Source of the DNA: Gemmatimonadota bacterium
GTDB taxonomy: Bacteria > Gemmatimonadota > Gemmatimonadetes > Palauibacterales > Palauibacteraceae
Reading direction: 5' to 3'
Assembly (NCBI GenBank): GCA_039588275.1
Contig: JBDHAC010000013.1
Coordinates: 1-64,000 of the forward strand
DNA length: 64,000 bases
Positions 1 through 64,000 of this stretch are shown here, piece by piece. Positions within the stretch are counted from its first letter, which is position 1, and every line of letters starts with the position of its first letter. The notes under the pieces were generated by a model, which saw only the letters and a list, made by a program, of their open reading frames with translations, did no database searches and was not told the origin of the DNA. The translations under genes were made by a program, and so were the position numbers.

Positions 1-1
1 G

Positions 2-520
2 AGTCGGCAGGACCAGGTCCGGGTCCTCACCTGGCAGGAGGCGATGCCCTCGCTCGACGCCGCGGTGAAGATGGATGACTTCGGCGACTACGTGTTTCAC
101 GTCGTGACCCTCGTCATCGTGGCACTGGCGATCGTGAACACGATCTTGATGTCGGTGCTGCACCGGACCCGCGAGTTCGGCGTCGTGCGGGCCCTCGGGC
201 TCACGCCGCGGGACACGGGAACCCAGGTCATGGTCGAGGGACTCGTGCTCTCCGCCGTGAGCGGCGTGATCGGGATCATCGTCGGGTTCGCGGTGACCTG
301 GCTGTTCTGGCGTGACGGGCTGGATTTCTCGGGGATGATGGGCGACGGGATCCGAGGGGCCGGGGTAATGCTGGAGCCGATCTTCTACCCGCAGTTCACC
401 CTGCGCGTGCTCCTGCAGAGCTTCACGTTCGTGTTCGCGGTCGGGGTGCTCGCGTCGCTGTACCCGGCGTACCGGGCGACGAAGATCGAGATCGCCGACG
501 CGATGAAGTTCGAGGAATGA
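2..520 (+). CDS. ABC transporter permease, FtsX/LolC-E/MacB family (5'-truncated by window)
   Basis: Frame open from base 2. FtsX signature NTILMSVLHRTREFGVVRALG, TM helices, C-terminal LYPAYRATKIEIADAMK. Confidence 0.9.
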   Translation, partial: SRQDQVRVLTWQEAMPSLDAAVKMDDFGDYVFHVVTLVIVALAIVNTILMSVLHRTREFGVVRALGLTPRDTGTQVMVEGLVLSAVSGVIGIIVGFAVTWLFWRDGLDFSGMMGDGIRGAGVMLEPIFYPQFTLRVLLQSFTFVFAVGVLASLYPAYRATKIEIADAMKFEE

Positions 521-536
521 GGGGGAGGCGAGCAGG

Positions 537-1313
537 ATGAGTCAGGCGCCGGCGGTCCGCACGGATGGGGTGTGGAAGGTGTTCGAGCACGACGGGATCG
601 CCGTCGAAGCCGTGCGAGGGGTGTCACTCGTCATCGAACCGGGGGAGTTCGTCGTTCTCGCCGGACCGTCCGGCTCGGGAAAGACGACGCTGCTCAACCT
701 GATCGGCGGGCTGACGCGGCCGACCGACGGTTCCATATGGATCGACGGTAGAGACATCTCGCAGCTCTCGGAACGCGAGCTGGCGGCGCTCCGCCTGGAA
801 CGCGTCGGCTTCGTGTTCCAGGCCTACAACCTCCTTCCCGTCCTCACGGCGCTCGAGAACGCCGAGTTCACGCTCCTGCTCCGTGGTGTGCCGGAAGGGG
901 AGCGTCGTCGAGCCGTCGAGGCGCTGTTCGCGGAGTTGGGAATCTCCGGCCTCGAGAGCCGGCGCCCCGGGAAGCTCTCCGGCGGGCAGCAGCAGCGCGT
1001 CGCGGTGGCCCGCGCCGTGGCGGGAGAACCGGCTCTCGTACTCGCGGATGAGCCCACGGCCAACCTCGACACCGCGACCAGCGGAGCGCTGATCGACTTG
1101 ATGGCCCAGCTGAACCGCGACCGGGGAACGACCTTCGTTTTCGCGACGCACGATACGCGACTCATGCGGAGAGCCCGCCGCCTGATTCGACTCGTGGACG
1201 GAGCCATCGCCGAGGACGAGGAGCGATCCTCGACGCGGTCGTCTCCCCGACCGCCGCCCGCTGCACCATCATCGGCGGACTCGTCTTCGGCCGGGTCAGC
1301 CAGCCCCGACTGA
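537..1313 (+). CDS. ABC transporter ATP-binding protein, LolD/MacB-type
   Basis: Walker A GPSGSGKT, signature LSGGQQQRV, Walker B VLADEPTANLD, H-loop ATHD. Confidence 0.95.
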   Translation: MSQAPAVRTDGVWKVFEHDGIAVEAVRGVSLVIEPGEFVVLAGPSGSGKTTLLNLIGGLTRPTDGSIWIDGRDISQLSERELAALRLERVGFVFQAYNLLPVLTALENAEFTLLLRGVPEGERRRAVEALFAELGISGLESRRPGKLSGGQQQRVAVARAVAGEPALVLADEPTANLDTATSGALIDLMAQLNRDRGTTFVFATHDTRLMRRARRLIRLVDGAIAEDEERSSTRSSPRPPPAAPSSADSSSAGSASPD

Positions 1314-1316
1314 ACC

Positions 1317-2528
1317 ATGCACGGTCGCCGCATCGCCGTCCTCGCGGCGCTGGGCGCCGTACAAACCACCCTCGGTCCGGCAGCTCGCCCGGCCGCCAGG
1401 AGTCTCCACGGGCAGGCGCCCGAGCTCCGCGGCTACTACCTGCACATCGTCTCGGCGGCCGATTCCGGGCTGTTCTCTCCCTCGGCCGCCACGGACTTCA
1501 AGCGCCTGCGTGCGATGCTCTCCCCAACCGTTGGGCCCCTCGAAGTGGAGATCGCGTACGAGCACGTGCTGAGCGCATCGACGGCGGCCGACCCCGGGTT
1601 CGCGACCGGCCTCGGCACCGCTGCGGGCGGCGAATGGGCGCATCTGCAGGGGACCCTGGCCGAGTCCGGCTCGGTCGAGTGGCGTCACCGCGTCGATCGC
1701 CTGGCGGTCAGTTACGCACCGCTCACGGACGTCGAGCTGACCCTCGGGCGTCAGACGATCTCCTGGGCCACGACCTTGTTGCTCACCCCGGCTGATCCGT
1801 TTGCACCGTTCACGCCCGAAGAGCCGTTCCGGGATTATCGGGCCGGGGTGGACGCGTTTCGGGCTCGGGCGTTCCTCGGCCCGTTCTCCGATCTGGATTT
1901 GGTGGCGCGACCGACGGATACGTCGGAGGGCACGACCCTGACCGCGCTCGCGAGGCTCCATACGGTCATCTCCGGGTGGGAACTGTCGACCTGGGCGGGC
2001 TTGCTGCACGATGGCGGCGCGGCGGCGGTGGGGGTGACCGGGACGTTCGCGGGAGCCGCAGCGCGCGCCGAAGGGGTCGTGCGACGGGTCGATGATTCGA
2101 CCGCCCTGCGATTCACGGTCGGGGTGGACCGCAGCTTCCCGGTCGCGGGGAGGGACCTGTATCTCGTGGCCGAGTACCAGCGCGACGGTCTGGGAGCCGC
2201 CTCCGTCTCGGACCTTCCGATCGTGCTGGCGAGCGGACCCTTCGAACGCGGCGAGCTTCAAGTAGTCGGTCGCCACACCGCGGCGCTGCAGGCCAGTTAC
2301 CAGCCGGACGCGCTGTGGGCCACGAGCCTCCTGTTACTCTCCAACCTGGGCGACCCCAGCCTTCTCATCGGTCCCGGGGTCAGTTATTCCGTGAGCGACG
2401 AAGCCACGGCGCGCGCCGGAATCTTCCTGGGCTTCGGCGATGAGTTGGCGGCGGATGGGGTTCTGCCGGGCTCGGAGTACGGGGCGGTGCCGTCGTTCGC
2501 GTACGTCGCCCTCGCCGCGTTCTTCTAG
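1317..2528 (+). CDS. Secreted probable outer-membrane beta-barrel protein linked to the ABC operon
   Basis: Signal-peptide-like N-terminus, LTLGRQTISW motif, alternating beta-strand pattern, C-terminal Phe. Starts 3 bp after the ATPase stop. Confidence 0.7.
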   Translation: MHGRRIAVLAALGAVQTTLGPAARPAARSLHGQAPELRGYYLHIVSAADSGLFSPSAATDFKRLRAMLSPTVGPLEVEIAYEHVLSASTAADPGFATGLGTAAGGEWAHLQGTLAESGSVEWRHRVDRLAVSYAPLTDVELTLGRQTISWATTLLLTPADPFAPFTPEEPFRDYRAGVDAFRARAFLGPFSDLDLVARPTDTSEGTTLTALARLHTVISGWELSTWAGLLHDGGAAAVGVTGTFAGAAARAEGVVRRVDDSTALRFTVGVDRSFPVAGRDLYLVAEYQRDGLGAASVSDLPIVLASGPFERGELQVVGRHTAALQASYQPDALWATSLLLLSNLGDPSLLIGPGVSYSVSDEATARAGIFLGFGDELAADGVLPGSEYGAVPSFAYVALAAFF

Positions 2529-2586
2529 CCGCTCGATTCCTTCTGGGCCCCTGGCGGCATGCCGCTCCCCGGCGGAGCCTCGACTC

Positions 2587-3075
2587 TCACAGGGTCTCGC
2601 CGCTCTCCTCGATCTTGCGCCACAGAAGTGGGTGGCGTTTGGCCAGGTAGGTGCCCATCACGGCTGCCGCGACGATGTTGGCACCCAGGATCGCCCACCA
2701 CGGAAGCACATCGCCGAGGGGGTCACCAAAGGCGGTGATGAAGAACACGCTGAGGAAGAAGACGCTGACGCACGCGAAGAACGCCACGTACCACACCGCG
2801 GGGTGGAGTTCCACCTCGTACGCCAACCAGGCGACGAGCACGCCGACCGCCAGGAATACGAGCAGGTGCAGGCCGTTGTAGGCCAGCACGGGCGCGGCGG
2901 ACACGAAGCGCTCCGCATCCGTCGAGATCAGCCCGCTTCCGAACCGCGCGGGCGTGTAGAACAGCGAGCGACCGAGCGCCAGATCGATGAGGCTGATGAG
3001 GATCACGACGGCCACGTACCCGAGCACGCCCGTGAACAACCCGTCAACCCAGACCGAGGATCGAGAGGTCTCCAT
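2587..3075 (-). CDS. Uncharacterised multi-pass (4-5 TM) membrane protein
   Basis: Hydrophobic helices. ATG at 3075 (METSRSS) preceded by an AGGAGG RBS. Confidence 0.75.
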   Translation of the reverse strand: METSRSSVWVDGLFTGVLGYVAVVILISLIDLALGRSLFYTPARFGSGLISTDAERFVSAAPVLAYNGLHLLVFLAVGVLVAWLAYEVELHPAVWYVAFFACVSVFFLSVFFITAFGDPLGDVLPWWAILGANIVAAAVMGTYLAKRHPLLWRKIEESGETL

Positions 3076-3147
3076 AGCATCACCTCCTTGCCGGGGCACA
3101 CGCCGCCTCCCGTAGCACGTCACTCGAGTCTCCAGGACCTCGCCGGG

Positions 3148-3161
3148 GCAATCCACGTACC
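3148..3161 (-). promoter_or_regulatory. Candidate sigma54 -24/-12 promoter
   Basis: Minus strand AGGTACG-TGGA-TTGC = GG-N10-GC, about 70 bp upstream of the 3075 start. Confidence 0.4.
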
Positions 3162-3429
3162 TGCCGGCCGGATGTCATCGGAACCCCCGATGCGTCGTTG
3201 CACTCCAGAGTAAAACCCGCCGCTATGCAGTTGAGACGCCGGACGACGCCTCGCGCGTTCTGCGCCGATCCGCCCCAGCCGCTGGGGTGCCACCCGGACA
3301 TTCCGTCCCGGTCCCGACGGTTTCGCACTTCCCGCGACCGGCACGGGGCTCGGGGCACGAGTTCGTCTTTCGCGTCCGTCGCGAATCCGTCAGGTTGGCG
3401 CACGGTCCACGAACTCGAACGGCATCTCC

Positions 3430-4284
3430 ATGATCGGACTGGGTCTCACGAGACGAGCCTCCCTGCGCTTCGCACTGGGCGGCGCCGCGGTCGTATACGG
3501 GTGCGGGGCGGCCCGAAGCCCCGACAGCACCCTGAATGCCGTGTTGTGGGTGCAGAGCTCGGCCGAGTACGCGGCGGCGGCGGCCGGGATTTATGGCGCG
3601 GCGCTTCGGGCGCTGGAGATGGGGCTAGCCGACTCCTCGTGGACGGCTGCCGCGGAGCAGGACGGTGATTACCGGAGGCTTCCCGCGGCCGTGATCCTGG
3701 ACGTGGATGAGACGGTTCTGGACAACACGGCTTACCAGGCGCGGCTGATCGAGGATGGCCAGGTGTACGGGTCCGAGACGTGGAGCGCATGGGTGAGTGA
3801 GGCGCAGGCGGCGGCCGTTCCAGGCGCGCTCGAGTTCACCAGCGCGGCCGCCAGCGCCGCGGTCACCGTGTTCTACGTGACGAACCGCGACGCGGCCCTC
3901 GAAGACGCCACGCGCGCCAACCTGGAGCGCCTCGGCTTTCCGTTGGCCGGCCAGACCGACGTCATCCTCACGCGTGGCGAGCGACCGGAATGGGGCTCCG
4001 ACAAATCACCTCGGCGCGCCCACATCGCTCAGAGATTCCGTATCGTCCTGCTGGTCGGTGACGACCTGAACGATTTCGTATCGGCCGACCGCGCGTCAGT
4101 CGTCCAGCGAAGCGCCCTGGTGGAGCGACACCGCGAAGATTGGGGCACCCGGTGGATCGTCCTCCCGAACCCCATGTACGGCTCCTGGGAGCGTTCGCTC
4201 ATCGGGAGTGCCGACCTGTCCGAGAGCGAGGCGCTTCAGCTGAAGCGGCGGCGCCTGGAGGCGGCCAGGCCACCCCCTTACTAG
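3430..4284 (+). CDS. Class C acid phosphatase / 5'-nucleotidase lipoprotein e(P4) family (HAD)
   Basis: ILDVDETVLDN, VTNR, GDDLNDF and LPNPMYGSWE motifs. TRRASL twin-Arg-like signal and VYGC lipobox. Confidence 0.9.
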   Translation: MIGLGLTRRASLRFALGGAAVVYGCGAARSPDSTLNAVLWVQSSAEYAAAAAGIYGAALRALEMGLADSSWTAAAEQDGDYRRLPAAVILDVDETVLDNTAYQARLIEDGQVYGSETWSAWVSEAQAAAVPGALEFTSAAASAAVTVFYVTNRDAALEDATRANLERLGFPLAGQTDVILTRGERPEWGSDKSPRRAHIAQRFRIVLLVGDDLNDFVSADRASVVQRSALVERHREDWGTRWIVLPNPMYGSWERSLIGSADLSESEALQLKRRRLEAARPPPY

Positions 4285-4709
4285 GTGCCCGTACCTTTGA
4301 CGAGCAACACGGGGCACCGCGCCAGGATGGCGATCTTGTAGCTGAGCGTCGCCCACCCCGAGCTCGGATCGTCGAGCCGCACGCGGTGCGAGTTGAGGAT
4401 GATCAGATCCACGTCGTTCTCTTCCGCGAACTCGACGATGGTCTCCGCACGCTTTCCGTACTCGATGCGCTGGTGCATTCGCACCCCGGCCGCGCGCACC
4501 GGCTCGGCGAGCTCACGCATGGTCTGGACCGCGTTCGCTTCCAGCCTGTCGTAGAACGCGGCGAGCTCCTCGAACGGGAGATCGAGCGTCTCGATCACGT
4601 GGATGAAGGTCACCTCCCCACCCGTTTCGAGGGCCAGATCGCGTGAAGTCTCGATCGCCCGGAGGTTCTCGTCGGTCAGGTCCACCGGGACGAGGATGTT
4701 CTCGAACAT
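4281..4709 (-). CDS. Universal stress protein (single USP domain)
   Basis: MFENILVPVD..., FIHV, G.AETIVEFAEENDVDLIIL, ARCPVLLVK. Confidence 0.92.
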   Translation of the reverse strand: MFENILVPVDLTDENLRAIETSRDLALETGGEVTFIHVIETLDLPFEELAAFYDRLEANAVQTMRELAEPVRAAGVRMHQRIEYGKRAETIVEFAEENDVDLIILNSHRVRLDDPSSGWATLSYKIAILARCPVLLVKGTGT

Positions 4710-4797
4710 TCGTGCCCCCGTTCCTTCTGGCAGGGCGCTGAAGAGCCTCGGCGGCCTGCGATGTCCGTGCCCGCCGTATGCCGGGCGACCCGACGTG

Positions 4798-6312
4798 CTA
4801 CCCCTTGAGCACCCCGATCGGGTGCAGGCGAACCACCTTCGAGCCGATTCCGGCACGGTCGACGACGTTCACGACCTCCGCCACGTCCTTGTAGGCCTCC
4901 GGCACCTCTTCGGCGATCGTCGCGAACGATGCCGCGCGAACCTCGATCCCCTGCTCTCGGAACTCGCGACGCAGGTCACGACCGCGGACCGTCCTCTTCG
5001 CCTGCCGGCGGCTCATTCGCCGGCCCGCACCATGACACGTCGAACCGAACGTCTCGCGATACGCGGCCTCCGTCCCCACCAGCACGAAGGAATACCTGCC
5101 CATGTCCCCCGGGATCAGTACGGGCTGGCCGACATCCTGGTAGACCGCCGGGAGTTCCGGGTGCCCGGGCGGATAGGCGCGTGTGGCACCTTTGCGGTGC
5201 ACGCACAGGCGTCGACGTTTCCCGTCTACCTCGTGCGTCTCCCACTTCGCGTTGTTGTGCGCGACATCGTACACGAGGGTCATGCCGAGGTCCATCCACG
5301 CGCGACCGAGCACGCGTTCGAACGCGATCCTCACCCGGTGCGCCATCATCTGCCGATTGGCGAATGCGAAGTTGGCCGCCGCCGCCATCGCCCCCAGGTA
5401 ACGCTCGGCCTCGGGCGACTCCAACGGCGCGCAAGCGAGTTGTTTGTCCGGCAGGTCGATTCCATACCCGCGGCTCGCGTCCAGCATGACGTCGAGAAAA
5501 TCCGTGCACACCTGGTGGCCGAGACCCCGGGAGCCCGAGTGGATGAAGACGGTGACCGTGCCGGCCTCGAGCCCGAGCCGCGTGGCAGCCGTCCGGTCAT
5601 ATACCTCATCGACATATCCGATCTCGATGAAGTGGTTGCCCGACCCGACGGTGCCCAGCTGCGGCCGGCCACGCGTTATCGCCCGCGCGCTGACCTGTGA
5701 GGGATCCGCCCCTTCGAGCACCCCGCCGCTCTCGATCCGTTCCAGATCCGAGTCGCTCCCGAAACCCTCGCCGACGGCCCAGCCCGCGCCCTCGGAGAGC
5801 ACGGCCCGCACCGATTCCTCGCTCAGCTTGAAGCGCGCCGAACCCGCTCCCACCCCCGCCGGAACGTCCCGCTGGATCTGGTTCATGAGGCTCGGGGTGT
5901 GCGGCGCGACGTCATCGATGTGGATGTCCGATCGGAGCAGCCGAACCCCGCAGTTGATGTCGTAGCCGACGCCGCCGGGACTGATTACGCCGCCCTCGTC
6001 GGGATCGAAGGCGGCCACGCCCCCGATCGCGAAGCCGTAGCCCCAATGGATGTCGGGCATCCCGATGGATCTACCTACGATCCCCGGGAGGCAGGCGACG
6101 TTCGCCACCTGTCGTACAGCCTGATCTCCCCGGATATCCGAGATGAGGGCCCGGTCCGCGTACACGAGTCCTTCGACCCGCATGTTCCCCTGGCGGGGGA
6201 TGAGCCAACGGTACTCGTCGAGCTGACGGAATTCGATCGGCGGCTCTGCGCCTCGCGGCTTGCGAGGGCTCCCGCGCCTTCCTGTCGATGGTCTGGTCCT
6301 GGTCTTACTCAT
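4798..6312 (-). CDS. rtcB: RtcB RNA-splicing/repair ligase (3'-phosphate/5'-OH)
   Basis: MPDIHWGYG, GYDINCG, GTVGSGNHFIE, HSGSRG, YDVAHN, HRKGAT, PGDMG, STCHGAGR (guanylylated His), EEVPEAYK. Confidence 0.97.
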   Translation of the reverse strand: MSKTRTRPSTGRRGSPRKPRGAEPPIEFRQLDEYRWLIPRQGNMRVEGLVYADRALISDIRGDQAVRQVANVACLPGIVGRSIGMPDIHWGYGFAIGGVAAFDPDEGGVISPGGVGYDINCGVRLLRSDIHIDDVAPHTPSLMNQIQRDVPAGVGAGSARFKLSEESVRAVLSEGAGWAVGEGFGSDSDLERIESGGVLEGADPSQVSARAITRGRPQLGTVGSGNHFIEIGYVDEVYDRTAATRLGLEAGTVTVFIHSGSRGLGHQVCTDFLDVMLDASRGYGIDLPDKQLACAPLESPEAERYLGAMAAAANFAFANRQMMAHRVRIAFERVLGRAWMDLGMTLVYDVAHNNAKWETHEVDGKRRRLCVHRKGATRAYPPGHPELPAVYQDVGQPVLIPGDMGRYSFVLVGTEAAYRETFGSTCHGAGRRMSRRQAKRTVRGRDLRREFREQGIEVRAASFATIAEEVPEAYKDVAEVVNVVDRAGIGSKVVRLHPIGVLKG

Positions 6313-6333
6313 CGCACCGGCTCGCCGTTTGAT

Positions 6334-6822
6334 TCACACGTCGAAGATCACCCGCGCGTGCCATCCTGGGCCTACGGGGCCCACGTCGAGATCGTGGTAC
6401 GTGACACCCTTGAGCTCCCGAACGGGCGCTCCTTCGGTCCGGTGCAGCCCGACGCGGGCCACGAGATGCGTATCGCTCAAAGACTCGAACTCGAAATCTG
6501 CCGGAACGAGCTCTTGCGCGTCGTACAGGTACAGCAGCTCCTGGAGCCACCGCGCGAGCAGCACGTCCACCGTCGTGGCCCGCAGGCTGATCCCGAGTTC
6601 CCGGCGCTCGCGCGTATCGACCGATTCGGTTTCCTCCGTGAAGAGGGCGGAGTCCGGATCGTCCCACATGAGCGCGAACATGCCGGCAGCCGCGCGCTGG
6701 AAGATGGCATCTCGCGTCGATCCCACGACCTCGATGCCGAGGTCGGCTGTATGATCGAGCTCGCGGACCCCCGGATGGATCTCATCCCCCGAGGTGCATG
6801 CCTGCGGTTCCTCGCGATCCAT
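6334..6822 (-). CDS. Archease (RtcB activator)
   Basis: LDHTAD, ELKGVTYH and C-terminal VIFDV motifs. Directly upstream of rtcB. Exact start uncertain. Confidence 0.93.
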   Translation of the reverse strand: MDREEPQACTSGDEIHPGVRELDHTADLGIEVVGSTRDAIFQRAAAGMFALMWDDPDSALFTEETESVDTRERRELGISLRATTVDVLLARWLQELLYLYDAQELVPADFEFESLSDTHLVARVGLHRTEGAPVRELKGVTYHDLDVGPVGPGWHARVIFDV

Positions 6823-7061
6823 CACAACCCTCACGCGTGTCACGCTCAATCTAACGTGCGCTGACCCGAATGGTGACCGCACCGTTGGGACAAACCGCGC
6901 TCCGGCGCCGTCGGGACCCGGCCAGAATGTCTCGGCGGATCTCGCTTCGCGATCGATGCGAGGACCCGCAGTCCGCGATGAAATCGCCGTTTGGAGCGCC
7001 CACGGTACCCCGGTCCGAAACAGGCAGTGATCGAGGGCCGGTGGATAGAACGGAGGTGGTC

Positions 7062-7496
7062 ATGTCCGTAGGCACAATCTGCAGTCAATCCGTCGTGACG
7101 GCGGGCGCGAACGAATCGATCCGCGAGGCAGCTCGACGGATGGCACGGCTATCGGTCGGCACGCTGGTCGTGACGGACCTCGACCAGGGTGAACGCCCGA
7201 TCGGCATCCTCACGGACCGCGACATCGTGACGCGCTGCATAGCTGCCGGATTGGATCCGGACAACAATCCGGTATCCAGCATCATGTCGGTCCCGGTGCG
7301 CTCCGTCGGCGAGGATACGCCCGTCGCGGATGCCCTCTCCATCATGGCGGGCGGAGGCATGCGCCGTCTGGTGGTTACCAACGCGCAGGACCGACTGGTG
7401 GGGATCCTGGCATTGGACGATGTGATCGAACTGCTCGTGAAGGAGGCGGACGCGGTCGGACGCCTGTTGCTGAAGGCCACGCCGGCGGCGGTCTGA
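7062..7496 (+). CDS. CBS-pair protein (Hrp1/Rv2626c-like)
   Basis: GGAGG RBS. IREAARRM...GILTDRDIV...IMS.PV...RRLVV...VGILALDD. Confidence 0.92.
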   Translation: MSVGTICSQSVVTAGANESIREAARRMARLSVGTLVVTDLDQGERPIGILTDRDIVTRCIAAGLDPDNNPVSSIMSVPVRSVGEDTPVADALSIMAGGGMRRLVVTNAQDRLVGILALDDVIELLVKEADAVGRLLLKATPAAV

Positions 7497-7534
7497 GTCC
7501 CCGGTTTGCCGAGGGTCGTGCGAGAGAGAGCAGG

Positions 7535-8122
7535 TCAGGCGTTCCGTTCGCCCGCGACGACTCTCAGCACGTCGAACGTGGTCACGATGCCCCGGAGCAG
7601 CCCCCGCTCCAGGACGAGCGCACGGTGGACTTTCGCGGTGAGCAGGAATCGCGCGAGTCCCTGAACCGTAGTGCTCGGGCGCACGCTCAAGCGAGCCGGC
7701 ATCATGATGTCCGCCACCGTTCTGGCACCGAACGGGGTCGGCGCCAGGAGCGGGACGAGATCGTGTTGGTGCAGGGTGCCGCCGGCGTCCCGGAAGAAGG
7801 CCGACACGCTCCCGGACTCACTTTCCTCGAGAGCGAAAGCGACCTCGGACTGCGCGTCCGACTCCCGGCTCGGACCCGATTCGCGCACGGGCGGCTCCGT
7901 CGTCTCACTCGATACGAGCCGCAGGACATCGCTCGCCGAAACGACCCCGACGACGCTGCCCCCGCGATCGATCACGGGAGCGCCCGTGATCTGCCGGTCC
8001 AGGAGCGTCCGAGCGAGCTGCGCCACGCTCATGGTCGGCTCCACCGTCAGAACACTCGTCTGCATGATGTCGGCCACCTTCATGTTCGCAGCATCGAGCC
8101 GGGTCGTTTGAGCCGGGTTCAT
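7535..8122 (-). CDS. CBS-pair protein with acidic insert
   Basis: KVADIMQ...ITGAPVID...VGVVSASDVL and VADIMM...VHRALVL...GIVTTFDVL. GGAGAGGAGG RBS. Confidence 0.9.
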   Translation of the reverse strand: MNPAQTTRLDAANMKVADIMQTSVLTVEPTMSVAQLARTLLDRQITGAPVIDRGGSVVGVVSASDVLRLVSSETTEPPVRESGPSRESDAQSEVAFALEESESGSVSAFFRDAGGTLHQHDLVPLLAPTPFGARTVADIMMPARLSVRPSTTVQGLARFLLTAKVHRALVLERGLLRGIVTTFDVLRVVAGERNA

Positions 8123-8160
8123 GGCGCCTCCTCTCCGGGCCGGGCCCGCATACGTCCGGT

Positions 8161-8174
8161 GCGCGAATCGTGCC
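8161..8174 (-). promoter_or_regulatory. Candidate sigma54 -24/-12 promoter of the CBS gene
   Basis: Minus strand GGGCACG-ATTC-GCGCA = GG-N10-GC, about 40 bp upstream of the ATG. The -12 box is imperfect. Confidence 0.3.
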
Positions 8175-8343
8175 CCGGCAGCGCCTTTTGGACGCGAGCT
8201 AAAACCTGTTGGCGTGCGGGCGCTTCAGGGGGCACCCGTCGGTGCATGGCGACTCCTCCTGAGGCAACCTGTCCCACGGTCCCTCCGAGTCATGGGGAGG
8301 AGCGTCGCACGCCAGGTGGGTATAGAATGGACTGTCCGTAAAC

Positions 8344-9567
8344 GTGGGACTCGCGGCGTCGGATGCCGCGAGCCGAGAGGAGGTGACTTTGGACTTCTTC
8401 GGGCGTGCTCACCTCGATGAGCTGATGAGAGCTTCGTCCGCGCCTGCCATCTCGATCTACCTGCCCACCAGCCGGGGGCGATCGGCCGCCGATCATGATC
8501 GCCTGCGATTCAAATCGGCCCTCAAGCGCGCGCGCGCCCTCATCGAGGAGACGGATGGCTCGGAGGCGCGCCGATTGAGTGATCTGCTCGACCCACTGGA
8601 GCCTCTGGCGCGTGAGCGCAGGTACTGGAATGGGGCGAAAGGCGGGCTGGCGGTGTTTCGCTCGCCAGAGATCAGCCGCCGCTTCAGGCTCCCCGCGGAC
8701 TTCCCGGAGCTGGTGGTGGTCGGACCGACCTTCCACACTCGACCGCTTGTCGGCTTCCTCCAGGCCCCGGATCGATACTGGGTGCTGGATCTGAGCCAGG
8801 GGCGTGTCCGACTGTGGGCCGGGGACGTGAGCGGCCTCCATCCGGTCGACGCGGAATCGCTCCCGGGGAGCCTGGACGAGGCCCTCGGCTACGAGTACTC
8901 GCGCGATTACGAAGTCGTGCACAGGAGCGGACCTCCAGACGGCCGTAGCGCTCAGCGCGGGGGCGTCCTCGGGTCCTTCCACGGGCATGGTGTCGGGGCG
9001 AACGACCGCGAGCCGGAGCTGCGGCGTTTCTTCAAGGCGGTCGACGACGCGTTGAACGGGCTCCTGGGACCCGAGAGCGGACCGGTGGTCCTGGCCGCGG
9101 TCGCCGAGCACCATTCGCTGTACCGTGCGACGAGCCGTCTGGACACGCTTGAGCCGACGGGGATCGAAGCGTCCGTGCGCGATTGGGGGGCGCAACAGCT
9201 ACATCGTAGAGCCTGGCCACTCGCGCTGCGGGCGGCGGACGCACAGATCGAGCGGGCTCTCGAGCTGTGGGAGAGCAGCTACGGACGGAGCAAGACGGAG
9301 CAGGGGCCGGTGAACATGGGTCCCCTCGCCATGGCGGGACGCGTACGCCTGCTCCTCATCGAGCGCGGACGCCGTCTGTGGGGAAGCCTCGACCGGGCTA
9401 CCGGCCGTATCCAGGTGCGTCACGATGGCGGCGACGACCCCGGCGCCGACGTGGTCGAGCTCCTCGACGAGCTTACCGAGGTCGTGCTGCTCAAGGGTGG
9501 TCGTACCCTCGCGCTGCCCCCGGAGAGGATGCCCACGACCACCGGGGCTGCCGCGATTCTGCGATAG
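8344..9567 (+). CDS. Bacterial archaeo-eukaryotic release factor-like protein (baeRF family 3/7-like), putative Balon-type ribosome hibernation factor
   Basis: PAISIYLPT, GLAVF, VGPTFHTRPL, YWVLDLSQ.RVRLW, FHGHG, FFKAVDDAL, PVVLAA, GRVRLLL and C-terminal GAAAILR. No GGQ. Confidence 0.8.
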   Translation: MGLAASDAASREEVTLDFFGRAHLDELMRASSAPAISIYLPTSRGRSAADHDRLRFKSALKRARALIEETDGSEARRLSDLLDPLEPLARERRYWNGAKGGLAVFRSPEISRRFRLPADFPELVVVGPTFHTRPLVGFLQAPDRYWVLDLSQGRVRLWAGDVSGLHPVDAESLPGSLDEALGYEYSRDYEVVHRSGPPDGRSAQRGGVLGSFHGHGVGANDREPELRRFFKAVDDALNGLLGPESGPVVLAAVAEHHSLYRATSRLDTLEPTGIEASVRDWGAQQLHRRAWPLALRAADAQIERALELWESSYGRSKTEQGPVNMGPLAMAGRVRLLLIERGRRLWGSLDRATGRIQVRHDGGDDPGADVVELLDELTEVVLLKGGRTLALPPERMPTTTGAAAILR

Positions 9568-9631
9568 GGCGCCGTCGCTGCACGCGCGGTGTGCTGCCGG
9601 GCCCATGCGTGTGCCTCAGCGCCGGCGCCGC

Positions 9632-9928
9632 TCAACTCTCGGGCGTCGCCAGCTCCCGCTCGAGCGCGTCCGCGTCCACGTCGCTCGCGTGTGCGCAGGC
9701 GTCGAGCATCTGCTCGAGGCGTGCGGGGTTGAATCCGACGATCACGTCATTACCGTGCGCGATCATGGGAACGCCCGCTCCACCGCTCAACGCCCGCCAC
9801 TCCCTCAAGACTCCCACATCGGAAGTGATGTCCAGCTCCTCGAACTCACACCCTCGCTCTCTCAGCCAATCCTTGGCATCGTGGCAATAGGGTCAGGTCG
9901 GAGTCGTGTAGACGCGAATCTTGGCCAT
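9632..9928 (-). CDS. Glutaredoxin/NrdH-like selenoprotein with UPYC active site (in-frame TGA at 9895-9893)
   Basis: ATG GCC AAG ATT CGC GTC TAC ACG ACT CCG ACC TGA CCC TAT TGC = MAKIRVYTTPT-U-PYCHDAKDWLRERGCEFEELDI...GVPMI...IVGFNPARL. Joins track ORFs 9893..10192 and 9632..9817 in one frame. GGAGAGGA RBS. Confidence 0.85.
9851..9892 (-). promoter_or_regulatory. Putative bacterial SECIS element
   Basis: mRNA after UGA is CCCUAUUGCCACGAU-GCCAA-GGA-UUGGC-UGAGAGA-GCGAGGG. Apical stem GCCAA/UUGGC with a G-starting loop 21 nt after UGA. Lower stem CCCU..UGC/GCG-AGGG. Confidence 0.65.
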
Positions 9929-10026
9929 CGGGCTATCCTCTCCGCTAAGATGCTCGGCACACGGGGACGAAGCGCGCGGCGGTACTACACCGCTGCAGCC
10001 GGATCCTAACCTCCCGGGGGTAAGCC

Positions 10027-10683
10027 GTGCACGACGCACAGCGAGTCGCGAGCGACATCTTCGACGCGTTGGCCGGCGAGGCCTGGTATGCGGCGGCCAG
10101 GCACATCCACCCCCGAGTCGCCGCGCGCCTGTACCACGAGACGAGCGAGCGCATTCGGCATTGGAGCGAGCCAGAGGGGCCGACGCTCGCACAGTTCCGC
10201 CAACAGGATCCCGACATGCCCGAGGCGGTCGCCGAGTACCTGGTGGCCAGGGCGAGGACCTCCCGGTACGTGCCCACGACGTGGACCGATAGCTTTCCCG
10301 GCCTGGAGAGCCCCGAGGAGTTCGAGGCGATGACGTCGCTCGACTACATGGCGCGGTATCTAGAGACGTTCGACGTGCGTGCGCAGTATCGAGCCCGACT
10401 GGAGGACGACGGCGAGGCGGCCCACGAGTGGACTGCGGACATGGCTCGCGGGCCGGACCGGGTGATCCTGGGCGCCGTGCTCGAGGGAGACGACGTGGCC
10501 CACATCACGTATCGGGTCACCTGGTCCCGCGAGGACGGACCCGGACTTCTGGATCACGTCGACCTCCTCACGCTGCGCAAGAGCGACGATGGGTGGAAGG
10601 CGGTCAGCATCGAGCTCAACGGCTTGCCTAAGAACATGTGGTTCTGGGTCCAGGTGCCGTCGCTACCGGAGCACGAGTCGTGA
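10027..10683 (+). CDS. Hypothetical protein, possibly NTF2/SnoaL-like fold
   Basis: Coding-like ORF. C-terminal VAHITYRV...LLTLRKSDDGWK pattern. Stop overlaps the next GTG start. Confidence 0.6.
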   Translation: MHDAQRVASDIFDALAGEAWYAAARHIHPRVAARLYHETSERIRHWSEPEGPTLAQFRQQDPDMPEAVAEYLVARARTSRYVPTTWTDSFPGLESPEEFEAMTSLDYMARYLETFDVRAQYRARLEDDGEAAHEWTADMARGPDRVILGAVLEGDDVAHITYRVTWSREDGPGLLDHVDLLTLRKSDDGWKAVSIELNGLPKNMWFWVQVPSLPEHES

Positions 10684-11252
10684 TCAACGGCCGGCGAGCG
10701 AACCGGCCTCGCCTGTCCATGCTCGCGAGCGCCGTCGCCGTGACCGCTGCCGTCTCCGTCGCTCTCGCCGGTTGTCGGAACGAGTTCGCCGAGCGGCTCA
10801 CGCTGGAGCTCCCGCCGGGGCCGGAAGTGGGCCGGCCGGCTCCGGTTTTCGAGGCCACGGCGCTGGATGGGGCGACCGTACGGCTCGCCGACCTTCGCGG
10901 GCGCGCGGTGCTCCTCAACTCGTGGGCCACCTGGTGTCTCCCGTGTCTGGAAGAGATGCCGGAGCTCGAGGAGCTTCAGCGCCTTCATCCGGCCGAAGAG
11001 CTCGCGGTGGTCGGGGTCTCGATCGACGCTCTCCCGTTGCCCGAGATCCAGGAGTTCCTCGACGAGCACGGGATCACGTATCGGAACCTGTGGGCCCGGG
11101 CCGACGACCTGCACGAAACGTTCGACTGGGGGCGCGGAGTCCCCAAGACCGTGTTGATCGATGCGAACGGCGTGATCAGAGGTTATTGGGCCGGGCGCTT
11201 CAGGCCGTTCGATCCGGAGAACGAGGTGCTGATCGACGCTACGCTACGATGA
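10680..11252 (+). CDS. TlpA/ResA-like thioredoxin-fold disulfide reductase, probable lipoprotein
   Basis: LLNSWATWCLPCLEEMP, cis-Pro GVPKT, LAGC lipobox. Confidence 0.9.
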   Translation: MINGRRANRPRLSMLASAVAVTAAVSVALAGCRNEFAERLTLELPPGPEVGRPAPVFEATALDGATVRLADLRGRAVLLNSWATWCLPCLEEMPELEELQRLHPAEELAVVGVSIDALPLPEIQEFLDEHGITYRNLWARADDLHETFDWGRGVPKTVLIDANGVIRGYWAGRFRPFDPENEVLIDATLR

Positions 11253-11294
11253 GAGTGCGGTGCGTCCCGCAGCCCGAATGAGGGAGTCCAAGCC

Positions 11295-11645
11295 ATGCCC
11301 GCGACGTTAAAGCCGCCGATCGACATGCAAACACTCGAGGCCATCGACGTGCGCGTGGGCACGATCGTCCGGGTCGAGGACGTCGCCGGGGCCAGAAGCC
11401 TGGTTCGACTGCGCGTCGATCTGGGGGATCACGAACGGACCGTCCTCGCCGGCCTCAAGGGAGAGCGTGTGGATCCGAGCGAACTGGAGGGGATGCAGGC
11501 GCTGTTCGTCGTAAACCTCGAACCCCGGGAGATGATGGGAGAGGTCTCGGAGGGCATGCTGTTCGACATCGGTTACGCCGATGGCATCACCCCGGTGCTG
11601 GCGATCCCCGAGATGCCGGTGCCGCCCGGAACTCAGGTCGGGTGA
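11295..11645 (+). CDS. tRNA-binding OB-fold protein (CsaA/Trbp111 family)
   Basis: IDVRVGTI, VDLG, VVNLEPREMMGEVSEGML, PPGTQVG. Confidence 0.9.
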   Translation: MPATLKPPIDMQTLEAIDVRVGTIVRVEDVAGARSLVRLRVDLGDHERTVLAGLKGERVDPSELEGMQALFVVNLEPREMMGEVSEGMLFDIGYADGITPVLAIPEMPVPPGTQVG

Positions 11646-11688
11646 GGCAGATTCCACACATCGCCCCGACGTCGGGCGGCCCTGGAGC

Positions 11689-13215
11689 TCACACCAGCAT
11701 GCCGCGAAGCGTGTCGATCGTGTCCGCCTCGGAGGCGGACTTGTCCTCCCGGTAGCCTCTGACTCTCGCGAATCGAAGCGCGACACCACCCGGGTAGCGC
11801 GGACTTCGCTGCACACCGTCGAACGCGATCTCGACCACGAGCTCCGGCCGGACCCGCACGACGTGCCGCGATCGTTCCACCTGGATCTCGAGGAGCCGCC
11901 CCGTCTGCCATTCGAGCAGCGCGTCCGTCAGCCCCTTGAACGTCTTCCCCACCATTACGAAGCCTCCGGTGTCCGGATCCCGGGCCCCGAGGTGAAGGTT
12001 GCTCAGGCTTCCGGTGCGGCGACCGTGTCCCCACTCGGCGGCGAGCACGACCAGATCCAGCGTGTGAACGGGCTTGACCTTGAGCCAGCTCTTGCCCCGG
12101 CGTCCGGCCACGTACTCGGCGTTCAGGTCCTTGGCGATCACGCCCTCGTGCCCTGCGCCTCGCGATCGATCGAAGAACCGTTCCGCTGCGAGCGCGTCCT
12201 CTGTGACGAGGCGCTCGACGAGATTCGCTGCGGGGACGAGCGCAGACAGGGCGGACCAACGTTCGGCAGCGGGAGCATCGATCAGCGGGGTTCCGTTCAA
12301 GAAGAGGCAATCGAAGAAGAAGGGAGTCAACGGGAGCGACGCGCTCAACCGCTGAACATCGGCGACGCGGCCGAAGCGGCGCATGGTCTCCTGGAAAGGG
12401 CGCGGACGGCCGTCGGCGTGCAGGGCGACCGCTTCTCCGTCCAATATCACCTCGTCGGCGGGTAGCGAACGGACGAGCTCGACCAGCTCCGGCAGGGCAG
12501 CGGTCTCATCGTTCAGGCGCCGCGTGAAGATCCGCGCTTTCCTGCCACGCTTGTGAGCCTGCACGCGAGCGCCATCGATCTTGTACTCGAGGGCTGCGCG
12601 CCCCAGGCGGTCGAGCGCCGCGGTCAGGCTCGGCGCGGAATCGGCCAGCATGGGCTTTACGGGACGGAAGAGCCGGATCGAGAAGCCGTCGAGGGCGGAG
12701 AGCCCTTCGAGGAGAAGGGCCGTGGCCACCTCGCCGATGTCGCCGGCGAGCATCACGGCCCGACGTACGCGCGAGGCGGGAGCGTCCGCCGCCCGGGCCA
12801 CGGCATCCAACATCACGCCCTCCTGGGCCCCCTGCCGCAGCTCTCCGAGCAGGAGTCCGACCAGGAAGCGTTGTTCTTCTCCGGTCGCACGGACGAACAG
12901 CCCCCGGAGCAACCGGATCCGCTCGGCTCCGGACCCGGCACCTCGGACGCTCTGAATCGCGGATAGCGCTTCGTGCACGTCTCCGAGGGTGAGCGATGGT
13001 TCAGGAGCACCGTCCGGCACGAACGCTCGCTGAATGGCGGCGGGGCCGACGCCGATCCTCCCATGCGGGAGGATGCCGGACAGGTAGGCGACGCCGATCG
13101 CCACCTCCGTCCCCTCGAGCCTGCCCAGCACGGCGGCGAGCGCCGCGACCTTCTCCGAGCGCTTCGCCGTCGAGAGCACACGGCCGGATGCACGGACGAT
13201 CTCGCTCAGCTGCAC
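11689..13215 (-). CDS. ATP-dependent DNA ligase (LigB/archaeal-type with N-terminal DNA-binding domain)
   Basis: Motif I EYKIDGAR, ILDGE, FFDCL, EGVIAK, WLKVKP, ALRFARV..REDK. Confidence 0.95.
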   Translation of the reverse strand: MQLSEIVRASGRVLSTAKRSEKVAALAAVLGRLEGTEVAIGVAYLSGILPHGRIGVGPAAIQRAFVPDGAPEPSLTLGDVHEALSAIQSVRGAGSGAERIRLLRGLFVRATGEEQRFLVGLLLGELRQGAQEGVMLDAVARAADAPASRVRRAVMLAGDIGEVATALLLEGLSALDGFSIRLFRPVKPMLADSAPSLTAALDRLGRAALEYKIDGARVQAHKRGRKARIFTRRLNDETAALPELVELVRSLPADEVILDGEAVALHADGRPRPFQETMRRFGRVADVQRLSASLPLTPFFFDCLFLNGTPLIDAPAAERWSALSALVPAANLVERLVTEDALAAERFFDRSRGAGHEGVIAKDLNAEYVAGRRGKSWLKVKPVHTLDLVVLAAEWGHGRRTGSLSNLHLGARDPDTGGFVMVGKTFKGLTDALLEWQTGRLLEIQVERSRHVVRVRPELVVEIAFDGVQRSPRYPGGVALRFARVRGYREDKSASEADTIDTLRGMLV

Positions 13216-13293
13216 CGCATCACGGCTGGGCCTGTTCTCCTTTCGACCTCCGGCCCGCGGATCGTGTCTCGGCGACTGCTGGCCGGGTCGCGC

Positions 13294-14187
13294 TCAACTC
13301 GGTTTGCGGGCGCGCACGAACGCGGACATGTACTTCCCATCCGCGGCGTTCGCGATCTCCTCGGCTTCCGGACCGAGCCCTGCCACCAGCTCGCGTGCTT
13401 CCTCCAGCCGATACACTCGAGTCGGCTCGATGTCGATGTCTTGGAACCCGGCTTCAGCCAGGAGTCGCCGATATTCCTCTTCCTCTAGGGCGCCGGCGAC
13501 ACAACCGATCCACAACTCGACGCTCTTCCGGACCGCAGCGGGGACTTCCCCCCGAACCACGATGTCGGAGACGGCGAATCGTCCGCCCGGCTTCAGGACA
13601 CGAAAGGCCTCGCGAAGGACCTGGCCTTTGTCCGCGGACAGGTTGATGACGCAATTGGAGATGACGACGTCTGCGCTCGTGTCCGGGAGCGGGATGTCCT
13701 CGATCTCCCCTTTGAGGAATTCGGCGTTCTGAATGCCGGCCTCCCGACGATTGCGGTCCGCGAGCTCCAGCATGTCGTCCGTCATGTCGAGCCCGTATGC
13801 CATCCCCGTGGGTCCCACGCGACGCGCGGAGAGCAGTACATCGATCCCGCCACCCGACCCCAGGTCGAGCACCACTTCGCCTGCCGTGAGCTCAGCGAGC
13901 GCGGTCGGGTTCCCGCACCCCAGGGAGGCTAGCACCGCGGCCTCCGGCAGTTCGGCGGTTTCGCCCGCTTCGTACAGATTCGCGGTGATCGGATCGCGCT
14001 CGGCCTCCGCCGTCGCGCCCGCCTCGCATCCGCAAGGATCACAGCAGGACGCATCGGAGGCTTCCGGAGGAGTCTCGACGCTCCCGCACCCGGGGATCCG
14101 TCCGTCGGCCGCCTGCCGTGCGGCCTCACCGTATTTCTCGCGGATCGTCTCCCTCAGGACCCCCGCGTCGGTCGTCTCCTTAGACAT
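13294..14187 (-). CDS. arsM: Arsenite S-adenosylmethionine methyltransferase
   Basis: [34 protein letters not shown]. Downstream of arsR. Confidence 0.93.
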
Positions 14188-14222
14188 ATGTCTCTCCTCG
14201 AAGGTTGAGAGTCGGTAGACAG

Positions 14223-14238
14223 ATCAAGTTTTTTTGAT
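14223..14238. promoter_or_regulatory. ArsR-type operator palindrome ATCAA-N6-TTGAT between arsR and arsM
   Basis: ATCAAGTTTTTTTGAT, an AT-rich inverted repeat in a GC-rich background. Confidence 0.65.
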
Positions 14239-14293
14239 ACGTACGCCCACAAAAAAACGTCCTGCGCAAAGACAAACCGGTGTTTCGAGACCA

Positions 14294-14602
14294 TCAGCAG
14301 CAGGTTTCTTCGGGCCGACTCGCCTCGGCGAGGTCGGTAAGCTGCGCCGCCAGCTCCCGGAGCGCGTCGCGATCGACGGCGTAGTACATCCAGCGCCCTT
14401 CCCTGCGCACCTCCACGAGCCCGGCTTCTCGGAGCGTCTTGAGGTGGAAGGAGAGCAACGGCTGCCGGTCATTGCAGCAGCCCGTGAGATCGCAGGCGCA
14501 GCGTTCTCCGCCCGTGAGCGAGCCCAGGATTCGGAGGCGCTTTTCCTCTCCGAGCGCCTTGAAACGGGCCGCGGTCTGCTTTGACGAGATCGTTCGTGCC
14601 AT
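14294..14602 (-). CDS. arsR: ArsR/SmtB family metalloregulator
   Basis: FKALGEEKRLRIL, ERCACDL As(III)-binding box, LSFHLKTLREAGLV..RREGRWMYY, C-terminal CC. Confidence 0.93.
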   Translation of the reverse strand: MARTISSKQTAARFKALGEEKRLRILGSLTGGERCACDLTGCCNDRQPLLSFHLKTLREAGLVEVRREGRWMYYAVDRDALRELAAQLTDLAEASRPEETCC

Positions 14603-14608
14603 AACACC

Positions 14609-14636
14609 ATTATATAAAATATTATTTATATGTCAA
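14609..14636 (-). promoter_or_regulatory. Consensus sigma70 promoter with overlapping operator; leaderless arsR transcript
   Basis: Minus strand TTGACA-N16-TATAAT-N6-ATG. The spacer carries the inverted repeat ATATAAA-N6-TTTATAT. Confidence 0.8.
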
Positions 14637-14763
14637 GAGTGGGCCTCCACGTCGAGTAGTGTCCTCGTGTCCGGCCGGAGGCGCGGTTACAATTTGGGAT
14701 GACATTCCGTCCGAGGACGATCGGTCCCGCCGCGCCTCGAACTCGAGGAGGAGGAAGACGCCG

Positions 14764-15087
14764 ATGCCGTACACGTGGGAGGAGCTACACGAAAAGACTG
14801 TCACTCAACTTCGTGAGATCGCCGAAGGTATCGAGCACGACGCACTTCACGGCTACTCGACGATGCACAAGGAAGACCTCATCCCCGCCTTGTGTGAGGC
14901 GCTCGGGATCGAGGCACACGCGCACCATGAGGTCGTGGGAGTCGACAAAGCGGCTATTAAGTCGGAGATCCGCGAGCTGAAGGTGAAGCGGGACGAGGCC
15001 CTGGCGGCCGGAGACAAGGTCGCGCTCAAGCGGGTGCGGCGTCGGATCCACCGGCTCAAGGGTGAGTTGCGCAGGCATACCGTCTAG
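14764..15087 (+). CDS. Small protein with Rho N-terminal-like helical domain and basic coiled-coil tail
   Basis: EELHEKTVTQLREIA...GYSTMHKEDLI resembles Rho_N. GAGGAGGAGG RBS. Confidence 0.7.
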   Translation: MPYTWEELHEKTVTQLREIAEGIEHDALHGYSTMHKEDLIPALCEALGIEAHAHHEVVGVDKAAIKSEIRELKVKRDEALAAGDKVALKRVRRRIHRLKGELRRHTV

Positions 15088-15118
15088 GAGCGGATCGCGA
15101 CCCGGACGACCAGCGCGC

Positions 15119-16114
15119 TCAGAGCGGCACCGTCAGACCCAGCCCCAACTCCTCCGCGGCAGCCACCACGGCGCTGGCCATGGCGATGTCCTGGGCGGCA
15201 TTGCCCACCGACTTGAACAGCGTGATGTCCCACCCCGCCCGACCCCGAGGGCTCGTGCCGTTCACGATCTGACCCAGCTCCGCCGCGATGTGGGACTCGT
15301 CGATCGTGCCCGCCCGCAGGGGGACGATCAGATCTCCCGCTTCCTCCCAGGCAGCCTCTCGAGAATCCACGATGACCCGCGCGTTGGCCACCGTTGCCGG
15401 GTCGACCTCCTGCATGTCCGGGCGGAACGAGCCGACCGCGTTGATGTGCGCCCCCTGCTCGACATGGCGCGCATCGAACACAGGCTTCTCGCTCGTCGTC
15501 GCGGTGACGATCAAGTCGGCGCCGCGGAGAGCGTCGCGCGGGTCGCGGACCGCCCGAAACACCGGGGCGCCAGGTCCCGACCCGCTCATCTGGCTGTCGA
15601 GCTCGGCGGCCAAGTGCTCGGCGGTGGTGCCAGAGCGGGACACGATTCGGATCTCCCGTAGCGCGCGCACCGCGGCGAGGGCCCAGACGTGAGCGCGCGC
15701 TTGAACGCCCGCACCGAACAGGGCGAGGACCGAGGCATCGGGCGTCGCGAGGAGATCCGTCGCGAGGGCGCTCCCCGCCGCCGTACGGCGCGCGGTGAGC
15801 TCGCTCCCGTCCAGCAGCGCGCGTGGGGCGCCCGTGACCGCATCCAGCAGGAGCACGGCCCCCTGGACGATCGCCAGACCGAGGCCCGCGTTGTCGGGAA
15901 ATACCGAGACGATCTTGACCCCCAGCTCACACGTCTGATCGAGGTAGGCGGGCATGGTGAGCGTCGCGCCCGCCGCGCTCACGAGCTGCCCGCGCAGCGG
16001 GACGCTCGCTTCTCCCGAGGAAAGCTGGCCGAAGGCCGACCGCATGGCGTCGATGGCGCCCAGGGGATCGATGGCGGCCCGTACGTCCGCTGCCGATAGG
16101 ATTCGGATCGTCAT
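15119..16114 (-). CDS. Ornithine cyclodeaminase / mu-crystallin family
   Basis: GVKIVSVFP, LTARRTAAGS, GAGVQA, ADLIVTAT, HINAVGS, LFKSVG.AAQD. Confidence 0.93.
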   Translation of the reverse strand: MTIRILSAADVRAAIDPLGAIDAMRSAFGQLSSGEASVPLRGQLVSAAGATLTMPAYLDQTCELGVKIVSVFPDNAGLGLAIVQGAVLLLDAVTGAPRALLDGSELTARRTAAGSALATDLLATPDASVLALFGAGVQARAHVWALAAVRALREIRIVSRSGTTAEHLAAELDSQMSGSGPGAPVFRAVRDPRDALRGADLIVTATTSEKPVFDARHVEQGAHINAVGSFRPDMQEVDPATVANARVIVDSREAAWEEAGDLIVPLRAGTIDESHIAAELGQIVNGTSPRGRAGWDITLFKSVGNAAQDIAMASAVVAAAEELGLGLTVPL

Positions 16115-16272
16115 GGTTCGATGTTGGGTCGCCGAACGACCGGGCGCCAGCCGGCGCGTCGCGCGCCCTTCGCTCGCTGAGCCCCTTCCTGCGCGCTATC
16201 ATGGTGGCCACCGCGATCTCGCCGCCCGATGTGCGGCGACGGCATACGACCATCACTCAGCAGAGGGCGGGG

Positions 16273-17139
16273 ATGGCGGGACATCTTCTCAGCGTCGCAC
16301 TGATCACCGATGTCTTCCATGACGATCCCGCCGGAGACCGGCTTCGGGACCGTCTGGAAGAAGCGCATCACCTCGGTGCCGAGCTGGCGGTACTGCCCGA
16401 GCTACCGCTCAACGCCTGGTCACCCGCCTTCCCCGAGCCTCGTGAAGAGGACGCGGAGCCGTTCGAAGGACCGCGGCAGGAACGCATGGCCGCAGCCGCG
16501 CGCGGGGTCGGCATCTCGCTGCTCGGGGGCGTGATCATGCGCTCCCCGGGCGACGGACGGCGTCACAACACCGCCATCCTGTTCGATACTTCCGGAGAGA
16601 TCACGGGCACCTACCGAAAGCTCCACCTGCCCGACGAGGAGGGCTATTGGGAGACGCGGCATTACGAAGCCGGGGCTACCCCACCCACGGTGATCGGCGG
16701 CCCCGGGCTTTCGTTCGGCATTCAGATCTGCTCCGACATCCAGCGCCCGCAGGGGGCTCTCTTGCTGGCGGCCTCTGGAGCCGAGGTGATCCTGGCGCCG
16801 CGGTGCACGCCGGCGGCGAGCTATCCGCGCTGGCGAACGGTAATGGTGGGGGTGGCAATGACTGCCGCCGTCTACCTGATCTCCGTCAACCGCCCGCGTC
16901 CGGAGTTCGACGTCCCGATCGGCGGACCGTCGCTCGCTATCGCTCCGGATGGAAAGGTCCTTCTGGAGACCGAGGACCCGGTGGCTGTCGTCAACCTCGA
17001 CCGACGACGCGTCGCCGAGGCGCGCCAGGAGTACCCCGGCTATCTGCCCATGCGCGCCGACTTGTACGCGTATGGCTGGGCGCGCGCCGCCGCCGAAGTG
17101 GGGGCGGACATGCGCACGGCCGGCGATTCCGACGAGTAA
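16273..17139 (+). CDS. Carbon-nitrogen hydrolase (nitrilase superfamily amidase)
   Basis: Catalytic triad E (LPEL), K (YRKLHLP), C (ICSD). Start could be 16201. Confidence 0.9.
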   Translation: MAGHLLSVALITDVFHDDPAGDRLRDRLEEAHHLGAELAVLPELPLNAWSPAFPEPREEDAEPFEGPRQERMAAAARGVGISLLGGVIMRSPGDGRRHNTAILFDTSGEITGTYRKLHLPDEEGYWETRHYEAGATPPTVIGGPGLSFGIQICSDIQRPQGALLLAASGAEVILAPRCTPAASYPRWRTVMVGVAMTAAVYLISVNRPRPEFDVPIGGPSLAIAPDGKVLLETEDPVAVVNLDRRRVAEARQEYPGYLPMRADLYAYGWARAAAEVGADMRTAGDSDE

Positions 17140-17389
17140 CACGCAGCCGGAGCCACGGATCCGAATCCGAGATCACGAATCGGCTCGTCCGGGTCCCGGT
17201 GAGCCGGTGGGTGGACTCCTTCACTCGTCATCGTCGTTCCTCTGATAGCTCGGTTAACGTTCACCCCCGCGAGGTCGTCTCCTGGGGGTCGGCGAAGTGT
17301 ATTCGCGATCGCGGCCTGAAGCACACGCGCGTGCTGATGCACATGCATACACGCCGTAACGAAGCGATATGGTCGGAGAGGGGGAAACG

Positions 17390-17863
17390 ATGTGGATGAG
17401 ACGCACGGCGGTGGTCGCCACCGCACTGTTGCTCGGTCTGGCAAGCTCCGCGCTCGCCCAGACCGGCGAGGAGGATCGCCGCCGTGTGCGGCGTCACCGT
17501 ATCGACCGGGTCGAGGACCGCATCGATCATCGGGAAGATCGGTGGGATCGCCGGGAGGACCGACGCGATCGCCGGGAAGATCGACGCGATTTGCGGGAGG
17601 ATGTGAGAGACCGGCGTGAGGATCGGTGGGATCGGTTACACGACGGTGGTCCTCGGGATCGACTCGAGGACGTTCGAGATCGGCGTGAAGATCTACGGGA
17701 TCGACGCGAGGATGTGTGGGACGCTCGCGAGGATCGAAGAGACCGACGCGAGGACCGTGCGGACCGGCGGGAAGACTACCGCGATCGTCGGGCGGACCGG
17801 GTGGACCGACGCGAGGACCGGCGTGAGCGCTTCCGCGAGTCGAGGCGTACGCGGCGGCCCTAG
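17390..17863 (+). CDS. Secreted highly charged heptad-repeat (DRREDRR) protein
   Basis: Sec signal MWMRRTAVVATALLLGLASSALA-Q, GGAGAGGGG RBS, 15 D-R-x-E-D-x-x heptads. Confidence 0.75.
   Translation: MWMRRTAVVATALLLGLASSALAQTGEEDRRRVRRHRIDRVEDRIDHREDRWDRREDRRDRREDRRDLREDVRDRREDRWDRLHDGGPRDRLEDVRDRREDLRDRREDVWDAREDRRDRREDRADRREDYRDRRADRVDRREDRRERFRESRRTRRP
17504..17824 (+). repeat. Degenerate 21-bp coding tandem repeat (15 units)
   Basis: Units such as gatcgccgggaggaccgacgc and gatcgccgggaagatcgacgc; 7 + 8 heptads split by PR. Confidence 0.85.
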
Positions 17864-18000
17864 CGGGTCACCAGGGGAAGCAGATCACGGAGGCTGAGGC
17901 GCCGGACGACGGTTCGTGTTCGTCCCGAGTGATGCGCGAACGCCGGCTCACCCGAGCCGGCGTTTGTCGTTCGAGGATGGTCCAGCCCTTCTCGCAGGCG

Positions 18001-19311
<1,311 letters not shown>

Positions 19312-19335
19312 GTCTCCAGGTTTCGTAGTACGGGC

Positions 19336-20925
19336 TCAGGTCAGGTATCGGTATCCGGGCAAGGTCAGGAAGGGGGTGAACTCGCGTGCCAGCACGAGCG
19401 AGTCCAACAGCCCGGCGGCCCGATCGAGCTGCAGGTTCTCTCCCCCCTCACCCCGCAGCCGCTCGAGCTCGGCCTCCCGAATCTCCCGATAGAGCTCATC
19501 GGTCATGACCCGGCCATCGTCGAGAGCCACGCCGTGCTGTCGCCACTGCCACAACTGAGCGCGAGAAATCTCCGCCGTGGCAGTGTCCTCCATCAGATTG
19601 TAGATGGCGACGGCCCCCGAGCCGGCCAGCCACGCCGCCAGATACTGAAGGGCGACGCTGATGTTCTGACGTACGCCGTCATGTGTGACGCGACCCTCCG
19701 GGACCCGCAGATCGGTCAGCGCGCCGGTGGCCGCCTCGACGTCCTCGCGCAGGCGGTGCTTCTGGTGGGGGCGCTGGCCCAGGACCTCGTGAAACGCCTC
19801 GCGGGCGACCGGGACCAGGTCGGGGTGAGCCACCCAGGTGCCGTCGAAGCCGTCTCGGCTCTCGCGGACCTTGTCGGCACGAACCGCGGCGAGGGCGCGT
19901 TCATTGACCTCCGGATCTCGTCGACTCGGAATGAAGGCCGCCATGCCGCCAATCGCGTGCGCCCCACGCTTGTGGCTCGCGCGCACGAGGAGCTCGGTGT
20001 ATGCGCGCATGAACGGCACGGTCATCGTCACCTGCGCGCGGTCGGGGAGGATGTGGCCCTGCGCGCGGCGGAATTTCTTGATCACGCTGAAGATGTAGTC
20101 CCAGCGTCCCGCGTTGAGCCCTGCGCTGTGCTCGCGGAGCTCGTAGAGGATTTCCTCCATCTCGAATGCGGCGAGGACGTTCTCTATCAACACGGTCGCG
20201 CGAATCGTGCCCTGCGGGATGCCGAGCGCGTCCTGGGCGAAGACGAACACGTCGTTCCACAGACGCGCTTCGCGGTGGTTTTCGAGCTTCGGGAGGTAGA
20301 AGTACGGCCCCGTTCCGCGGGCGAGCAGCTCCTTGGCGTTGTGGTACATGTACAGGCCGAAATCCAACAAGCTCGCCGATACGCGCTCGCCGTCGATCTC
20401 GACGTGCTTCTCGGACAGGTGCCAGCCACGGGGACGCACGACTAGCGTCGCTACGCGGTCGTTGAGGCGGTATTCGGCCCCGTTCGGCGCGTGAAACTCG
20501 ATCGTGCGCCGAACAGCGTCCTGGAGGTTCACGTGCCCATCGATCACGTTCGGCCACGTGGGGCTGAGCGAGTCCTCGAAGTCGGCCATGAAGACATCCG
20601 CACCCGAGTTGAGCGCGTTGATCATCATCTTGCGCTCGACCGGCCCGGTGATCTCGACCCAGCGTCGATCCAGATCGGCGGGCGCCGGTGCGATCTTCCA
20701 GTCCGCTTCGCGTACCACGGTCGTTTCGACGAGTAGGTGTGGGAGAGCACCGGAGTCGAGCGCGATCTGACGCCGACCTCGTTGCGCCAATAGCTCGCGG
20801 CGTCTGCCCTCGAACTCCCGATGCAGTCGCACGACGAACCCCAGCGCTTCTCGTGTCAGCACTCGATCGCTGTTAGCGGTGCGCGCGATGCGCACTTTCG
20901 GTCTCGAGACCGTGGTCCAGGTCAC
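19336..20925 (-). CDS. aceB: Malate synthase A
   Basis: [62 protein letters not shown]. Likely GTG start at 20925 after an AGAAGGGA RBS (529 aa). Confidence 0.97.
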
Positions 20926-21029
20926 GTTCGGTTCCCTTCTATAGACGCAGTTGAGCCGGTTGCCACGCTTCAGGGCCGGGGGGGTGAGCCACCCACGCCC
21001 GGCCCGATCGTTCAGGTGAGGCTGGATAT

Positions 21030-21043
21030 GCAACCGGCGTTCC
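21030..21043 (-). promoter_or_regulatory. Candidate sigma54 promoter of aceB-aceA
   Basis: Minus strand CGGAACG-CCGG-TTGCA = GG-N10-GC, about 105 bp upstream of the GTG. Confidence 0.5.
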
Positions 21044-21226
21044 GCGCTATGCCCCGCACCAGACGCAAACGATTGTCAGGTAGACACTTGAGGTCTGCCA
21101 CGGGACCCACTAGAAGGGACCGGAGGCCGGGCACGGCCGGGGTGAGTGTTGCGGCGGTGCATCTTCGGCTGCTGACACCGGCGGGCCGCTGGAGCGCGCC
21201 AGCGGCCCGCCGGAGCTATCGGGACC

Positions 21227-24200
21227 TCACCGAGGAGGGGTGCGCCCTTCGGACAGCGCCCGGTAGTACTCCTCTACAAGAGCCCGATATTCGGGAGGCA
21301 CGTCATCCGAGCCGGACAGGAAGAGCCTCTCCAGCTCGGCGCTCAGGCCTCGGCGCAGGGCGAACTCGAAGTCCTTGAGCCCTCGCAGGATGGCCTCCTG
21401 GAGGCGCTGCATCTCCTCCGGGTCATCATACAGGCGCTGGCTCTCCAACCGGCCCAGATCGCGGACCGCCGCATCGAGCTCCCCTACGTCCACCCCGTCG
21501 CGGCGCAACTCGTCACGCAACCGCTCTGCGTCCTCTCGTCGCCGCCCGAACTCGTTGCGGAACTGTCGGATGTCGCCTGGCGTCAGACGCCCACCGCCGC
21601 CCGGAGCGAAACCGCCGCCGCCGGCCTGGCCCTGACGCTCGTCCTGGCCCTGACCCCGCTGGCCCTCGCCTTGCTGCTGACCCTGACCACCCTGTTGGCC
21701 CTGACCCTGTTGCTCGCCCTCGCCTTGCTGCTGATCCTCCCCGGCAGGACCTTCCATCTGCTGCCGCATGCGCTCCTGCAGCGATTCGAGACCGCGGACG
21801 AGGTCGCGCGTTTCCTCGAGCTGCCGTCCCAGGCGGCGGGGGTCGGACTCGCGGAACGCGTCTCGCGCGTCGGCGACCCGATCGCGCAGCTCCTCCGCAT
21901 CCTGCGTGATCTGGTCCTCGAAGTTCCGAGTATAGTCGCCGGAGCGGGCTCCGATCACGCCTTTCGAGTAGAGGATCTTGTCGCGCAATCGGTTCTGGCG
22001 GGCCGAGTTCGCGGCCTCACCCAGCGCGCGCGAAGCCTCTCGCTGCTCGCTGCGGGATTCGCGGGCCAGCCTGTCGAGGTCCGCCTCGAGTTGGTCCACC
22101 TCCGCCGCAAGCTCGTCCTTCCTGTCGCGCAGCTGTCGGATCGCTTCCGACTCCCCACCATCGGCCACGCTGGATACATCTTCCGCAATGTCGCGCTGTC
22201 GCTCGACAATTCGCTCGGCGCGGCGAAGGGCCTCTTCGACGTCGCCCTCGAGCGCCGCCGTCTGCCGGTCTTCGAGCAGTCTGCGAGCCTGCCGTAGGCG
22301 ATCGAGGGCCGCCGAGCCCTGGCCCTGAGCGCCACCTTGTCGCGCGCTCGCTGCAGATCGACGCATCTGGTCCGCGGCGTCCTGAAGACGTCTGGCGGAT
22401 TCACCCAGCTCGGGGCGTGACTCCTCGCGGGAGAGCCGCTCGAGCTGGCGGGCTAGCTCCTCGGTTTCCTCGATCAGGCGGTTCTGTCCCTGTCCCCCGT
22501 CCGCTGCGCCGGCCTGGGCTCCTGCCCGCTCGTTCAATTGCTGCTGCCGGCGTGCGAGCTCCTCCAGCTTCTGGAGCGCCTCGTCCACCTGCTGGTCGCG
22601 GTCGCGCCTCTCGCCTCTCTGCACGCTCTCGTACTGGTTGCGCAGCCGGTCCATTTCGAGCTCGAACAGGTCGGCCAGATCCTCGGCTTCGGAGCTTCCG
22701 CCCCCACCGCCCCCGCCACCACCCTGCTGGCCCATGGCGACCTGAACGTCTCGGAACGCGGCCTCGGCCCGCTGGAGGTGTTGGAGCGCCCGCTGCTCGG
22801 GCGACAGCGCCTCAGCCGGTTTCCGCTCCCCAAGTCGCTCCTCGGCTTCACGCATCGCCTCGGCGGCTTGCGGGAGCTCCTCGAAGACCTTTTGGAAGGT
22901 CGGATCGGCTGCGACGCCTCTCATCTGCATCTGGTTCACGAGCTCTTCGACCTGCTCCCTGAGTCTTCCCTGAAGGAGCGTCAGCGTGGCCAGATTCTCG
23001 GACTTCTCTGCCTCGTCGAACTGATCCTCGTCCCGCTGCAACCGGAACGTGGCGGCGACGATCTGTCGCTGCTGGCGGGAAAGCTGACCGTCCATCCCGC
23101 CGCCGCCCGCTCCGCCACCTCCACCCTGCTCCGCCTGGCGGAAGGTGCGATCGAACGCGCGGATCTCGAGGAAGTAGATGTCGGAGGTCGCCGTTTGCCG
23201 CACACCGGGGCTCGCCAGATCCGTCGCCGTGGCGTAATAGGAGACGAAATCCCCTGGCTCCAGTGGGAACTCCTCCAGAAAGAAGGTGTGCCCGCGCGAC
23301 AGGTCTTTGGTGCCGCCCTCGCCGGATTCGTGAAGCGCGATGGACTGCTCCTCGCCGCCGTTGATCGAGAAGCGCAGCTGCACCCGGCCGATTCCGAAGT
23401 CGTCCTCGGCCTCGACTTCCACGTATACCTCTTCGATCGGGTTGGCCCGCGTGTCCCGGCCCGGCTCGCGGATGGAGACGGCCGGCGGCTGATCATCCAA
23501 CGGTTCGATCAGGTAGTCGGGCGACGCCACCACGAACCCCCCGTTGGGGCCGCCAAGCTCGACGCGGTAGAACGTCTCGCGCTCGACGGTCAACGTCCCC
23601 GAGAACGTACCGTTGCCGAGCTCGAGCGGAATCGGCTCCTCGCTCCCCTGGATCACGATCTGGCCGGCGTGTGTCGGGATCGTCGGCGTGATGTTCAGCC
23701 GCACCTCCGTGCCACGCAGCACCGCGATATCACCCGCGTCCTCCACCGTCCGCGGGGCGAGCCCCGTGTAGCTGGGGAAGCGGTACTCGAGGTCGATGCG
23801 ATCCACGTACGGAAGGTCCGCGACGTCGATCGTGTAGACCCCGGAACGAACACCCTCCGACTCGACCGAGTAGGTGGTCGGTTCGTTCAGGTCGAACAGG
23901 AGGATCTCGAACCCTTCTCCCGCGTCGCTGGGCACCATCCGGAACCGTTCCCACGTTTCGGACTCGCCCCGCTGTACCGCGATCTCGACCTCATCCGTCT
24001 CGAACCCGCGCGTGAACGCGGTGATCTCCTGATCCGATCCGCGCGGAATGAGGATGTCACCGGGTTGCACGTCGATCGCGTACGGGTTGGCCGCATCCGC
24101 AGTTTTCCACGGGCTGAGAAGGAGGGATCCTGCCGTGCCCTGAAAGCCTGGACCGAAGAGCGCGATCAGGAGAACGGCGGTTGCCACTCCGCCCAACCAG

Positions 24201-24670
24201 GCCGAGGAATGCTTCAGTCCCTCTCGTTCGATCCGTCGCCCCCGCTCGACTCTCCGAGCGCGCTCGACGGCCACCTCGAGCAACCGGCGACGCAGCCCCC
24301 GCGCCTGCGCGGCGTCCGCGCCGACCTCGTCAACAGCGCTCAGGACCGCGCTCTCGAGCGTCGGCTCGTGCTCCTCAAGGTAGAGGGCCACCTGTTGATC
24401 GCTCACGCGGCGGAGGAGCGGCCGGACGATGAACAGGGAGACCAGGACGATCACCCCGACCCAGAGCACGATGCGAAAGGCCGTCACGGCCGGGTCGGCG
24501 AAGCGCAACCGGTCGATCCCGAAGGTCGATAGAAGGAAGATCGCGAATCCCGCCGCTAGAGCGATCGCCGCGCCCCGGAGCAGCAGACGAAACCGCCACC
24601 GCCTTCGCACATCCCGGATGACGTCGCGCAGCTCTTCGCTCGGTTCTCTCCCGGTCCAACGCCTCATCAT
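21227..24670 (-). CDS. DUF4175-like membrane-anchored long coiled-coil protein with Ig-like domains
   Basis: Three N-terminal TMs, DQPPAVSI..PGRD, AEDDFGI, Gln/Gly-rich coiled coil, C-terminal VPPEYRALVEEYYRAL. Confidence 0.8.
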   Translation of the reverse strand: MMRRWTGREPSEELRDVIRDVRRRWRFRLLLRGAAIALAAGFAIFLLSTFGIDRLRFADPAVTAFRIVLWVGVIVLVSLFIVRPLLRRVSDQQVALYLEEHEPTLESAVLSAVDEVGADAAQARGLRRRLLEVAVERARRVERGRRIEREGLKHSSAWLGGVATAVLLIALFGPGFQGTAGSLLLSPWKTADAANPYAIDVQPGDILIPRGSDQEITAFTRGFETDEVEIAVQRGESETWERFRMVPSDAGEGFEILLFDLNEPTTYSVESEGVRSGVYTIDVADLPYVDRIDLEYRFPSYTGLAPRTVEDAGDIAVLRGTEVRLNITPTIPTHAGQIVIQGSEEPIPLELGNGTFSGTLTVERETFYRVELGGPNGGFVVASPDYLIEPLDDQPPAVSIREPGRDTRANPIEEVYVEVEAEDDFGIGRVQLRFSINGGEEQSIALHESGEGGTKDLSRGHTFFLEEFPLEPGDFVSYYATATDLASPGVRQTATSDIYFLEIRAFDRTFRQAEQGGGGGAGGGGMDGQLSRQQRQIVAATFRLQRDEDQFDEAEKSENLATLTLLQGRLREQVEELVNQMQMRGVAADPTFQKVFEELPQAAEAMREAEERLGERKPAEALSPEQRALQHLQRAEAAFRDVQVAMGQQGGGGGGGGGSSEAEDLADLFELEMDRLRNQYESVQRGERRDRDQQVDEALQKLEELARRQQQLNERAGAQAGAADGGQGQNRLIEETEELARQLERLSREESRPELGESARRLQDAADQMRRSAASARQGGAQGQGSAALDRLRQARRLLEDRQTAALEGDVEEALRRAERIVERQRDIAEDVSSVADGGESEAIRQLRDRKDELAAEVDQLEADLDRLARESRSEQREASRALGEAANSARQNRLRDKILYSKGVIGARSGDYTRNFEDQITQDAEELRDRVADARDAFRESDPRRLGRQLEETRDLVRGLESLQERMRQQMEGPAGEDQQQGEGEQQGQGQQGGQGQQQGEGQRGQGQDERQGQAGGGGFAPGGGGRLTPGDIRQFRNEFGRRREDAERLRDELRRDGVDVGELDAAVRDLGRLESQRLYDDPEEMQRLQEAILRGLKDFEFALRRGLSAELERLFLSGSDDVPPEYRALVEEYYRALSEGRTPPR

Positions 24671-24733
24671 TCGCCTCCAGGGCTCGAGCCTACGGGCTCG
24701 ACCACGTTCTTGGAATCAGGTGATCCGCGGGCA

Positions 24734-26830
24734 TCACGTGGCCCGCGCCATCCCGCGCGGCGGCGTGCGCCGACGTGCCCAGCGGTTCGCTAGAATGGTC
24801 TCGATCACGAGCATGAGCGCCGCCGCCAGCAGCAGCGGCCACCACAGCTCTCTTCTGCGCGTCTCCTCGTCCGCCGGCCCTACGACCTCCGCGGTGGCGA
24901 CAGGTCTCGTGCCCGGTCCGCCCGCCACGCTCTCGATCAACCGTTCCGGCGCAAGCGCGGTTAGATCGGATTCCTCCAGCGCCGGGTTCACCGCCACGGT
25001 GGTCTCGGCAAGATCGCTCCCCAGCGGCCGGAGCTCGTAGAACCCGGCTTGCTCGAACTCCAGCCAAACGGGCTCGCTCCCGAGGCTTATCGACCGGCGT
25101 TCGCCGTCGGGTGCGACCAGCACCCACTCACCCGCGCCGGGCGTGCCGGCGCGCGCGAGGCCCCGCTCCACGAGCAGCGTCCCGAGCTCCGCCACCCGTC
25201 CCACGGGGACCGACCGCTCCGGCTGGTGATATGCGGACGCGTGACGGACGAGCCGGTGGACGAACGGCAAGTACACCGGCTGCAACGCCAGGTCGTTCCA
25301 GAAGCGGTCCAGGGTCGAGGTCCAGACCAGCACGCGGCCCTCACCCTCGGACCGCTCCGTCAGCGCGGGCTCGCCATCCTCGTAGCGGGCAAGAACCGAC
25401 GTGCCCTGTGCGGGGTCGACGCGTTGAAACCGGAAGAAGCGGGCGTCCGAGAAGTCCCCGCTTCGCGGAGCGGAAAAGAGCTCGAACACGGCGTGATCGT
25501 AGTCGAGCCACCCGAGCCGACTTCCTCCGCGTCCGGATCGATCCTCGACGCCTCCCACCTGTCCACCCAGCAACCCGCTGACGGCCTGCGGCCAGCGGCC
25601 GGGGGCGGCGCGAGGACCGAGCAGCACGATCAACCCTCCACCGGCCCGTACCCAATCGAGAAGCGCTCGGCCACCCGAGCCTTCGGACACGTCCGCATCG
25701 TTGAGGATCACGACCGCGGCGCTGGAGAGCCACCCGGGATCCAGAGCGGCCGCGCGACGTCGTGTAACGCGCATCACGGGATCGTCACCGATCGCCAGCG
25801 CCCGCTCGAGGAAGAGGCTGCGGTCGCCCCGACCCGCGCTACCTTCGAGGAGCAAGACCTCGATCCCCTCATCGGGCGCCGCGATGAACCGGAGCGCGTC
25901 ATCTCCGGCCAGGTCATCACCCTCGATCCGAACCTCGCCGCGAGTGCTACCCGCGGGGAGCGCGACTCCTTCGAACGAGATGCTCGCCACGCCGCGCGGC
26001 GGGAGGGTCGCCTGACGCGTGCCAATGGTCCTTCCATCCAGCTCGAGGCTGACGTCGAGGGCGGGGACCGAGCCGCTCCCCATGTTGGCGACGCGCGCGA
26101 CGACGCGGACCCGTCCGTTCCTTTCCGGGTGGAAGGCCACGTCCGCGACCGCGACGTTCATCGCGTCCGGATCGGACAGGTCGATGGGCCGGAGGACGAC
26201 ACCCTCGGGCAGCCGGGTTCGACCGCCATCCCCCCAGCCGACTCGCTGGAAATCGGAGATCAGGATCACCTCCCGGGTCGGGCGGTCGGACTCTGCGAGG
26301 ATCCGCCCCGCCAACTGCAGGCCGGGGTCGAACCGTGTCCCGCGCGCTCCTGGGGTCATGTTCCCCAGTGCCGTTCGCACGGCGAGCAGATCCTCGGTGA
26401 GGGCGGTCCGCTCGTGCGCGCGATCCGAGAACGTGATCAGGGCGGCCCGGTCGCCGGGCGCGAATCCGTCGAGAACCTCCGCCGCTTCGGCCACGGCTCG
26501 ATCCCACAGACCGTCGTAGCTCAGGCTGTGCGAGGTGTCCAGCAGCAGCACGACGTCGCGAGCGCTGTCTCCGGTCGCGGCGGCGGGTGCGCCCGCCACG
26601 AACGGACGCGCGAACGCCGACGCGATGAGAATCAGAGCCAGGCAGCGGAGCGCGAACAGGAGCGGGTTGCGGATCCGGCGCCGGTTCGACGTCCGAAACG
26701 GAACCCGCCGCAGGAACATGAGCGATGGGAACGCCGTCACCTTGCTCTGCTGCCGCTGCGTCAGGTGAATCAGGATCGGCACCGCCAGCAGACCGAGCCC
26801 CGCTAAAAAGACGGGAGCGAGAAAGGACAT
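24734..26830 (-). CDS. BatA N-terminal + vWA + GATase-like domain membrane protein
   Basis: MSFLAP..L.GL....PILIHL...FPSLMFL; MIDAS-like LLDTSHS...ISDFQ; C-terminal TM. Confidence 0.88.
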   Translation of the reverse strand: MSFLAPVFLAGLGLLAVPILIHLTQRQQSKVTAFPSLMFLRRVPFRTSNRRRIRNPLLFALRCLALILIASAFARPFVAGAPAAATGDSARDVVLLLDTSHSLSYDGLWDRAVAEAAEVLDGFAPGDRAALITFSDRAHERTALTEDLLAVRTALGNMTPGARGTRFDPGLQLAGRILAESDRPTREVILISDFQRVGWGDGGRTRLPEGVVLRPIDLSDPDAMNVAVADVAFHPERNGRVRVVARVANMGSGSVPALDVSLELDGRTIGTRQATLPPRGVASISFEGVALPAGSTRGEVRIEGDDLAGDDALRFIAAPDEGIEVLLLEGSAGRGDRSLFLERALAIGDDPVMRVTRRRAAALDPGWLSSAAVVILNDADVSEGSGGRALLDWVRAGGGLIVLLGPRAAPGRWPQAVSGLLGGQVGGVEDRSGRGGSRLGWLDYDHAVFELFSAPRSGDFSDARFFRFQRVDPAQGTSVLARYEDGEPALTERSEGEGRVLVWTSTLDRFWNDLALQPVYLPFVHRLVRHASAYHQPERSVPVGRVAELGTLLVERGLARAGTPGAGEWVLVAPDGERRSISLGSEPVWLEFEQAGFYELRPLGSDLAETTVAVNPALEESDLTALAPERLIESVAGGPGTRPVATAEVVGPADEETRRRELWWPLLLAAALMLVIETILANRWARRRTPPRGMARAT

Positions 26831-27753
26831 CAGGACCGGCCCTTCAGTCGCTTCTCGCGCAGCGATAGGTAACGGAAGAGGGCCCCGTCGAGCGGCTTCG
26901 AGGTATCGAACAGCTCGTAGTCGACCCCGTTCTGCGCCATGAGCCGCGCCAGCTCGGACGTGTGGGCTCCCACTTGCTCCAGGTAATCCTCTCCCATCTC
27001 CTCGGGCGTGACCGGGAGACGCTCCCCGGTCTCCAGATCCTCGAATGATCGCGGCGCATCGAACGGAAACCGCAGCTCGGCGTGGTCCAGGACGTGGAAG
27101 GCGATCACGTCGTGCCCCTTGCCTCGGAGCGCCGCTACCGCGTCGAGCACCGTCTTGGGGGGAGCGTAGAAATCGGACACCACCACCACGATCCCGCTCC
27201 GGCGCAGGCTCTCTCCGATCTTGCGGAGCGGTTGCAGGAGCTCACCCGCACGCTCGGGGCGCGCGCGGTCGATGGCAGCCAGGACCAACCGCCGGTTGCG
27301 AACCGAGGGAGCTACGTGGTCGACCAGATCGGCGTCGAAGATCGCCGCCCCGACTCGGTCACGCTGTCCGGCAGAGAGGTAGGCGAGACAGGCGGTAAGG
27401 AAGCGCGCGTAGTCGAGCTTCGTCACTTCGCCCGACCCGTAGTCCATCGAACGTGAGACGTCGAGCGCGAACATGACGTTCGCGTTCGTCTCGGCCTCGT
27501 ACTCCTTCACGTAGAACCGATCGGTCCGCGCGTACACGCGCCAATCGACCTTCCGAATATCGTCGCCCGGCATATAAGGCCGGTGAGCCGCGAAATCCAG
27601 CGACAGCCCGAGGAAGGGGGAGGAGTGCATCCCGCTGATGAAGCCTTCCACCACGGTCTGCGCCACCAGCTCCAGATTGCCGATCCGGGACAGTACCGTC
27701 GGGTCGAGGAAGCGACTCCCGGGGATCGCCCGGGACGAAACGCGAACGCGCAA
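26830..27753 (-). CDS. DUF58 vWA-related protein
   Basis: G.HSS...G.SLDFAAHRPYMPGDDIRKVDWRVYART, ALDVSRSM, VVVSDF. Confidence 0.93.
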   Translation of the reverse strand: MRVRVSSRAIPGSRFLDPTVLSRIGNLELVAQTVVEGFISGMHSSPFLGLSLDFAAHRPYMPGDDIRKVDWRVYARTDRFYVKEYEAETNANVMFALDVSRSMDYGSGEVTKLDYARFLTACLAYLSAGQRDRVGAAIFDADLVDHVAPSVRNRRLVLAAIDRARPERAGELLQPLRKIGESLRRSGIVVVVSDFYAPPKTVLDAVAALRGKGHDVIAFHVLDHAELRFPFDAPRSFEDLETGERLPVTPEEMGEDYLEQVGAHTSELARLMAQNGVDYELFDTSKPLDGALFRYLSLREKRLKGRS

Positions 27754-27756
27754 GGC

Positions 27757-28857
<1,101 letters not shown>

Positions 28858-28868
28858 GCGTGCTCCTC

Positions 28869-29735
28869 TCAGTGTGTCAGGGCGTAGACCACATAGTTGA
28901 CGCCCAGCTTGTAGGCTTCGTTCGAAAGCTCGATCGGGACGAACCCCCGGTCCGACCACTCCCAGTAGTCGCCGATATCGTTGTCCCGATTGATGATGAT
29001 CATCATGCGATCCTCCGGGTCGTTGTTCTCGAAGATCGCGTAGTAGCTGGCGATGACCCCGAAGTTCGGGTGCGGCATTTCGATCTGCTCGATGCGGAAG
29101 AAGGAATCGAACACGGGGTGGGTCTCGTCCAGCTGAATCGCGCGGTGCTCGGGCAACAGCTGCTCGAGAGCCCGCAGGGTGTTGTACCACTCATTCGGTC
29201 CGGCAAAATCGTCGAGGATCAGGAAACCGCCCTTGAGCAGGTACTCACGGAGGTTGGTGGCTTCGGCATCGGACATGATCCAGAAGCCGGGTTCCGACAG
29301 ATACGCGATCGGGTATTTGAACAGTTCAGGGTCGTCCATCGCCAGCACGTTCCCACCCCCCAGGTACGGCCGCATGGAGGTGAGCTCGCTGAGGATCTTC
29401 CCGAAGTTGGTCTCTGCCGTCGGATAGTCGTGTGCCCATGGCGGGTTTCGACGGAAGCCTCGACGGCCCCCGAACGACCCCACCATCAGTCTGACGAAGG
29501 TGAAGTGACCCGAGTACTCCGTATTGAACGCCTGCCAGGGGCTGGGGTCGAACCCGAGGTCCTGTCCCGGTCGGGGCTCCTGCGCGGAGGCGGACGCGGC
29601 GGTCGCCACCACCAGGAGCACCAACAGCGCACCGAGCCGACCGGTGCTCAACTTCGAGGTGTACACTGTGGTCACGGGCGTCTCCGAGTTCCCTTGGCTG
29701 ACCCGCGTGGGACGCCGGTGTTCCGGGCGGCTCAA
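28869..29735 (-). CDS. DUF4159 domain secreted protein
   Basis: WAHDYP.AE.N, YPIAYLSEPG, LREYLLKGGFLILDDF, YKLGVNYVVYALTH. Confidence 0.88.
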   Translation of the reverse strand: MSRPEHRRPTRVSQGNSETPVTTVYTSKLSTGRLGALLVLLVVATAASASAQEPRPGQDLGFDPSPWQAFNTEYSGHFTFVRLMVGSFGGRRGFRRNPPWAHDYPTAETNFGKILSELTSMRPYLGGGNVLAMDDPELFKYPIAYLSEPGFWIMSDAEATNLREYLLKGGFLILDDFAGPNEWYNTLRALEQLLPEHRAIQLDETHPVFDSFFRIEQIEMPHPNFGVIASYYAIFENNDPEDRMMIIINRDNDIGDYWEWSDRGFVPIELSNEAYKLGVNYVVYALTH

Positions 29736-32353
29736 CGGCTAGATTCTCCGTCTGGCGGCTCTTCCTCGCTGATCTGGAGCAACAGCTCCAATGCCGCTTC
29801 GTAGCTTGGCGCGATCTCGAGGGCGCCCAGCACGGCTCGGCGCGCCTCCTCCCGCTGCCCAGCGGCATGGTGTGCCCTGGCGAGGAGGAACAGCGCCTCG
29901 GCTCGGTCGACGGGGTCCAGGGCCAGTAACGCCTGTCGCTCGCGCACGGCACCGGCGACATCGCCGGTCCGCTCGCTCAGCCCCGCCAGCCGCTCGTGCA
30001 GCGCGGGATCGTACGGGTCGATCCACACGGCCCGTTGGAGAACTGCGGCCGAGGCTCGGGCATCGCCTAGCGTCTCCTCCAAGTCCGCGAGCTCGACGTG
30101 GGCCTCGTAATGATTCTCGTTGAGCGCCGTGTAGGTCCGCAGCTCGACGGCTGCCCGCTCGGTTCGGCCGGCGTCGCGGTGAACGCGCGCCAGCGTGAGC
30201 CCGGGCGCATCCGGACCCGCGTACTCCGGGAACAGCATTTTGGCTCGCTCCAGGTACGGGATCGCTTCGTCCGCGCGCCCGGACCGGTACAGTTCGGCTC
30301 CTCGCCGAAGCTGGCCCGCGAAGCTCTCGGGGTCGGGCGCGCCCGCCTCCGGGCCCGTCGACCCCAAGGCGCCCAACGCCGTCGCGAAGCGGCTCTCCAC
30401 ATACCGCTCGAGCCTCTGGTCGAACGCTTCCGGGCTCGTACCGAACACCCGCTCGAAGACCGCATGCGTATCGAGCCCGTCCCGGTAGCCCTCCAGCATG
30501 CGTCGGATCGCGCCGAACCCCTCCTCCTCCTCGATCATCTCGCACAGGAGCGAAGCGAGGTAGTAGGAGTGCTGTACCTGTCGCGGGTACCGGGGGCGGA
30601 CGAACCCGTAATTGAAACGCTCGACCGAGGGCAACTGGCCATTCCGAAAGGCGACCAGGAAGTCGGGGGCCACATCGGATCCCCACCCCGTTCGGGCGTG
30701 CCGCTCATCCAGCACGGCCAGCCCCTCCGACAGCCAGCGCGGCAGGTTGTGATCCGTGTATCCCAGCGTGAAGGCGTGCGAGATCTCGTGCCACATCGTG
30801 GAGCCCCAGTTGAACTGCCCCTGGCTGCGCGCCACGGGGGAGTCCATCGCCAACACCGATCCGAAGCTCACACCGAGCGCGCCGAGTCCGGCCAACCCCA
30901 CCGTTCGCACCGAGAAGTCGGCGTGACGCGGGTAGATCTCGATGCGGATCGGCGTCGGCGGGCTGTATCCGTACCGACCCGACATGGCGTCAAAGGCCTC
31001 CTCGGCGAGCCCGAGTGCGTAGTTGGACAGGAGATCCGACTCGCTGCCGTCGATCAGGAATTGGAAGCGGGGGCTTCGGGTTTCCCGAAAACGGTCGAAT
31101 CCATCCAGCAGGTCGAGCGTGTTCTTGACCCACACGTTGAAGGGGTCGCCCTCGAAGGCGGCTTCGAGCGTCCGGCGGCCACCCTCGATGTCGCCCACCC
31201 GCAGGAGGTTCAGACCGAGGAGGCTGTACGATGGCCACGAGAGCGAGTCGCGCTCGATGCCCTGGCGAGCGAAGGACACGGCGTCCGCGTACCGGTGGTT
31301 ACGATAGGACACCTCCGCGAGGGCGTTGTACAGGTCTGCATTCCGCGGGTCGAGCGCGAACACGCGATCGCGCGATCGCGCGAACCCCTCCGGATCGCCG
31401 CGCAGGTGCGCGGCGGCGGCGACCGCCGTCCACCCGTCCAGCGATGCCGGGTTGATCTCGATCGCCCTTTGCGCCTCTGCTTCGGCGCTCGCCACGTCCT
31501 CCAGATCCAGGTACAGGCGTGCTAGAAAGGCGCGGGCAGCCGCATCGTCCGGGTTCGTCTCGAGGACGCGGCGCACGAGCTCGAGCGCCTCCGACGATCC
31601 GTCGAACTTGGCGCGCCGCGCCATCCCGAGCAGCGCGCCGGGATGATTCGGGTTCGCCGAGATCACCTCGCCGAACAGTCCCCCCGCCTCACGGCTGTCG
31701 TACTTCGCCAGGAACAGTTCTCCGAATCGGACCTTGATATCCGCGTCATTCGGATCGGCGCGGATCGCTTCCTCGTACGCGCGTACGGCGTCGTGAAACA
31801 GGGCCGGCTCCCGAATGCCGAGGTAGGTGAGTGCGGTTCCGACCGCCGCGAGCTCCTGCGCGCTCAACCCGGGGCTCGCGTTGTACACGTCGATGAAGCG
31901 ATCGAAGATTCGCACCGCCTGCTCGCGCTCTCCCCGGTGGTGCAGAAGCCGGCCCAGCTCGAGCTCGGCGAGCAGGGCGTCGGACGCCATACCCTGGATC
32001 GCGCGCCGGAAGCTCAACTCGGCACCCTCGAGATCGCCCGTCTTCCGCAGCAAGACTCCGAGTGCCCGATCCAGCTCCGCGGTACCGTCGTGCGCGGTCG
32101 CTGACGAACGGATGGTCTCGATCGCGTCCTCGTAGCGACCGACCGCGCCGAGCGCCCGGGCCAGCCCGCGAGAAGAGGCGGGGAACGCGAGGTCGGCACG
32201 CACCAACGAGCGGTAGGCGGAGATCGCGTTGTCGTATCGTCCGGCCCGGAACGCGGCCTCCGCGACGGCGATGTCCGACGGTCCTTCAGTCTGAGCGCAC
32301 CCGGGGACCGGGGTGGCGAGCGCCAGGAGGCCCGAGGCCAGCAGCCGTCTCAC
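29732..32353 (-). CDS. Secreted TPR-repeat protein with peptidase MA-like zincin domain
   Basis: Signal peptide, many TPR-like helices, WHEISH...WLSEGLA (HExxH...E). Confidence 0.85.
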   Translation of the reverse strand: MRRLLASGLLALATPVPGCAQTEGPSDIAVAEAAFRAGRYDNAISAYRSLVRADLAFPASSRGLARALGAVGRYEDAIETIRSSATAHDGTAELDRALGVLLRKTGDLEGAELSFRRAIQGMASDALLAELELGRLLHHRGEREQAVRIFDRFIDVYNASPGLSAQELAAVGTALTYLGIREPALFHDAVRAYEEAIRADPNDADIKVRFGELFLAKYDSREAGGLFGEVISANPNHPGALLGMARRAKFDGSSEALELVRRVLETNPDDAAARAFLARLYLDLEDVASAEAEAQRAIEINPASLDGWTAVAAAAHLRGDPEGFARSRDRVFALDPRNADLYNALAEVSYRNHRYADAVSFARQGIERDSLSWPSYSLLGLNLLRVGDIEGGRRTLEAAFEGDPFNVWVKNTLDLLDGFDRFRETRSPRFQFLIDGSESDLLSNYALGLAEEAFDAMSGRYGYSPPTPIRIEIYPRHADFSVRTVGLAGLGALGVSFGSVLAMDSPVARSQGQFNWGSTMWHEISHAFTLGYTDHNLPRWLSEGLAVLDERHARTGWGSDVAPDFLVAFRNGQLPSVERFNYGFVRPRYPRQVQHSYYLASLLCEMIEEEEGFGAIRRMLEGYRDGLDTHAVFERVFGTSPEAFDQRLERYVESRFATALGALGSTGPEAGAPDPESFAGQLRRGAELYRSGRADEAIPYLERAKMLFPEYAGPDAPGLTLARVHRDAGRTERAAVELRTYTALNENHYEAHVELADLEETLGDARASAAVLQRAVWIDPYDPALHERLAGLSERTGDVAGAVRERQALLALDPVDRAEALFLLARAHHAAGQREEARRAVLGALEIAPSYEAALELLLQISEEEPPDGESSR

Positions 32354-33372
32354 GGCCGTTCGTCCCGCTCACGGATCGCGCGGTTGGTCGAGGCCAGCTC
32401 TAGGAGCAATGCCTCCAGATCGGTCTCATAGGCACGCGGGTCCATCTCGTTCTTCCTCGCGCGGAGCTCCGCGACCGCGTCCTCCAGCGAGCGCTTCTTC
32501 TCGAGCAGCGCCGCGAGCTCGGGATCATCGGCCGCCTGGACGGTCACGGCCGGACGCGCGGCGGCGAGAAAGAACCGGCTCGCCAGGCGTCCGTCACCCG
32601 CGTCGAGGCCGGGCTGCATGCTTCCCTCCCCGTCGCCGTCGTCGTCGAGCAGGGCGTGCTCGGTCTGCAACCGGTTGTCTCGCGAGTAGAGGCGCTCCAC
32701 CTCGAGGCGCGCGTACGAGAACGCCTCCAGCAGAGACACGCGCTCGTCCTTGTCGGTATCCGCCCCCTCGCCGGCGAAGGCGTTCACGAAGAAGCTCCCG
32801 AAGTGCGTGCGATTTCGCTCGCGTGCCGAGCGCGTCGCCGTCATCACGATACGGCGCTCGCGGGAGAGAGCGGGGAGAAAGCCGCCGCTCGCGCTCGAGG
32901 TGTTGACGACCGCCACGGTCTGGGTCGGAAAGGCCTCGAGCCAGCTCCCGAGATCCGATGCGGTAAGATCCGGTCCGGGGAGATTCAGCTTCGACTCGCC
33001 ACCCGATTCGCTCCCGTGTCCGATGAGCACGATCAGCACCTGATCCCGGGTGCCGATCCGTTCCGCCAATTCGCCGATTCGACCCTGAACGTTCTCGCGC
33101 GTGGAGCGCGCGACGATTCGATCCGGTGCGAGCGATCGATCCTCGGCAAGCCACGACAGCTGTCCGTCGGACAGGCCCCACCGGTCCCGGGCGGCGTCGA
33201 GGAGCGCCGTCGCCTGGGTGCGGAACAGATCCTGGTAGACCGGCTCCCCACCCAGACCGCTGACCACGATCACGTGCGTTTCCTGCGCATGGGTTCGGCA
33301 GACGCCGAGGGCCATCGTGGCGAGCGCCAGCATGCCCGCTCGTCGAAATGCCCCCGCCGATCGCCGGTTCAC
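32350..33372 (-). CDS. Secreted caspase/legumain (clan CD)-fold-like protein
   Basis: GTG overlaps the upstream TGA. Signal peptide, VIVVSGLGG, VLIVLIGHGS, VVNTSSASGGF, DTDKDERVSLLEAF. Confidence 0.7.
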   Translation of the reverse strand: MNRRSAGAFRRAGMLALATMALGVCRTHAQETHVIVVSGLGGEPVYQDLFRTQATALLDAARDRWGLSDGQLSWLAEDRSLAPDRIVARSTRENVQGRIGELAERIGTRDQVLIVLIGHGSESGGESKLNLPGPDLTASDLGSWLEAFPTQTVAVVNTSSASGGFLPALSRERRIVMTATRSARERNRTHFGSFFVNAFAGEGADTDKDERVSLLEAFSYARLEVERLYSRDNRLQTEHALLDDDGDGEGSMQPGLDAGDGRLASRFFLAAARPAVTVQAADDPELAALLEKKRSLEDAVAELRARKNEMDPRAYETDLEALLLELASTNRAIRERDERP

Positions 33373-35807
33373 GCGAGTCCTCTCCAGCGGCGGTATCCCC
33401 ACTCCGTCGACAACAGCAGGCCGAGGAGGATGAACAGGACGGGCATGTCCCACAGCGGTTGCTCCTCCTGGACGGTGTCCCCGCTCTCGGTGAAGCGGAT
33501 CTCCTCTGGCAAGGCGTCCACGTTGTCCGCCGTGTAGAACCGCCCGCCGGTCTCCGAGGCGATCCTCTCGAGGAGCGCGGTGCGACGTCCGGCGCCGAAC
33601 GGCTCCCGCTCCGGGGCGCCGGCCCGGAAGTGGGCCATACCCTGGAGGGGGGTGACTCCCGGGTCGCCCGCGACACCTGGCAGCGTGGCGACCGCCTCGA
33701 CCTGATACAGTCCCTCCTCGTCGGGCACGAAACGCCCTTCGTATTCGCCGTCGGCCTCGACGGTCCACTCGAGCGGAACCTCCTCCGGCACGCCGCTCGG
33801 GCCGGTGACGCGCGCCACGACCTCCGCCCCGTTCACTCGCAGAAACCGCTCGTCCTCCACCTCGGCCTGGATGGTGACCGCCTCTCCCGGCGGGATCGAC
33901 TCCTCGGGCAAGTCCAGTCGGACCCGTCCGGGCACATCGTGCACGAGCCACCGTAAGAGCTGACGCCACAACGTTTCATGCGTCTCATCTTCAAGTGGAA
34001 TATCGGCGTGCATCTGCCACAACCAGGAGTCCTGGACGGGGAACGCGATCGCGGTCCCGCGGCCGTACCGCTGGTGCGCGAGCAGGACCCGCTCCGACCC
34101 GCCCCCCACCGGCTCTCCCCTCAGAAGGGTCACGGCGCCAGGCTTCACACCCTCGACGCGGTTCACCGAGGTCACGGGTGGGAGGGTCGTCCAACGATCG
34201 GCGGAGCTGGACTCGTCGCCGGCGATGCGCATCGCCGGGTGGCGCCGCCCGGCCGGTGTCACCCGGGCGTGCACTTCCACGAGCTCGCCGGGCTCGACAC
34301 CCGGATCCAGCACGACCGGGAGCGCGTCGGCCAGAGGCGTTCCCGCGTAGCCGCCCTCGGCGAGCGCGCGGTGCCCACCCAGGACGAGCAACCCACCGCC
34401 CCGCTGCCCGACGAAGTCGGCCATCATCTGCAGCTGATCGTGCGTGAAGAAACTCGCCTCGACATCCCCCAACACGAGGCCGCTGTACGCGAACAGCTCC
34501 TCCCGGGTCGACGGAAACCCGCCCGCCAGCTCTTCCGCGTCATCCACGTCACCGCGCCAGAACTTCTCATCCGCCGTGCGCAACAACACGACGACCTGGA
34601 GGTTGGCGTCCTGTTTCACGGCGCGACGGAGGAACTTGAGCTCGGGACGCGGGGTGCCCTCGAAGTAGAGGACCTTGCGCCGGTTGTCCCAGACCTCGAC
34701 CAGCGCGACCCGCGCGTTGTTCTCGGCGACAGCCTCTCCCTCGACCGGCCGAACCCGAAACCGGAGCTGCCGGGGGCCTGACTCCTCCATAGCGAACTGG
34801 ACCTGGATCGGCACTTCACCCGCCGCACCCAGCTCCACCTCTCGGGTCCCGAGTATCCTGCCCCCGTCCTCCACATCGAGGCGCACGGTCCGTCCCGTCA
34901 GCCCCGCGTGCGAGAGGATCACGTCCGCCACGAGGGTCGTTCCGAGCAACACCCGACGCGGTGTTTCGACGCGTCGAATCTCGACATCGGGGGTGATTCG
35001 CTCGCGGCCGAGCCCGACCGTGTAGACGGGCACGGCGGCGGCCTGCAGCGCCACCAGCGATTCTCCGAGCGGCTCCTCGGCGTTGTCCGCCCCATCCGTC
35101 ACGAGGACGATGCCCGAGAACGGGAGACCCGCCATCTCCTGCTGAACGCGCGCGAGGGCCCCGGGGAGATTCGTGCGCTCGCCGGTGAACCGGAATCCGC
35201 TCGGGACCCCGATACGGTCGGCCTCGCCCGCGAACCGATAGAACCGCACCCGGAATCTCTCTTCGAGCGCGTGCCGGATCCGCCCCATCGCATCCGGGTC
35301 CGGGACAGATAACCGGATCAACGTGTCTGCCGGGGCCACGGTGTCGGCCGCGGCGGGGGGATCCACGGCGGTCGGCTCGGCCGAGGGCGCACCGTCGACG
35401 GACGTCGGTCTCGCCTCGTCCTCCGCCTCGCTCCCGAAGAGTTCGAGGAGGCGTGCCCCACGGGGAGTGCCATCCTCGTCACCCACGCGCATGCTGCGGG
35501 AGTCATCCAGCACCACGGCCACGAAGTTGCGCCGGGGGACCACGGTCGAGATCAGAAGCACGGGCCGGAACAGCGCGAACAACAGGAGGGCGAGCGCCGC
35601 CGTGCGAAGGGCGCTCAGGAGCCAGCGATCGCGCCGACTCTCGGTGCCGTCCGCCGCACGGCGGTGAAGGAGAAGCGGAACCGCGACGGCCACGGCGAGC
35701 AGGGCGAGCCCAAGCGCCCACAGGGGGAGTGCGAACGATAGGTCGCCTCTCTCGAAAACGAGCGGACGGTATTTGAAGAAGAACTCGAACACGCGGTCGC
35801 TATGCAC
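33369..35807 (-). CDS. vWA + GATase1-like (DUF1355-like) membrane protein
   Basis: N-terminal TMs, VVLDDSRSM...VTDG MIDAS, GGGLLVLGG, C-terminal TM ending EWGYRRWRGLA. Confidence 0.85.
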   Translation of the reverse strand: MHSDRVFEFFFKYRPLVFERGDLSFALPLWALGLALLAVAVAVPLLLHRRAADGTESRRDRWLLSALRTAALALLLFALFRPVLLISTVVPRRNFVAVVLDDSRSMRVGDEDGTPRGARLLELFGSEAEDEARPTSVDGAPSAEPTAVDPPAAADTVAPADTLIRLSVPDPDAMGRIRHALEERFRVRFYRFAGEADRIGVPSGFRFTGERTNLPGALARVQQEMAGLPFSGIVLVTDGADNAEEPLGESLVALQAAAVPVYTVGLGRERITPDVEIRRVETPRRVLLGTTLVADVILSHAGLTGRTVRLDVEDGGRILGTREVELGAAGEVPIQVQFAMEESGPRQLRFRVRPVEGEAVAENNARVALVEVWDNRRKVLYFEGTPRPELKFLRRAVKQDANLQVVVLLRTADEKFWRGDVDDAEELAGGFPSTREELFAYSGLVLGDVEASFFTHDQLQMMADFVGQRGGGLLVLGGHRALAEGGYAGTPLADALPVVLDPGVEPGELVEVHARVTPAGRRHPAMRIAGDESSSADRWTTLPPVTSVNRVEGVKPGAVTLLRGEPVGGGSERVLLAHQRYGRGTAIAFPVQDSWLWQMHADIPLEDETHETLWRQLLRWLVHDVPGRVRLDLPEESIPPGEAVTIQAEVEDERFLRVNGAEVVARVTGPSGVPEEVPLEWTVEADGEYEGRFVPDEEGLYQVEAVATLPGVAGDPGVTPLQGMAHFRAGAPEREPFGAGRRTALLERIASETGGRFYTADNVDALPEEIRFTESGDTVQEEQPLWDMPVLFILLGLLLSTEWGYRRWRGLA

Positions 35808-36034
35808 TCCCTCCCCGATCGATGCCGCGAGTCGCCACTCGGCTTAGCGGCGGTCCCGATCCCTGGATGTCAAGAGATAAACAAATGGTATTCGGTCTCC
35901 GTTGCCCGACCGCGGTCCGGCGAGGCGTAAAGCCCCTGGGGCTGTTGGTGACACGCCGGGGGCGGCCCCGATGGAGCCGCCCCGGAGAGCTCAAGGTGCT
36001 TTCTACCACGGAGACTCGTGCTCGCAGACGGGCT

Positions 36035-38971
36035 CTACGGCCCCGCTTCCCTGCTCATGGCGGTCAGGCGAGCGCGAAACGCGCCCGCTGCGGATTGTAG
36101 GCGCAGCACCTCGGCCGCGCGAGCGCGCAGCTCGAGGCTGGCCCTCAAGTAGAGGACGTAGATCAAGATCTCGGGTGACTCGAAGGAGCTTGCGACGTCG
36201 AACGCCTCGCGAGCCTCTCCGTTCGCCAGGAGTAGCTCCGCGAGACGGAGTTGCTCCAGAGCCAGCGGCTCCAGCTCATCCCAGTTCAGATCGAATCCCG
36301 GCGGGCTCGACCTCGGCGCGTTGGGCTTCAGGGCGCGGAATCGGCGGAGCGCGTCCGCGGTGTCGCCGCGGGCAAGGGCGAGGTGCGCCTCCATTGCACG
36401 AGCGAGCAGTCGGTCGCGACGAGCCTCGGCGCTGGCCAGGACCGGCTCGAGTGCAGGCTCCCGCCGAAGGCTGTCGTAGACGGCCTCCTTCCGTGCCGCG
36501 TACTCGTTCATCGCGCGCGCCACCCTGACGACATTCGCCGTGTCCCCCGTGTGCGCGCTCCAGACCCCGGCGTACCAAAGGAACCGCGGGCTGCTCTCCG
36601 GACCCAACCGATCGAGCCTCTCCCGCACGAGAACGTTTGCGCGCTCCCCCACGTCCACCCCCAGCAGGGCCAGCACCGGCCAGAAGCGCTCCGGGAAGGG
36701 GTACCCCGACTCAATCATGTCGTCGAGGAAGCGCACTGCCTCGGCATCTCGCCCCTGGGCGACCAGAGTCGCGAGTACGCCCTTCACCGCCGACCACACA
36801 CGACCGACATCCCCGGCGGTATCGGTGGCCAGAGTCGCCCGGAAGCCGGCTTCGGCGCACGGAAGCTGGTGTCCGCCGCCCACCGCGAGCGCAAGCGAGG
36901 CAGCCACCGCGCGGAGCGGGGTCTCCCGGGCCGCCCGCTCCCAGGCTCCCGTATCAGGGCCTTCCCGGACGCACTCTTCCATCAGCGCGATATGCCTGGC
37001 GAGACTCTGGTCGGGGCTCGCAGCGTTGAAGCGCCGCAGCAGAGGCCTCGCCCCCTCTACATCGCCCTGGCGCAGCCGGTGCTCGAGCCGGTGAAAGAGC
37101 GCGTTCACGGCGCTTGAATCGAGGCTCTGCGCGCGGGCGAACGCATCATCCGCCAGGGAGTCCGGACGGGCCCGGCGCACTGCCAGGTGCGTGTACACCT
37201 CGCCGAGCTGGATCCAGGCAAAGGCCAATTCGTCATCCAGCTCCAGAGCGCTCTGCAGCTCGCGAATCGCCGTCTCGGCGTCGCCTTCCACGTACGTCAC
37301 CATCCCGCGCGCCAACGCCGCGTACCGCTCCGGTAGCGGCCCGATCAAGGCCGCACGGGCGAGAGCCCCCGCCTCGTGCAGGTCATCGTTCCAGGCCGCG
37401 GCTTGCGCCCCTCGGATCGCTGCCAGGCCAAACCCCGAATCGGCCTCGACGGCCGCTTCATACATGGGGACCGCGTCCACGAACCGGGCTCGCCGGAAGT
37501 CCGCCTCACCGCGCAGAAAGGCAGCGATCGCGGCAGGATCCCGCTCGTTGAATGCGGCGTCGATCTGCGGCGGCGCACCCTCGATCATGGACGGGAGCAG
37601 CTGGTTGACCGCAGCGAGTCCCAGGCGCCACGGCTCCGCCAGCGGCCCCTCGACCCCTGCCTGTCTCAGCGCCGAGTCACCCGCCACATCGCGGAGAGTC
37701 AGGACGATCGCCAGGGAATCCGGCCCGGCATTCATGAGTCGTCCCGTCACGGCGAAGGCGCTCCGTTTGGACAGGGCGAGCTCGTGCATCCGACGGTCGG
37801 TCACAGACCGGATGTCGTCGCGCTCGTCCGCATTCAGGAAGGTCCAAGCGTCGATCGCACGCATACCTCCAGCACCGTCCAGTGCGTACCCGATCATGGT
37901 CGCGATCTCTTCACCGACCGTCGCCGGGATCGCTTCCGCGACGGGTTGAGGCGGGAAGATCAACACCCGGGTCGCCTCGAGGGCGGTCGCTTCCGAAGTG
38001 CCCAGTCGCAGCCCGAAGAAGATGAGCACCGCCGCGACTACCGCGGCGCCCACGCCCCCTATGACGCGTCGAAGCCGCTTCGGTACCGCCGGCTCGACCA
38101 TCGCCGCGTGGGAATCCATCTCGAGCGCCTGTTCGAGCCCCGTGGGCGTCCGCAGGGCTGCGATCATGGTTGCCGCGCTGTCGAACCGATCCGCCGGCAC
38201 ACGGGCGAGCGCCTGCTGTACGGTCTCGTCGATGCGTAGCGGCACGGTATCGCGCATGGCGCGCACGGAGGGTGGGGCTTCGGTCACACGCCGTGCCAAG
38301 ACCGCCTGCGGCGTCCGTCCGACGAACGGGGGCTCCCCGGAGAGCATCTCGTACAGAACGCACCCCAGCGCGTAAATGTCCGAGCGCCCATCGACCGTTC
38401 CGCCGCTGGCCTGTTCCGGGCTCATGTATTCCGGCGATCCCAGGACCGTTCCAGTTTCGGTCAGCCGTTCGCTGCCCGCTTCGCTGATCGCCCGGGCGAT
38501 TCCGAAGTCCGCGAGCACCGCGTGTCCGGCCGATATGAGGATGTTCGCCGGCTTGACGTCGCGGTGCACGACTCCGTGCGCATGGGCATAGCTCAACGCA
38601 TCGGCAACCTCGCGCGCGATCGTGAGCGCTTCGTCGATGACCAACTGGCCTTCTCGCTCGAGCCGCTCGCGCAGGGACTCCCCCTCCACGTACGGCATTA
38701 CGTAGTAGACGAATCCGTCCACCTCCCCCGAATCGTACAGCGGGAGGATGTGGGGGTGGCTCAGTCGCGCCGCCGTCTCGATCTCGACGAGGAACCGCCT
38801 CGTTCCGAGCGTCGCGGCGATCTGTGGGAGGAGGACCTTGATCGCCACCTGGCGGTTGTGCTTGAGATCCCGCGCCAGATACACGGTGGCCATCCCGCCA
38901 CGTCCGAGCTCTCGCTCGACGGCGTAGCGGTCTGACAGCGCTGATGTAAGACGGTCGATCTCGCGGGACAT
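36035..38971 (-). CDS. Membrane-spanning Hanks-type Ser/Thr kinase with C-terminal TPR-like region
   Basis: GRGGMATVY, VAIK, HRDVKPANIL, DFG, GSPEYMSPEQ, DGRSDIYALG; one TM helix after the kinase domain. Confidence 0.93.
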   Translation of the reverse strand: MSREIDRLTSALSDRYAVERELGRGGMATVYLARDLKHNRQVAIKVLLPQIAATLGTRRFLVEIETAARLSHPHILPLYDSGEVDGFVYYVMPYVEGESLRERLEREGQLVIDEALTIAREVADALSYAHAHGVVHRDVKPANILISAGHAVLADFGIARAISEAGSERLTETGTVLGSPEYMSPEQASGGTVDGRSDIYALGCVLYEMLSGEPPFVGRTPQAVLARRVTEAPPSVRAMRDTVPLRIDETVQQALARVPADRFDSAATMIAALRTPTGLEQALEMDSHAAMVEPAVPKRLRRVIGGVGAAVVAAVLIFFGLRLGTSEATALEATRVLIFPPQPVAEAIPATVGEEIATMIGYALDGAGGMRAIDAWTFLNADERDDIRSVTDRRMHELALSKRSAFAVTGRLMNAGPDSLAIVLTLRDVAGDSALRQAGVEGPLAEPWRLGLAAVNQLLPSMIEGAPPQIDAAFNERDPAAIAAFLRGEADFRRARFVDAVPMYEAAVEADSGFGLAAIRGAQAAAWNDDLHEAGALARAALIGPLPERYAALARGMVTYVEGDAETAIRELQSALELDDELAFAWIQLGEVYTHLAVRRARPDSLADDAFARAQSLDSSAVNALFHRLEHRLRQGDVEGARPLLRRFNAASPDQSLARHIALMEECVREGPDTGAWERAARETPLRAVAASLALAVGGGHQLPCAEAGFRATLATDTAGDVGRVWSAVKGVLATLVAQGRDAEAVRFLDDMIESGYPFPERFWPVLALLGVDVGERANVLVRERLDRLGPESSPRFLWYAGVWSAHTGDTANVVRVARAMNEYAARKEAVYDSLRREPALEPVLASAEARRDRLLARAMEAHLALARGDTADALRRFRALKPNAPRSSPPGFDLNWDELEPLALEQLRLAELLLANGEAREAFDVASSFESPEILIYVLYLRASLELRARAAEVLRLQSAAGAFRARLTAMSREAGP

Positions 38972-39386
38972 GCTGCGCGACTCCGGACGTGGACGACGCA
39001 TGAGCATAGGGATAGTGGTGGGTCGTATCCAGTCCGGGGCCGGCAGGTTGCGAGGGAAGGCCGTATCTACAAGCGAGCCGTTCGTCTTGCAGAGCAGGTC
39101 GGCGGGGCAACTGCGCGGTACAGAGGATGATGGCGAGCCCCGGTGACCATCTGGCAGGCTGCTGGAGAACTCGAGCGGGTCGCGGGTACGGGGACCGAAT
39201 GCACCGGCCCCAAAGTCCGGCCCCCATGCACCCGTTCTCGCCTTATCGGAGAGAGCCCGGGCAGCGCGATGCTTGACTCGCGTCGGTCGCGGAATCTCTG
39301 CTTCCCCGCCCTATCACGCCAGCCGGGATAGGCAAGTTTCAGGCGGGTTCCCCCGGGGTGATCCGGCTATTCCTCGGGTCGTTGAT

Positions 39387-39400
39387 GGGTCGTAGCTTGC
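39387..39400 (+). promoter_or_regulatory. Candidate sigma54 promoter
   Basis: TGGGTCG-TAGC-TTGC = GG-N10-GC, about 90 bp upstream of 39489. Confidence 0.3.
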
Positions 39401-39488
39401 GCCAGGCAAGCGAATCCCTCTGCAACAACCCGTGCGGGCAGGGCTGCTGCTACGGCCCGCCGAGGATCAAACCGCCCTGGAGGCCTCG

Positions 39489-42400
39489 ATGAGGAAGATC
39501 CCTTCGCTGCGCGCGGATTCCGCGCCGGCAACGCGCTTCGTATTCGGAATCTGTTTCGCCGTGTCGATCGCATTCTCTAGCCTGCCGACCGCTCTCGCCG
39601 GGCAGGAACCCGAAGGCGAAGAGGACGATGAAGCCGGCCTCAGCTCGAGCCTCATCTCGGGGCTTCGGTGGCGGAACATCGGCCCGGCGCTGACATCTGG
39701 CCGCGTGGCGGACATCGCCGTCGATGTGACGGACCCGAGCACCTGGTACGTGGCCGCGGCCTCGGGGAACGTGTGGAAGACGGAGAACGCCGGGACCTCC
39801 TGGCGGCCGATCTTCGACCGTTATGGCTCGTACTCGATCGGTGCGCTCGCCATCGATCCGAACAACCACCTCGTGGTATGGGTGGGGACGGGTGAGAACA
39901 ACGGCCAACGTTCGGTGGGCTACGGCGACGGGGTCTACAAGTCGCTCGACGGCGGCGGGTCGTTCGAGAACATGGGGCTCGAGAATTCCGAGCATATCGG
40001 AATGATCCGCATCCACCCTGACGACTCGGACGTCGTGTACGTGGCGGCCCAGGGACCGCTGTGGGCGGCCGGCGGCGATCGCGGCCTGTATCGAACGACC
40101 GACGGCGGCGAAACGTGGGATAGAATCCTCGAGATCGACGAGCACACGGGCGTCAGCGAGGTCTACTTCGATCCGCGCGATCCCGACGTCATGTACGCGG
40201 TTTCCTGGCAGCGGCGTCGTCACCAATGGACGATGATCGACGGCGGCCCCGGCTCCGGCATCCATAAGTCCACCGACGGGGGCGACACCTGGCGGGAGAT
40301 CAACCGCGGACTCCCGAGCGGTGACAAGGGGCGCATCGGTCTCGCGGTCTCGCCGATCGATCCCGAGGTCCTGTACGCGATCGTGGAGGCGAGCGGTGAC
40401 GACGGCGGCACCTTCCGCTCGGACAACATGGGGGAACGGTGGACTCGGACCTCGCGCCGTTCGGCGGGCGCCGCCATGTACTACCACGAGATCTTCGCCG
40501 ACCCGCACCGGTTCGATCGCATCTATTCGCTGGAGACCTTCTTCATGGTCTCCGACGACGGGGGGCGCAACTGGGAGCGGATGCCGACCGAGAACGTGCA
40601 CGTCGATTATCACGCGCTCGCCTTCGACCCGAAGGACCCCGAGCACCTGATCGTCGGGAACGACGGAGGCGTGTACGAGACGCGGGATGGCGGCGAGAAC
40701 TGGCGCTACTTCGCCAACCTGCCGATCACGCAGTTCTACAAGGTGGCCGTCTCCAACGACGAGCCGTTCTACTACGTGTACGGCGGCACGCAGGACAACA
40801 ACACGCTGGGCGGGCCGTCGCGCACCAACACCTCGCACGGGATCCGCAACTCCGACTGGTACGTGACCCTGGGCGGTGATGGCTTCGACCCCGTCGTGGA
40901 CCCAGAGAATCCAGACATCATCTACTCGCAGCTCCAGTACGGCGTGCTGTCGCGCTTCGACCGCAAGACGGGCGAGCGGCTCGACATCAAGCCGCGCGAG
41001 GATGCCGACGGGCCACCGCTCCGGTGGTACTGGGATGCGGGTCTCGCGATGTCTCCTCACTCTAACACCCGGCTGTATTTCGGGGCGCAGATCCTCTTTC
41101 GCAGCGATGACGGCGGGAGCTCGTGGCGCGCGGTCTCGGGCGACCTCACCCGGAACATCGACCGGAACCAGCTGCCGGTCATGGGGCGCGTATGGAGCGT
41201 CGATGCGGTCGCGAAGAACCGGTCCACGTCCCCGTTCGGCACGATCGTATCGATCTCGGAATCCCCACTCGTGGAGGACCTGCTGTACGTCGGCACGGAC
41301 GACGGTCTGATCCAGGTCTCCGAGGATGGCGGGGGGAGCTGGCGGGCGGTGGAGTCGTTCCCCGGTGTGCCGGACACCAGCTTCGTGCACGACGTGGAGG
41401 CATCGCTCCACGACCCGAACACCGTGTTCGCGGTTCTCAACAACTTCAAACGGGGTGACTTCCGGCCCTACGTGCTCGAGTCGACCGATCGCGGCCTTAC
41501 CTGGACATCGATCACGGGGGATCTCCCGGAGAACGGCCCGGCGTTCAGCATCGCCCAGGACCACGTGGAGCCGGGTCTCCTGTTCGTGGGGACGGAGTTC
41601 GGGGCGTATGCGACGGTCGACGGCGGGGGGGAGTGGTTGAAGCTGGGGAGCGGGATGCCGACGATCGCGATCCGCGACGTCGAGATCCAGCGGCGCGAGA
41701 ACGACGTCGCGGTCGCGTCCTTCGGCCGAGGCTTCTTCATCCTCAACGATTACACCCCGCTCCGCGAGCTGGCCGCCGGGTCCGACGATGTTCTCGTGCG
41801 GGCCGGACACATCTTCCCCATCAAGACGGGCGAGATGTTCGTGACCTGGGGACCGATGGGCGGAGGCGAGCGGGCCTCGCAGGGCGCCGGCTTCTACGTC
41901 GCTCCCAATCCCGATTTCGGTGCGACCTTCACGTATTACATCAACGAAACGCTTCGCACGAGCGAGGCTCAGCGCCAGCGCACCGAGAGCCGCGCGGCCA
42001 GAGACGGGAGCGACACCCCGTACCCGACCTGGGACGAGCTGAAAGCGGAGGATCGCGAGGAGGATCCGGAGGTGTTCCTCACGATTCAGGATGCTCAGGG
42101 GAACGTGGTGCGTCATGTAGACGGGTCCACATCTCGTGGCATTCACCGCGCCACGTGGAACTTCCGTTACCCGGGCTACACCCCGTTGGGCGGTGGGGGT
42201 GGTGGCGGATTCGGCGGCTTTGGTGGCGGCGGCGGGCTCGGGCCGCTCGCGCTGCCCGGCAGCTATACGGTGAGCCTCAGCCAGCGCGTCGACGGTGTCG
42301 TCACCGAGCTCGCACCCGCTACCCCGTTCGAGGTCGAAGCGCTCGGGCAGCCCTCGCTGCCGGCGCAGGATCGGGCGGCCGTGCTCGCGTTTCAGCGACA

Positions 42401-42854
42401 GACGGGAGAGCTCCAGCGGGCCGTGATGGGCACATCGCGCGCAGCGACGGACGCGGCTCAACGGCTGCAGCTCATCAAGCAGGCGGTCGAGGTCACGCCG
42501 GACGCGACCGAGCAGATGCGCGAGGAGGCGCGCTCGCTCGAGCTGCGGCTCATGGACTTACAGGAGGCCCTGAGCGGAGATCGGACGCGGCCGAGCCGTG
42601 CGGAGCCAGGCATGCCCGGGATCATCAGCCGCGTGAACTCGGTCGTGGGCGGCCACTGGCGCGCCATGCACGGCCCGACTCAGACGCACCGGCAGCAGTA
42701 CGAGATCGCCGCGGCGGCGTTCAGCGACGTATTCGACGATCTCCGCCAGCTGATTGAAACGGATCTCCCCGCCCTCGAGCGGCAGCTCGAAGCGGCTGGG
42801 GCTCCATGGACCCCGGGTCGGCCGCTGCCGAATTGGACGCGCCCCAACCCGTAA
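39489..42854 (+). CDS. Secreted VPS10/sortilin-like BNR (Asp-box) beta-propeller protein
   Basis: Signal peptide, WRNIGP..SGRV, repeated S.DGG.TW Asp-boxes, GGTQDN, C-terminal helical bundle. Confidence 0.9.
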   Translation: MRKIPSLRADSAPATRFVFGICFAVSIAFSSLPTALAGQEPEGEEDDEAGLSSSLISGLRWRNIGPALTSGRVADIAVDVTDPSTWYVAAASGNVWKTENAGTSWRPIFDRYGSYSIGALAIDPNNHLVVWVGTGENNGQRSVGYGDGVYKSLDGGGSFENMGLENSEHIGMIRIHPDDSDVVYVAAQGPLWAAGGDRGLYRTTDGGETWDRILEIDEHTGVSEVYFDPRDPDVMYAVSWQRRRHQWTMIDGGPGSGIHKSTDGGDTWREINRGLPSGDKGRIGLAVSPIDPEVLYAIVEASGDDGGTFRSDNMGERWTRTSRRSAGAAMYYHEIFADPHRFDRIYSLETFFMVSDDGGRNWERMPTENVHVDYHALAFDPKDPEHLIVGNDGGVYETRDGGENWRYFANLPITQFYKVAVSNDEPFYYVYGGTQDNNTLGGPSRTNTSHGIRNSDWYVTLGGDGFDPVVDPENPDIIYSQLQYGVLSRFDRKTGERLDIKPREDADGPPLRWYWDAGLAMSPHSNTRLYFGAQILFRSDDGGSSWRAVSGDLTRNIDRNQLPVMGRVWSVDAVAKNRSTSPFGTIVSISESPLVEDLLYVGTDDGLIQVSEDGGGSWRAVESFPGVPDTSFVHDVEASLHDPNTVFAVLNNFKRGDFRPYVLESTDRGLTWTSITGDLPENGPAFSIAQDHVEPGLLFVGTEFGAYATVDGGGEWLKLGSGMPTIAIRDVEIQRRENDVAVASFGRGFFILNDYTPLRELAAGSDDVLVRAGHIFPIKTGEMFVTWGPMGGGERASQGAGFYVAPNPDFGATFTYYINETLRTSEAQRQRTESRAARDGSDTPYPTWDELKAEDREEDPEVFLTIQDAQGNVVRHVDGSTSRGIHRATWNFRYPGYTPLGGGGGGGFGGFGGGGGLGPLALPGSYTVSLSQRVDGVVTELAPATPFEVEALGQPSLPAQDRAAVLAFQRQTGELQRAVMGTSRAATDAAQRLQLIKQAVEVTPDATEQMREEARSLELRLMDLQEALSGDRTRPSRAEPGMPGIISRVNSVVGGHWRAMHGPTQTHRQQYEIAAAAFSDVFDDLRQLIETDLPALERQLEAAGAPWTPGRPLPNWTRPNP

Positions 42855-42873
42855 CAGCGAGGTTTCATGAGCC

Positions 42874-42975
42874 ATGAACGGCTTCGCGACGGAGGTGACC
42901 GGCTGGCTATTCATCGCTGCCGCCGCGTGGCTCGCCGCGTTCGGCATCGTAGTGCTCACGTCGGGCGTGACGTGA
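42874..42975 (+). CDS. Putative 33-aa single-TM small protein
   Basis: MNGFATEVTGWLFIAAAAWLAAFGIVVLTSGVT*. Fills the gap between the VPS10 and LanC-like genes; GC3-rich codons. Below the ORF track cutoff. Confidence 0.45.
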   Translation: MNGFATEVTGWLFIAAAAWLAAFGIVVLTSGVT

Positions 42976-42997
42976 GACAGGCGAAGAGGAGACGGCC

Positions 42998-44389
42998 ATG
43001 TGCCACGCGTGCCTGACGCGTCGGTCCTTCCTCCGCAAGAGCGTCGGTGCGACGGCCACGTTGGCCGCGGCGCCGTGGGCGTTGCGGATGCCGCGCTGGG
43101 CGGAGGTCGCCGACTCGGAACGGCCGTACCTGGAAGCCGCGCTCAAGGCCTGGCGCTGGATCGAATCCACGCGCCAGATCACCGAGCATGGCGTCACGTG
43201 GCCGGCCGACCCCGACGATCCCGGTTCCATCGGCACGACGCTGTACACGCACAGTCCGGGCGTGCTTCCGTTCGCCCTGGAGCTCTTTCACGTCACGCAG
43301 GACGAGCGGTTCCTCGACGCCGCCCGCGCCGGCGCGGACCACCTCGGGTCACAACTGACCGACGTCGAGGGCGCCGGGCTGTATGTGGGCCTGGCGGGCC
43401 TCGCGTTCGTGTTCGAGGAGATGTACCGCGCCTCGGGCGACCTCCGGTACCGGCATCTGGCCGAACGCGGCCTCGAGACGCTGATCGCGCGTGCCCGACC
43501 AGCCGGCGAAGGCTCCGCGTGGCCGACCCTCGTCGGCGACGGCGAGGCGGTGGAGTCCAACGACATCGTGAGCGGGACGGCAGGCACGGGACTCACGCTC
43601 CTCTACCTGCACGCGAGAACCGGAAGCGATGCCGCGCTCGAGACGGCGGTGCGCGCCGGATACCGGTTGACCGAGCGGGGGACCGAGGTCGACGCAGGAC
43701 GCAAATGGGATATGTGGCCCGGCTATCCGCGCGAGATGCCCAACTTCTCGCACGGTACGGCCGGGATCGCGTATTTCCTCGCGACGCTCGCGGACCGCAC
43801 CGGCGAGTCCGTCTTTCGGGATGCGGCGGTGGCCGGAGCCAGATACCTGAAGTCGATCGCCACCCTTCGGGACGATGGATACCGGATTCACCACCACACG
43901 CCTGGCGGCGAGGATCTGTATTACCTCGCCTGGTGCCACGGGCCGGTGGGCACCAACCGGCTGTTTCACCGCCTGGGCGAGCTCACCGGGGACGTCGAGT
44001 GGCAGCATTGGGTCCACCGTGGCGCCCGTGGGATCATGGCCACCGGCGTCCCGGAACGGCGGACGCCCGGCTTCTGGGAGAACATCAGCCAGTGTGGCGG
44101 CGATGCGGGCCTGGGAGAGTTCTTCCTGGCCATGAACCGGCTGACCGGAGAGCCCTCGTACCGCTCGTTCGCGGAGAGATTGAACGCGAGTCTGCTCTCC
44201 CGCTCTACGGAGCGCGATGGCGGATTGAAGTGGATCCAGTCGGAGCACCGGGTACAACCCGAGCTGCTCGTGGCGCAGACCGGGTTCATGCAGGGCGCGG
44301 CCGGTGTCGGTAAGTACTTCCTGCACATGGATGCGATGGAGACGCGAAGCGCGGGACCCGTGATCCTGCTGCCCGACGCGCCCTACTGA
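42998..44389 (+). CDS. Tat-exported LanC-like (lanthionine synthetase C-like) alpha/alpha-barrel protein
   Basis: Tat signal TRRSFL, repeated GxxG motifs (GLAG, GTAG, GAAG), NFSHGTAG, AWCHG, SQCGG. Confidence 0.85.
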   Translation: MCHACLTRRSFLRKSVGATATLAAAPWALRMPRWAEVADSERPYLEAALKAWRWIESTRQITEHGVTWPADPDDPGSIGTTLYTHSPGVLPFALELFHVTQDERFLDAARAGADHLGSQLTDVEGAGLYVGLAGLAFVFEEMYRASGDLRYRHLAERGLETLIARARPAGEGSAWPTLVGDGEAVESNDIVSGTAGTGLTLLYLHARTGSDAALETAVRAGYRLTERGTEVDAGRKWDMWPGYPREMPNFSHGTAGIAYFLATLADRTGESVFRDAAVAGARYLKSIATLRDDGYRIHHHTPGGEDLYYLAWCHGPVGTNRLFHRLGELTGDVEWQHWVHRGARGIMATGVPERRTPGFWENISQCGGDAGLGEFFLAMNRLTGEPSYRSFAERLNASLLSRSTERDGGLKWIQSEHRVQPELLVAQTGFMQGAAGVGKYFLHMDAMETRSAGPVILLPDAPY

Positions 44390-44551
44390 GCACTGCCTTG
44401 AGGGGACGCTGATCAACCTGGTCGCCAACGTCTACCCTGTCATGCATCACCGGCGGACCTGAATCCGGATCGTCGACCTCTTGGGCCGGCGTCGGAGCGG
44501 GCGACTCGCGAAGGATGGGCCCGCACAGCCGAGAGGTGTGACGCTTCCGAC

Positions 44552-44788
44552 CTAGCGGGCGATCCGGAAGTAGGCCATCGCGACCAGTTTCGCGACCCCC
44601 ATCGCACCTCCGACGATCAACAGGTCCGATCGCAGTTGATCCAGCACGATCAGGTCACGAACGACCCAGGCGAGGATCAGGATCAGTCCCACCGCCAGCG
44701 CGAACCGACTCGAGTAGTATCTGTGCATGCGGAATCTCTCGTCGACCTCGAGGTCGCCGAACAACGCCGCCATCATCTCGGGCAACAT
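44552..44788 (-). CDS. Small 2-TM membrane protein partnered with the XRE regulator
   Basis: MLPEMMAALFGDLEVDER... followed by two TM helices; starts 1 bp after the regulator stop. Confidence 0.7.
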   Translation of the reverse strand: MLPEMMAALFGDLEVDERFRMHRYYSSRFALAVGLILILAWVVRDLIVLDQLRSDLLIVGGAMGVAKLVAMAYFRIAR

Positions 44789-44789
44789 G

Positions 44790-45002
44790 TCATTCACCTT
44801 CCAGTAGCTCGAACAGCGAATCCGTCGAGCAGTCGAACACCCGAGAGAAACGCAGGGCGAGGGGCAAGCTGGGTGTATAGCGACCGCGCTCGATGGAGTT
44901 GATGCTCTGGCGCGATACACCCACTGCCTTGGCGAGCTCGGCTTGAGTGAGCCTGAACTTCAGCCGATGCTCCCTTACGCGGTTTCGCACGCGTTCGCTC
45001 AT
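44790..45002 (-). CDS. XRE/Cro-family helix-turn-helix regulator
   Basis: NRVREHR...LTQAELAKAVGVSRQSINSIERGRYTPSL.LAL. Confidence 0.93.
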   Translation of the reverse strand: MSERVRNRVREHRLKFRLTQAELAKAVGVSRQSINSIERGRYTPSLPLALRFSRVFDCSTDSLFELLEGE

Positions 45003-45050
45003 CGGGTCGCCTGGGGAAAGGGTCCCTCAGACACGGTGCACCGATTCGAG

Positions 45051-45078
45051 TCAAATGTCAAGCCGGCTTGACATTTGA
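45051..45078. promoter_or_regulatory. Perfect 28-bp palindrome, probable XRE operator overlapping the -35 box
   Basis: TCAAATGTCAAGCCGGCTTGACATTTGA equals its own reverse complement and contains TTGACA on both strands. Confidence 0.75.
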
Positions 45079-45112
45079 TGCGCGACTCTCGGGCGGAGCG
45101 CCCGCTCGCGGG

Positions 45113-47527
45113 TCAGTCCTGGCGAAGCGCCTTCAGTGGATCGATGCGCGTGGCCCTCAAGGCGGGGATCAGCGTCGCCGCCAAGCCCGTCATGGCGAGG
45201 ACGGTCGCAACCACGGCCATGACGGCGGGATCCCATGGCTGAATTCGACCATTGATGCCCGCCGCAACCATGGACAGCGCTCCTCCGAGCGCCAACCCGA
45301 CGAGCAGCCCCACGCCCAGCTGCCATGCACCTCTGCGAAGCACGAGCCGGAGCACATCCCTGCTCTGGGCTCCGAGGGCCCGCCGCATCCCCCATTCACG
45401 GGTTCGCAGGCTGACGGCGAACGCCATGACGCCATACAGGCCGACCGCGGCCAGCAGGAGGGCGGTCGCGCCGAAGAAGAGGAAGAGGCCGGCGAGCACG
45501 TCGTACATGAGCAACTCCTGTTGGATCAACCGGTCGACCCGGTCGACGTTCATGAGCGCGATCGTCGGGTCGATCGACTCGAGCGCCTCTCCGACAACGG
45601 CGGTAAGCCGTAGAGGATCTCCTGACGTCCGAACCAGCACCTGCATCGACACGTGCGGGTTCTGCGCCAGGGGCAGATAGAAACCGGGGCCGTTGGGCTG
45701 CTCGTCGTCCAGTCCGGTCAGGTACAGGTCCGGCACGACGCCCACGATCGTCCGGGATGCGGCCGCGGGATCGCTCCCGAGCTGCACCGTGCGTCCGACG
45801 GCACGGCTATCGGGGAAGAAGCGGGACGCGAACCGCTGGTTGACCAGCAGCACCGGCTCCGCCCCCGCGCGATCCCGCTCGTCGAACCCACGGCCCGCAA
45901 CCGGGGCCCCGTCGAGGAGCCGCAGGAAAGAGGGTGTGACGGTCATAAAGCCTACGCGGGGTAACTCGGCGCCCGGATCGGGCGTGGTCCCCTCGATGCG
46001 AATCGGCCACGGAAGACCGCCCGTAGCGGGGACGTCGGACATCAGGGCCACCGATGTGACCCCGGGAAGCGCCGATACGCGAGCCTCGAGGTCTTCGAAG
46101 AACTGCACGCGTGACTCGGGAGTGCCATACGCCGCGCCAGGCAGCTCGACCTCACCCGTCATAATCTCCTGGACGGGCATACCGAGATCGACGCTACGGA
46201 ACTCCAGGGCACTCTTCACGAGGAGACCGGACGCGATGAGGAGTGCGCCGGACAGCGCGACCTCACCGACCACGAGCAGCCGGTGCACCCGGGTCAGCCA
46301 CCCACTCGAGACGCTTCGTCCGCCCTCCTTCAACGCCTGGCTGATATTGTCTCGTGCGGCCTGAAGACCGGGCAGTATCCCTGCGACCACCGCGCTCGCG
46401 ACGATGATGCCCGCGACGAACAGCAGGACCACGCCGTCGACCCGGATGTCCATCCAGGAGAATCCCACCGACTCGGCCACGGCCCGGTTGAAGATCGAGA
46501 TGCCCCCCCAGGCCCCGAGCAGTCCGAGAGCTCCTCCGATGGCAGAGATCACGAGCGCCTCGGTGAGCAGCTGTCGCACCACACGAGTGCCCTTCGCGCC
46601 AAGCGCCGTGCGGACCGCGAGCTCGGTCCTGCGGTGCACAGCGCGAGTCAGAAGCAGGTTGCCCACGTTCGCGCACGCGAGGAGGAGAACCAGCGAAACG
46701 GCCCCCAGCATCACCCACAGCGCGGTCGAGACTTCATCCCCGAGCTGGCTTTCCGTATAGGGCCTCACGTCGGCTCCGAAACGGTCGTCCGCATCGGGGA
46801 GCGCGGCCACTCGGGTCGCCACGGTCTGCATGTCTACACGGGCCTGACCGATCGAGATGCCATCGGCCACCCTGCCAAACACCTGGAGGAACGGGCCCTC
46901 GTCCCGGGAGCCGGTCGCGGCCAGCTGAAGCGGTAGCCAGATGTCCTCGCCGAACGGGAATCCGAAGTCACGTGGCATCACGCCGACGATCGTTCGTGGC
47001 TCCCCGTCGACCGCCAACGTCCGCCCGGTGACGTCCGGAGCCCCCCCAAACCGTTCCTGCCAGACGTCATGGCTGATGACCGCGACCGGAGCGGCACCGG
47101 GACGCCCATCCTGGCCCTGGAACGTTCGCCCGACGATTGGAGGGACGCGCAGCAGGTCGAAGGTGTTGGCGGTCACGAATGCGGCGTCCCGACGGAGAGC
47201 GCTGACCGAATTTCCGCTCAGTGTGACGTCCTCGGTCTCGAACCCGGCTAACCCCTCGAACGTCGTTTGCTGAGCGCGCCAGTCCACGAGGTCGGCGTGA
47301 CTCACGCTGAACACACGACCGCCAGAAGACCGATCCGTTCGGAATACGTGGACGACCCGTTCTCCTTCGGGGACCGGCAGATCCCGCAGCACTCCGTTCA
47401 CGATCGTGAACATGATCGTGGGGATCCCGATTCCGAGCGCGAGCACGAGGATCGAAGTAAGCGCCAGGCCGGGCGCCTTTCGAATCACCCGCCCGGCGTA
47501 CCGAACGTCCTGAAAGGAGGAGCTCAT
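45113..47527 (-). CDS. ADOP-type duplicated MacB/FtsX ABC permease
   Basis: QDVRYAGR...LALGIG; two MacB_PCD+FtsX modules (ACANVGNLLL.R...RTALGA; LYGVMAF.V..RTREWG.RRALGA); PALRATRIDP..ALR. Confidence 0.93.
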   Translation of the reverse strand: MSSSFQDVRYAGRVIRKAPGLALTSILVLALGIGIPTIMFTIVNGVLRDLPVPEGERVVHVFRTDRSSGGRVFSVSHADLVDWRAQQTTFEGLAGFETEDVTLSGNSVSALRRDAAFVTANTFDLLRVPPIVGRTFQGQDGRPGAAPVAVISHDVWQERFGGAPDVTGRTLAVDGEPRTIVGVMPRDFGFPFGEDIWLPLQLAATGSRDEGPFLQVFGRVADGISIGQARVDMQTVATRVAALPDADDRFGADVRPYTESQLGDEVSTALWVMLGAVSLVLLLACANVGNLLLTRAVHRRTELAVRTALGAKGTRVVRQLLTEALVISAIGGALGLLGAWGGISIFNRAVAESVGFSWMDIRVDGVVLLFVAGIIVASAVVAGILPGLQAARDNISQALKEGGRSVSSGWLTRVHRLLVVGEVALSGALLIASGLLVKSALEFRSVDLGMPVQEIMTGEVELPGAAYGTPESRVQFFEDLEARVSALPGVTSVALMSDVPATGGLPWPIRIEGTTPDPGAELPRVGFMTVTPSFLRLLDGAPVAGRGFDERDRAGAEPVLLVNQRFASRFFPDSRAVGRTVQLGSDPAAASRTIVGVVPDLYLTGLDDEQPNGPGFYLPLAQNPHVSMQVLVRTSGDPLRLTAVVGEALESIDPTIALMNVDRVDRLIQQELLMYDVLAGLFLFFGATALLLAAVGLYGVMAFAVSLRTREWGMRRALGAQSRDVLRLVLRRGAWQLGVGLLVGLALGGALSMVAAGINGRIQPWDPAVMAVVATVLAMTGLAATLIPALRATRIDPLKALRQD

Positions 47528-47686
47528 ATCGGACCTCCGGCAAGGGACAGTGTGGCAATCTGGTTAGGCCTACGAGCTTCGGGCGTGAGAGGTTTTCCGC
47601 TATGGACGTTCGGGGTGGACGAGCGCATACTCCGGCCTCGATCGACCGGCTGATCGCCGGCGGAGCCGTACCTGACCTGACATCCC

Positions 47687-48997
47687 GTGCAATCGCGACT
47701 CTCGAACCGCTCGATCCTTCTCTTCTGGGCGCCGCTGGCAGCCACGTGGCTGATGATGGCGGTGGAGGGCCCTTTTCTGGCAGCCGTCATCGCCCGCCTC
47801 CCGGACCCCAAGTTCAACCTGGCTGCATACGGAGTGGCGTTCGCATTCGCCGTCCTGATGGAAGCCCCGGTGATCATGCTCATGAGCGCCGCGACCGCGC
47901 TCGTCGAGGACCGGCCCAGTTACCGGCGGCTCCGGTCCTTCACCGCCGGGCTCAACGCCGCGGCCACCGCGCTGCTCCTGTTGGTGCTGATCCCGCCGGT
48001 CCACGAGGGGCTCGTGAGAGGCCTGCTCGGCCTGCCGCCGGGCGTGGCCGATCTGACGTACGGCGCGTTGTGGTTGTTTCTTCCGTGGCCCGCGGCGATC
48101 GGGTACAGACGATTCGTCCAGGGGGTCCTGATTCGATCGGGCCGGACGCGTCTGGTCGCGCTGGGGACCGTGATACGGTTGACCGCGATGGCCATCGCCG
48201 CTGCGGTCTTCGCCATCGGACTACGCTTGAATGGTGCGTGGGTCGGGGCCGCCGCCCTGTCCGCGGGTGTGTGCGCGGAGGCCGCCGCGGCACGCTGGAT
48301 GGCGCGCGGTACGATCCGCGAGCTGCTGGCGGCCCCGGGGACGAGTGCCGGCTCAGTGGAGCCGATGGGTTATCGCGAGATCGCGGGCTTCTACTACCCG
48401 CTGGCCCTGACTTCCCTCATCGGTCTCACGGTCCAGCCCATGCTCACCTTCTTCATGGGCCGCGCACCCTTCCCTGTAGAATCGCTAGCGGTGTTCCCCG
48501 TCGTCCACGCGCTTTCGTTCCTGTTTCGGGCGCTCGGACTGGCGTATCAGGATGCGGCGATCGCGTTGATGGGAAGGCGCCACGAGGGCTATCCGGAGGT
48601 CGCCCGCTTCGCGACCGGGCTCGGCATCGCGGCCTCCGCCGGCCTGGCCGTCGTCGCGTTCACGCCACTGGCCTCGGTGTGGTTCGAGACGATCTCCGGA
48701 TTGACTCCGGAGCTGACCGCCTTCGCACTCGTTCCCGCCAGGGTACTGGTGCCGCTTCCCGCCCTCGCCGTGCTGCTCAACCTTCAGCGCGCGGTTCTCA
48801 TGAAGGGGCGACGTACGCGGCCGATCACCGGGGCCTCCGCAGTCGAGCTCATCGGGGTGGCGGCCCTGTTTCCCGCGCTCGCCTGGGGCGCCGGAGTGAT
48901 GGGCGTCACGGCCGCATTCCTCGCGTTCCTCGGAGGACGCGTGGCGGCGAACCTGTATCTGGTCCCGAAGAAGAGGGCGGTGTTACGGAAGATCTGA
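47687..48997 (+). CDS. MATE/MOP-superfamily membrane transporter, ANKH-like
   Basis: About 12 TMs in two repeats beginning FWAPLA and FYYPLA; LAAYGVAF motif. Confidence 0.7.
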   Translation: MQSRLSNRSILLFWAPLAATWLMMAVEGPFLAAVIARLPDPKFNLAAYGVAFAFAVLMEAPVIMLMSAATALVEDRPSYRRLRSFTAGLNAAATALLLLVLIPPVHEGLVRGLLGLPPGVADLTYGALWLFLPWPAAIGYRRFVQGVLIRSGRTRLVALGTVIRLTAMAIAAAVFAIGLRLNGAWVGAAALSAGVCAEAAAARWMARGTIRELLAAPGTSAGSVEPMGYREIAGFYYPLALTSLIGLTVQPMLTFFMGRAPFPVESLAVFPVVHALSFLFRALGLAYQDAAIALMGRRHEGYPEVARFATGLGIAASAGLAVVAFTPLASVWFETISGLTPELTAFALVPARVLVPLPALAVLLNLQRAVLMKGRRTRPITGASAVELIGVAALFPALAWGAGVMGVTAAFLAFLGGRVAANLYLVPKKRAVLRKI

Positions 48998-49017
48998 GGA
49001 GCTGAAGAACTTCAGCG

Positions 49018-50349
49018 CTAGAAGCGGCGACCTCCGCCCCCGCCACCTTCGAACCTGGGGTTCACGACGTTGTTGAAGATCGATCCGAACGTGTAGCTGA
49101 AGCCTACGGAGATATCGTACTCGAACCCGGTCTGCAGCTCGCGGATCTCGAGCAGGATCTCCTCCTGTGTGGCGTCGCCCACGGGCAGGTTGATCTGGTC
49201 ACGCACGCGCGCCAGCTCGCCCGACACATCGAGGGAGAGCCCCCGGATGAGACGTAAGCGAACGAACGCGCGTCCCTCGATTCTGTGCTGGTCGGGATCA
49301 TCCAGGAAGTGCGATGCCTGGAGCTCGCCCCCGGCCTCGCCCCACGGCTGCCGCACCGCGAGGGAAGCGCGGAGCGTCTGGTCGAATCGCTGCTCCGACG
49401 TCTCGCCGAAGAGCGTTACCTCGCGCCAATCGAAGCTGTTGAACCCCACCGTGTACAGCAGCGTGAACTGCTTGCGCTCGGAGTCTTCGTAGCGGAACAG
49501 GTTATACTCGAGGGCCGGCGCGATGCGGATGGCCAACTCGCGGTTCCGGAAGCTCGAGTGCTCGACCGTGCCCTCGACACCGGCCGACCAGTGCGCACCG
49601 AGGCTATGTACGACGAGCGTCTCGAACTCGTAGTCCCGCTCGATGCTCGTGACGGTCGTGGAGTCGTCCACCTCGAACTCCTCGCGGTCATACCGCCCGT
49701 CCACCGACATCTCGACCTTGAGACGCTCGGTGACGCGGTTGGCCGAAGCCGCGCCGAACAGCGAGATGGACTTCTGCCGATCCTCGCCCTCTAGCCCGGC
49801 TCGCATGCTGGTGCGGAAGACCCAGAAGTCCCAGCGATCATCCTCCGGGGTCGCCACCGCCTGTTCGAGGCCTCCCTCGTCCCCGACGACTCGCAGGCGG
49901 CCGGCCGTGCCGGTTCGGGCGGCGTAGCGCGCCAGACCCAGACCGATCGCGCGCGAGAGCGTTCCGAGCACCTCCTCGTCCGGGATCTGGGGCGGGGTGG
50001 AGACTTCCTGGCGGTCGTCCATGCCCTCGAGCTCGCCCAACCCGATGAAATCGAGGACGAAGTTCCTCCCGCCCGCTCCCGTCTGCTGCGAAGTCATCAG
50101 CACGTGCACCTGCGCATCCTGTCGGTCACGCACGTAGTTGATGAACGGGACTTCCCGGCGGAGGAAATCGAAATCGCAGAAGCGCCCCCTGCAATCGACG
50201 AACACGCGGAGAGCGCCGTTCGTCTCGGGCGTCTCGGCCTCCTGCCCGACGAGCGAGATGGGGAGCGTGATCAGGATCGATGCGAGGGCGGCGAGGCGCG
50301 GGAACCGCGCACCGCTCCGTCCGTTCCCGGGGCTTCGCATCGATCTCAT
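49018..50349 (-). CDS. Secreted probable outer-membrane beta-barrel protein
   Basis: Signal peptide, N-terminal VFVDCRGRFC domain, amphipathic beta strands, SYTFGSIFNNVVNPRF near the C-terminus. Start uncertain. Confidence 0.7.
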   Translation of the reverse strand: MRSMRSPGNGRSGARFPRLAALASILITLPISLVGQEAETPETNGALRVFVDCRGRFCDFDFLRREVPFINYVRDRQDAQVHVLMTSQQTGAGGRNFVLDFIGLGELEGMDDRQEVSTPPQIPDEEVLGTLSRAIGLGLARYAARTGTAGRLRVVGDEGGLEQAVATPEDDRWDFWVFRTSMRAGLEGEDRQKSISLFGAASANRVTERLKVEMSVDGRYDREEFEVDDSTTVTSIERDYEFETLVVHSLGAHWSAGVEGTVEHSSFRNRELAIRIAPALEYNLFRYEDSERKQFTLLYTVGFNSFDWREVTLFGETSEQRFDQTLRASLAVRQPWGEAGGELQASHFLDDPDQHRIEGRAFVRLRLIRGLSLDVSGELARVRDQINLPVGDATQEEILLEIRELQTGFEYDISVGFSYTFGSIFNNVVNPRFEGGGGGGRRF

Positions 50350-50498
50350 GGGCCTCGCGCGGCCTCCCGTACGTTCCTGTCTCGGCCAGCCCACCGCTGC
50401 GGCGGCCCGTGCGAGCACCGGGCGAGCTCCATTGGAGCCCGAGCGCCGTGCGTCCACATTCACATAACACTCTCCTCTGGGTGGACGATGGAGGACGG

Positions 50499-50546
50499 CG
50501 GCATTCGGGTGCGGGGCCGACGGCATTCGGGTGCGGGGCCGACGGC
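50499..50546. repeat. Perfect 22-bp tandem duplication
   Basis: CGGCATTCGGGTGCGGGGCCGA twice plus CGGC, in a divergent intergenic region. Confidence 0.85.
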
Positions 50547-50676
50547 TGCGGTGACAGGCGCCCTCCATTAGTTTCCGCGTTCAACGCCGTCGGACGGCTC
50601 CCAACGGAGACCGCTCCTCGTCTGTTGGAGTTCTGTGCGCCGAAGAGACTCCCAACTCATACGCAGTGGAGGCACG

Positions 50677-51723
50677 ATGCATCGTTCCAGCATGACGCCG
50701 CTTCTCATCCTCACCGCCTTGGGCCTCGGGGCCGCAAACGCCGTGGCGCAAGATCAGTCCCAGAACGTGAACGACCCGAAGCTCGACGAGTGGGAGGTCC
50801 CCTGGGCGGAGAGCCGGCCGCGAGACCCGTACGTCGGACCGGATGGGCGCGTCTGGTTCGTCGGGCAGCGGACCAGCTACGCCGCGGTGCTCGATCCCGA
50901 GACCGGAGATTTCAAGCAATGCGACCTGGATAACGCCGGCCCGCACAACCTGATCGTGGATGCCGACGGGACCGTCTACTATGCCGGAAACCGGGCCAGC
51001 CACATCGGGAAGCTCGACCCCGAGACGTGCGAGATCGAGAAGATCATGATGCCAGATGAGCGCGCCCGCGATCCGCATACGCTCGTCTGGGACGCGAGCG
51101 GCGACATCTGGTTTACGGTGCAGCAGGGGAACTTCATCGGCCATCTCACCAAGGCCACCGGCGACGTGAAGCTGATCGAGACACCCGAGGTCGAGGGCGG
51201 AAGGAGTAGCTCGAGCCGTCCCTACGGGATCAAGATGGACTCGAGGGACCGTCCATGGGTGGTGCTGTTCAACACGAACAAGATCGCGACCGTGGATCCG
51301 GAGACGTTCGAGTTGGAGACGTTCGACCTGCCTGCCGAGTCCGCACGGCCCCGCCGACTGGTGATCGATTCGAAGGACATCATCTGGTACGTGGACTATT
51401 CCAGGGGCTACCTGGGGAGCCTGAACCCCGAGACGGGAGAGGTCCGGGAGTGGCCGAACCCCGGCGGCGAGCAATCGCGGCCGTACGGCGTCGCGATCGA
51501 CGAGTACGACCGCGTGTGGTTCGTCGAAACCGGGGTCGACCCGAACACGTTCGTCGGGTTCGATACCGAGACCGAAGAGTTCATCAGCGTAGTCGAGGTC
51601 GAGAGCGGTGGCGGCGCCATCCGTCACATGTTCTACGACGAGAAGACGAAGTCGATCTGGTTCGGAACGGACACGAACACGGTCGGGCGGGCTGTCGTGC
51701 CCCCGAAGCGCACGACGAGCTGA
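50677..51723 (+). CDS. Secreted Vgb (virginiamycin B lyase)-like beta-propeller protein
   Basis: Signal peptide, repeats P.D..VGPDGRVWF / PH.L..D.DG.VY / RPYGI..D...W. Confidence 0.85.
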   Translation: MHRSSMTPLLILTALGLGAANAVAQDQSQNVNDPKLDEWEVPWAESRPRDPYVGPDGRVWFVGQRTSYAAVLDPETGDFKQCDLDNAGPHNLIVDADGTVYYAGNRASHIGKLDPETCEIEKIMMPDERARDPHTLVWDASGDIWFTVQQGNFIGHLTKATGDVKLIETPEVEGGRSSSSRPYGIKMDSRDRPWVVLFNTNKIATVDPETFELETFDLPAESARPRRLVIDSKDIIWYVDYSRGYLGSLNPETGEVREWPNPGGEQSRPYGVAIDEYDRVWFVETGVDPNTFVGFDTETEEFISVVEVESGGGAIRHMFYDEKTKSIWFGTDTNTVGRAVVPPKRTTS

Positions 51724-51746
51724 TTGGCGCCCAATTGATCGGACTC

Positions 51747-52394
51747 GTGAAGCGACGCGCCGTCGTCGGCCCGGCTCTCGTCGTGTCGCTCGGCGCGTCG
51801 CCATCTCTTTTGGCTCCACACATCGCCGGGCCGCCGGCGGCGCACACGGGGGGATTCGGCGAGCCCACCTGCCGGACCTGTCACCTCGGGCTGGCGTTGA
51901 ATGACCCGCGTGGCTCGCTGGACATCGAGGGACTGGACGAGAGCTACCTACCCGGCGCCGTCCACCGAGTCAGTATCACGGTCCGTGGCGAGGGCATGGG
52001 CAGCGCTGGATTCCAGGCCGCATTCCGTGTCCTGAAAGGAGACCGACCGGGCGCTACCGCGGGGCGCGTTATCGCCTTGGACGAGCACGCGCGCGTGGTT
52101 CGCGATCCGGCGACGGGCGTCGAGTACGTCCAGCATACGGGAGTGGGAACGGAGCTGGTGGATGGGATCGGACAGTGGGTCATCGAGTGGTTCGCTCCCG
52201 AGGACGACGTGACCGTGGTGCTGCACGTGGCTGCGAACTCCGCCAACGGTGACAATTCGCCGCTCGACGACCTCATCCTGACGGGATCCGTCCAGCTCCG
52301 ACCGACACACCGAGGATTGGGCGCAGCTCGTCCCACCGGTCTCATTGTCGCTGGAGTTCCCGGGCGGACTCCTCGTCACGTAACGATCCGCTAG
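51747..52394 (+). CDS. Secreted Reeler-like domain protein with a CxxCH motif
   Basis: GTG start and signal peptide, HTGGFGEPTCRTCH, Y.PG..H.V.I, GFQ, W..EW.AP, AANSANGD. Confidence 0.7.
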   Translation: MKRRAVVGPALVVSLGASPSLLAPHIAGPPAAHTGGFGEPTCRTCHLGLALNDPRGSLDIEGLDESYLPGAVHRVSITVRGEGMGSAGFQAAFRVLKGDRPGATAGRVIALDEHARVVRDPATGVEYVQHTGVGTELVDGIGQWVIEWFAPEDDVTVVLHVAANSANGDNSPLDDLILTGSVQLRPTHRGLGAARPTGLIVAGVPGRTPRHVTIR

Positions 52395-52455
52395 CGACCG
52401 CGTCGGCTCGCTTTCTCCGTCGAGCATCGACCACCACGAGGAGCCGAGTTTCGCC

Positions 52456-53268
52456 TCACCGGTCGAGGAACGCCTCCACGACCGCGAGCCATTCGGCCGG
52501 CCTCTCCAGGTGCGGCGCATGACCGGCGCCGGGGATGATCTCGAGGGTCGCGGCGGGCAGGGTGTCGGACATCCGGGCGCCCACCGCACGGTACTTCGAG
52601 TCGTCCGAGCCGACCACGACGAGGACAGGCACGCGGACCCGGTCCAACACGTCCCAGAACGAAGGTTGCGTACCGGTTCCGAGACCGCGGAGGCATGCGG
52701 CCAGCGCCTCCGGGCGGTTCGCGAGTCGGCGGCGACGGAGTGCGTCGCGGACCTCTCCCGGCAGCCGTCGATGGGTCTCGAACAGCGGAAGGTCCGTCCA
52801 GTACTCCACGAAGTCCTCGATTCCGTAGTCCTCAATGCGTCTCGCGAGCGTTTCGTCCGCTCGCCGCCGCGCCACGCGTTCGGATTCGGTCGCCAGACCC
52901 GGGGAGGCGCTCTCGAGCACGAGCCGGTCGACCAGCTCCGGGTGGAGAGCGGCCGCGCCCAGTGCGAGCCGTCCGCCCATCGAGTACCCCACCCAGGTCG
53001 CGCTCTCGATCCCGGTGGCACGCAGAAGGCCCGTGAGATGCTCGATAATCGCGCTCAGGGCGTACTGGTCGGGCCGCGCCGGCGCCCCGCTATGTCCGTG
53101 GCCGGGCAGGTCTACGGCCAGAACGCGGTGCCGAGCGGCGAGAGACCGGAGCGTTCCGGAACCCCAGCTGTCCGACGAGCCGGTGAACCCGTGCAGCATG
53201 AGGATCGCATCGCCTCTTCCACGATCGCGAAAGTGCAGACGGAGACCACCGCGAAGCTCGATGAACAC
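52456..53268 (-). CDS. Alpha/beta hydrolase, MenH (SHCHC synthase)-like
   Basis: LHGFTGS, DLPGHG, GYSMGGR, LESASPG, R..RRRADE, G..D.KY, AGH..H. Confidence 0.85.
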   Translation of the reverse strand: MFIELRGGLRLHFRDRGRGDAILMLHGFTGSSDSWGSGTLRSLAARHRVLAVDLPGHGHSGAPARPDQYALSAIIEHLTGLLRATGIESATWVGYSMGGRLALGAAALHPELVDRLVLESASPGLATESERVARRRADETLARRIEDYGIEDFVEYWTDLPLFETHRRLPGEVRDALRRRRLANRPEALAACLRGLGTGTQPSFWDVLDRVRVPVLVVVGSDDSKYRAVGARMSDTLPAATLEIIPGAGHAPHLERPAEWLAVVEAFLDR

Positions 53269-53457
53269 GATATGGCAGCTAGCAGGCCGGGGCTTCCGAG
53301 AACGTACGGGGCGGGCGCGCGGGCGCGAGGCGCGGGCCCGCCCCCCCTGGCAACCTGACCCCCCGAACAGAGGCTCGGCAAGCGTCACACTCCCGCCGTC
53401 CGAAGCGTTCTCTCCGGGGTAGGATGGCGGAAACGTACCGGACGGAGCAGCAAGAGG

Positions 53458-54774
53458 GTGCCTGCACATAGATCGGATCGACGGGTCGGAGAGGGGAGCC
53501 GCAAGCTGATGGTCGGGACCGCAACCGCGGTGATGCTGCTGGCCGCCACAGGTTGCCAGGATCCGGTCGGGCCGGGCGGCTCGGAACCGATTACCGAGCT
53601 GCCACGCGCGCTGACGATCGGGGAGCAAGAGGTGATCGGTGCCAGCAATCGCTTCGGGTTCTCGCTGCTTGGCGAGCTGCGCGACGCGGATCCCGACGAG
53701 AATCTCTTCTATTCGCCCCTGAGCGCCCATATAGCGCTCGGCATGGCCCTCACGGGGGCGCGCGACTCCACATACGACGCGATCGCGACCACGCTCGGGT
53801 TCGCACCGAACGGAGCGGTTCCTCCACTGACGGAGATCACCGACTCCTACGAGAGCCTGCCTGCTCTGTTACTCGGACTGGATCCGAAGATCGAGATCGG
53901 GATCGCGAACTCGGCGTGGTACGAGCAGGTGTTCCCGTTCCAGGCTGAATACCTCTCGACGGTCCAACAGGTGTTCGACGCCCGCGTAGAGGCTCTCGAC
54001 TTCGCGGATCCCGCTGCCGTCGGCACGATCAACTCGTGGGTGGATTCGGCCACCAACGGGCGGATCGACGAGATGCTCGATCAAATCGATCCCCTCGAAG
54101 TCCTGTTCCTGATCAACGCCATTTATTTCAAGGGGTCGTGGACGCACCGGTTCGATCGCGATGACACGCACGATGCGACCTTCCACCTGGCCGATGGGAG
54201 CACCAAGACCGTCCGCATGATGGCTCGCAGCGAAGGAGGATTCGGCCACAAGTGGCAGGAGAACGAGGAGATCATCGACCTGCCGTACGGAGGCGGCGCC
54301 TTCCGCATGACTATCGTGCTGCCCCGCCCCGACCGCTCGCTCGGCGACGTCATCGCCGGTCTCGACGCGGCACGGTGGGCTGCGTGGACCGACGACTTGC
54401 TCGAGAGGGATGTTCCGGTCCATCTGCCGCGCTTCACGCTCGAGTGGGAGAAGAGCCTGAACGATGTCCTGAAGGCGCTCGGGATGCAGATCGCCTTCAC
54501 GCCCGGGCGGGCCGACTTCGGCGGTATGCTCCAGGATGGCTTCGATCCCAAGGCGATGGGGACGGACCTGCATATCTCGCGCGTGAAACAGAAGAGCTTC
54601 GTGGACGTGAACGAGGAGGGCACCGAAGCGGCAGCGGCAACCAGCGTGGGAGTCGCCGTGACGTCCGCGCCGGTTCCCGTGATCGTAGACCGGCCCTTCC
54701 TGTTCGCGATCCGTGAGCGGTTGTCCGGCACCATCCTGTTCCTGGGAGTCATCCTGGATCCTCCCAGCAGCTAG
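53458..54774 (+). CDS. Serpin (serine protease inhibitor), lipoprotein
   Basis: NLFYSPLS, INAIYFKGSW, LPRFTLE, hinge VNEEGTEAAAAT, DRPFLFAI. LLAATGC lipobox. Confidence 0.95.
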   Translation: MPAHRSDRRVGEGSRKLMVGTATAVMLLAATGCQDPVGPGGSEPITELPRALTIGEQEVIGASNRFGFSLLGELRDADPDENLFYSPLSAHIALGMALTGARDSTYDAIATTLGFAPNGAVPPLTEITDSYESLPALLLGLDPKIEIGIANSAWYEQVFPFQAEYLSTVQQVFDARVEALDFADPAAVGTINSWVDSATNGRIDEMLDQIDPLEVLFLINAIYFKGSWTHRFDRDDTHDATFHLADGSTKTVRMMARSEGGFGHKWQENEEIIDLPYGGGAFRMTIVLPRPDRSLGDVIAGLDAARWAAWTDDLLERDVPVHLPRFTLEWEKSLNDVLKALGMQIAFTPGRADFGGMLQDGFDPKAMGTDLHISRVKQKSFVDVNEEGTEAAAATSVGVAVTSAPVPVIVDRPFLFAIRERLSGTILFLGVILDPPSS

Positions 54775-54783
54775 GACCCTCCG

Positions 54784-55272
54784 TTACCCGAGCTCCTTTG
54801 GGCGCCAAAGGCCCACGAGTCGACCGCGGGCGGACGGAACCTCCTCCCACTCGTCGACGTCGAGCTCGATGTGAGCCAGGGCCGCGGTGGGCATGCGTCT
54901 TTGCGCGCCGGTCACGACCGTGACCAGCGACTCGATCCCCGGGTTGTGCCCGACGACCATGATGCGCTCCCCATCACAGCCGGCCTCGCTCACGGCTTCC
55001 AGATACGTGTGCGGCCCCGCGCCGTACAGCGACGGCAAGTAGTCGATCGCAGGCGGCGAGTCGCATTCGTCCGCGACGAGCTCGGCGGTGCTGCGGGCGC
55101 GGACGGCCGTCGAGGACAGGATCAGGTCGGGAACCAGGTCCTGCTCGACGAGATGCCGGCCCATGCGAGGCGCGGCCCGCATCCCTCGCTTGTTGAGCGG
55201 TCGATCGTGGTCCGCGAGTTCGGAGTGGTCCCAGCTCGACTTGGCATGACGCAGGACGAGCAGCGTCTTCAT
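54784..55272 (-). CDS. Histidine phosphatase, SixA-like
   Basis: LRHAKS, D.DRPLN.RG, SSTAVRA, VGHNPG. Confidence 0.9.
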   Translation of the reverse strand: MKTLLVLRHAKSSWDHSELADHDRPLNKRGMRAAPRMGRHLVEQDLVPDLILSSTAVRARSTAELVADECDSPPAIDYLPSLYGAGPHTYLEAVSEAGCDGERIMVVGHNPGIESLVTVVTGAQRRMPTAALAHIELDVDEWEEVPSARGRLVGLWRPKELG

Positions 55273-55329
55273 ACGTTACTCTCGAATGCGGCGGCGGACC
55301 GCCCGGATTCCATGCGATGGGAGAGCGAC

Positions 55330-55812
55330 ATGGTGGACGCTGTCACGATCCGACCTCCGGAGTCATCCGACGCCACCCGAGTGGTAGCGATGGTGGAAGC
55401 CCTGAACCTATATGTCGGGGCCCCCTCGTGCGCGTTCACGGAGGAGCACTTCCTGCGGGACGGTCTCGGACCGTTCCGTGCGTTCGACGCGCTGGTCGCC
55501 GAGCTGGACGGGCGGCTCGTGGGCTTTGCGTTCTTCCTCCCGTCGTACGACACCGAATCCGCCGTGCGCGGAACCTATCTGCTCGACCTGTACGTCGATG
55601 ACAGCGTCAGGAAGCGTGGGATCGGGCGGGCGCTGCTCGCGGAGGTGGCCCGGGCCACGCGCGAAGCGGGCGGCAGCGTGGTCTGGTGGCTCGTGCACGA
55701 GCGCAACGAGGTCGCAGCCGGATTCTACCGGCGGGTCTCCGCCGAGGTGCCCGGTCTGACCGTGTGGGTGCTGCACGGGGAAGAGCTCGAGCGTCTCGCC
55801 GAGCATTCCTAG
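55330..55812 (+). CDS. GNAT N-acetyltransferase (SSAT-like)
   Basis: YLLDLYVDDSVRKRGIGRALL, N..A.GFY. Confidence 0.88.
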   Translation: MVDAVTIRPPESSDATRVVAMVEALNLYVGAPSCAFTEEHFLRDGLGPFRAFDALVAELDGRLVGFAFFLPSYDTESAVRGTYLLDLYVDDSVRKRGIGRALLAEVARATREAGGSVVWWLVHERNEVAAGFYRRVSAEVPGLTVWVLHGEELERLAEHS

Positions 55813-55840
55813 CAAGTAGCGGAAGAGCGCCGGTGGACTG

Positions 55841-58800
55841 CTACGGCTCGTTCGAGTAGCCGGGCGCGCGCACCACTTCGAGAGGGACCGAGAGCGACCG
55901 GTCTCCGACACTCATCACGACGGTGTAGTCGCCGGGCTCGGCGATCTCCTGGTCGCCGCCCCCAAACCCGCCGAAGCCCCCGAAGCCGGCTCCCCGGTCT
56001 CGCATCTCGCGGCGGATCTTCCGCTGCATGTCGCGGATCTCCGATTGGGACGGGCCCCCGGCCTGGCCTTGCTCGCCGGCGCGCGCACCGGGCCCTGCCG
56101 CGGGGCGGCCCTCGGCTTCCTGACGCTCGGCCCGGGGGCGCGGATACGTCTCGCCGGGGCGCTCACGGAATCCCCGTTGCGGCGTCCCGCTGCCACCGAA
56201 CCGCGCTCGGAAGCCGGCGGCCCCGGAGCTCATCTGTTCGACGGCGCGCTCGACCACATCGGGGTCGTCACCGGCGGCGATCAGCGAGTCCGCCACCTCG
56301 CGCGTCAGCTTCGCGTTCTCCACGCTGTCCCGGAGCTCGGACGGAGACTTCGGCTCCGGCTCGACCCGCAGGCGAAAGTCCCAGTAGACACGCCTGAGAC
56401 CGGACGCTAGGGCACCGGTGAACGTCTGCACCGTGTCACCGCCCGCGTCCAGGACCGCGAACTGCGCCTGCGGCAGGCCGGGTCTGCCCTGCCCGGGACC
56501 AACGGACTCCGATTCCTGCATTGCCCGCCGCGCGTCGCGCGCTTCCCGCGTCAGCGCGGTCGAGACTTCGCGCGGGATCCAGTACGTGAGCTCGGCGCCG
56601 TACCGGACGTTCTCGCCCTCGAACGTTCCGTGGCCGGTCGATTCACCACCGATCGGGGCGTCGCCGAACTGGAGCGCGGGCTTCGGCTCGAACAGCACGA
56701 CGTCCTCGGTCAGCTCGGCACCCGCGATCTGCTCGAGGGGCGCGATATCCACGATCCAAACCGAGCGTCCGTGCGTTCCGGCGATCAGCTCGCGCTCGCG
56801 CGGATGGATCTTGAGGTCGTGCACCGGCACGGTCGGTAACCCGCTCATGAATCGGCCCCAGCTCACGCCGCTATCGAGCGACATGTAAACGCCGACATCG
56901 GTACCGACGAACAGCAGGTTCGGATTGTGGGGATCCTCGCGAATCACGTGCACGTAGTCGGGCTTCCCGGTCGGGAGTCCGGCCGCGATGGAGCGGAACG
57001 ATTCGCCCCCATCGTTCGTCACGTACACGTAGGGGGTGAAGTCGTCGCTCCGATGCCCGTCGAACGACACGTAGAACGTGCTCGCGTCGTGGTGCGAGGG
57101 CTCGATCCGGCTCACCCACGTCCCTTCGGGCACGCCGTCGAATCGCTCCGTGAGCTCGGTCCAGCTCTCTCCGTCGTCCCGCGTCATCCACACGCGGCCG
57201 TCATCGGTGCCCGCGAACAACCAGCCCGCGCGGAGATAGGACTCGGCGAGCGCCGTGATCGTGGCATGCGTCTCGGCCCCGGTCGCGTCCCGCGTGATGC
57301 CACCCGTCGTCCCCGTGCCACCCGAGCTGATCGCGATCTTCTCCGGGTCCGCATACGTGAGATCGGGCGAGATGATCGTCAGGTCGTCCCCACGTTTCAC
57401 GGACTTGAGCACCTTGTTCGCACCGACGTACAGCACGTTCCGATCGTGGGGCGAGAGCACCATGGGTGTGCTCCAGTTGTACCGGAGCGAGTAGGCGGCC
57501 GAGTCGGCCGAGATGCGGGCTCTGAGCTCGTCCATGCGCGCCTGTTGCTCCTCGGAGGGCGAGTCACCGGCCTCGTCCTCCAGCAGCACCAGCTCATCTC
57601 GGAGGGGCTTGACCTCATCGCTCCAGCTCGGGCGTTCGAGGCTGCGGCGCGCACCGGTGGCGGTATTGATGCGAGACATCCGGCCGCCCTGGGACTCGGC
57701 GTACATCAGATCCGGGTCATCGGGATCCTGCGGCGCGTAGAACCCGTCGCCGCCGCTAACCGTAGCCCACATATGGTTGTCGATGTCGCCCTGGCGCCGC
57801 CGGCTCGGCCCGCACCAGGTGCCGTTGTCCTGCAGGCCGCCGCACACGCGGTACGGGATGTTCATGTTGTAGCTGACCGCGTAGAACTGGCCGAGCGCGA
57901 TCGGGTTCGGGAAGTCGTAATTCCCGCCCTTGTCCCAGGTGATCGCGAACCCGCCGTCGTTCCCCACGATGTAGTGGTCGGGGTTCTCCGCGTCCCACCA
58001 CAGGGCGTGATGGTCGACGTGGATGCCGAGCGTCGTCTGTCCGACCGTCTTCCCACCGTCCTTCGAGAACCGAACCGGTGTCGAGGACCAGATCACGTGA
58101 TCGGGATTCGAGGGATCGACGCGGACCTGTGAGTAATAGAACGGTCGCGTGTTCTCTCCGTTCATCCACGTCCACGTCCGGCCGCCGTCCTCGGATCGGT
58201 ACAGACCCGAGCCGTGCAGATCCTGGCACGACTCCGCGTCGGGATCTTCCGCGTCCGGATCTTCGGGGCACTCGGGCTCTTCGGCCTCGACGATCGCGTA
58301 CATCACGTCCGGGTTCGAGGGCGCGATGGCAATCCCGATGCGGCCTTTCAAGGTTGCAGGGAATCCGCCCCCGGTCACCTCGGTCCACGTGTCGCCGCCG
58401 TCCGTGGTCTTCCACAGGGCCGAGCCGGGACCGCCGCTGTTGAGGAACCAGGGACCGCGGACACGCTCCCAGCTCGAGGCGAACAGGGTATTCGGATCGT
58501 TCGGGTGCATGACGAGGTCCACGAACCCGGCCTTGTCGCTGATGTGATGGACGCGTTCCCAGGTCGTCCCCCCGTCCTGCGTGCGATACAGACCGCGCTC
58601 TTCGTTGGCTCCCCAGATGTGACCGAGCGCGGCGACGTAAACGAGATCCGGATTCGTGGGGTGAATGACGATGCGACCGATCGCCTGCGTTTCCTCGAGG
58701 CCCACGAGCTCCCAGGTCAGGCCCCCGTCTCTCGACTTGTATACGCCGCCACCGGGAGAGATCGAGTTACGTGAGTCCTCTTCGCCCGTGCCGGCCCATA

Positions 58801-59155
58801 CGATGTCCGGGTCGCTGGGTGCGACGGCGATGTCCCCCATCGCCGCGACCCGTTCCTCCGTGAACAACGGCCGAAACGTGGTTCCGTTGTTGGTGGTCTT
58901 CCATACGCCCGCCGTCGCGGCGGCCACGTAGAAGACCGGTGTCCCCGGCACCCCTTCGATGTCGGTGATGCGGCCCGACATGTTGGCGGGCCCGATCGAC
59001 CTCCACTGAAAGCCCTCGAGGAACGCCTCGTCCAGCTCGGCATCCTGAGCGACCATCGGATCCGGCTGCAGGCCGATCGTGGTCAGCGAAGCCGCGACGG
59101 CCAGGCGGGTGAGTGCGGCACGAGCATGGAACGGGACTCGGTCTCGACTCGACAT
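55841..59155 (-). CDS. Secreted VPS10/sortilin-like BNR beta-propeller protein (second paralog)
   Basis: WRSIGPANMSGRI, multiple S.DGG.TW Asp-boxes, GGLQDNG, GTHGRS. Confidence 0.9.
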   Translation of the reverse strand: MSSRDRVPFHARAALTRLAVAASLTTIGLQPDPMVAQDAELDEAFLEGFQWRSIGPANMSGRITDIEGVPGTPVFYVAAATAGVWKTTNNGTTFRPLFTEERVAAMGDIAVAPSDPDIVWAGTGEEDSRNSISPGGGVYKSRDGGLTWELVGLEETQAIGRIVIHPTNPDLVYVAALGHIWGANEERGLYRTQDGGTTWERVHHISDKAGFVDLVMHPNDPNTLFASSWERVRGPWFLNSGGPGSALWKTTDGGDTWTEVTGGGFPATLKGRIGIAIAPSNPDVMYAIVEAEEPECPEDPDAEDPDAESCQDLHGSGLYRSEDGGRTWTWMNGENTRPFYYSQVRVDPSNPDHVIWSSTPVRFSKDGGKTVGQTTLGIHVDHHALWWDAENPDHYIVGNDGGFAITWDKGGNYDFPNPIALGQFYAVSYNMNIPYRVCGGLQDNGTWCGPSRRRQGDIDNHMWATVSGGDGFYAPQDPDDPDLMYAESQGGRMSRINTATGARRSLERPSWSDEVKPLRDELVLLEDEAGDSPSEEQQARMDELRARISADSAAYSLRYNWSTPMVLSPHDRNVLYVGANKVLKSVKRGDDLTIISPDLTYADPEKIAISSGGTGTTGGITRDATGAETHATITALAESYLRAGWLFAGTDDGRVWMTRDDGESWTELTERFDGVPEGTWVSRIEPSHHDASTFYVSFDGHRSDDFTPYVYVTNDGGESFRSIAAGLPTGKPDYVHVIREDPHNPNLLFVGTDVGVYMSLDSGVSWGRFMSGLPTVPVHDLKIHPRERELIAGTHGRSVWIVDIAPLEQIAGAELTEDVVLFEPKPALQFGDAPIGGESTGHGTFEGENVRYGAELTYWIPREVSTALTREARDARRAMQESESVGPGQGRPGLPQAQFAVLDAGGDTVQTFTGALASGLRRVYWDFRLRVEPEPKSPSELRDSVENAKLTREVADSLIAAGDDPDVVERAVEQMSSGAAGFRARFGGSGTPQRGFRERPGETYPRPRAERQEAEGRPAAGPGARAGEQGQAGGPSQSEIRDMQRKIRREMRDRGAGFGGFGGFGGGDQEIAEPGDYTVVMSVGDRSLSVPLEVVRAPGYSNEP

Positions 59156-59159
59156 CGAA

Positions 59160-60254
59160 TCACTCCTGTAGTCGGTCCGGCAGCCGTGCCTCCGGAAGCA
59201 GGTCACGGAAGCTATCCCCGTACAGCTCCCACACGGTGATGAACAGAGCCGCCACGATCGGTCCGATCAGGACGCCGGCCGCACCGAAGAGGAACAGCCC
59301 GCCGAGGGTGCCAAGCAGGATGAGGAGGTCCGGCATCTTGGTGTCGCGTCCGACCAGCCACGGTCGCATGAGGTTATCGACGGTCCCCACCACCGCGCCG
59401 CACCAGACTGCCAGGCCGATGCCGGCGCCCGTCTGCCCCACCGCGAGCAGGTAGATGACCGCCGGTCCCCACACGAGCGCGGTGCCGACCCCGGGGACGA
59501 TGGAGAGTACGGCCATCACCGTGCCCCAGAATGCGGCGGCCGGAATCCCCACGACCGCGAAGCCCGCGCCGGCGAGCGTTCCCTGTACGATGCCGATGAG
59601 CAGGGTCCCTTTGACCATCGCCCGCGTAACCGACACGAACTTTTCCAGCATGCGATGCTCGTCTTCGCTCGATAGCGGCATGTAGTACAGGATCCGACCG
59701 AGGACGGACCGACCGTCCTTCAAGAAGAAGAACATCGCGTACAACATCACGAAGAGCAGGAACAGCACCTGGACCGTTCCGCGTGTGACGGCGGCGAGGC
59801 TGCGGACCACGAAACCTCCCACCGAACCGGCCAGTTCGGCGGCTTTCTGCTGGATTTGATCGCTATACGGGGCTATCGCGTCGGCGAACGGTAGCCGCTC
59901 GAGAAGGCGGTCGATCTGATCCGGCTGGCTCATCTGCTGCTGGACCCAGGGGCCGACCGACTGGCTGACTTGAACCGCCTGGTTCGCCACGATCCCCATG
60001 AACCCGGCGAGCGGGCCGAGGACGAGGAGGAAGAACAGAACCAACGTGATGAGCGAGGCCGCCGCCTTTCGTCCTTTGAACCAGCCGAGGAAGCGGCGGT
60101 AGACGGGGTGCGCGAGGCCGCTGAAGATAGCCCCCAGGAAGAGGGCCGTGATGAACGGGCGAATCATCGCCAGGAACAGCCACGAGATCCCGATTACCAA
60201 CAGCAACAGAAACGCAGCCCGGAACTTTACGGGGTCGAGTGTCTTCTCGGTCAT
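59160..60254 (-). CDS. AI-2E family transporter
   Basis: FFFLKDG, SIVPGVGTALVWGP, DNLMRPWLVG, GG..LFGAAGVLIGP. Confidence 0.92.
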   Translation of the reverse strand: MTEKTLDPVKFRAAFLLLLVIGISWLFLAMIRPFITALFLGAIFSGLAHPVYRRFLGWFKGRKAAASLITLVLFFLLVLGPLAGFMGIVANQAVQVSQSVGPWVQQQMSQPDQIDRLLERLPFADAIAPYSDQIQQKAAELAGSVGGFVVRSLAAVTRGTVQVLFLLFVMLYAMFFFLKDGRSVLGRILYYMPLSSEDEHRMLEKFVSVTRAMVKGTLLIGIVQGTLAGAGFAVVGIPAAAFWGTVMAVLSIVPGVGTALVWGPAVIYLLAVGQTGAGIGLAVWCGAVVGTVDNLMRPWLVGRDTKMPDLLILLGTLGGLFLFGAAGVLIGPIVAALFITVWELYGDSFRDLLPEARLPDRLQE

Positions 60255-60267
60255 CTGCTCACTTCCT

Positions 60268-61164
60268 TCATCTTTCCTTGTCCGCGCCCTCTGCCTCCCG
60301 CCGCCAGCGGCGCGCGTCTTCACCCAACTCCCGAAGGAGGCTCGCCGTGGCGGCGGCGCGACCGATCCAGAAATCGGCCAGCTCGGGCGCCACGGAGGCG
60401 GTGCGATCGTGGCGCTGCGCCCAACCTGCCGCTTCCCCCGCCAGCCAGCCGAGCGTCACCTCCGGATCCTGACCCAGCATGGCTCTCAAGATGAACCGGC
60501 GCTCGCCTACCCTGAGTCCCAGCCCCAGCTCGCGCCCGGCCCTGGCGAGGTCGGACCGCGTGAGGACCAGTCCGCTGCGGACCGGGCTCAGCAGTGCAGC
60601 CAAGAACTCGCCTGATCCGCTCGAAGCTCTCGGATCGGGCATCGGCGGCGCCACGCGGAGTGCCAGCGGCAGGCGGTCCAGCGCCCCGAGGTCCGCGATC
60701 TCTTGTTCGATGGCGACCTCCAGGAGCTCGCCCCAACCGTCGTAGAACGGCGGTGCGATATCCCGCAGCTTGGCGAGAAACGTCGGAACCCAGCTGGCCA
60801 GGTGCTCCCAGAGGCACGCATGGCGAGTGCGACGCCAAACCGATCGGGCGCCGGAGCCGGCGGCCGTGCGCTCCAGCTCCGTGAGCCGCGCATACAGCCC
60901 GAGCAGTGTGGCGAGATGATCCGGCTCGGTCGGCGGAGTCTCGTCGAGGGCGCGCCAGAAGCCGGCCACCCGGTCACGAGCCTCTCCCCCCAGGTGGCCC
61001 TCGAGGCCCAGATACACGGACGCGAAGGGATATAGCTGAAACAAGAAGAGATCGCTGTACGCGGCTGTATCCGGCACCGGCCCGAGGTCGAGGAGCGCGG
61101 CCACCGAGGCGGTCTCCGGTGTCGGGGTCTCGACCAGGCTTCCGAGAGCCCTGAAGAGCTCCAT
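60268..61164 (-). CDS. TorD/DmsD-family molybdoenzyme maturation chaperone
   Basis: YPFASVYL, EPDHLATLL, EHLASWVP.F. Immediately downstream of the molybdoenzyme. Confidence 0.85.
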   Translation of the reverse strand: MELFRALGSLVETPTPETASVAALLDLGPVPDTAAYSDLFLFQLYPFASVYLGLEGHLGGEARDRVAGFWRALDETPPTEPDHLATLLGLYARLTELERTAAGSGARSVWRRTRHACLWEHLASWVPTFLAKLRDIAPPFYDGWGELLEVAIEQEIADLGALDRLPLALRVAPPMPDPRASSGSGEFLAALLSPVRSGLVLTRSDLARAGRELGLGLRVGERRFILRAMLGQDPEVTLGWLAGEAAGWAQRHDRTASVAPELADFWIGRAAATASLLRELGEDARRWRREAEGADKER

Positions 61165-61167
61165 GCC

Positions 61168-63999
61168 CTATTCCTCCGAGGAGTCCAGCCGATAGGCCCG
61201 GGCCGTGGGCCGCACGGGTCGGATCAGCCAGCTGGGTCTGCGCGTACCGTCAGGAGAGTGCGCGCTCGCGGAGCGCGATTTGGACAACCACTCGTGGTAC
61301 GCGCGTTGGGATTTCTCCGGATCGACCCGGATGTCCCCGTACCGATCACCGGGTCCCGCCGCCCGCACCAGAACGGCCTGGTGCCAGCAGTGCATGCCCG
61401 AGACGGGATCGGGGTGGACGGGAAAGGTGAGGTTCTGGTGCACTCCCACATCGGTCCACCAGATGCGGGAGGTGTCGGGATCGGTCGACTCGTAGGGCCG
61501 CGCCCCGGTGCGGCGACGGAGACTCCACCCGTCCTCACCGTGTTCCAGATCGACGGTCGCCATGAGCTGGCGCTGGCCCTCGTCGGCGAGCTTCCAACGC
61601 CCCATGTGGTGGCTGCAGGCCACCACCCCCGGTCGGATCCCCTCCGTGACCCAGGCCTTCACGACGAAGTAGCCGATCTTCGTCTCCACGCGCACGAGCG
61701 TCCCCGTCTCGAGGCCGAGCGGCTTCGCGTCCTCCGGGTGAATCCACAGCGGGTTCGTGTGGGAGATCTCATCCAACCACTTCGAGTTCGCGCTGCGCGT
61801 GTGAATCTGCACCGGGAGCCGGAATGTAGAGATCAGGACTTTCTGGTCGTCGGCCAACGCATCGGGGTGCACGTGGCTTTTGATGTACGTGGGCAGGGCG
61901 TACTCGGGCCAACCCCATTGCGCGAGCGTGGGTGAGTAGAACTCGAGCCGGCCGCTCGGTGTCGGGAAGCCGCGCAGAACGTTGCCCTCCACTCGCACGC
62001 CGACGGGCCATCTGCCGTTCTCGTCGGGATCGGGTGCACCCGTCGGGGCCAGGTTGATCGCGGCCGGTTTCGGAGCTCGTGTATACACCCGGCCGAAACG
62101 GTCTTCCGATACGTCCTCGAGCTGCTCCTCGGGCACCGCCTGATCGTACACCGGCCCGACGGAGCCGGATACCTCGAACGCCCCGTAACGCCTCATGTAC
62201 TTCAGCGGCGTGAGCCCGTCGGACGCTGCCGCCTCGGCCAGCCCGGGAACCGAGCGCTCGAAGATGTACCCGTAGTACTCATCGATGCTCAGACGCTCGC
62301 CCGGTCGCTCGGCCGACTCCACGAACTCACGGATCCCTAGCTTTCCGTCGGGGTCGATGCGCCAGGACAGCTCGAGCCAGAACTCATTTTCTTCCCATAT
62401 GTTACCAGGATTCACCTCACGTGTATCCGAGATAGACTCGCCGAGCCGCTCGCGCGCCTCGCGCAGCACGGGCTGCCGGAATCCTATCCACTGTCCATCG
62501 TGCGTCTCGAGGGAGTGGATGTCGTGCCGCTCGGCGGCGTTTCCCATCGGAAGCACGTAGTCGGCGAAGAACGCGGTCTCGTTCCAGGTCGGGGTAAGGG
62601 CGACGTGAAGCCCGACCTTCGTGTCATCGGTCAGGACCTCTAACCACGTGAAACCGTCCGGGTTGGTCCACACCGGATTGTAGACGCGGGTGAAGTACAC
62701 ATCGAGCGTGCCGCGCCCCTCCTTCAGCTGGTGGGGAAGCAGGAAGGAAAGCTCGTACATGCTGAGCGGGTACTCGTCGGGCCAGGTGAGCTCGTTCCAG
62801 TGCTCGGGGTGCCGCGGGAGACGGATGGGCTGCGGGACGAACTTGTTCCAGGCATTCGGATACGTACCTCCCGGAGTCGCTATCGCGCCCATCAGGGCGT
62901 TCAGCAGGAAGAGCGTGCGTGACACCTGCCACCCTCCCTCGTTCCCCGCTGCCGCGCTCCGCCAGTTGTGGGTCGACAGCCGGGTGCCTGCCGTAGAGAC
63001 GACCCGCGCGACCTCCTCCAGCTGCTCCACTCCGATCCCCGACTCGAGCGCGGCGAGCTCGAAGGTGTACTCCGCGTACAGCCGCTTCAGCTCCGCTTCG
63101 AAGCGCTCGAACGTCTGTGGCCCCTCCGGGTGCACCGCGGCGAGACACTCCTCCCAGTTCCACCAACGGCGCACGAATTCCCGGTCGTAGAGATCGTGCT
63201 GGATCAGGTGGTTCGCGATCGACAGCAGGACGGCGGCCTCGGAGCCAGGCTGTGTCGGCAGCCAATGATCCGCGTGCGTGGCGGTATTCGAGAGCCGTGT
63301 GTCGAGGACGATCAGCTTCGCGCCCCGCGTCTTCCCCTCCATGATCCGCTGCGCATGCGGGTTGAAGTAGTGCCCCGCCTCGAGGTGCGCGCTCACCAGG
63401 AGGATCACGTCGGCGTGGCCGTGGTCGGGGCTCGGTCGATCGATCCCGCACCAGAACTGGTATCCGGCCCGCGCGGCCGACGAGCAGATGTTCGTGTGCG
63501 AGTTGTGTCCATCGACGCCCCACGCGGCCATGATGCGCTCGGTGAATCCGTCTTCACCCGGTCGGCCGACGTGGTACATGATCTCGCGCTGGCGGCCTTC
63601 TTCGAGCGCGGTTCGAATGCGGCTCGCGATATCGTCCAGCGCCTCGTCCCATGAGACCTGGACCCACTTTCCCTCCCCGCGCTCCCCCGCCCGCTTCAGG
63701 GGGTGCAGAATGCGATCGGGGTCGACGACCTGGTTGAGCGTGGCGGGCCCCTTGGCGCAATTGCGACCGCGCGATCCGGGGTGCTCGGGGTTCCCCTCGA
63801 ACTTACTGACCTGGAGCGTGTCCCGGTCCACGTACGCCAACAGTCCACAGGCGGATTCGCAGTTGAAGCAGGTGGTCGGAACCAGCATGTAGCGGCGCTC
63901 CCGACGCTCCGGCCAGGCCCTCGAGTCCAGCTCCACCCAATCGTCCCAGCGCTCCTTCGGCGGGAACGACGCCAGGTGCACCCGGCTCGGGCCCGGATA
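61168..63999 (-). CDS. DMSO-reductase-family bis-MGD molybdopterin oxidoreductase catalytic subunit (5'-truncated by window)
   Basis: 4Fe-4S motif CFNCESAC...NCAKG, DPDRIL.PLKR.GERGEGKW, HTNICSS (putative Mo-ligand Cys), C-terminal LWIHPEDA. Frame stays open to the window edge. Confidence 0.92.
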   Translation of the reverse strand, partial: YPGPSRVHLASFPPKERWDDWVELDSRAWPERRERRYMLVPTTCFNCESACGLLAYVDRDTLQVSKFEGNPEHPGSRGRNCAKGPATLNQVVDPDRILHPLKRAGERGEGKWVQVSWDEALDDIASRIRTALEEGRQREIMYHVGRPGEDGFTERIMAAWGVDGHNSHTNICSSAARAGYQFWCGIDRPSPDHGHADVILLVSAHLEAGHYFNPHAQRIMEGKTRGAKLIVLDTRLSNTATHADHWLPTQPGSEAAVLLSIANHLIQHDLYDREFVRRWWNWEECLAAVHPEGPQTFERFEAELKRLYAEYTFELAALESGIGVEQLEEVARVVSTAGTRLSTHNWRSAAAGNEGGWQVSRTLFLLNALMGAIATPGGTYPNAWNKFVPQPIRLPRHPEHWNELTWPDEYPLSMYELSFLLPHQLKEGRGTLDVYFTRVYNPVWTNPDGFTWLEVLTDDTKVGLHVALTPTWNETAFFADYVLPMGNAAERHDIHSLETHDGQWIGFRQPVLREARERLGESISDTREVNPGNIWEENEFWLELSWRIDPDGKLGIREFVESAERPGERLSIDEYYGYIFERSVPGLAEAAASDGLTPLKYMRRYGAFEVSGSVGPVYDQAVPEEQLEDVSEDRFGRVYTRAPKPAAINLAPTGAPDPDENGRWPVGVRVEGNVLRGFPTPSGRLEFYSPTLAQWGWPEYALPTYIKSHVHPDALADDQKVLISTFRLPVQIHTRSANSKWLDEISHTNPLWIHPEDAKPLGLETGTLVRVETKIGYFVVKAWVTEGIRPGVVACSHHMGRWKLADEGQRQLMATVDLEHGEDGWSLRRRTGARPYESTDPDTSRIWWTDVGVHQNLTFPVHPDPVSGMHCWHQAVLVRAAGPGDRYGDIRVDPEKSQRAYHEWLSKSRSASAHSPDGTRRPSWLIRPVRPTARAYRLDSSEE

Positions 64000-64000
64000 G

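Follow-up and report, generated by a model that had tools for sequence, protein, structure and literature searches.

A recurring island of RNA-repair, putative ribosome-hibernation and stress-protein genes in Gemmatimonadota, with a predicted selenoprotein glutaredoxin as its neighbor

Among the closest described systems is block 8 of the DosR regulon of Mycobacterium tuberculosis (Rv2623-Rv2631). In the part of the source available to us (PMC5309233), this block brings together a universal stress protein (USP), an Hrp1-like CBS pair, an aeRF1-like hibernation factor and the RNA ligase RtcB; the same text gives PRTase, nicotinamide recycling, HPF and USP as DosR gene types. The lxa locus of Burkholderia cenocepacia is a DosR-like, low-oxygen-induced locus from outside the Actinobacteria with several USPs, according to the accessible portion of PMC3721108; RtcB, archease and Balon were not seen there. 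Homologues of the hibernation factor Balon respond to varied stresses and have RtcB, RaiA and Hrp1 among their neighbors, and Balon-RtcB adjacency across phyla is already published (PMC10901736, available sections). Our literature search for Gemmatimonad together with hibernation, RtcB, USP or FixL found no paper.

We analyzed a 64,000-nucleotide stretch of a Gemmatimonadota genome (hereafter the window; the genome is G000, and G001 and G002 are the other members of its genus). Six neighboring genes (usp, rtcB, archease, two CBS genes and baeRF) probably form the end of a recurring low-oxygen dormancy island, while a Sec-glutaredoxin next to them is probably an unrelated neighbor. We assign this reading a probability of roughly 0.6.

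Gene content and recurrence of the island

The initial annotation described seven contiguous genes (the six above and the glutaredoxin gene, grx) in a genome that did not look actinobacterial. We observe all seven as real, co-located genes whose Pfam matches agree with the names given and whose motifs are conserved. The genome is indeed not actinobacterial, because the nearest relatives of its glutaredoxin (Grx) are Gemmatimonadota records. From the Pfam and ORF coordinates, the strands of the seven genes run - - - + - + -, and these four changes, which the initial annotation does not mention, split them into five or more transcription units (archease-rtcB-usp, CBS1, CBS2, baeRF and grx), which rules out a single operon of all seven. 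The grx gene is convergent with baeRF and its co-transcription with rtcB is impossible. A scan of positions 2500-11500 for sigma-70 promoters and terminators gave 0 sites.

The RtcB gene (4798..6312, - strand; PF01139, E 3e-174) is the only rtcB detected in the assembly. The protein is of the archaeal/Thermus type in its Cys form; its best PDB match is 2EPG from T. thermophilus (E 4e-179), followed by Pyrococcus RtcB, and the PDIH, DINCG, GNHF, HSGSRG, HNNAK and STCHGAG motifs are all found. Adjoining it is the gene for its activator, archease (6334..6825, - strand; PF01951, E 7e-28), with a likely start at 6825 within an ORF of 6334-6882. HTAD, KGVTYH and the terminal D-V are retained and invariant in 6/6 aligned archeases, except that the final residue is V, L or I. 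In the accessible text of PMC3973293, equivalents of these residues are required for RtcB activation. The pair resembles the archease-rtcB operon described there in adjoining on the same strand with activator residues retained, and differs from it in being embedded in a stress island. Intact catalytic motifs are combined with an adjoining archease that carries the metal-site residues. Among 80 metagenome rtcB loci, archease was detected at 65, HPF at 3 and USP at 2; none of them showed baeRF, CBS or Grx.

The final gene of this unit, usp (4281..4709, - strand; PF00582, E 1e-19), encodes a single-domain universal stress protein and lies directly downstream of rtcB in G001, G002, G015, G094, G092 and most loci of a sister family. 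The GSHG motif of USPs has a role in ATP binding. Alignments to solved USPs place NSH where relatives have GSHG, and because of this replacement the adenine-nucleotide sensing initially proposed for this USP is doubtful.

Two CBS-pair proteins follow, each matching PF00571 twice. CBS1 (7062..7496, + strand) is a stand-alone, Hrp1-like protein whose PDB matches include Rv2626c (E 7e-11) and whose orthologues adjoin baeRF or rtcB in G001, G002, G113, G092, G105 and G109. CBS2 (7535..8122, - strand) has an internal insert and is absent from the equivalent place in G001 and G002. A 51% orthologue adjoins CBS1, baeRF and rtcB in G113, and because that genome carries CBS2 inside the module, the reading of CBS2 as a random insertion is weakened.

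The baeRF family 3 gene (8380..9567, + strand; PF18845, E 9e-31) lies in an ORF of 8344-9567 and has a likely TTG start at 8380, preceded by AGGAGG. Its product had been proposed as a relative of hibernation factors, and the sequence agrees, being that of a full-length Balon homologue: the sole significant PDB match is 8RD8_B (E 3e-13, residues 10-388), and no mycobacterial PDB chain matches at E<=1. This full-length homology to 8RD8, in a sequence where a motif search finds neither GGQ nor NIKS, is its likeness to the Balon family and the Balon stress operons (PMC10901736). It differs from the family in scoring 121.8 bits against NF052287 (AOC03_06830 family), under the cut-off of 330, and ribosome binding here is putative. 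The locus differs from the operons in that the G000 island has no HPF gene, the sole HPF being on contig C34.

These six genes are likely the right end of an island of ~20 kb. Its left part in the window (44..4284, strand unassigned) consists, by family matches, of FtsX/ABC/outer-membrane genes, a membrane protein gene and an e(P4)-like acid phosphatase gene; the last two also flank rtcB in G015, G094 and G119. The island extends onto contig C95, with genes for a LolA-like protein, acetate kinase, CBS and tandem USP proteins, a PAS-HisKA_3 kinase and a sigma-54 response regulator. The end of C95 and the start of the window's contig (C13) are colinear with uninterrupted sequence in G001 and G002, a join drawn from relatives, as the contigs do not overlap. 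Accessory genes (arsM-like, arsR, DNA ligase and ABC genes) are also seen at the island.

The grouping of USP, CBS, baeRF, archease and RtcB recurs in other genera, which supports the module read in the initial annotation. RtcB of G000 belongs to one supported clade (clade A; SH-aLRT 99 in a tree made with a quick method). Clade-A rtcB has as neighbors USP, CBS, HPF, PEP synthase and acetate kinase in G015 and G094; CBS2, CBS1 and baeRF in G113; baeRF, USP and CBS in G119; USP, PRTase and CBS1 in G092; HPF in G021 and G004; and NAPRTase or PRTase in G016, G080 and G006. No module genes were detected near rtcB in G007, G009, G012, G070, G087 and G111. All 11 sister-family loci with sequence past archease-rtcB have USP there, and these loci often add a NAPRTase-like gene and an APH-AAA kinase gene. 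Within the family, baeRF is near archease in 21 of the 44 genomes that have both. A different RtcB clade, in a separate housekeeping block with fur, pyrE and nfu, accounts for most of this proximity, and we therefore do not regard the nearness of baeRF and rtcB across the family as proving that they are functionally linked.

Gene order and content vary in every genus. Such variation, with the accessory genes included, would fit a chance pile-up at an insertion hotspot without common function. We regard this as extremely unlikely, given that equal functional classes regroup around rtcB in two RtcB clades and in several orders, and that Balon and RtcB are reported side by side across phyla (PMC10901736, in the sections available).

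A candidate oxygen-sensing regulator

The adjoining contig C95 carries a likely regulator that the initial annotation overlooked, a heme-PAS kinase together with a sigma-54 activator. The PAS domain of the kinase best matches 10JX and the FixL and DosP heme-PAS structures (E 3e-17 to 2e-9), and the His aligned to the conserved His of FixL is retained in 21/21 kinases examined. We take this His to be the heme ligand, and the kinase is predicted to be, likely, a FixL-like heme-PAS oxygen sensor. Such a kinase lies <=20 kb from clade-A rtcB/archease in G001, G002, G015, G094, G119, G021 and G092. These make up 7 of the 18 clade-A genomes located besides G000, and G000 is added through the contig join. 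The kinase adjoins CBS1-baeRF in G105 and G109 and is ~0.5 Mb from archease in the single-contig G070.

The activator has REC, AAA+ and HTH domains, and its loop-1 motif, GSFTGA, is listed as a functional variant (PMC4641369). The genome also contains rpoN. Because HisKA_3 kinases are usually paired with NarL-type regulators, we infer the pairing of kinase and activator from adjacency only; the kinase-adjacent regulator in G021, G070, G016, G007 and G006 matches only the receiver part of the activator.

Sigma-54-like sites, scored with hand-set weights in genomes that are related to one another, number 9, where 200 shuffles gave 1.9 on average and 7 at most. They occur in 7/40 island upstream regions versus 46/1525 background regions. 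The enrichment is before CBS and tandem-USP genes. Upstream of CBS1 is a candidate sigma-54-type GG-N10-GC site of weak score (6886..6901, + strand; coordinates from offset -176), in equal position in G000, G001 and G002. Another candidate -24/-12 site lies upstream of CBS2 (8160..8175, - strand; coordinates from offset -53), and similar candidates precede island CBS genes in G092, G113, G109 and G119. Among the three genus members no such site was found upstream of archease-rtcB or baeRF, and the candidate before usp of G000 is not retained in G001 and G002, so that there is no support for the repair and hibernation genes themselves being under sigma-54 control. FNR, CRP, DosR and Rex patterns show no enrichment over 200 shuffles (DosR-box-like sites, 2 versus 1.0). 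Taken alone, the regulatory proposal that a FixL-type heme-PAS kinase drives the sigma-54 activator of a DosR-like regulon has about an even chance of being right.

In the proposed mechanism, the kinase would sense falling oxygen and phosphorylate the adjacent NtrC-like activator, which would then act at sigma-54 promoters before the USP and CBS genes. Judging from characterized homologues, the Balon-like baeRF would occupy the ribosomal A site and park ribosomes, and archease-activated RtcB would rejoin RNAs whose cut ends carry a 2',3'-cyclic or 3'-phosphate and a 5'-OH. Energy metabolism may be tuned by acetate kinase together with the USP and CBS proteins.

Alternatively, the island could be a general stationary-phase or starvation cluster, not specific to oxygen, in which the kinase pair serves USP, CBS and metabolic genes only and promoters of their own drive rtcB-archease and baeRF. 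The missing sigma-54-like sites before archease-rtcB and baeRF would suit this, as would a conserved TATAGAAT-like element of housekeeping type at baeRF and the varied stress responses of Balon homologues (PMC10901736, available text). We nevertheless consider it rather unlikely, since a heme-PAS-type sensor accompanies the island in several genera and its companion genes correspond to those of the DosR and lxa sets, which are induced by hypoxia, as far as the accessible parts of those sources go. We favor a low-oxygen dormancy island.

The neighboring glutaredoxin

The proposal that the glutaredoxin is a selenoprotein receives strong support from its predicted features. The gene (9632..9928, - strand; Pfam Glutaredoxin) encodes a YruB/NrdH-like protein in which codon 12 is an in-frame TGA, giving U-P-Y-C. 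Of 30 loci, 25 have TGA at this codon and 4 have TGC/TGT, and 1 is truncated before it can be read; the CxxC form is found in 77/80 Grx relatives in a genome contig collection. The genome has selA, selB, selD and tRNA-Sec (selC), with the three proteins over curated cut-offs, and selD itself contains one TGA. A bacterial SECIS-type hairpin (9865..9877, - strand), with a 5-bp stem and a GGA loop starting 20 nt past the UGA, agrees with bSECIS geometry (stem >=4 bp, loop of 3-9 nt with G as its first or second base, distance to the UGA 16-37 nt; PMC13188914). The hairpin tracks with the UGA: 5/5 pairs form in 21/21 UGA orthologues and are broken in 3/3 Cys orthologues. In a wider set, GGA is present in all 25 UGA loci, with 5 pairs in 23 and 4 pairs in 2; at the 4 Cys loci, 3-4 pairs form. 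The Asp codon of the hairpin is GAT in 21/21 versus 35/113 at other Asp positions, and selD of G000 has a hairpin of the same geometry. Folding energy is no better than that of shuffles (z -0.87 to 0.34). The conserved TGA, the SECIS and the Sec machinery rule out a pseudogene. This is a clean predicted selenoprotein family, in which the hairpin decays where Cys replaces Sec.

The best PDB match of Grx is 7C10 (E 6e-11), which we take to be cGrx1 of Clostridium oremlandii. As predicted for Grx, cGrx1 naturally contains Sec, in a U/C-P-x-C motif; it is a proposed MsrA reductant, whereas Grx has no established partner and features a conserved C-terminal Cys region (comparison with the available part of PMC7642778).

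Human RTCB is inactivated by oxidation and restored by thioredoxin, as the accessible text of PMC13247085 reports. By extension, the Sec-Grx could be a dedicated reductant of the metal-binding Cys of RtcB, acting mostly in trans and linked to it in this genus. We judge this distinctly unlikely. It draws on a nested distribution, as full-type RtcB or archease is found in 27/29 genomes with Grx, more than base rates predict: archease is in 6/7 Grx genomes of the phylum sample versus 60/251, and in 9/9 versus 47/114 in the family. Sec use alone is insufficient to account for this co-occurrence, because selA is in 199/251 phylum-sample genomes; kinship of the genomes and shared habitat, however, can also yield a nested distribution. 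Moreover, Grx is absent from 54/60 archease genomes, and Grx is present with no RtcB match in G339 (single-contig) and G036.

Gene neighborhoods argue against the link as well, although the adjacency of Grx and island is retained in 3/3 genus members. Our survey found rtcB near Grx in 3/30 loci, all in one genus, and rtcB, archease, baeRF, USP or CBS at 0/27 loci elsewhere (17 of these 27 have >=5 kb on both sides), so that the Sec-Grx does not hold up as a module member. Among 80 Grx relatives in genome contigs, only the same-genus locus has rtcB. These counts and the 0/80 metagenome rtcB loci rule out a conserved Grx-rtcB neighborhood. G119 and G094 have the module with Grx (Cys form) on other contigs, Grx and rtcB are 0.8-1.7 Mb apart in four single-contig genomes, and grx is transcribed against baeRF at the locus itself.

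Grx is therefore probably a neighbor in one genus alone, outside the island; it may be a general thiol reductase that moved beside the island in the ancestor of the genus. Literature searches on RtcB with glutaredoxin or selenoprotein gave no bacterial Grx-RtcB study among the matches listed. A dedicated bacterial RtcB reductant, if true, would matter more because none was found in the literature searched; gene context argues against it. The joint proposition, that a DosR-like regulon was rebuilt under a FixL-type kinase and sigma-54 activator and that Sec-Grx reactivates oxidized RtcB when oxygen returns, is highly unlikely. If true, it would make Sec-Grx the bacterial counterpart of thioredoxin for human RTCB.

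Comparison with known low-oxygen islands

The island is a real, new version of a known dormancy-island type, and the selenium-RtcB claim is not supported. It adds Gemmatimonadota to the hypoxia/dormancy islands that unite RNA repair with ribosome hibernation. DosS/T-DosR consists of a GAF kinase and a NarL-type regulator. No system of this type was found at the locus; the Gemmatimonadota island differs in having a PAS-HisKA_3 sensor and a sigma-54 activator, which we name as candidate regulator, unlike DosR. If confirmed, an equal gene set has independently been put under different oxygen-sensing wiring.

Rv2630 of block 8 encodes archease, a gene that the island also has. The resemblance to DosR block 8 seen in the initial annotation is borne out by gene content, with USP, Hrp1-like CBS pair, hibernation factor and RtcB together in both (PMC5309233, available portion). 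The likeness to the regulon extends to related Gemmatimonadota loci, which add HPF, PRTase, NAPRTase and APH-AAA kinase genes. Differences from block 8 are the phylum, the gene order and a baeRF that matches Balon. The island likely works, by analogy, much as DosR block 8 or the lxa locus does, but no DosR-type regulation was found.

A recurring island around RtcB

Seven genes, usp, rtcB, archease, CBS1, CBS2, baeRF and grx, occupy window positions 4281..9928 in strand order - - - + - + -, and family and profile matches bore out the places and families assigned to them in the initial annotation. Given these strands, archease-rtcB-usp is likely one transcription unit, with the other four genes separate. 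The source assembly (G000) is 4.1 Mb and 86% complete, and the window is the start of its contig C13; Gemmatimonadota records are the nearest matches of the glutaredoxin (Grx). Motif search and alignments showed RtcB and archease motifs to be intact. The only significant PDB match of baeRF is 8RD8, the hibernation factor Balon, and a motif search of the protein found neither GGQ nor NIKS. In alignment, the window USP lacks the GSHG segment, which weakens the case for nucleotide sensing by this protein.

The reading of this locus as a dormancy-type island is largely right, and the island is of an already known kind. The six genes other than grx belong to an island that recurs around rtcB; grx probably does not. 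A quick maximum-likelihood RtcB tree of 61 rows (41 from Gemmatimonadota and 20 drawn from the 80 metagenome loci, partial matches excluded) contained three supported clades. The clade holding the window gene carries versions of the module in shuffled order: HPF-archease-rtcB-usp with acetate kinase, PEP synthase, CBS and tandem USP (G015, G094); CBS2, CBS1 and baeRF (G113); baeRF, USP and CBS (G119); USP, PRTase and CBS1 (G092); HPF (G021, and G004, which was too short for the tree and assigned by identity); and NAPRTase or PRTase (G016, G080, G006). Archease alone among the queried partners was found in six further members (G007, G009, G012, G070, G087, G111). CBS2 is absent from the corresponding place in both same-genus genomes (G001, G002). 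In the sister-family clade, all 11 loci whose downstream side is covered read archease-rtcB-usp, frequently accompanied by a NAPRTase-like gene and an APH-AAA kinase. The third clade lies within a housekeeping block (fur, pyrE, nfu) terminated by a convergent baeRF, and it is mostly this block that places archease within 10 kb of baeRF in 21 of 44 family genomes.

Three loci (L189 in G021, L193 in G006, L197 in G082) retain archease in the fur-pyrE-nfu-baeRF block with no adjoining rtcB; in G021 and G006, an rtcB of another clade is located elsewhere. Two archease-rtcB pairs of different clades occur in G002 (contigs C22/C11 and C239), and one pair was seen in G000. A protein-L-isoaspartate methyltransferase gene lies directly upstream of baeRF (L194, 7124-7855; L195, 11757-13772), fused to erythromycin esterase in G119, and adds protein repair to the module.

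Elsewhere in the window, genes to the right of grx (10027-11645) encode a 218-aa protein that matches no Pfam family, a redoxin of TlpA type and a protein with a tRNA-binding domain, the first two missing from the same place in G001 and G002. An arsM-like methyltransferase gene, arsR and an ornithine cyclodeaminase-like gene (13294-16114) accompany the island or its candidate kinase in G015, G119, G110, G111 and G112, as do arsM-like and arsR genes in G094. A series of long minus-strand ORFs, none with an assigned family, spans 21227-35807. By the impression of their N-terminal sequences, a large ORF and its neighbors at 59160-63981 resemble a molybdopterin oxidoreductase unit with chaperone, possibly a further selenium or anaerobic respiration locus.

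A candidate regulator on contig C95

The island is predicted to extend past the window onto contig C95, at whose end lie the ftsX genes that also open the window. In G001 and G002, uninterrupted sequence matches the end of C95 and the start of C13 in the same order; the two contig ends do not overlap. C95 encodes acetate kinase, a CBS protein and a tandem USP, together with a kinase of PAS-HisKA_3 type and a sigma-54 activator composed of REC, AAA+ and HTH domains. The best solved matches of the kinase PAS domain are 10JX, FixL and DosP, and the FixL-aligned His is present in all 21 kinases examined. Of the 18 other window-clade members located, 7 have the kinase no more than 20 kb away from rtcB or archease, and in G105 and G109 it adjoins CBS1-baeRF; its distribution is also broad in its own right (54/114 family genomes). 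On C95 (L294, 898-3736), the kinase, with its FixL-like PAS, adjoins the activator, which has GSFTGA. The pairing recurs at 15 loci or more, and at five further kinase loci the regulator resembles only the receiver part of the activator.

Using site weights hand-set from the consensus, and among related genomes, we counted nine sigma-54-type sites upstream of island genes versus a shuffle mean of 1.9, with sites in 7 of 40 island upstream regions versus 46 of 1525 background regions. Sites closely resembling one another lie ahead of CBS genes in G000, G092, G113, G109 and G119. The site before usp in G000 is not conserved, no site was found in the archease-rtcB and baeRF upstream regions searched, and patterns for DosR, FNR, CRP and Rex showed no enrichment.

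We infer that the putative heme-PAS kinase most likely senses low oxygen and then activates the sigma-54 regulator, which, as the sites suggest, would induce the USP, CBS and acetate kinase genes. By homology (the 8RD8 match and the missing GGQ and NIKS), baeRF would park ribosomes like Balon, and archease-activated RtcB, its motifs intact, would mend cut RNA. Archaeal CBS-containing proteins are reported to bind ribosomes directly, and thus CBS1 or CBS2 could, by analogy, act on ribosomes. Of the new elements, this putative heme-PAS/sigma-54 regulator lends itself best to testing.

A selenoprotein glutaredoxin and its relation to RtcB

There is strong support for the glutaredoxin (9632-9928, minus strand) being a selenoprotein, as initially proposed. 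Translation with U at its in-frame TGA yields 98 residues, including U-P-Y-C; selA, selB and selD score above their cut-offs in G000, which also has tRNA-Sec; and a hairpin, GCCAA-GGA-UUGGC, tracks the UGA, its loop 20 nt past that codon, a geometry that fits the bacterial SECIS model (PMC13188914). Among 24 orthologues, all five pairs are kept in 21 of 21 TGA forms, and one is broken in 3 of 3 Cys forms. The hairpin Asp codon is GAT in 21/21, versus 35/113 at other Asp positions of the same genes. Scanning the whole genome for the exact geometry returned three matches: selD, grx and one probable chance match. Two UGA forms in a wider set of 30 Grx loci have four pairs only, and the folding energy is no better than that of shuffles. 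The selD gene (contig C4, ~94375) is also UGA-containing, with the same hairpin geometry. Sec-glutaredoxins are a known family (PMC13188914), cGrx1 among those treated (PMC7642778), and the best solved match, 7C10, is annotated as a glutaredoxin.

The further proposal, that this protein belongs to the RtcB module and keeps the RtcB Cys reduced, failed the gene-neighborhood survey suggested with it: conservation of grx within the module does not reach beyond the genus. In Gemmatimonadota, rtcB is near grx in 3 of 30 loci, all from the source genus. rtcB, archease, baeRF, USP and CBS are all absent from the fetched DNA of the other 27, of which 17 extend 5 kb or more to either side. In single-contig G028, G030, G031 and G250, grx and rtcB are separated by 0.8-1.7 Mb; G119 and G094 have the module and a Cys-form Grx on different contigs; and in the sister family the usual grx neighbor is a UvrD-like helicase gene. 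Among 80 metagenome rtcB loci, many of them short (43 are at least 8 kb), archease occurred in 65 and Grx in none, using profiles built from our own loci.

One result favors a link: full-type RtcB or archease occurs in 27 of 29 Grx-bearing genomes, with archease base rates of 47/114 in the family and 60/251 in the phylum sample. At 199/251 genomes in that sample (whose counts take in unpublished G301, G278 and G185, each as a single row), selA is too common for Sec use to explain this co-occurrence, of which relatedness and shared habitat could be the source. Two Grx-bearing genomes gave no RtcB match, G339 (95% complete, in a single contig) and G036 (83% complete), and Grx is lacking in 54 of 60 archease genomes. 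Oxidized human RTCB is reported to be restored by a thioredoxin (PMC13247085), and so Grx-RtcB chemistry is plausible. A partnership keeps a weak co-occurrence signal only, and we consider a dedicated link improbable.

Relation to known systems

Several components have been associated before. Archease-rtcB operons are known (PMC3973293), published neighbors of Balon include RtcB, RaiA and Hrp1 (PMC10901736), a baeRF-HPF association was reported earlier (PMC6514570), and chimeric HPF genes are reported to adjoin Balon (bioRxiv 2025.11.04.686544). Our literature search found no report of this island in Gemmatimonadota, nor of its proposed heme-PAS and sigma-54 wiring; datasets of Balon operons may already include loci of this type. 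Block 8 of the DosR regulon is described as containing USPs, Rv2626c, Rv2629, Rv2630 and RtcB, and DosR regulon genes as spread among environmental bacteria (PMC5309233). A proteobacterium has a DosR-like island too, the lxa locus (PMC3721108). The Gemmatimonadota island would work in the same way as these, but is not a member of the DosR regulon.

Follow-up and report, generated by a model that had tools for sequence, protein, structure and literature searches.

Here, we describe a gene on the minus strand of a 64,000-nucleotide stretch of Gemmatimonadota DNA, called the window below. We will argue with high confidence that positions 9928 to 9632 carry an intact 98-codon open reading frame of the glutaredoxin fold, in which a UGA would be translated as selenocysteine (Sec), and whose predicted product is a U12-P-Y-C15 disulfide reductase, probably recycled by thioredoxin reductase (TrxR) rather than by glutathione. 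For the recoding taken by itself, namely that the UGA at codon 12 is read as Sec, comparison of the sequences leaves very little doubt. The decisive evidence is comparative, since the folding energy of the hairpin that follows the UGA is unremarkable when taken alone. The protein is a new member of the verified Sec-glutaredoxin family and represents neither a new mechanism nor a new family; what it adds to that family is a Sec-using branch of uncultured Gemmatimonadota.

The gene (9632-9928, minus strand), identified from a PF00462 match, the reading of the frame and the predicted fold, runs from an ATG at 9928-9926 to a terminal TGA at 9634-9632. When the internal TGA is read as U, the translation starts with MAKIRVYTTPTUPYCHDAKDWL. 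This TGA (9893-9895, minus strand) is codon 12 and would place Sec at the nucleophilic position of the CPYC motif, in the context YTTPT-U-PYC. A preliminary description of the DNA, made from the letters alone and giving no strand for the gene, had stated that it is the single in-frame stop of the 98-codon frame and falls on the first cysteine of CPYC, that a good ribosome-binding site precedes the frame, and that the downstream fold is intact. All of this was borne out: the Shine-Dalgarno-like GGAGAGGA (9936-9943, minus strand) lies 7 nt ahead of the ATG, and GVP and VGF were found at residues 52-54 and 64-66. By inspection, purine-rich segments also lie upstream of most orthologues. In an 88-row alignment, the codon-12 column is invariantly Cys or Sec, and Cys15 (9884-9886, minus strand), the predicted resolving cysteine, is invariant in all rows. 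The alignment also shows Pro54 of GVP (9767-9769, minus strand), at the cis-Pro position of the thioredoxin fold, to be invariant, and Gly65-Phe66 (9731-9736, minus strand) to correspond to the GF motif seen in redoxins of the NrdH/Cp9/BC3987 type. A search of 9450-10150 gave neither a sigma-70 promoter nor an intrinsic terminator, and the window gave zero matches to Rfam.

It should be pointed out that the gene had been described as missed by ORF calling, and plain calling indeed splits the frame at the TGA, listing a 61-aa downstream fragment (9632-9817) and an upstream frame that stops at the TGA. Gene callers lose the active-site N-terminus in this way, and the Sec form is thus not visible in protein databases. 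Among 57 full-length database homologues, none has Sec at position 12, 56 have Cys there and one, P0027, has Arg. Two other database proteins of the family, P0060 and P0061, start beyond the active site and, to judge from their sequences, may be Sec forms that a gene caller has truncated. The annotation is corrected here by restoring the Sec form, the TGA being present in 30 of 34 genomic copies.

The host genome (4.1 Mb, 66.7% GC, 85.8% complete) was searched for the Sec machinery, as the preliminary description had proposed, and all four components were found over their curated cut-offs: selA with 531 bits (cut-off 268), selB with 364 bits (242), selD with 377 bits (125) and a tRNA-Sec with a TCA anticodon with 75.7 bits (47). 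The selD gene has an in-frame TGA of its own. Among the 61 related genomes, selA was matched in 60, in 59 of them over the cut-off. An in-frame TGA could in principle also reflect a reassignment or suppression of UGA to Trp, Gly or Cys in the host, but nothing further speaks for this. The gene itself terminates in TGA, the selA, selB, TrxR and MsrA genes of the same genome contain zero internal stops, the TGA at codon 12 is aligned with Cys alone, and the genome has a tRNA-Sec with a TCA anticodon. The probability of such a reassignment is negligible, and Sec is the preferred reading of the codon.

The closest named relatives of the protein are from Gemmatimonadota metagenome-assembled genomes, with 89, 76 and 67% identity. 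In the 61 related genomes, 29 gave matches at E <= 0.001, and full-length orthologues were obtained from 27 genomes (host included), 25 of them with TGA and two with Cys at codon 12. A phylum-wide sample, with matches in 8 of 301 genomes, adds four TGA and two Cys forms, and a search for the closest relatives adds one more TGA form. The total is thus 34 distinct orthologues, 30 with TGA and four with TGC or TGT, a count that overstates independence, as 19 of the 30 TGA forms belong to one tight clade. Left out of these counts are L035 (cut by a contig end), L038 and L040 (duplicates, at the protein level, of L010 and L026), L070 (register offset) and three weak, non-orthologous matches (L036, L037 and one without a locus). 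The gene is patchy in its distribution, being matched at E <= 0.001 in 7 of 36 genomes of the host's own family (six of these being orthologues) and in 21 of 24 genomes of the sister family. Among 76 distant CPYC homologues, none has TGA and all 76 have Cys.

The frame is open past codon 12 in all 34 sequences, the TGA forms encode 88-99 aa, and most orthologues terminate in TAG. For codons 13-80, comparison with same-genus orthologues gave 22 synonymous and 6 non-synonymous differences, and a second pair gave 20 and 8, which indicates that this part of the gene is under purifying selection. In a tree that included 8 of the 76 outgroup rows, the orthologue clade is set apart from the outgroup with a support of 100/100. 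Sec and Cys forms are interspersed within the clade; the tree gives three Sec/Cys changes with the forks left open, and we make no claim as to the direction of Sec gain or loss.

The hairpin proposed in the preliminary description, GCCAA-GGA-UUGGC with a G-first loop 21 nt past the UGA, was recovered at 9877-9865. Folding and conservation define it as an apical SECIS hairpin (9865-9877, minus strand) with a 5-bp stem, a GGA triloop closed by an A-U pair, and the loop G at +21. It forms the apex of the minimum-energy fold, in which a lower stem is predicted around it (9850-9893, minus strand; -13.8 kcal/mol for 46 nt), with pairing that differs between orthologues. The 23-nt apical piece by itself has -5.0 kcal/mol. 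The folding z-scores are weak (-1.9, -0.9 and 0.0 for 46, 56 and 86 nt, respectively) and are for this reason not used as evidence. The published bacterial SECIS model (PMC13188914, Fig. 2 legend) prescribes a loop of 3-9 nt with a G within its first two positions (N1-G-G/U-N-N2), an upper stem of 4-16 bp, a distance of 16-37 nt from the UGA and a minimum free energy of at most -7.5 kcal/mol. The hairpin agrees with the model on every point, having a 3-nt loop, a 5-bp stem, A-GGA-U as its cap, a distance of +21 and -13.8 kcal/mol for 46 nt.

Much more telling than the energy is the conservation. Of the 30 TGA forms, 28 have a triloop hairpin of at least 5 bp, as against none of the four Cys forms, in which codon 20 is GAA, GCT, GCG or GGA. 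In 43 columns, 90% or more of the TGA forms share a residue that has synonymous codons; only two of these columns are synonymously invariant, namely Lys19 (AAG, 30/30) and Asp20 (GAT, 28/28), the codons that form the A-GGA-U cap. At Asp33, Asp37 and Asp61, unlike at Asp20, GAC predominates. Variation at Ala/Val18 changes a C-G pair to U-G only, so that pairing is kept. In the hairpin, no compensatory double change was found and no measure of covariation exceeds that of the shuffles (500 of 500); the conservation of the stem is too high for this test to show covariation. The two TGA orthologues without the 5-bp triloop hairpin, L124 (G182) and L127 (G207), have GAG at codon 20 and have lost the closing A-U pair. 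By inspection they form GCCA-AGGAG-UGGC instead, with a 4-bp stem and an AGGAG loop, and represent a natural SECIS variant. An A/U-closed G-G/U-N triloop on a stem of at least 5 bp follows 111 of the 28,921 in-frame TGA contexts of the genome, a frequency obtained with a pattern that was picked after the candidates had been seen and that is identical to the published one.

All four genomes with a Cys form retain tRNA-Sec, and the two that were tested also retain selA; what has been lost in these genomes is thus the hairpin and not the machinery. The hairpin is in this respect a clean case of a SECIS element with frozen synonymous sites, which the Cys forms have lost, and the interspersed Sec and Cys forms, with the element lost in each of the latter, offer a natural series on what Sec adds.

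These comparisons bear directly on the alternative that the gene is a pseudogene, with a nonsense mutation at the catalytic cysteine, or that the TGA is an assembly error. The read data do not speak to the latter, as the depth at 9880-9903, which includes the TGA, is zero in two DNA sequencing runs. However, the identical TGA is present in 29 other genomes from at least four families, which excludes an assembly error. A pseudogene, in turn, is at odds with the open downstream frame, with the purifying selection that acts on it, and with hairpin codons that are frozen in the TGA forms only. We assign virtually no weight to either possibility. The preliminary description had preferred Sec read-through to a pseudogene, and had singled out the homologue column at codon 12 as a check. 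With the machinery in place, the TGA in 30 of 34 orthologues, homology on both sides of the UGA and a hairpin that is selectively conserved, its preference can be retained.

The gene is not the only one of its kind in the host. Ten other genes with an in-frame TGA have, 18-27 nt past the UGA, a triloop hairpin whose first loop base is G, and in nine of the ten this hairpin is part of the minimum-energy structure; they encode SelD, a SelW-like protein, three AhpD-like proteins, a DUF3179 protein, an ArsM-like protein, two OsmC proteins and a DUF411 protein. The host genome would thus have at least 11 candidate selenoproteins, in a candidate list that is heuristic and not exhaustive. Nine of them (L129-L137), which were the best-coding among the 111 contexts followed by such a hairpin, belong to families that have all been catalogued already, and each has an A/U-closed G-G/U-N triloop hairpin at 18-27 nt: SelW-like (C55:9347, +), SelD (C4:94376, +), three AhpD-like with CxxU (C46:22518, +; C28:37334, +; C35:12298, -), DUF3179 (C15:2547, +), ArsM-like with UxxG (C52:23378, -) and two OsmC with UxxT (C18:93107, -; C15:55594, -).

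The tenth, a DUF411 (PF04214) protein (G000:C5:91294-91818, minus strand; L138/L141), came from a looser hairpin filter. In its CGCC motif the first Cys codon is replaced by TGA, giving UGCC, and a G-first triloop hairpin lies at +22. In the 61 relatives, an in-frame TGA was found in 30 of 59 matches to this family. Of the 29 loci parsed (L160 left out), 17 have TGA and 12 have Cys at the first CGCC cysteine, and a triloop hairpin of 7-9 bp is located at +18 or +22 in all 17 TGA forms. DUF411/PF04214 does not appear among the 119 families tabulated in PMC13188914, as far as the table is available, nor as a selenoprotein in the literature searched.

We next consider where the 98-aa protein belongs. 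It matches PF00462 with 51.4 bits (cut-off 22.9) and is the sole strong match to this family in the host genome, where one marginal second match was found. None of the NCBIfam models is over its cut-off for this protein: the best is the YruB-family model TIGR02196 (69.1 versus 88.55), and NrdH TIGR02194 reaches 43.8 versus 85.75. The Uxx-star model NF041212, scored with C for U, gives 64.1 versus 66. Membership of Uxx-star was rejected, as the score is below the cut-off and the match is unspecific, all 88 alignment rows, including 54 plain CPYC proteins, matching both TIGR02196 and NF041212. The protein shares the glutaredoxin fold with the Uxx-star families (NF041212, NF041114, NF041211, NF047338), but it is below all their cut-offs and has one Sec only, with no second near the C-terminus. 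The "star" in the name presumably denotes a stop codon, i.e. an additional Sec near the C-terminus. In the literature search, the review PMC13188914 was the only match for Uxx-star selenoproteins.

An AlphaFold2 model with U replaced by C (pLDDT 91.1) has the four-strand, three-helix glutaredoxin fold and an additional C-terminal helix. In Foldseek, A. fulgidus Grx-1, BC3987, cGrx1 and NrdH come out as the closest structures, all above E. coli Grx3, while an ESM Atlas search with the Cys-form protein P0003 gave generic glutaredoxin/NrdH clusters only. The available text of PMC3720550 describes Thr8, Pro54, Gly65 and Phe66 as conserved across BC3987, Cp9 and NrdH, with the same numbering as here, Thr8 as aiding the deprotonation of Cys15, C-P-[YW]-C as typical of the Cp9 group, and the NrdH/Cp9/BC3987 proteins as having thioredoxin functionality. 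In the 98-aa protein, I4-R-V-Y-T8 agrees with [IV]-x-[ILV]-[YF]-[ST] at positions 4-8, and Pro54, Gly65 and Phe66 complete the signature. In both fold and motifs the protein fits the NrdH/Cp9/BC3987/YruB group, with which it shares the top-ranked folds, the positions of T8, P54, G65 and F66, and a CPYC-type motif like that of the Cp9 group. It differs from this group in having Sec for the first Cys, additional cysteines, scores below the TIGR02196 and TIGR02194 cut-offs, and a gene that is in no nrdHIEF or trxB-ahpC operon. Nor is it an NrdH-redoxin proper, the motif being UPYC and not C-[VIM]-Q-C and the neighbouring genes being unrelated, with no nrdHIEF operon. The name glutaredoxin in the preliminary description stands as far as fold and Pfam family are concerned, but the protein is NrdH/Cp9/YruB-like and probably not glutathione-dependent.

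Sec-glutaredoxin (PF00462, UxxC) is an experimentally verified selenoprotein family (PMC13188914, Table 1; and, in its available text, PMC9312934). It was predicted in 2005 from ten Sargasso Sea sequences, according to the accessible part of PMC1088965, and the accessible part of PMC13188914 states that Sec forms have been reported from few species. The 98-aa protein resembles this family in a PF00462 score over the cut-off, UxxC with the N-terminal residue as Sec, an in-frame UGA and a bacterial SECIS element 3' of it. It differs in that glutathione dependence is assumed for the family and is doubtful here.

A close relative is cGrx1 of Clostridium (Alkaliphilus) oremlandii (PDB: 7C10/7C12), with 7C10 as the best PDB sequence match (E 5.7e-11). 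This protein of strain OhILAs is described in the available text of PMC7642778 as a native selenoprotein with U/C-P-X-C that was crystallized with Cys in place of Sec, the substitution being U13C in the corresponding text of PMC4479559. The predicted structure superposes on that of cGrx1 with a TM-score of 0.92 (by target) and an rmsd of 1.1 Å at 36% identity. Each of the two proteins is a small domain that stands on its own, contains VGF and has Sec as the N-terminal residue of U-P-x-C (U13/C16 in cGrx1, U12/C15 here). Compared to cGrx1, the 98-aa protein has about 20 more C-terminal residues, which contain the conserved Cys77/78, as well as Cys27 and His58, and it comes from a different phylum. 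A tandem of Sec-Grx and Sec-MsrA as in C. oremlandii was also considered and rejected, as the MsrA of the host is a Cys enzyme.

The string "Gemmatimonad" occurs zero times in the available text of the review PMC13188914. A literature search by title and start of abstract, with most subscription papers and bioRxiv supplements outside its scope, returned no Gemmatimonadota selenoproteins of this kind; the clade may have been listed earlier.

As to the reaction, the established bacterial Sec pathway suggests that a SelB-GTP-Sec-tRNA complex would bind the GGA-triloop hairpin, leading to the insertion of Sec at the UGA. From the known chemistry of CxxC and UxxC proteins, the selenolate of Sec12 would then attack the disulfide of the substrate, and Cys15, aided by Thr8, would resolve the mixed bond. 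The U12-C15 selenenylsulfide formed would finally be reduced anew, either by TrxR or by a small thiol. Peroxide-repair and methionine-repair enzymes of the AhpD-like, OsmC and MsrA types are candidates for the natural substrates.

For the last step, we lean slightly towards re-reduction by an NADPH-dependent TrxR. A profile search found a TrxR over the cut-off in the host genome, and for gshB the same genome (85.8% complete) gave no match. The search of the 61 genomes was for gshB, which was over the cut-off in 0 of 61, with two weak matches below it. The absence of gshB over the cut-off, together with the NrdH/Cp9/BC3987/YruB-type fold and motifs, makes TrxR the likelier reductant compared to glutathione. 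In the host genome there is also a second, TrxR-like flavoprotein (L119; G000:C46:17598-18521, plus strand), which is below the TIGR01292 cut-off and has no CxxC in the stretch read, and which we take to be probably of the ferredoxin/flavodoxin-NADP reductase type.

The alternative is that Sec is inserted as described, but that the product is a true small-thiol glutaredoxin, with glutathione, gamma-glutamylcysteine or some other thiol taking the place of TrxR in its re-reduction. We regard a small thiol as a real possibility for the re-reduction step, if not the favoured one, and give the same weight to this reading of the whole protein. Classical glutaredoxins have a GGxD motif, and the protein has GF(N/S/D)P in its place, which argues against this alternative, as do the lack of gshB over the cut-off in all 61 genomes and the fact that both the closest folds and the T8/P54/G65/F66 signature belong to NrdH/Cp9/BC3987, proteins described with thioredoxin functionality. 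In its favour are the CPYC-type motif and the PF00462 match, the presence of two GCS2-family (glutamate-cysteine ligase-like) genes in a host genome that is incomplete, and the example of cGrx1, whose catalysis is described as completed by GSH in the available text of PMC7642778. Recycling by TrxR is nevertheless our preferred reading.

One feature of the protein is not explained by the comparisons above, and is the only lead to something newer, namely a set of Cys and His residues specific to the clade. Cys27 (9848-9850, minus strand), located where helix 1 ends and ahead of strand 2, is found in 33 of 34 orthologues and 57 of 59 database proteins. His58 (9755-9757, minus strand) is conserved in 34 of 34 and 55 of 59, respectively. 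The C-terminal Cys78 (9695-9697, minus strand) is part of a pair of positions that reads CC, xC or Cx across the clade and Ala77-Cys78 in the host genome; Cys at 77 or 78 is present in 34 of 34 orthologues and 58 of 59 database proteins. Among the 76 outgroup CPYC proteins, Cys27 occurs in none and a Cys within 76-81 in two. In the model, Cys27, His58 and Cys77/78 are located at the end of helix 1, the turn between strands 3 and 4, and the end of helix 3, which we take to be the end of the fold away from the active site. This location makes a structural disulfide or a metal site plausible, and from the topology of the fold Cys27 and Cys77/78 probably form such a second site on the far face.

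Two further readings make use of these residues. In the first, the clade would be an uncatalogued Gemmatimonadota subfamily that is glutathione-independent, fed by TrxR, and equipped with two redox or metal centres (Sec12-Cys15 on the one hand, and Cys27, Cys77/78 and His58 on the other). We consider this somewhat unlikely; if true, the second site might be a site for Zn or Cu, or a disulfide with a regulatory, gating effect on the activity. In the second, which is quite improbable, the protein would be mainly a seleno-redoxin for metal(loid) binding or trafficking, making use of U12/C15 and of Cys27, Cys77/78 and His58. The near-invariance of the three positions in the clade, together with the absence of Cys27 and the rarity of the C-terminal Cys in the 76 outgroup proteins, would fit such a function, as would the Uxx-star score close to the cut-off (64.1 versus 66), a family in which Sec may serve as a metal ligand according to the available text of PMC13188914. 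On the other hand, the Uxx-star match is common to all 88 rows, there is no metal-resistance neighbourhood, and the canonical oxidoreductase motifs are intact. The disulfide reductase remains the preferred reading.

The genomic neighbourhood was examined as a possible clue to function and was set aside, as it has the appearance of simple synteny and offers no redox partner. Comparison of the orthologous loci gave no conserved partner gene beside the glutaredoxin-like gene. The 18 family-f2 loci have a divergent UvrD/Rep helicase in common (family scan on one of the 18). In the window, a baeRF3-family release-factor-like gene (8344-9567, plus strand), conserved in genus g1, converges on the 3' end of the gene and is probably unrelated to the recoding of UGA. 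On the other side, positions 10027-11645 (plus strand) carry a block of three genes, encoding a 218-aa ORF without a Pfam match, an AhpC-TSA/redoxin protein with CLPC and a tRNA-binding domain protein. The block sits between the glutaredoxin-like gene and a gene at 11689-13215 that is DNA-ligase-like by inspection. In the same-genus loci, the DNA-ligase-like gene immediately precedes the glutaredoxin-like gene, so that the block looks to have been either inserted in the host genome or lost in the others. Further along, at 13294-14602 (minus strand), inspection suggests an ArsR-like regulator followed by an arsenite-methyltransferase-like gene in the Cys form; the other ArsM-like gene of the genome, on C52, has TGA at the position matching that Cys.
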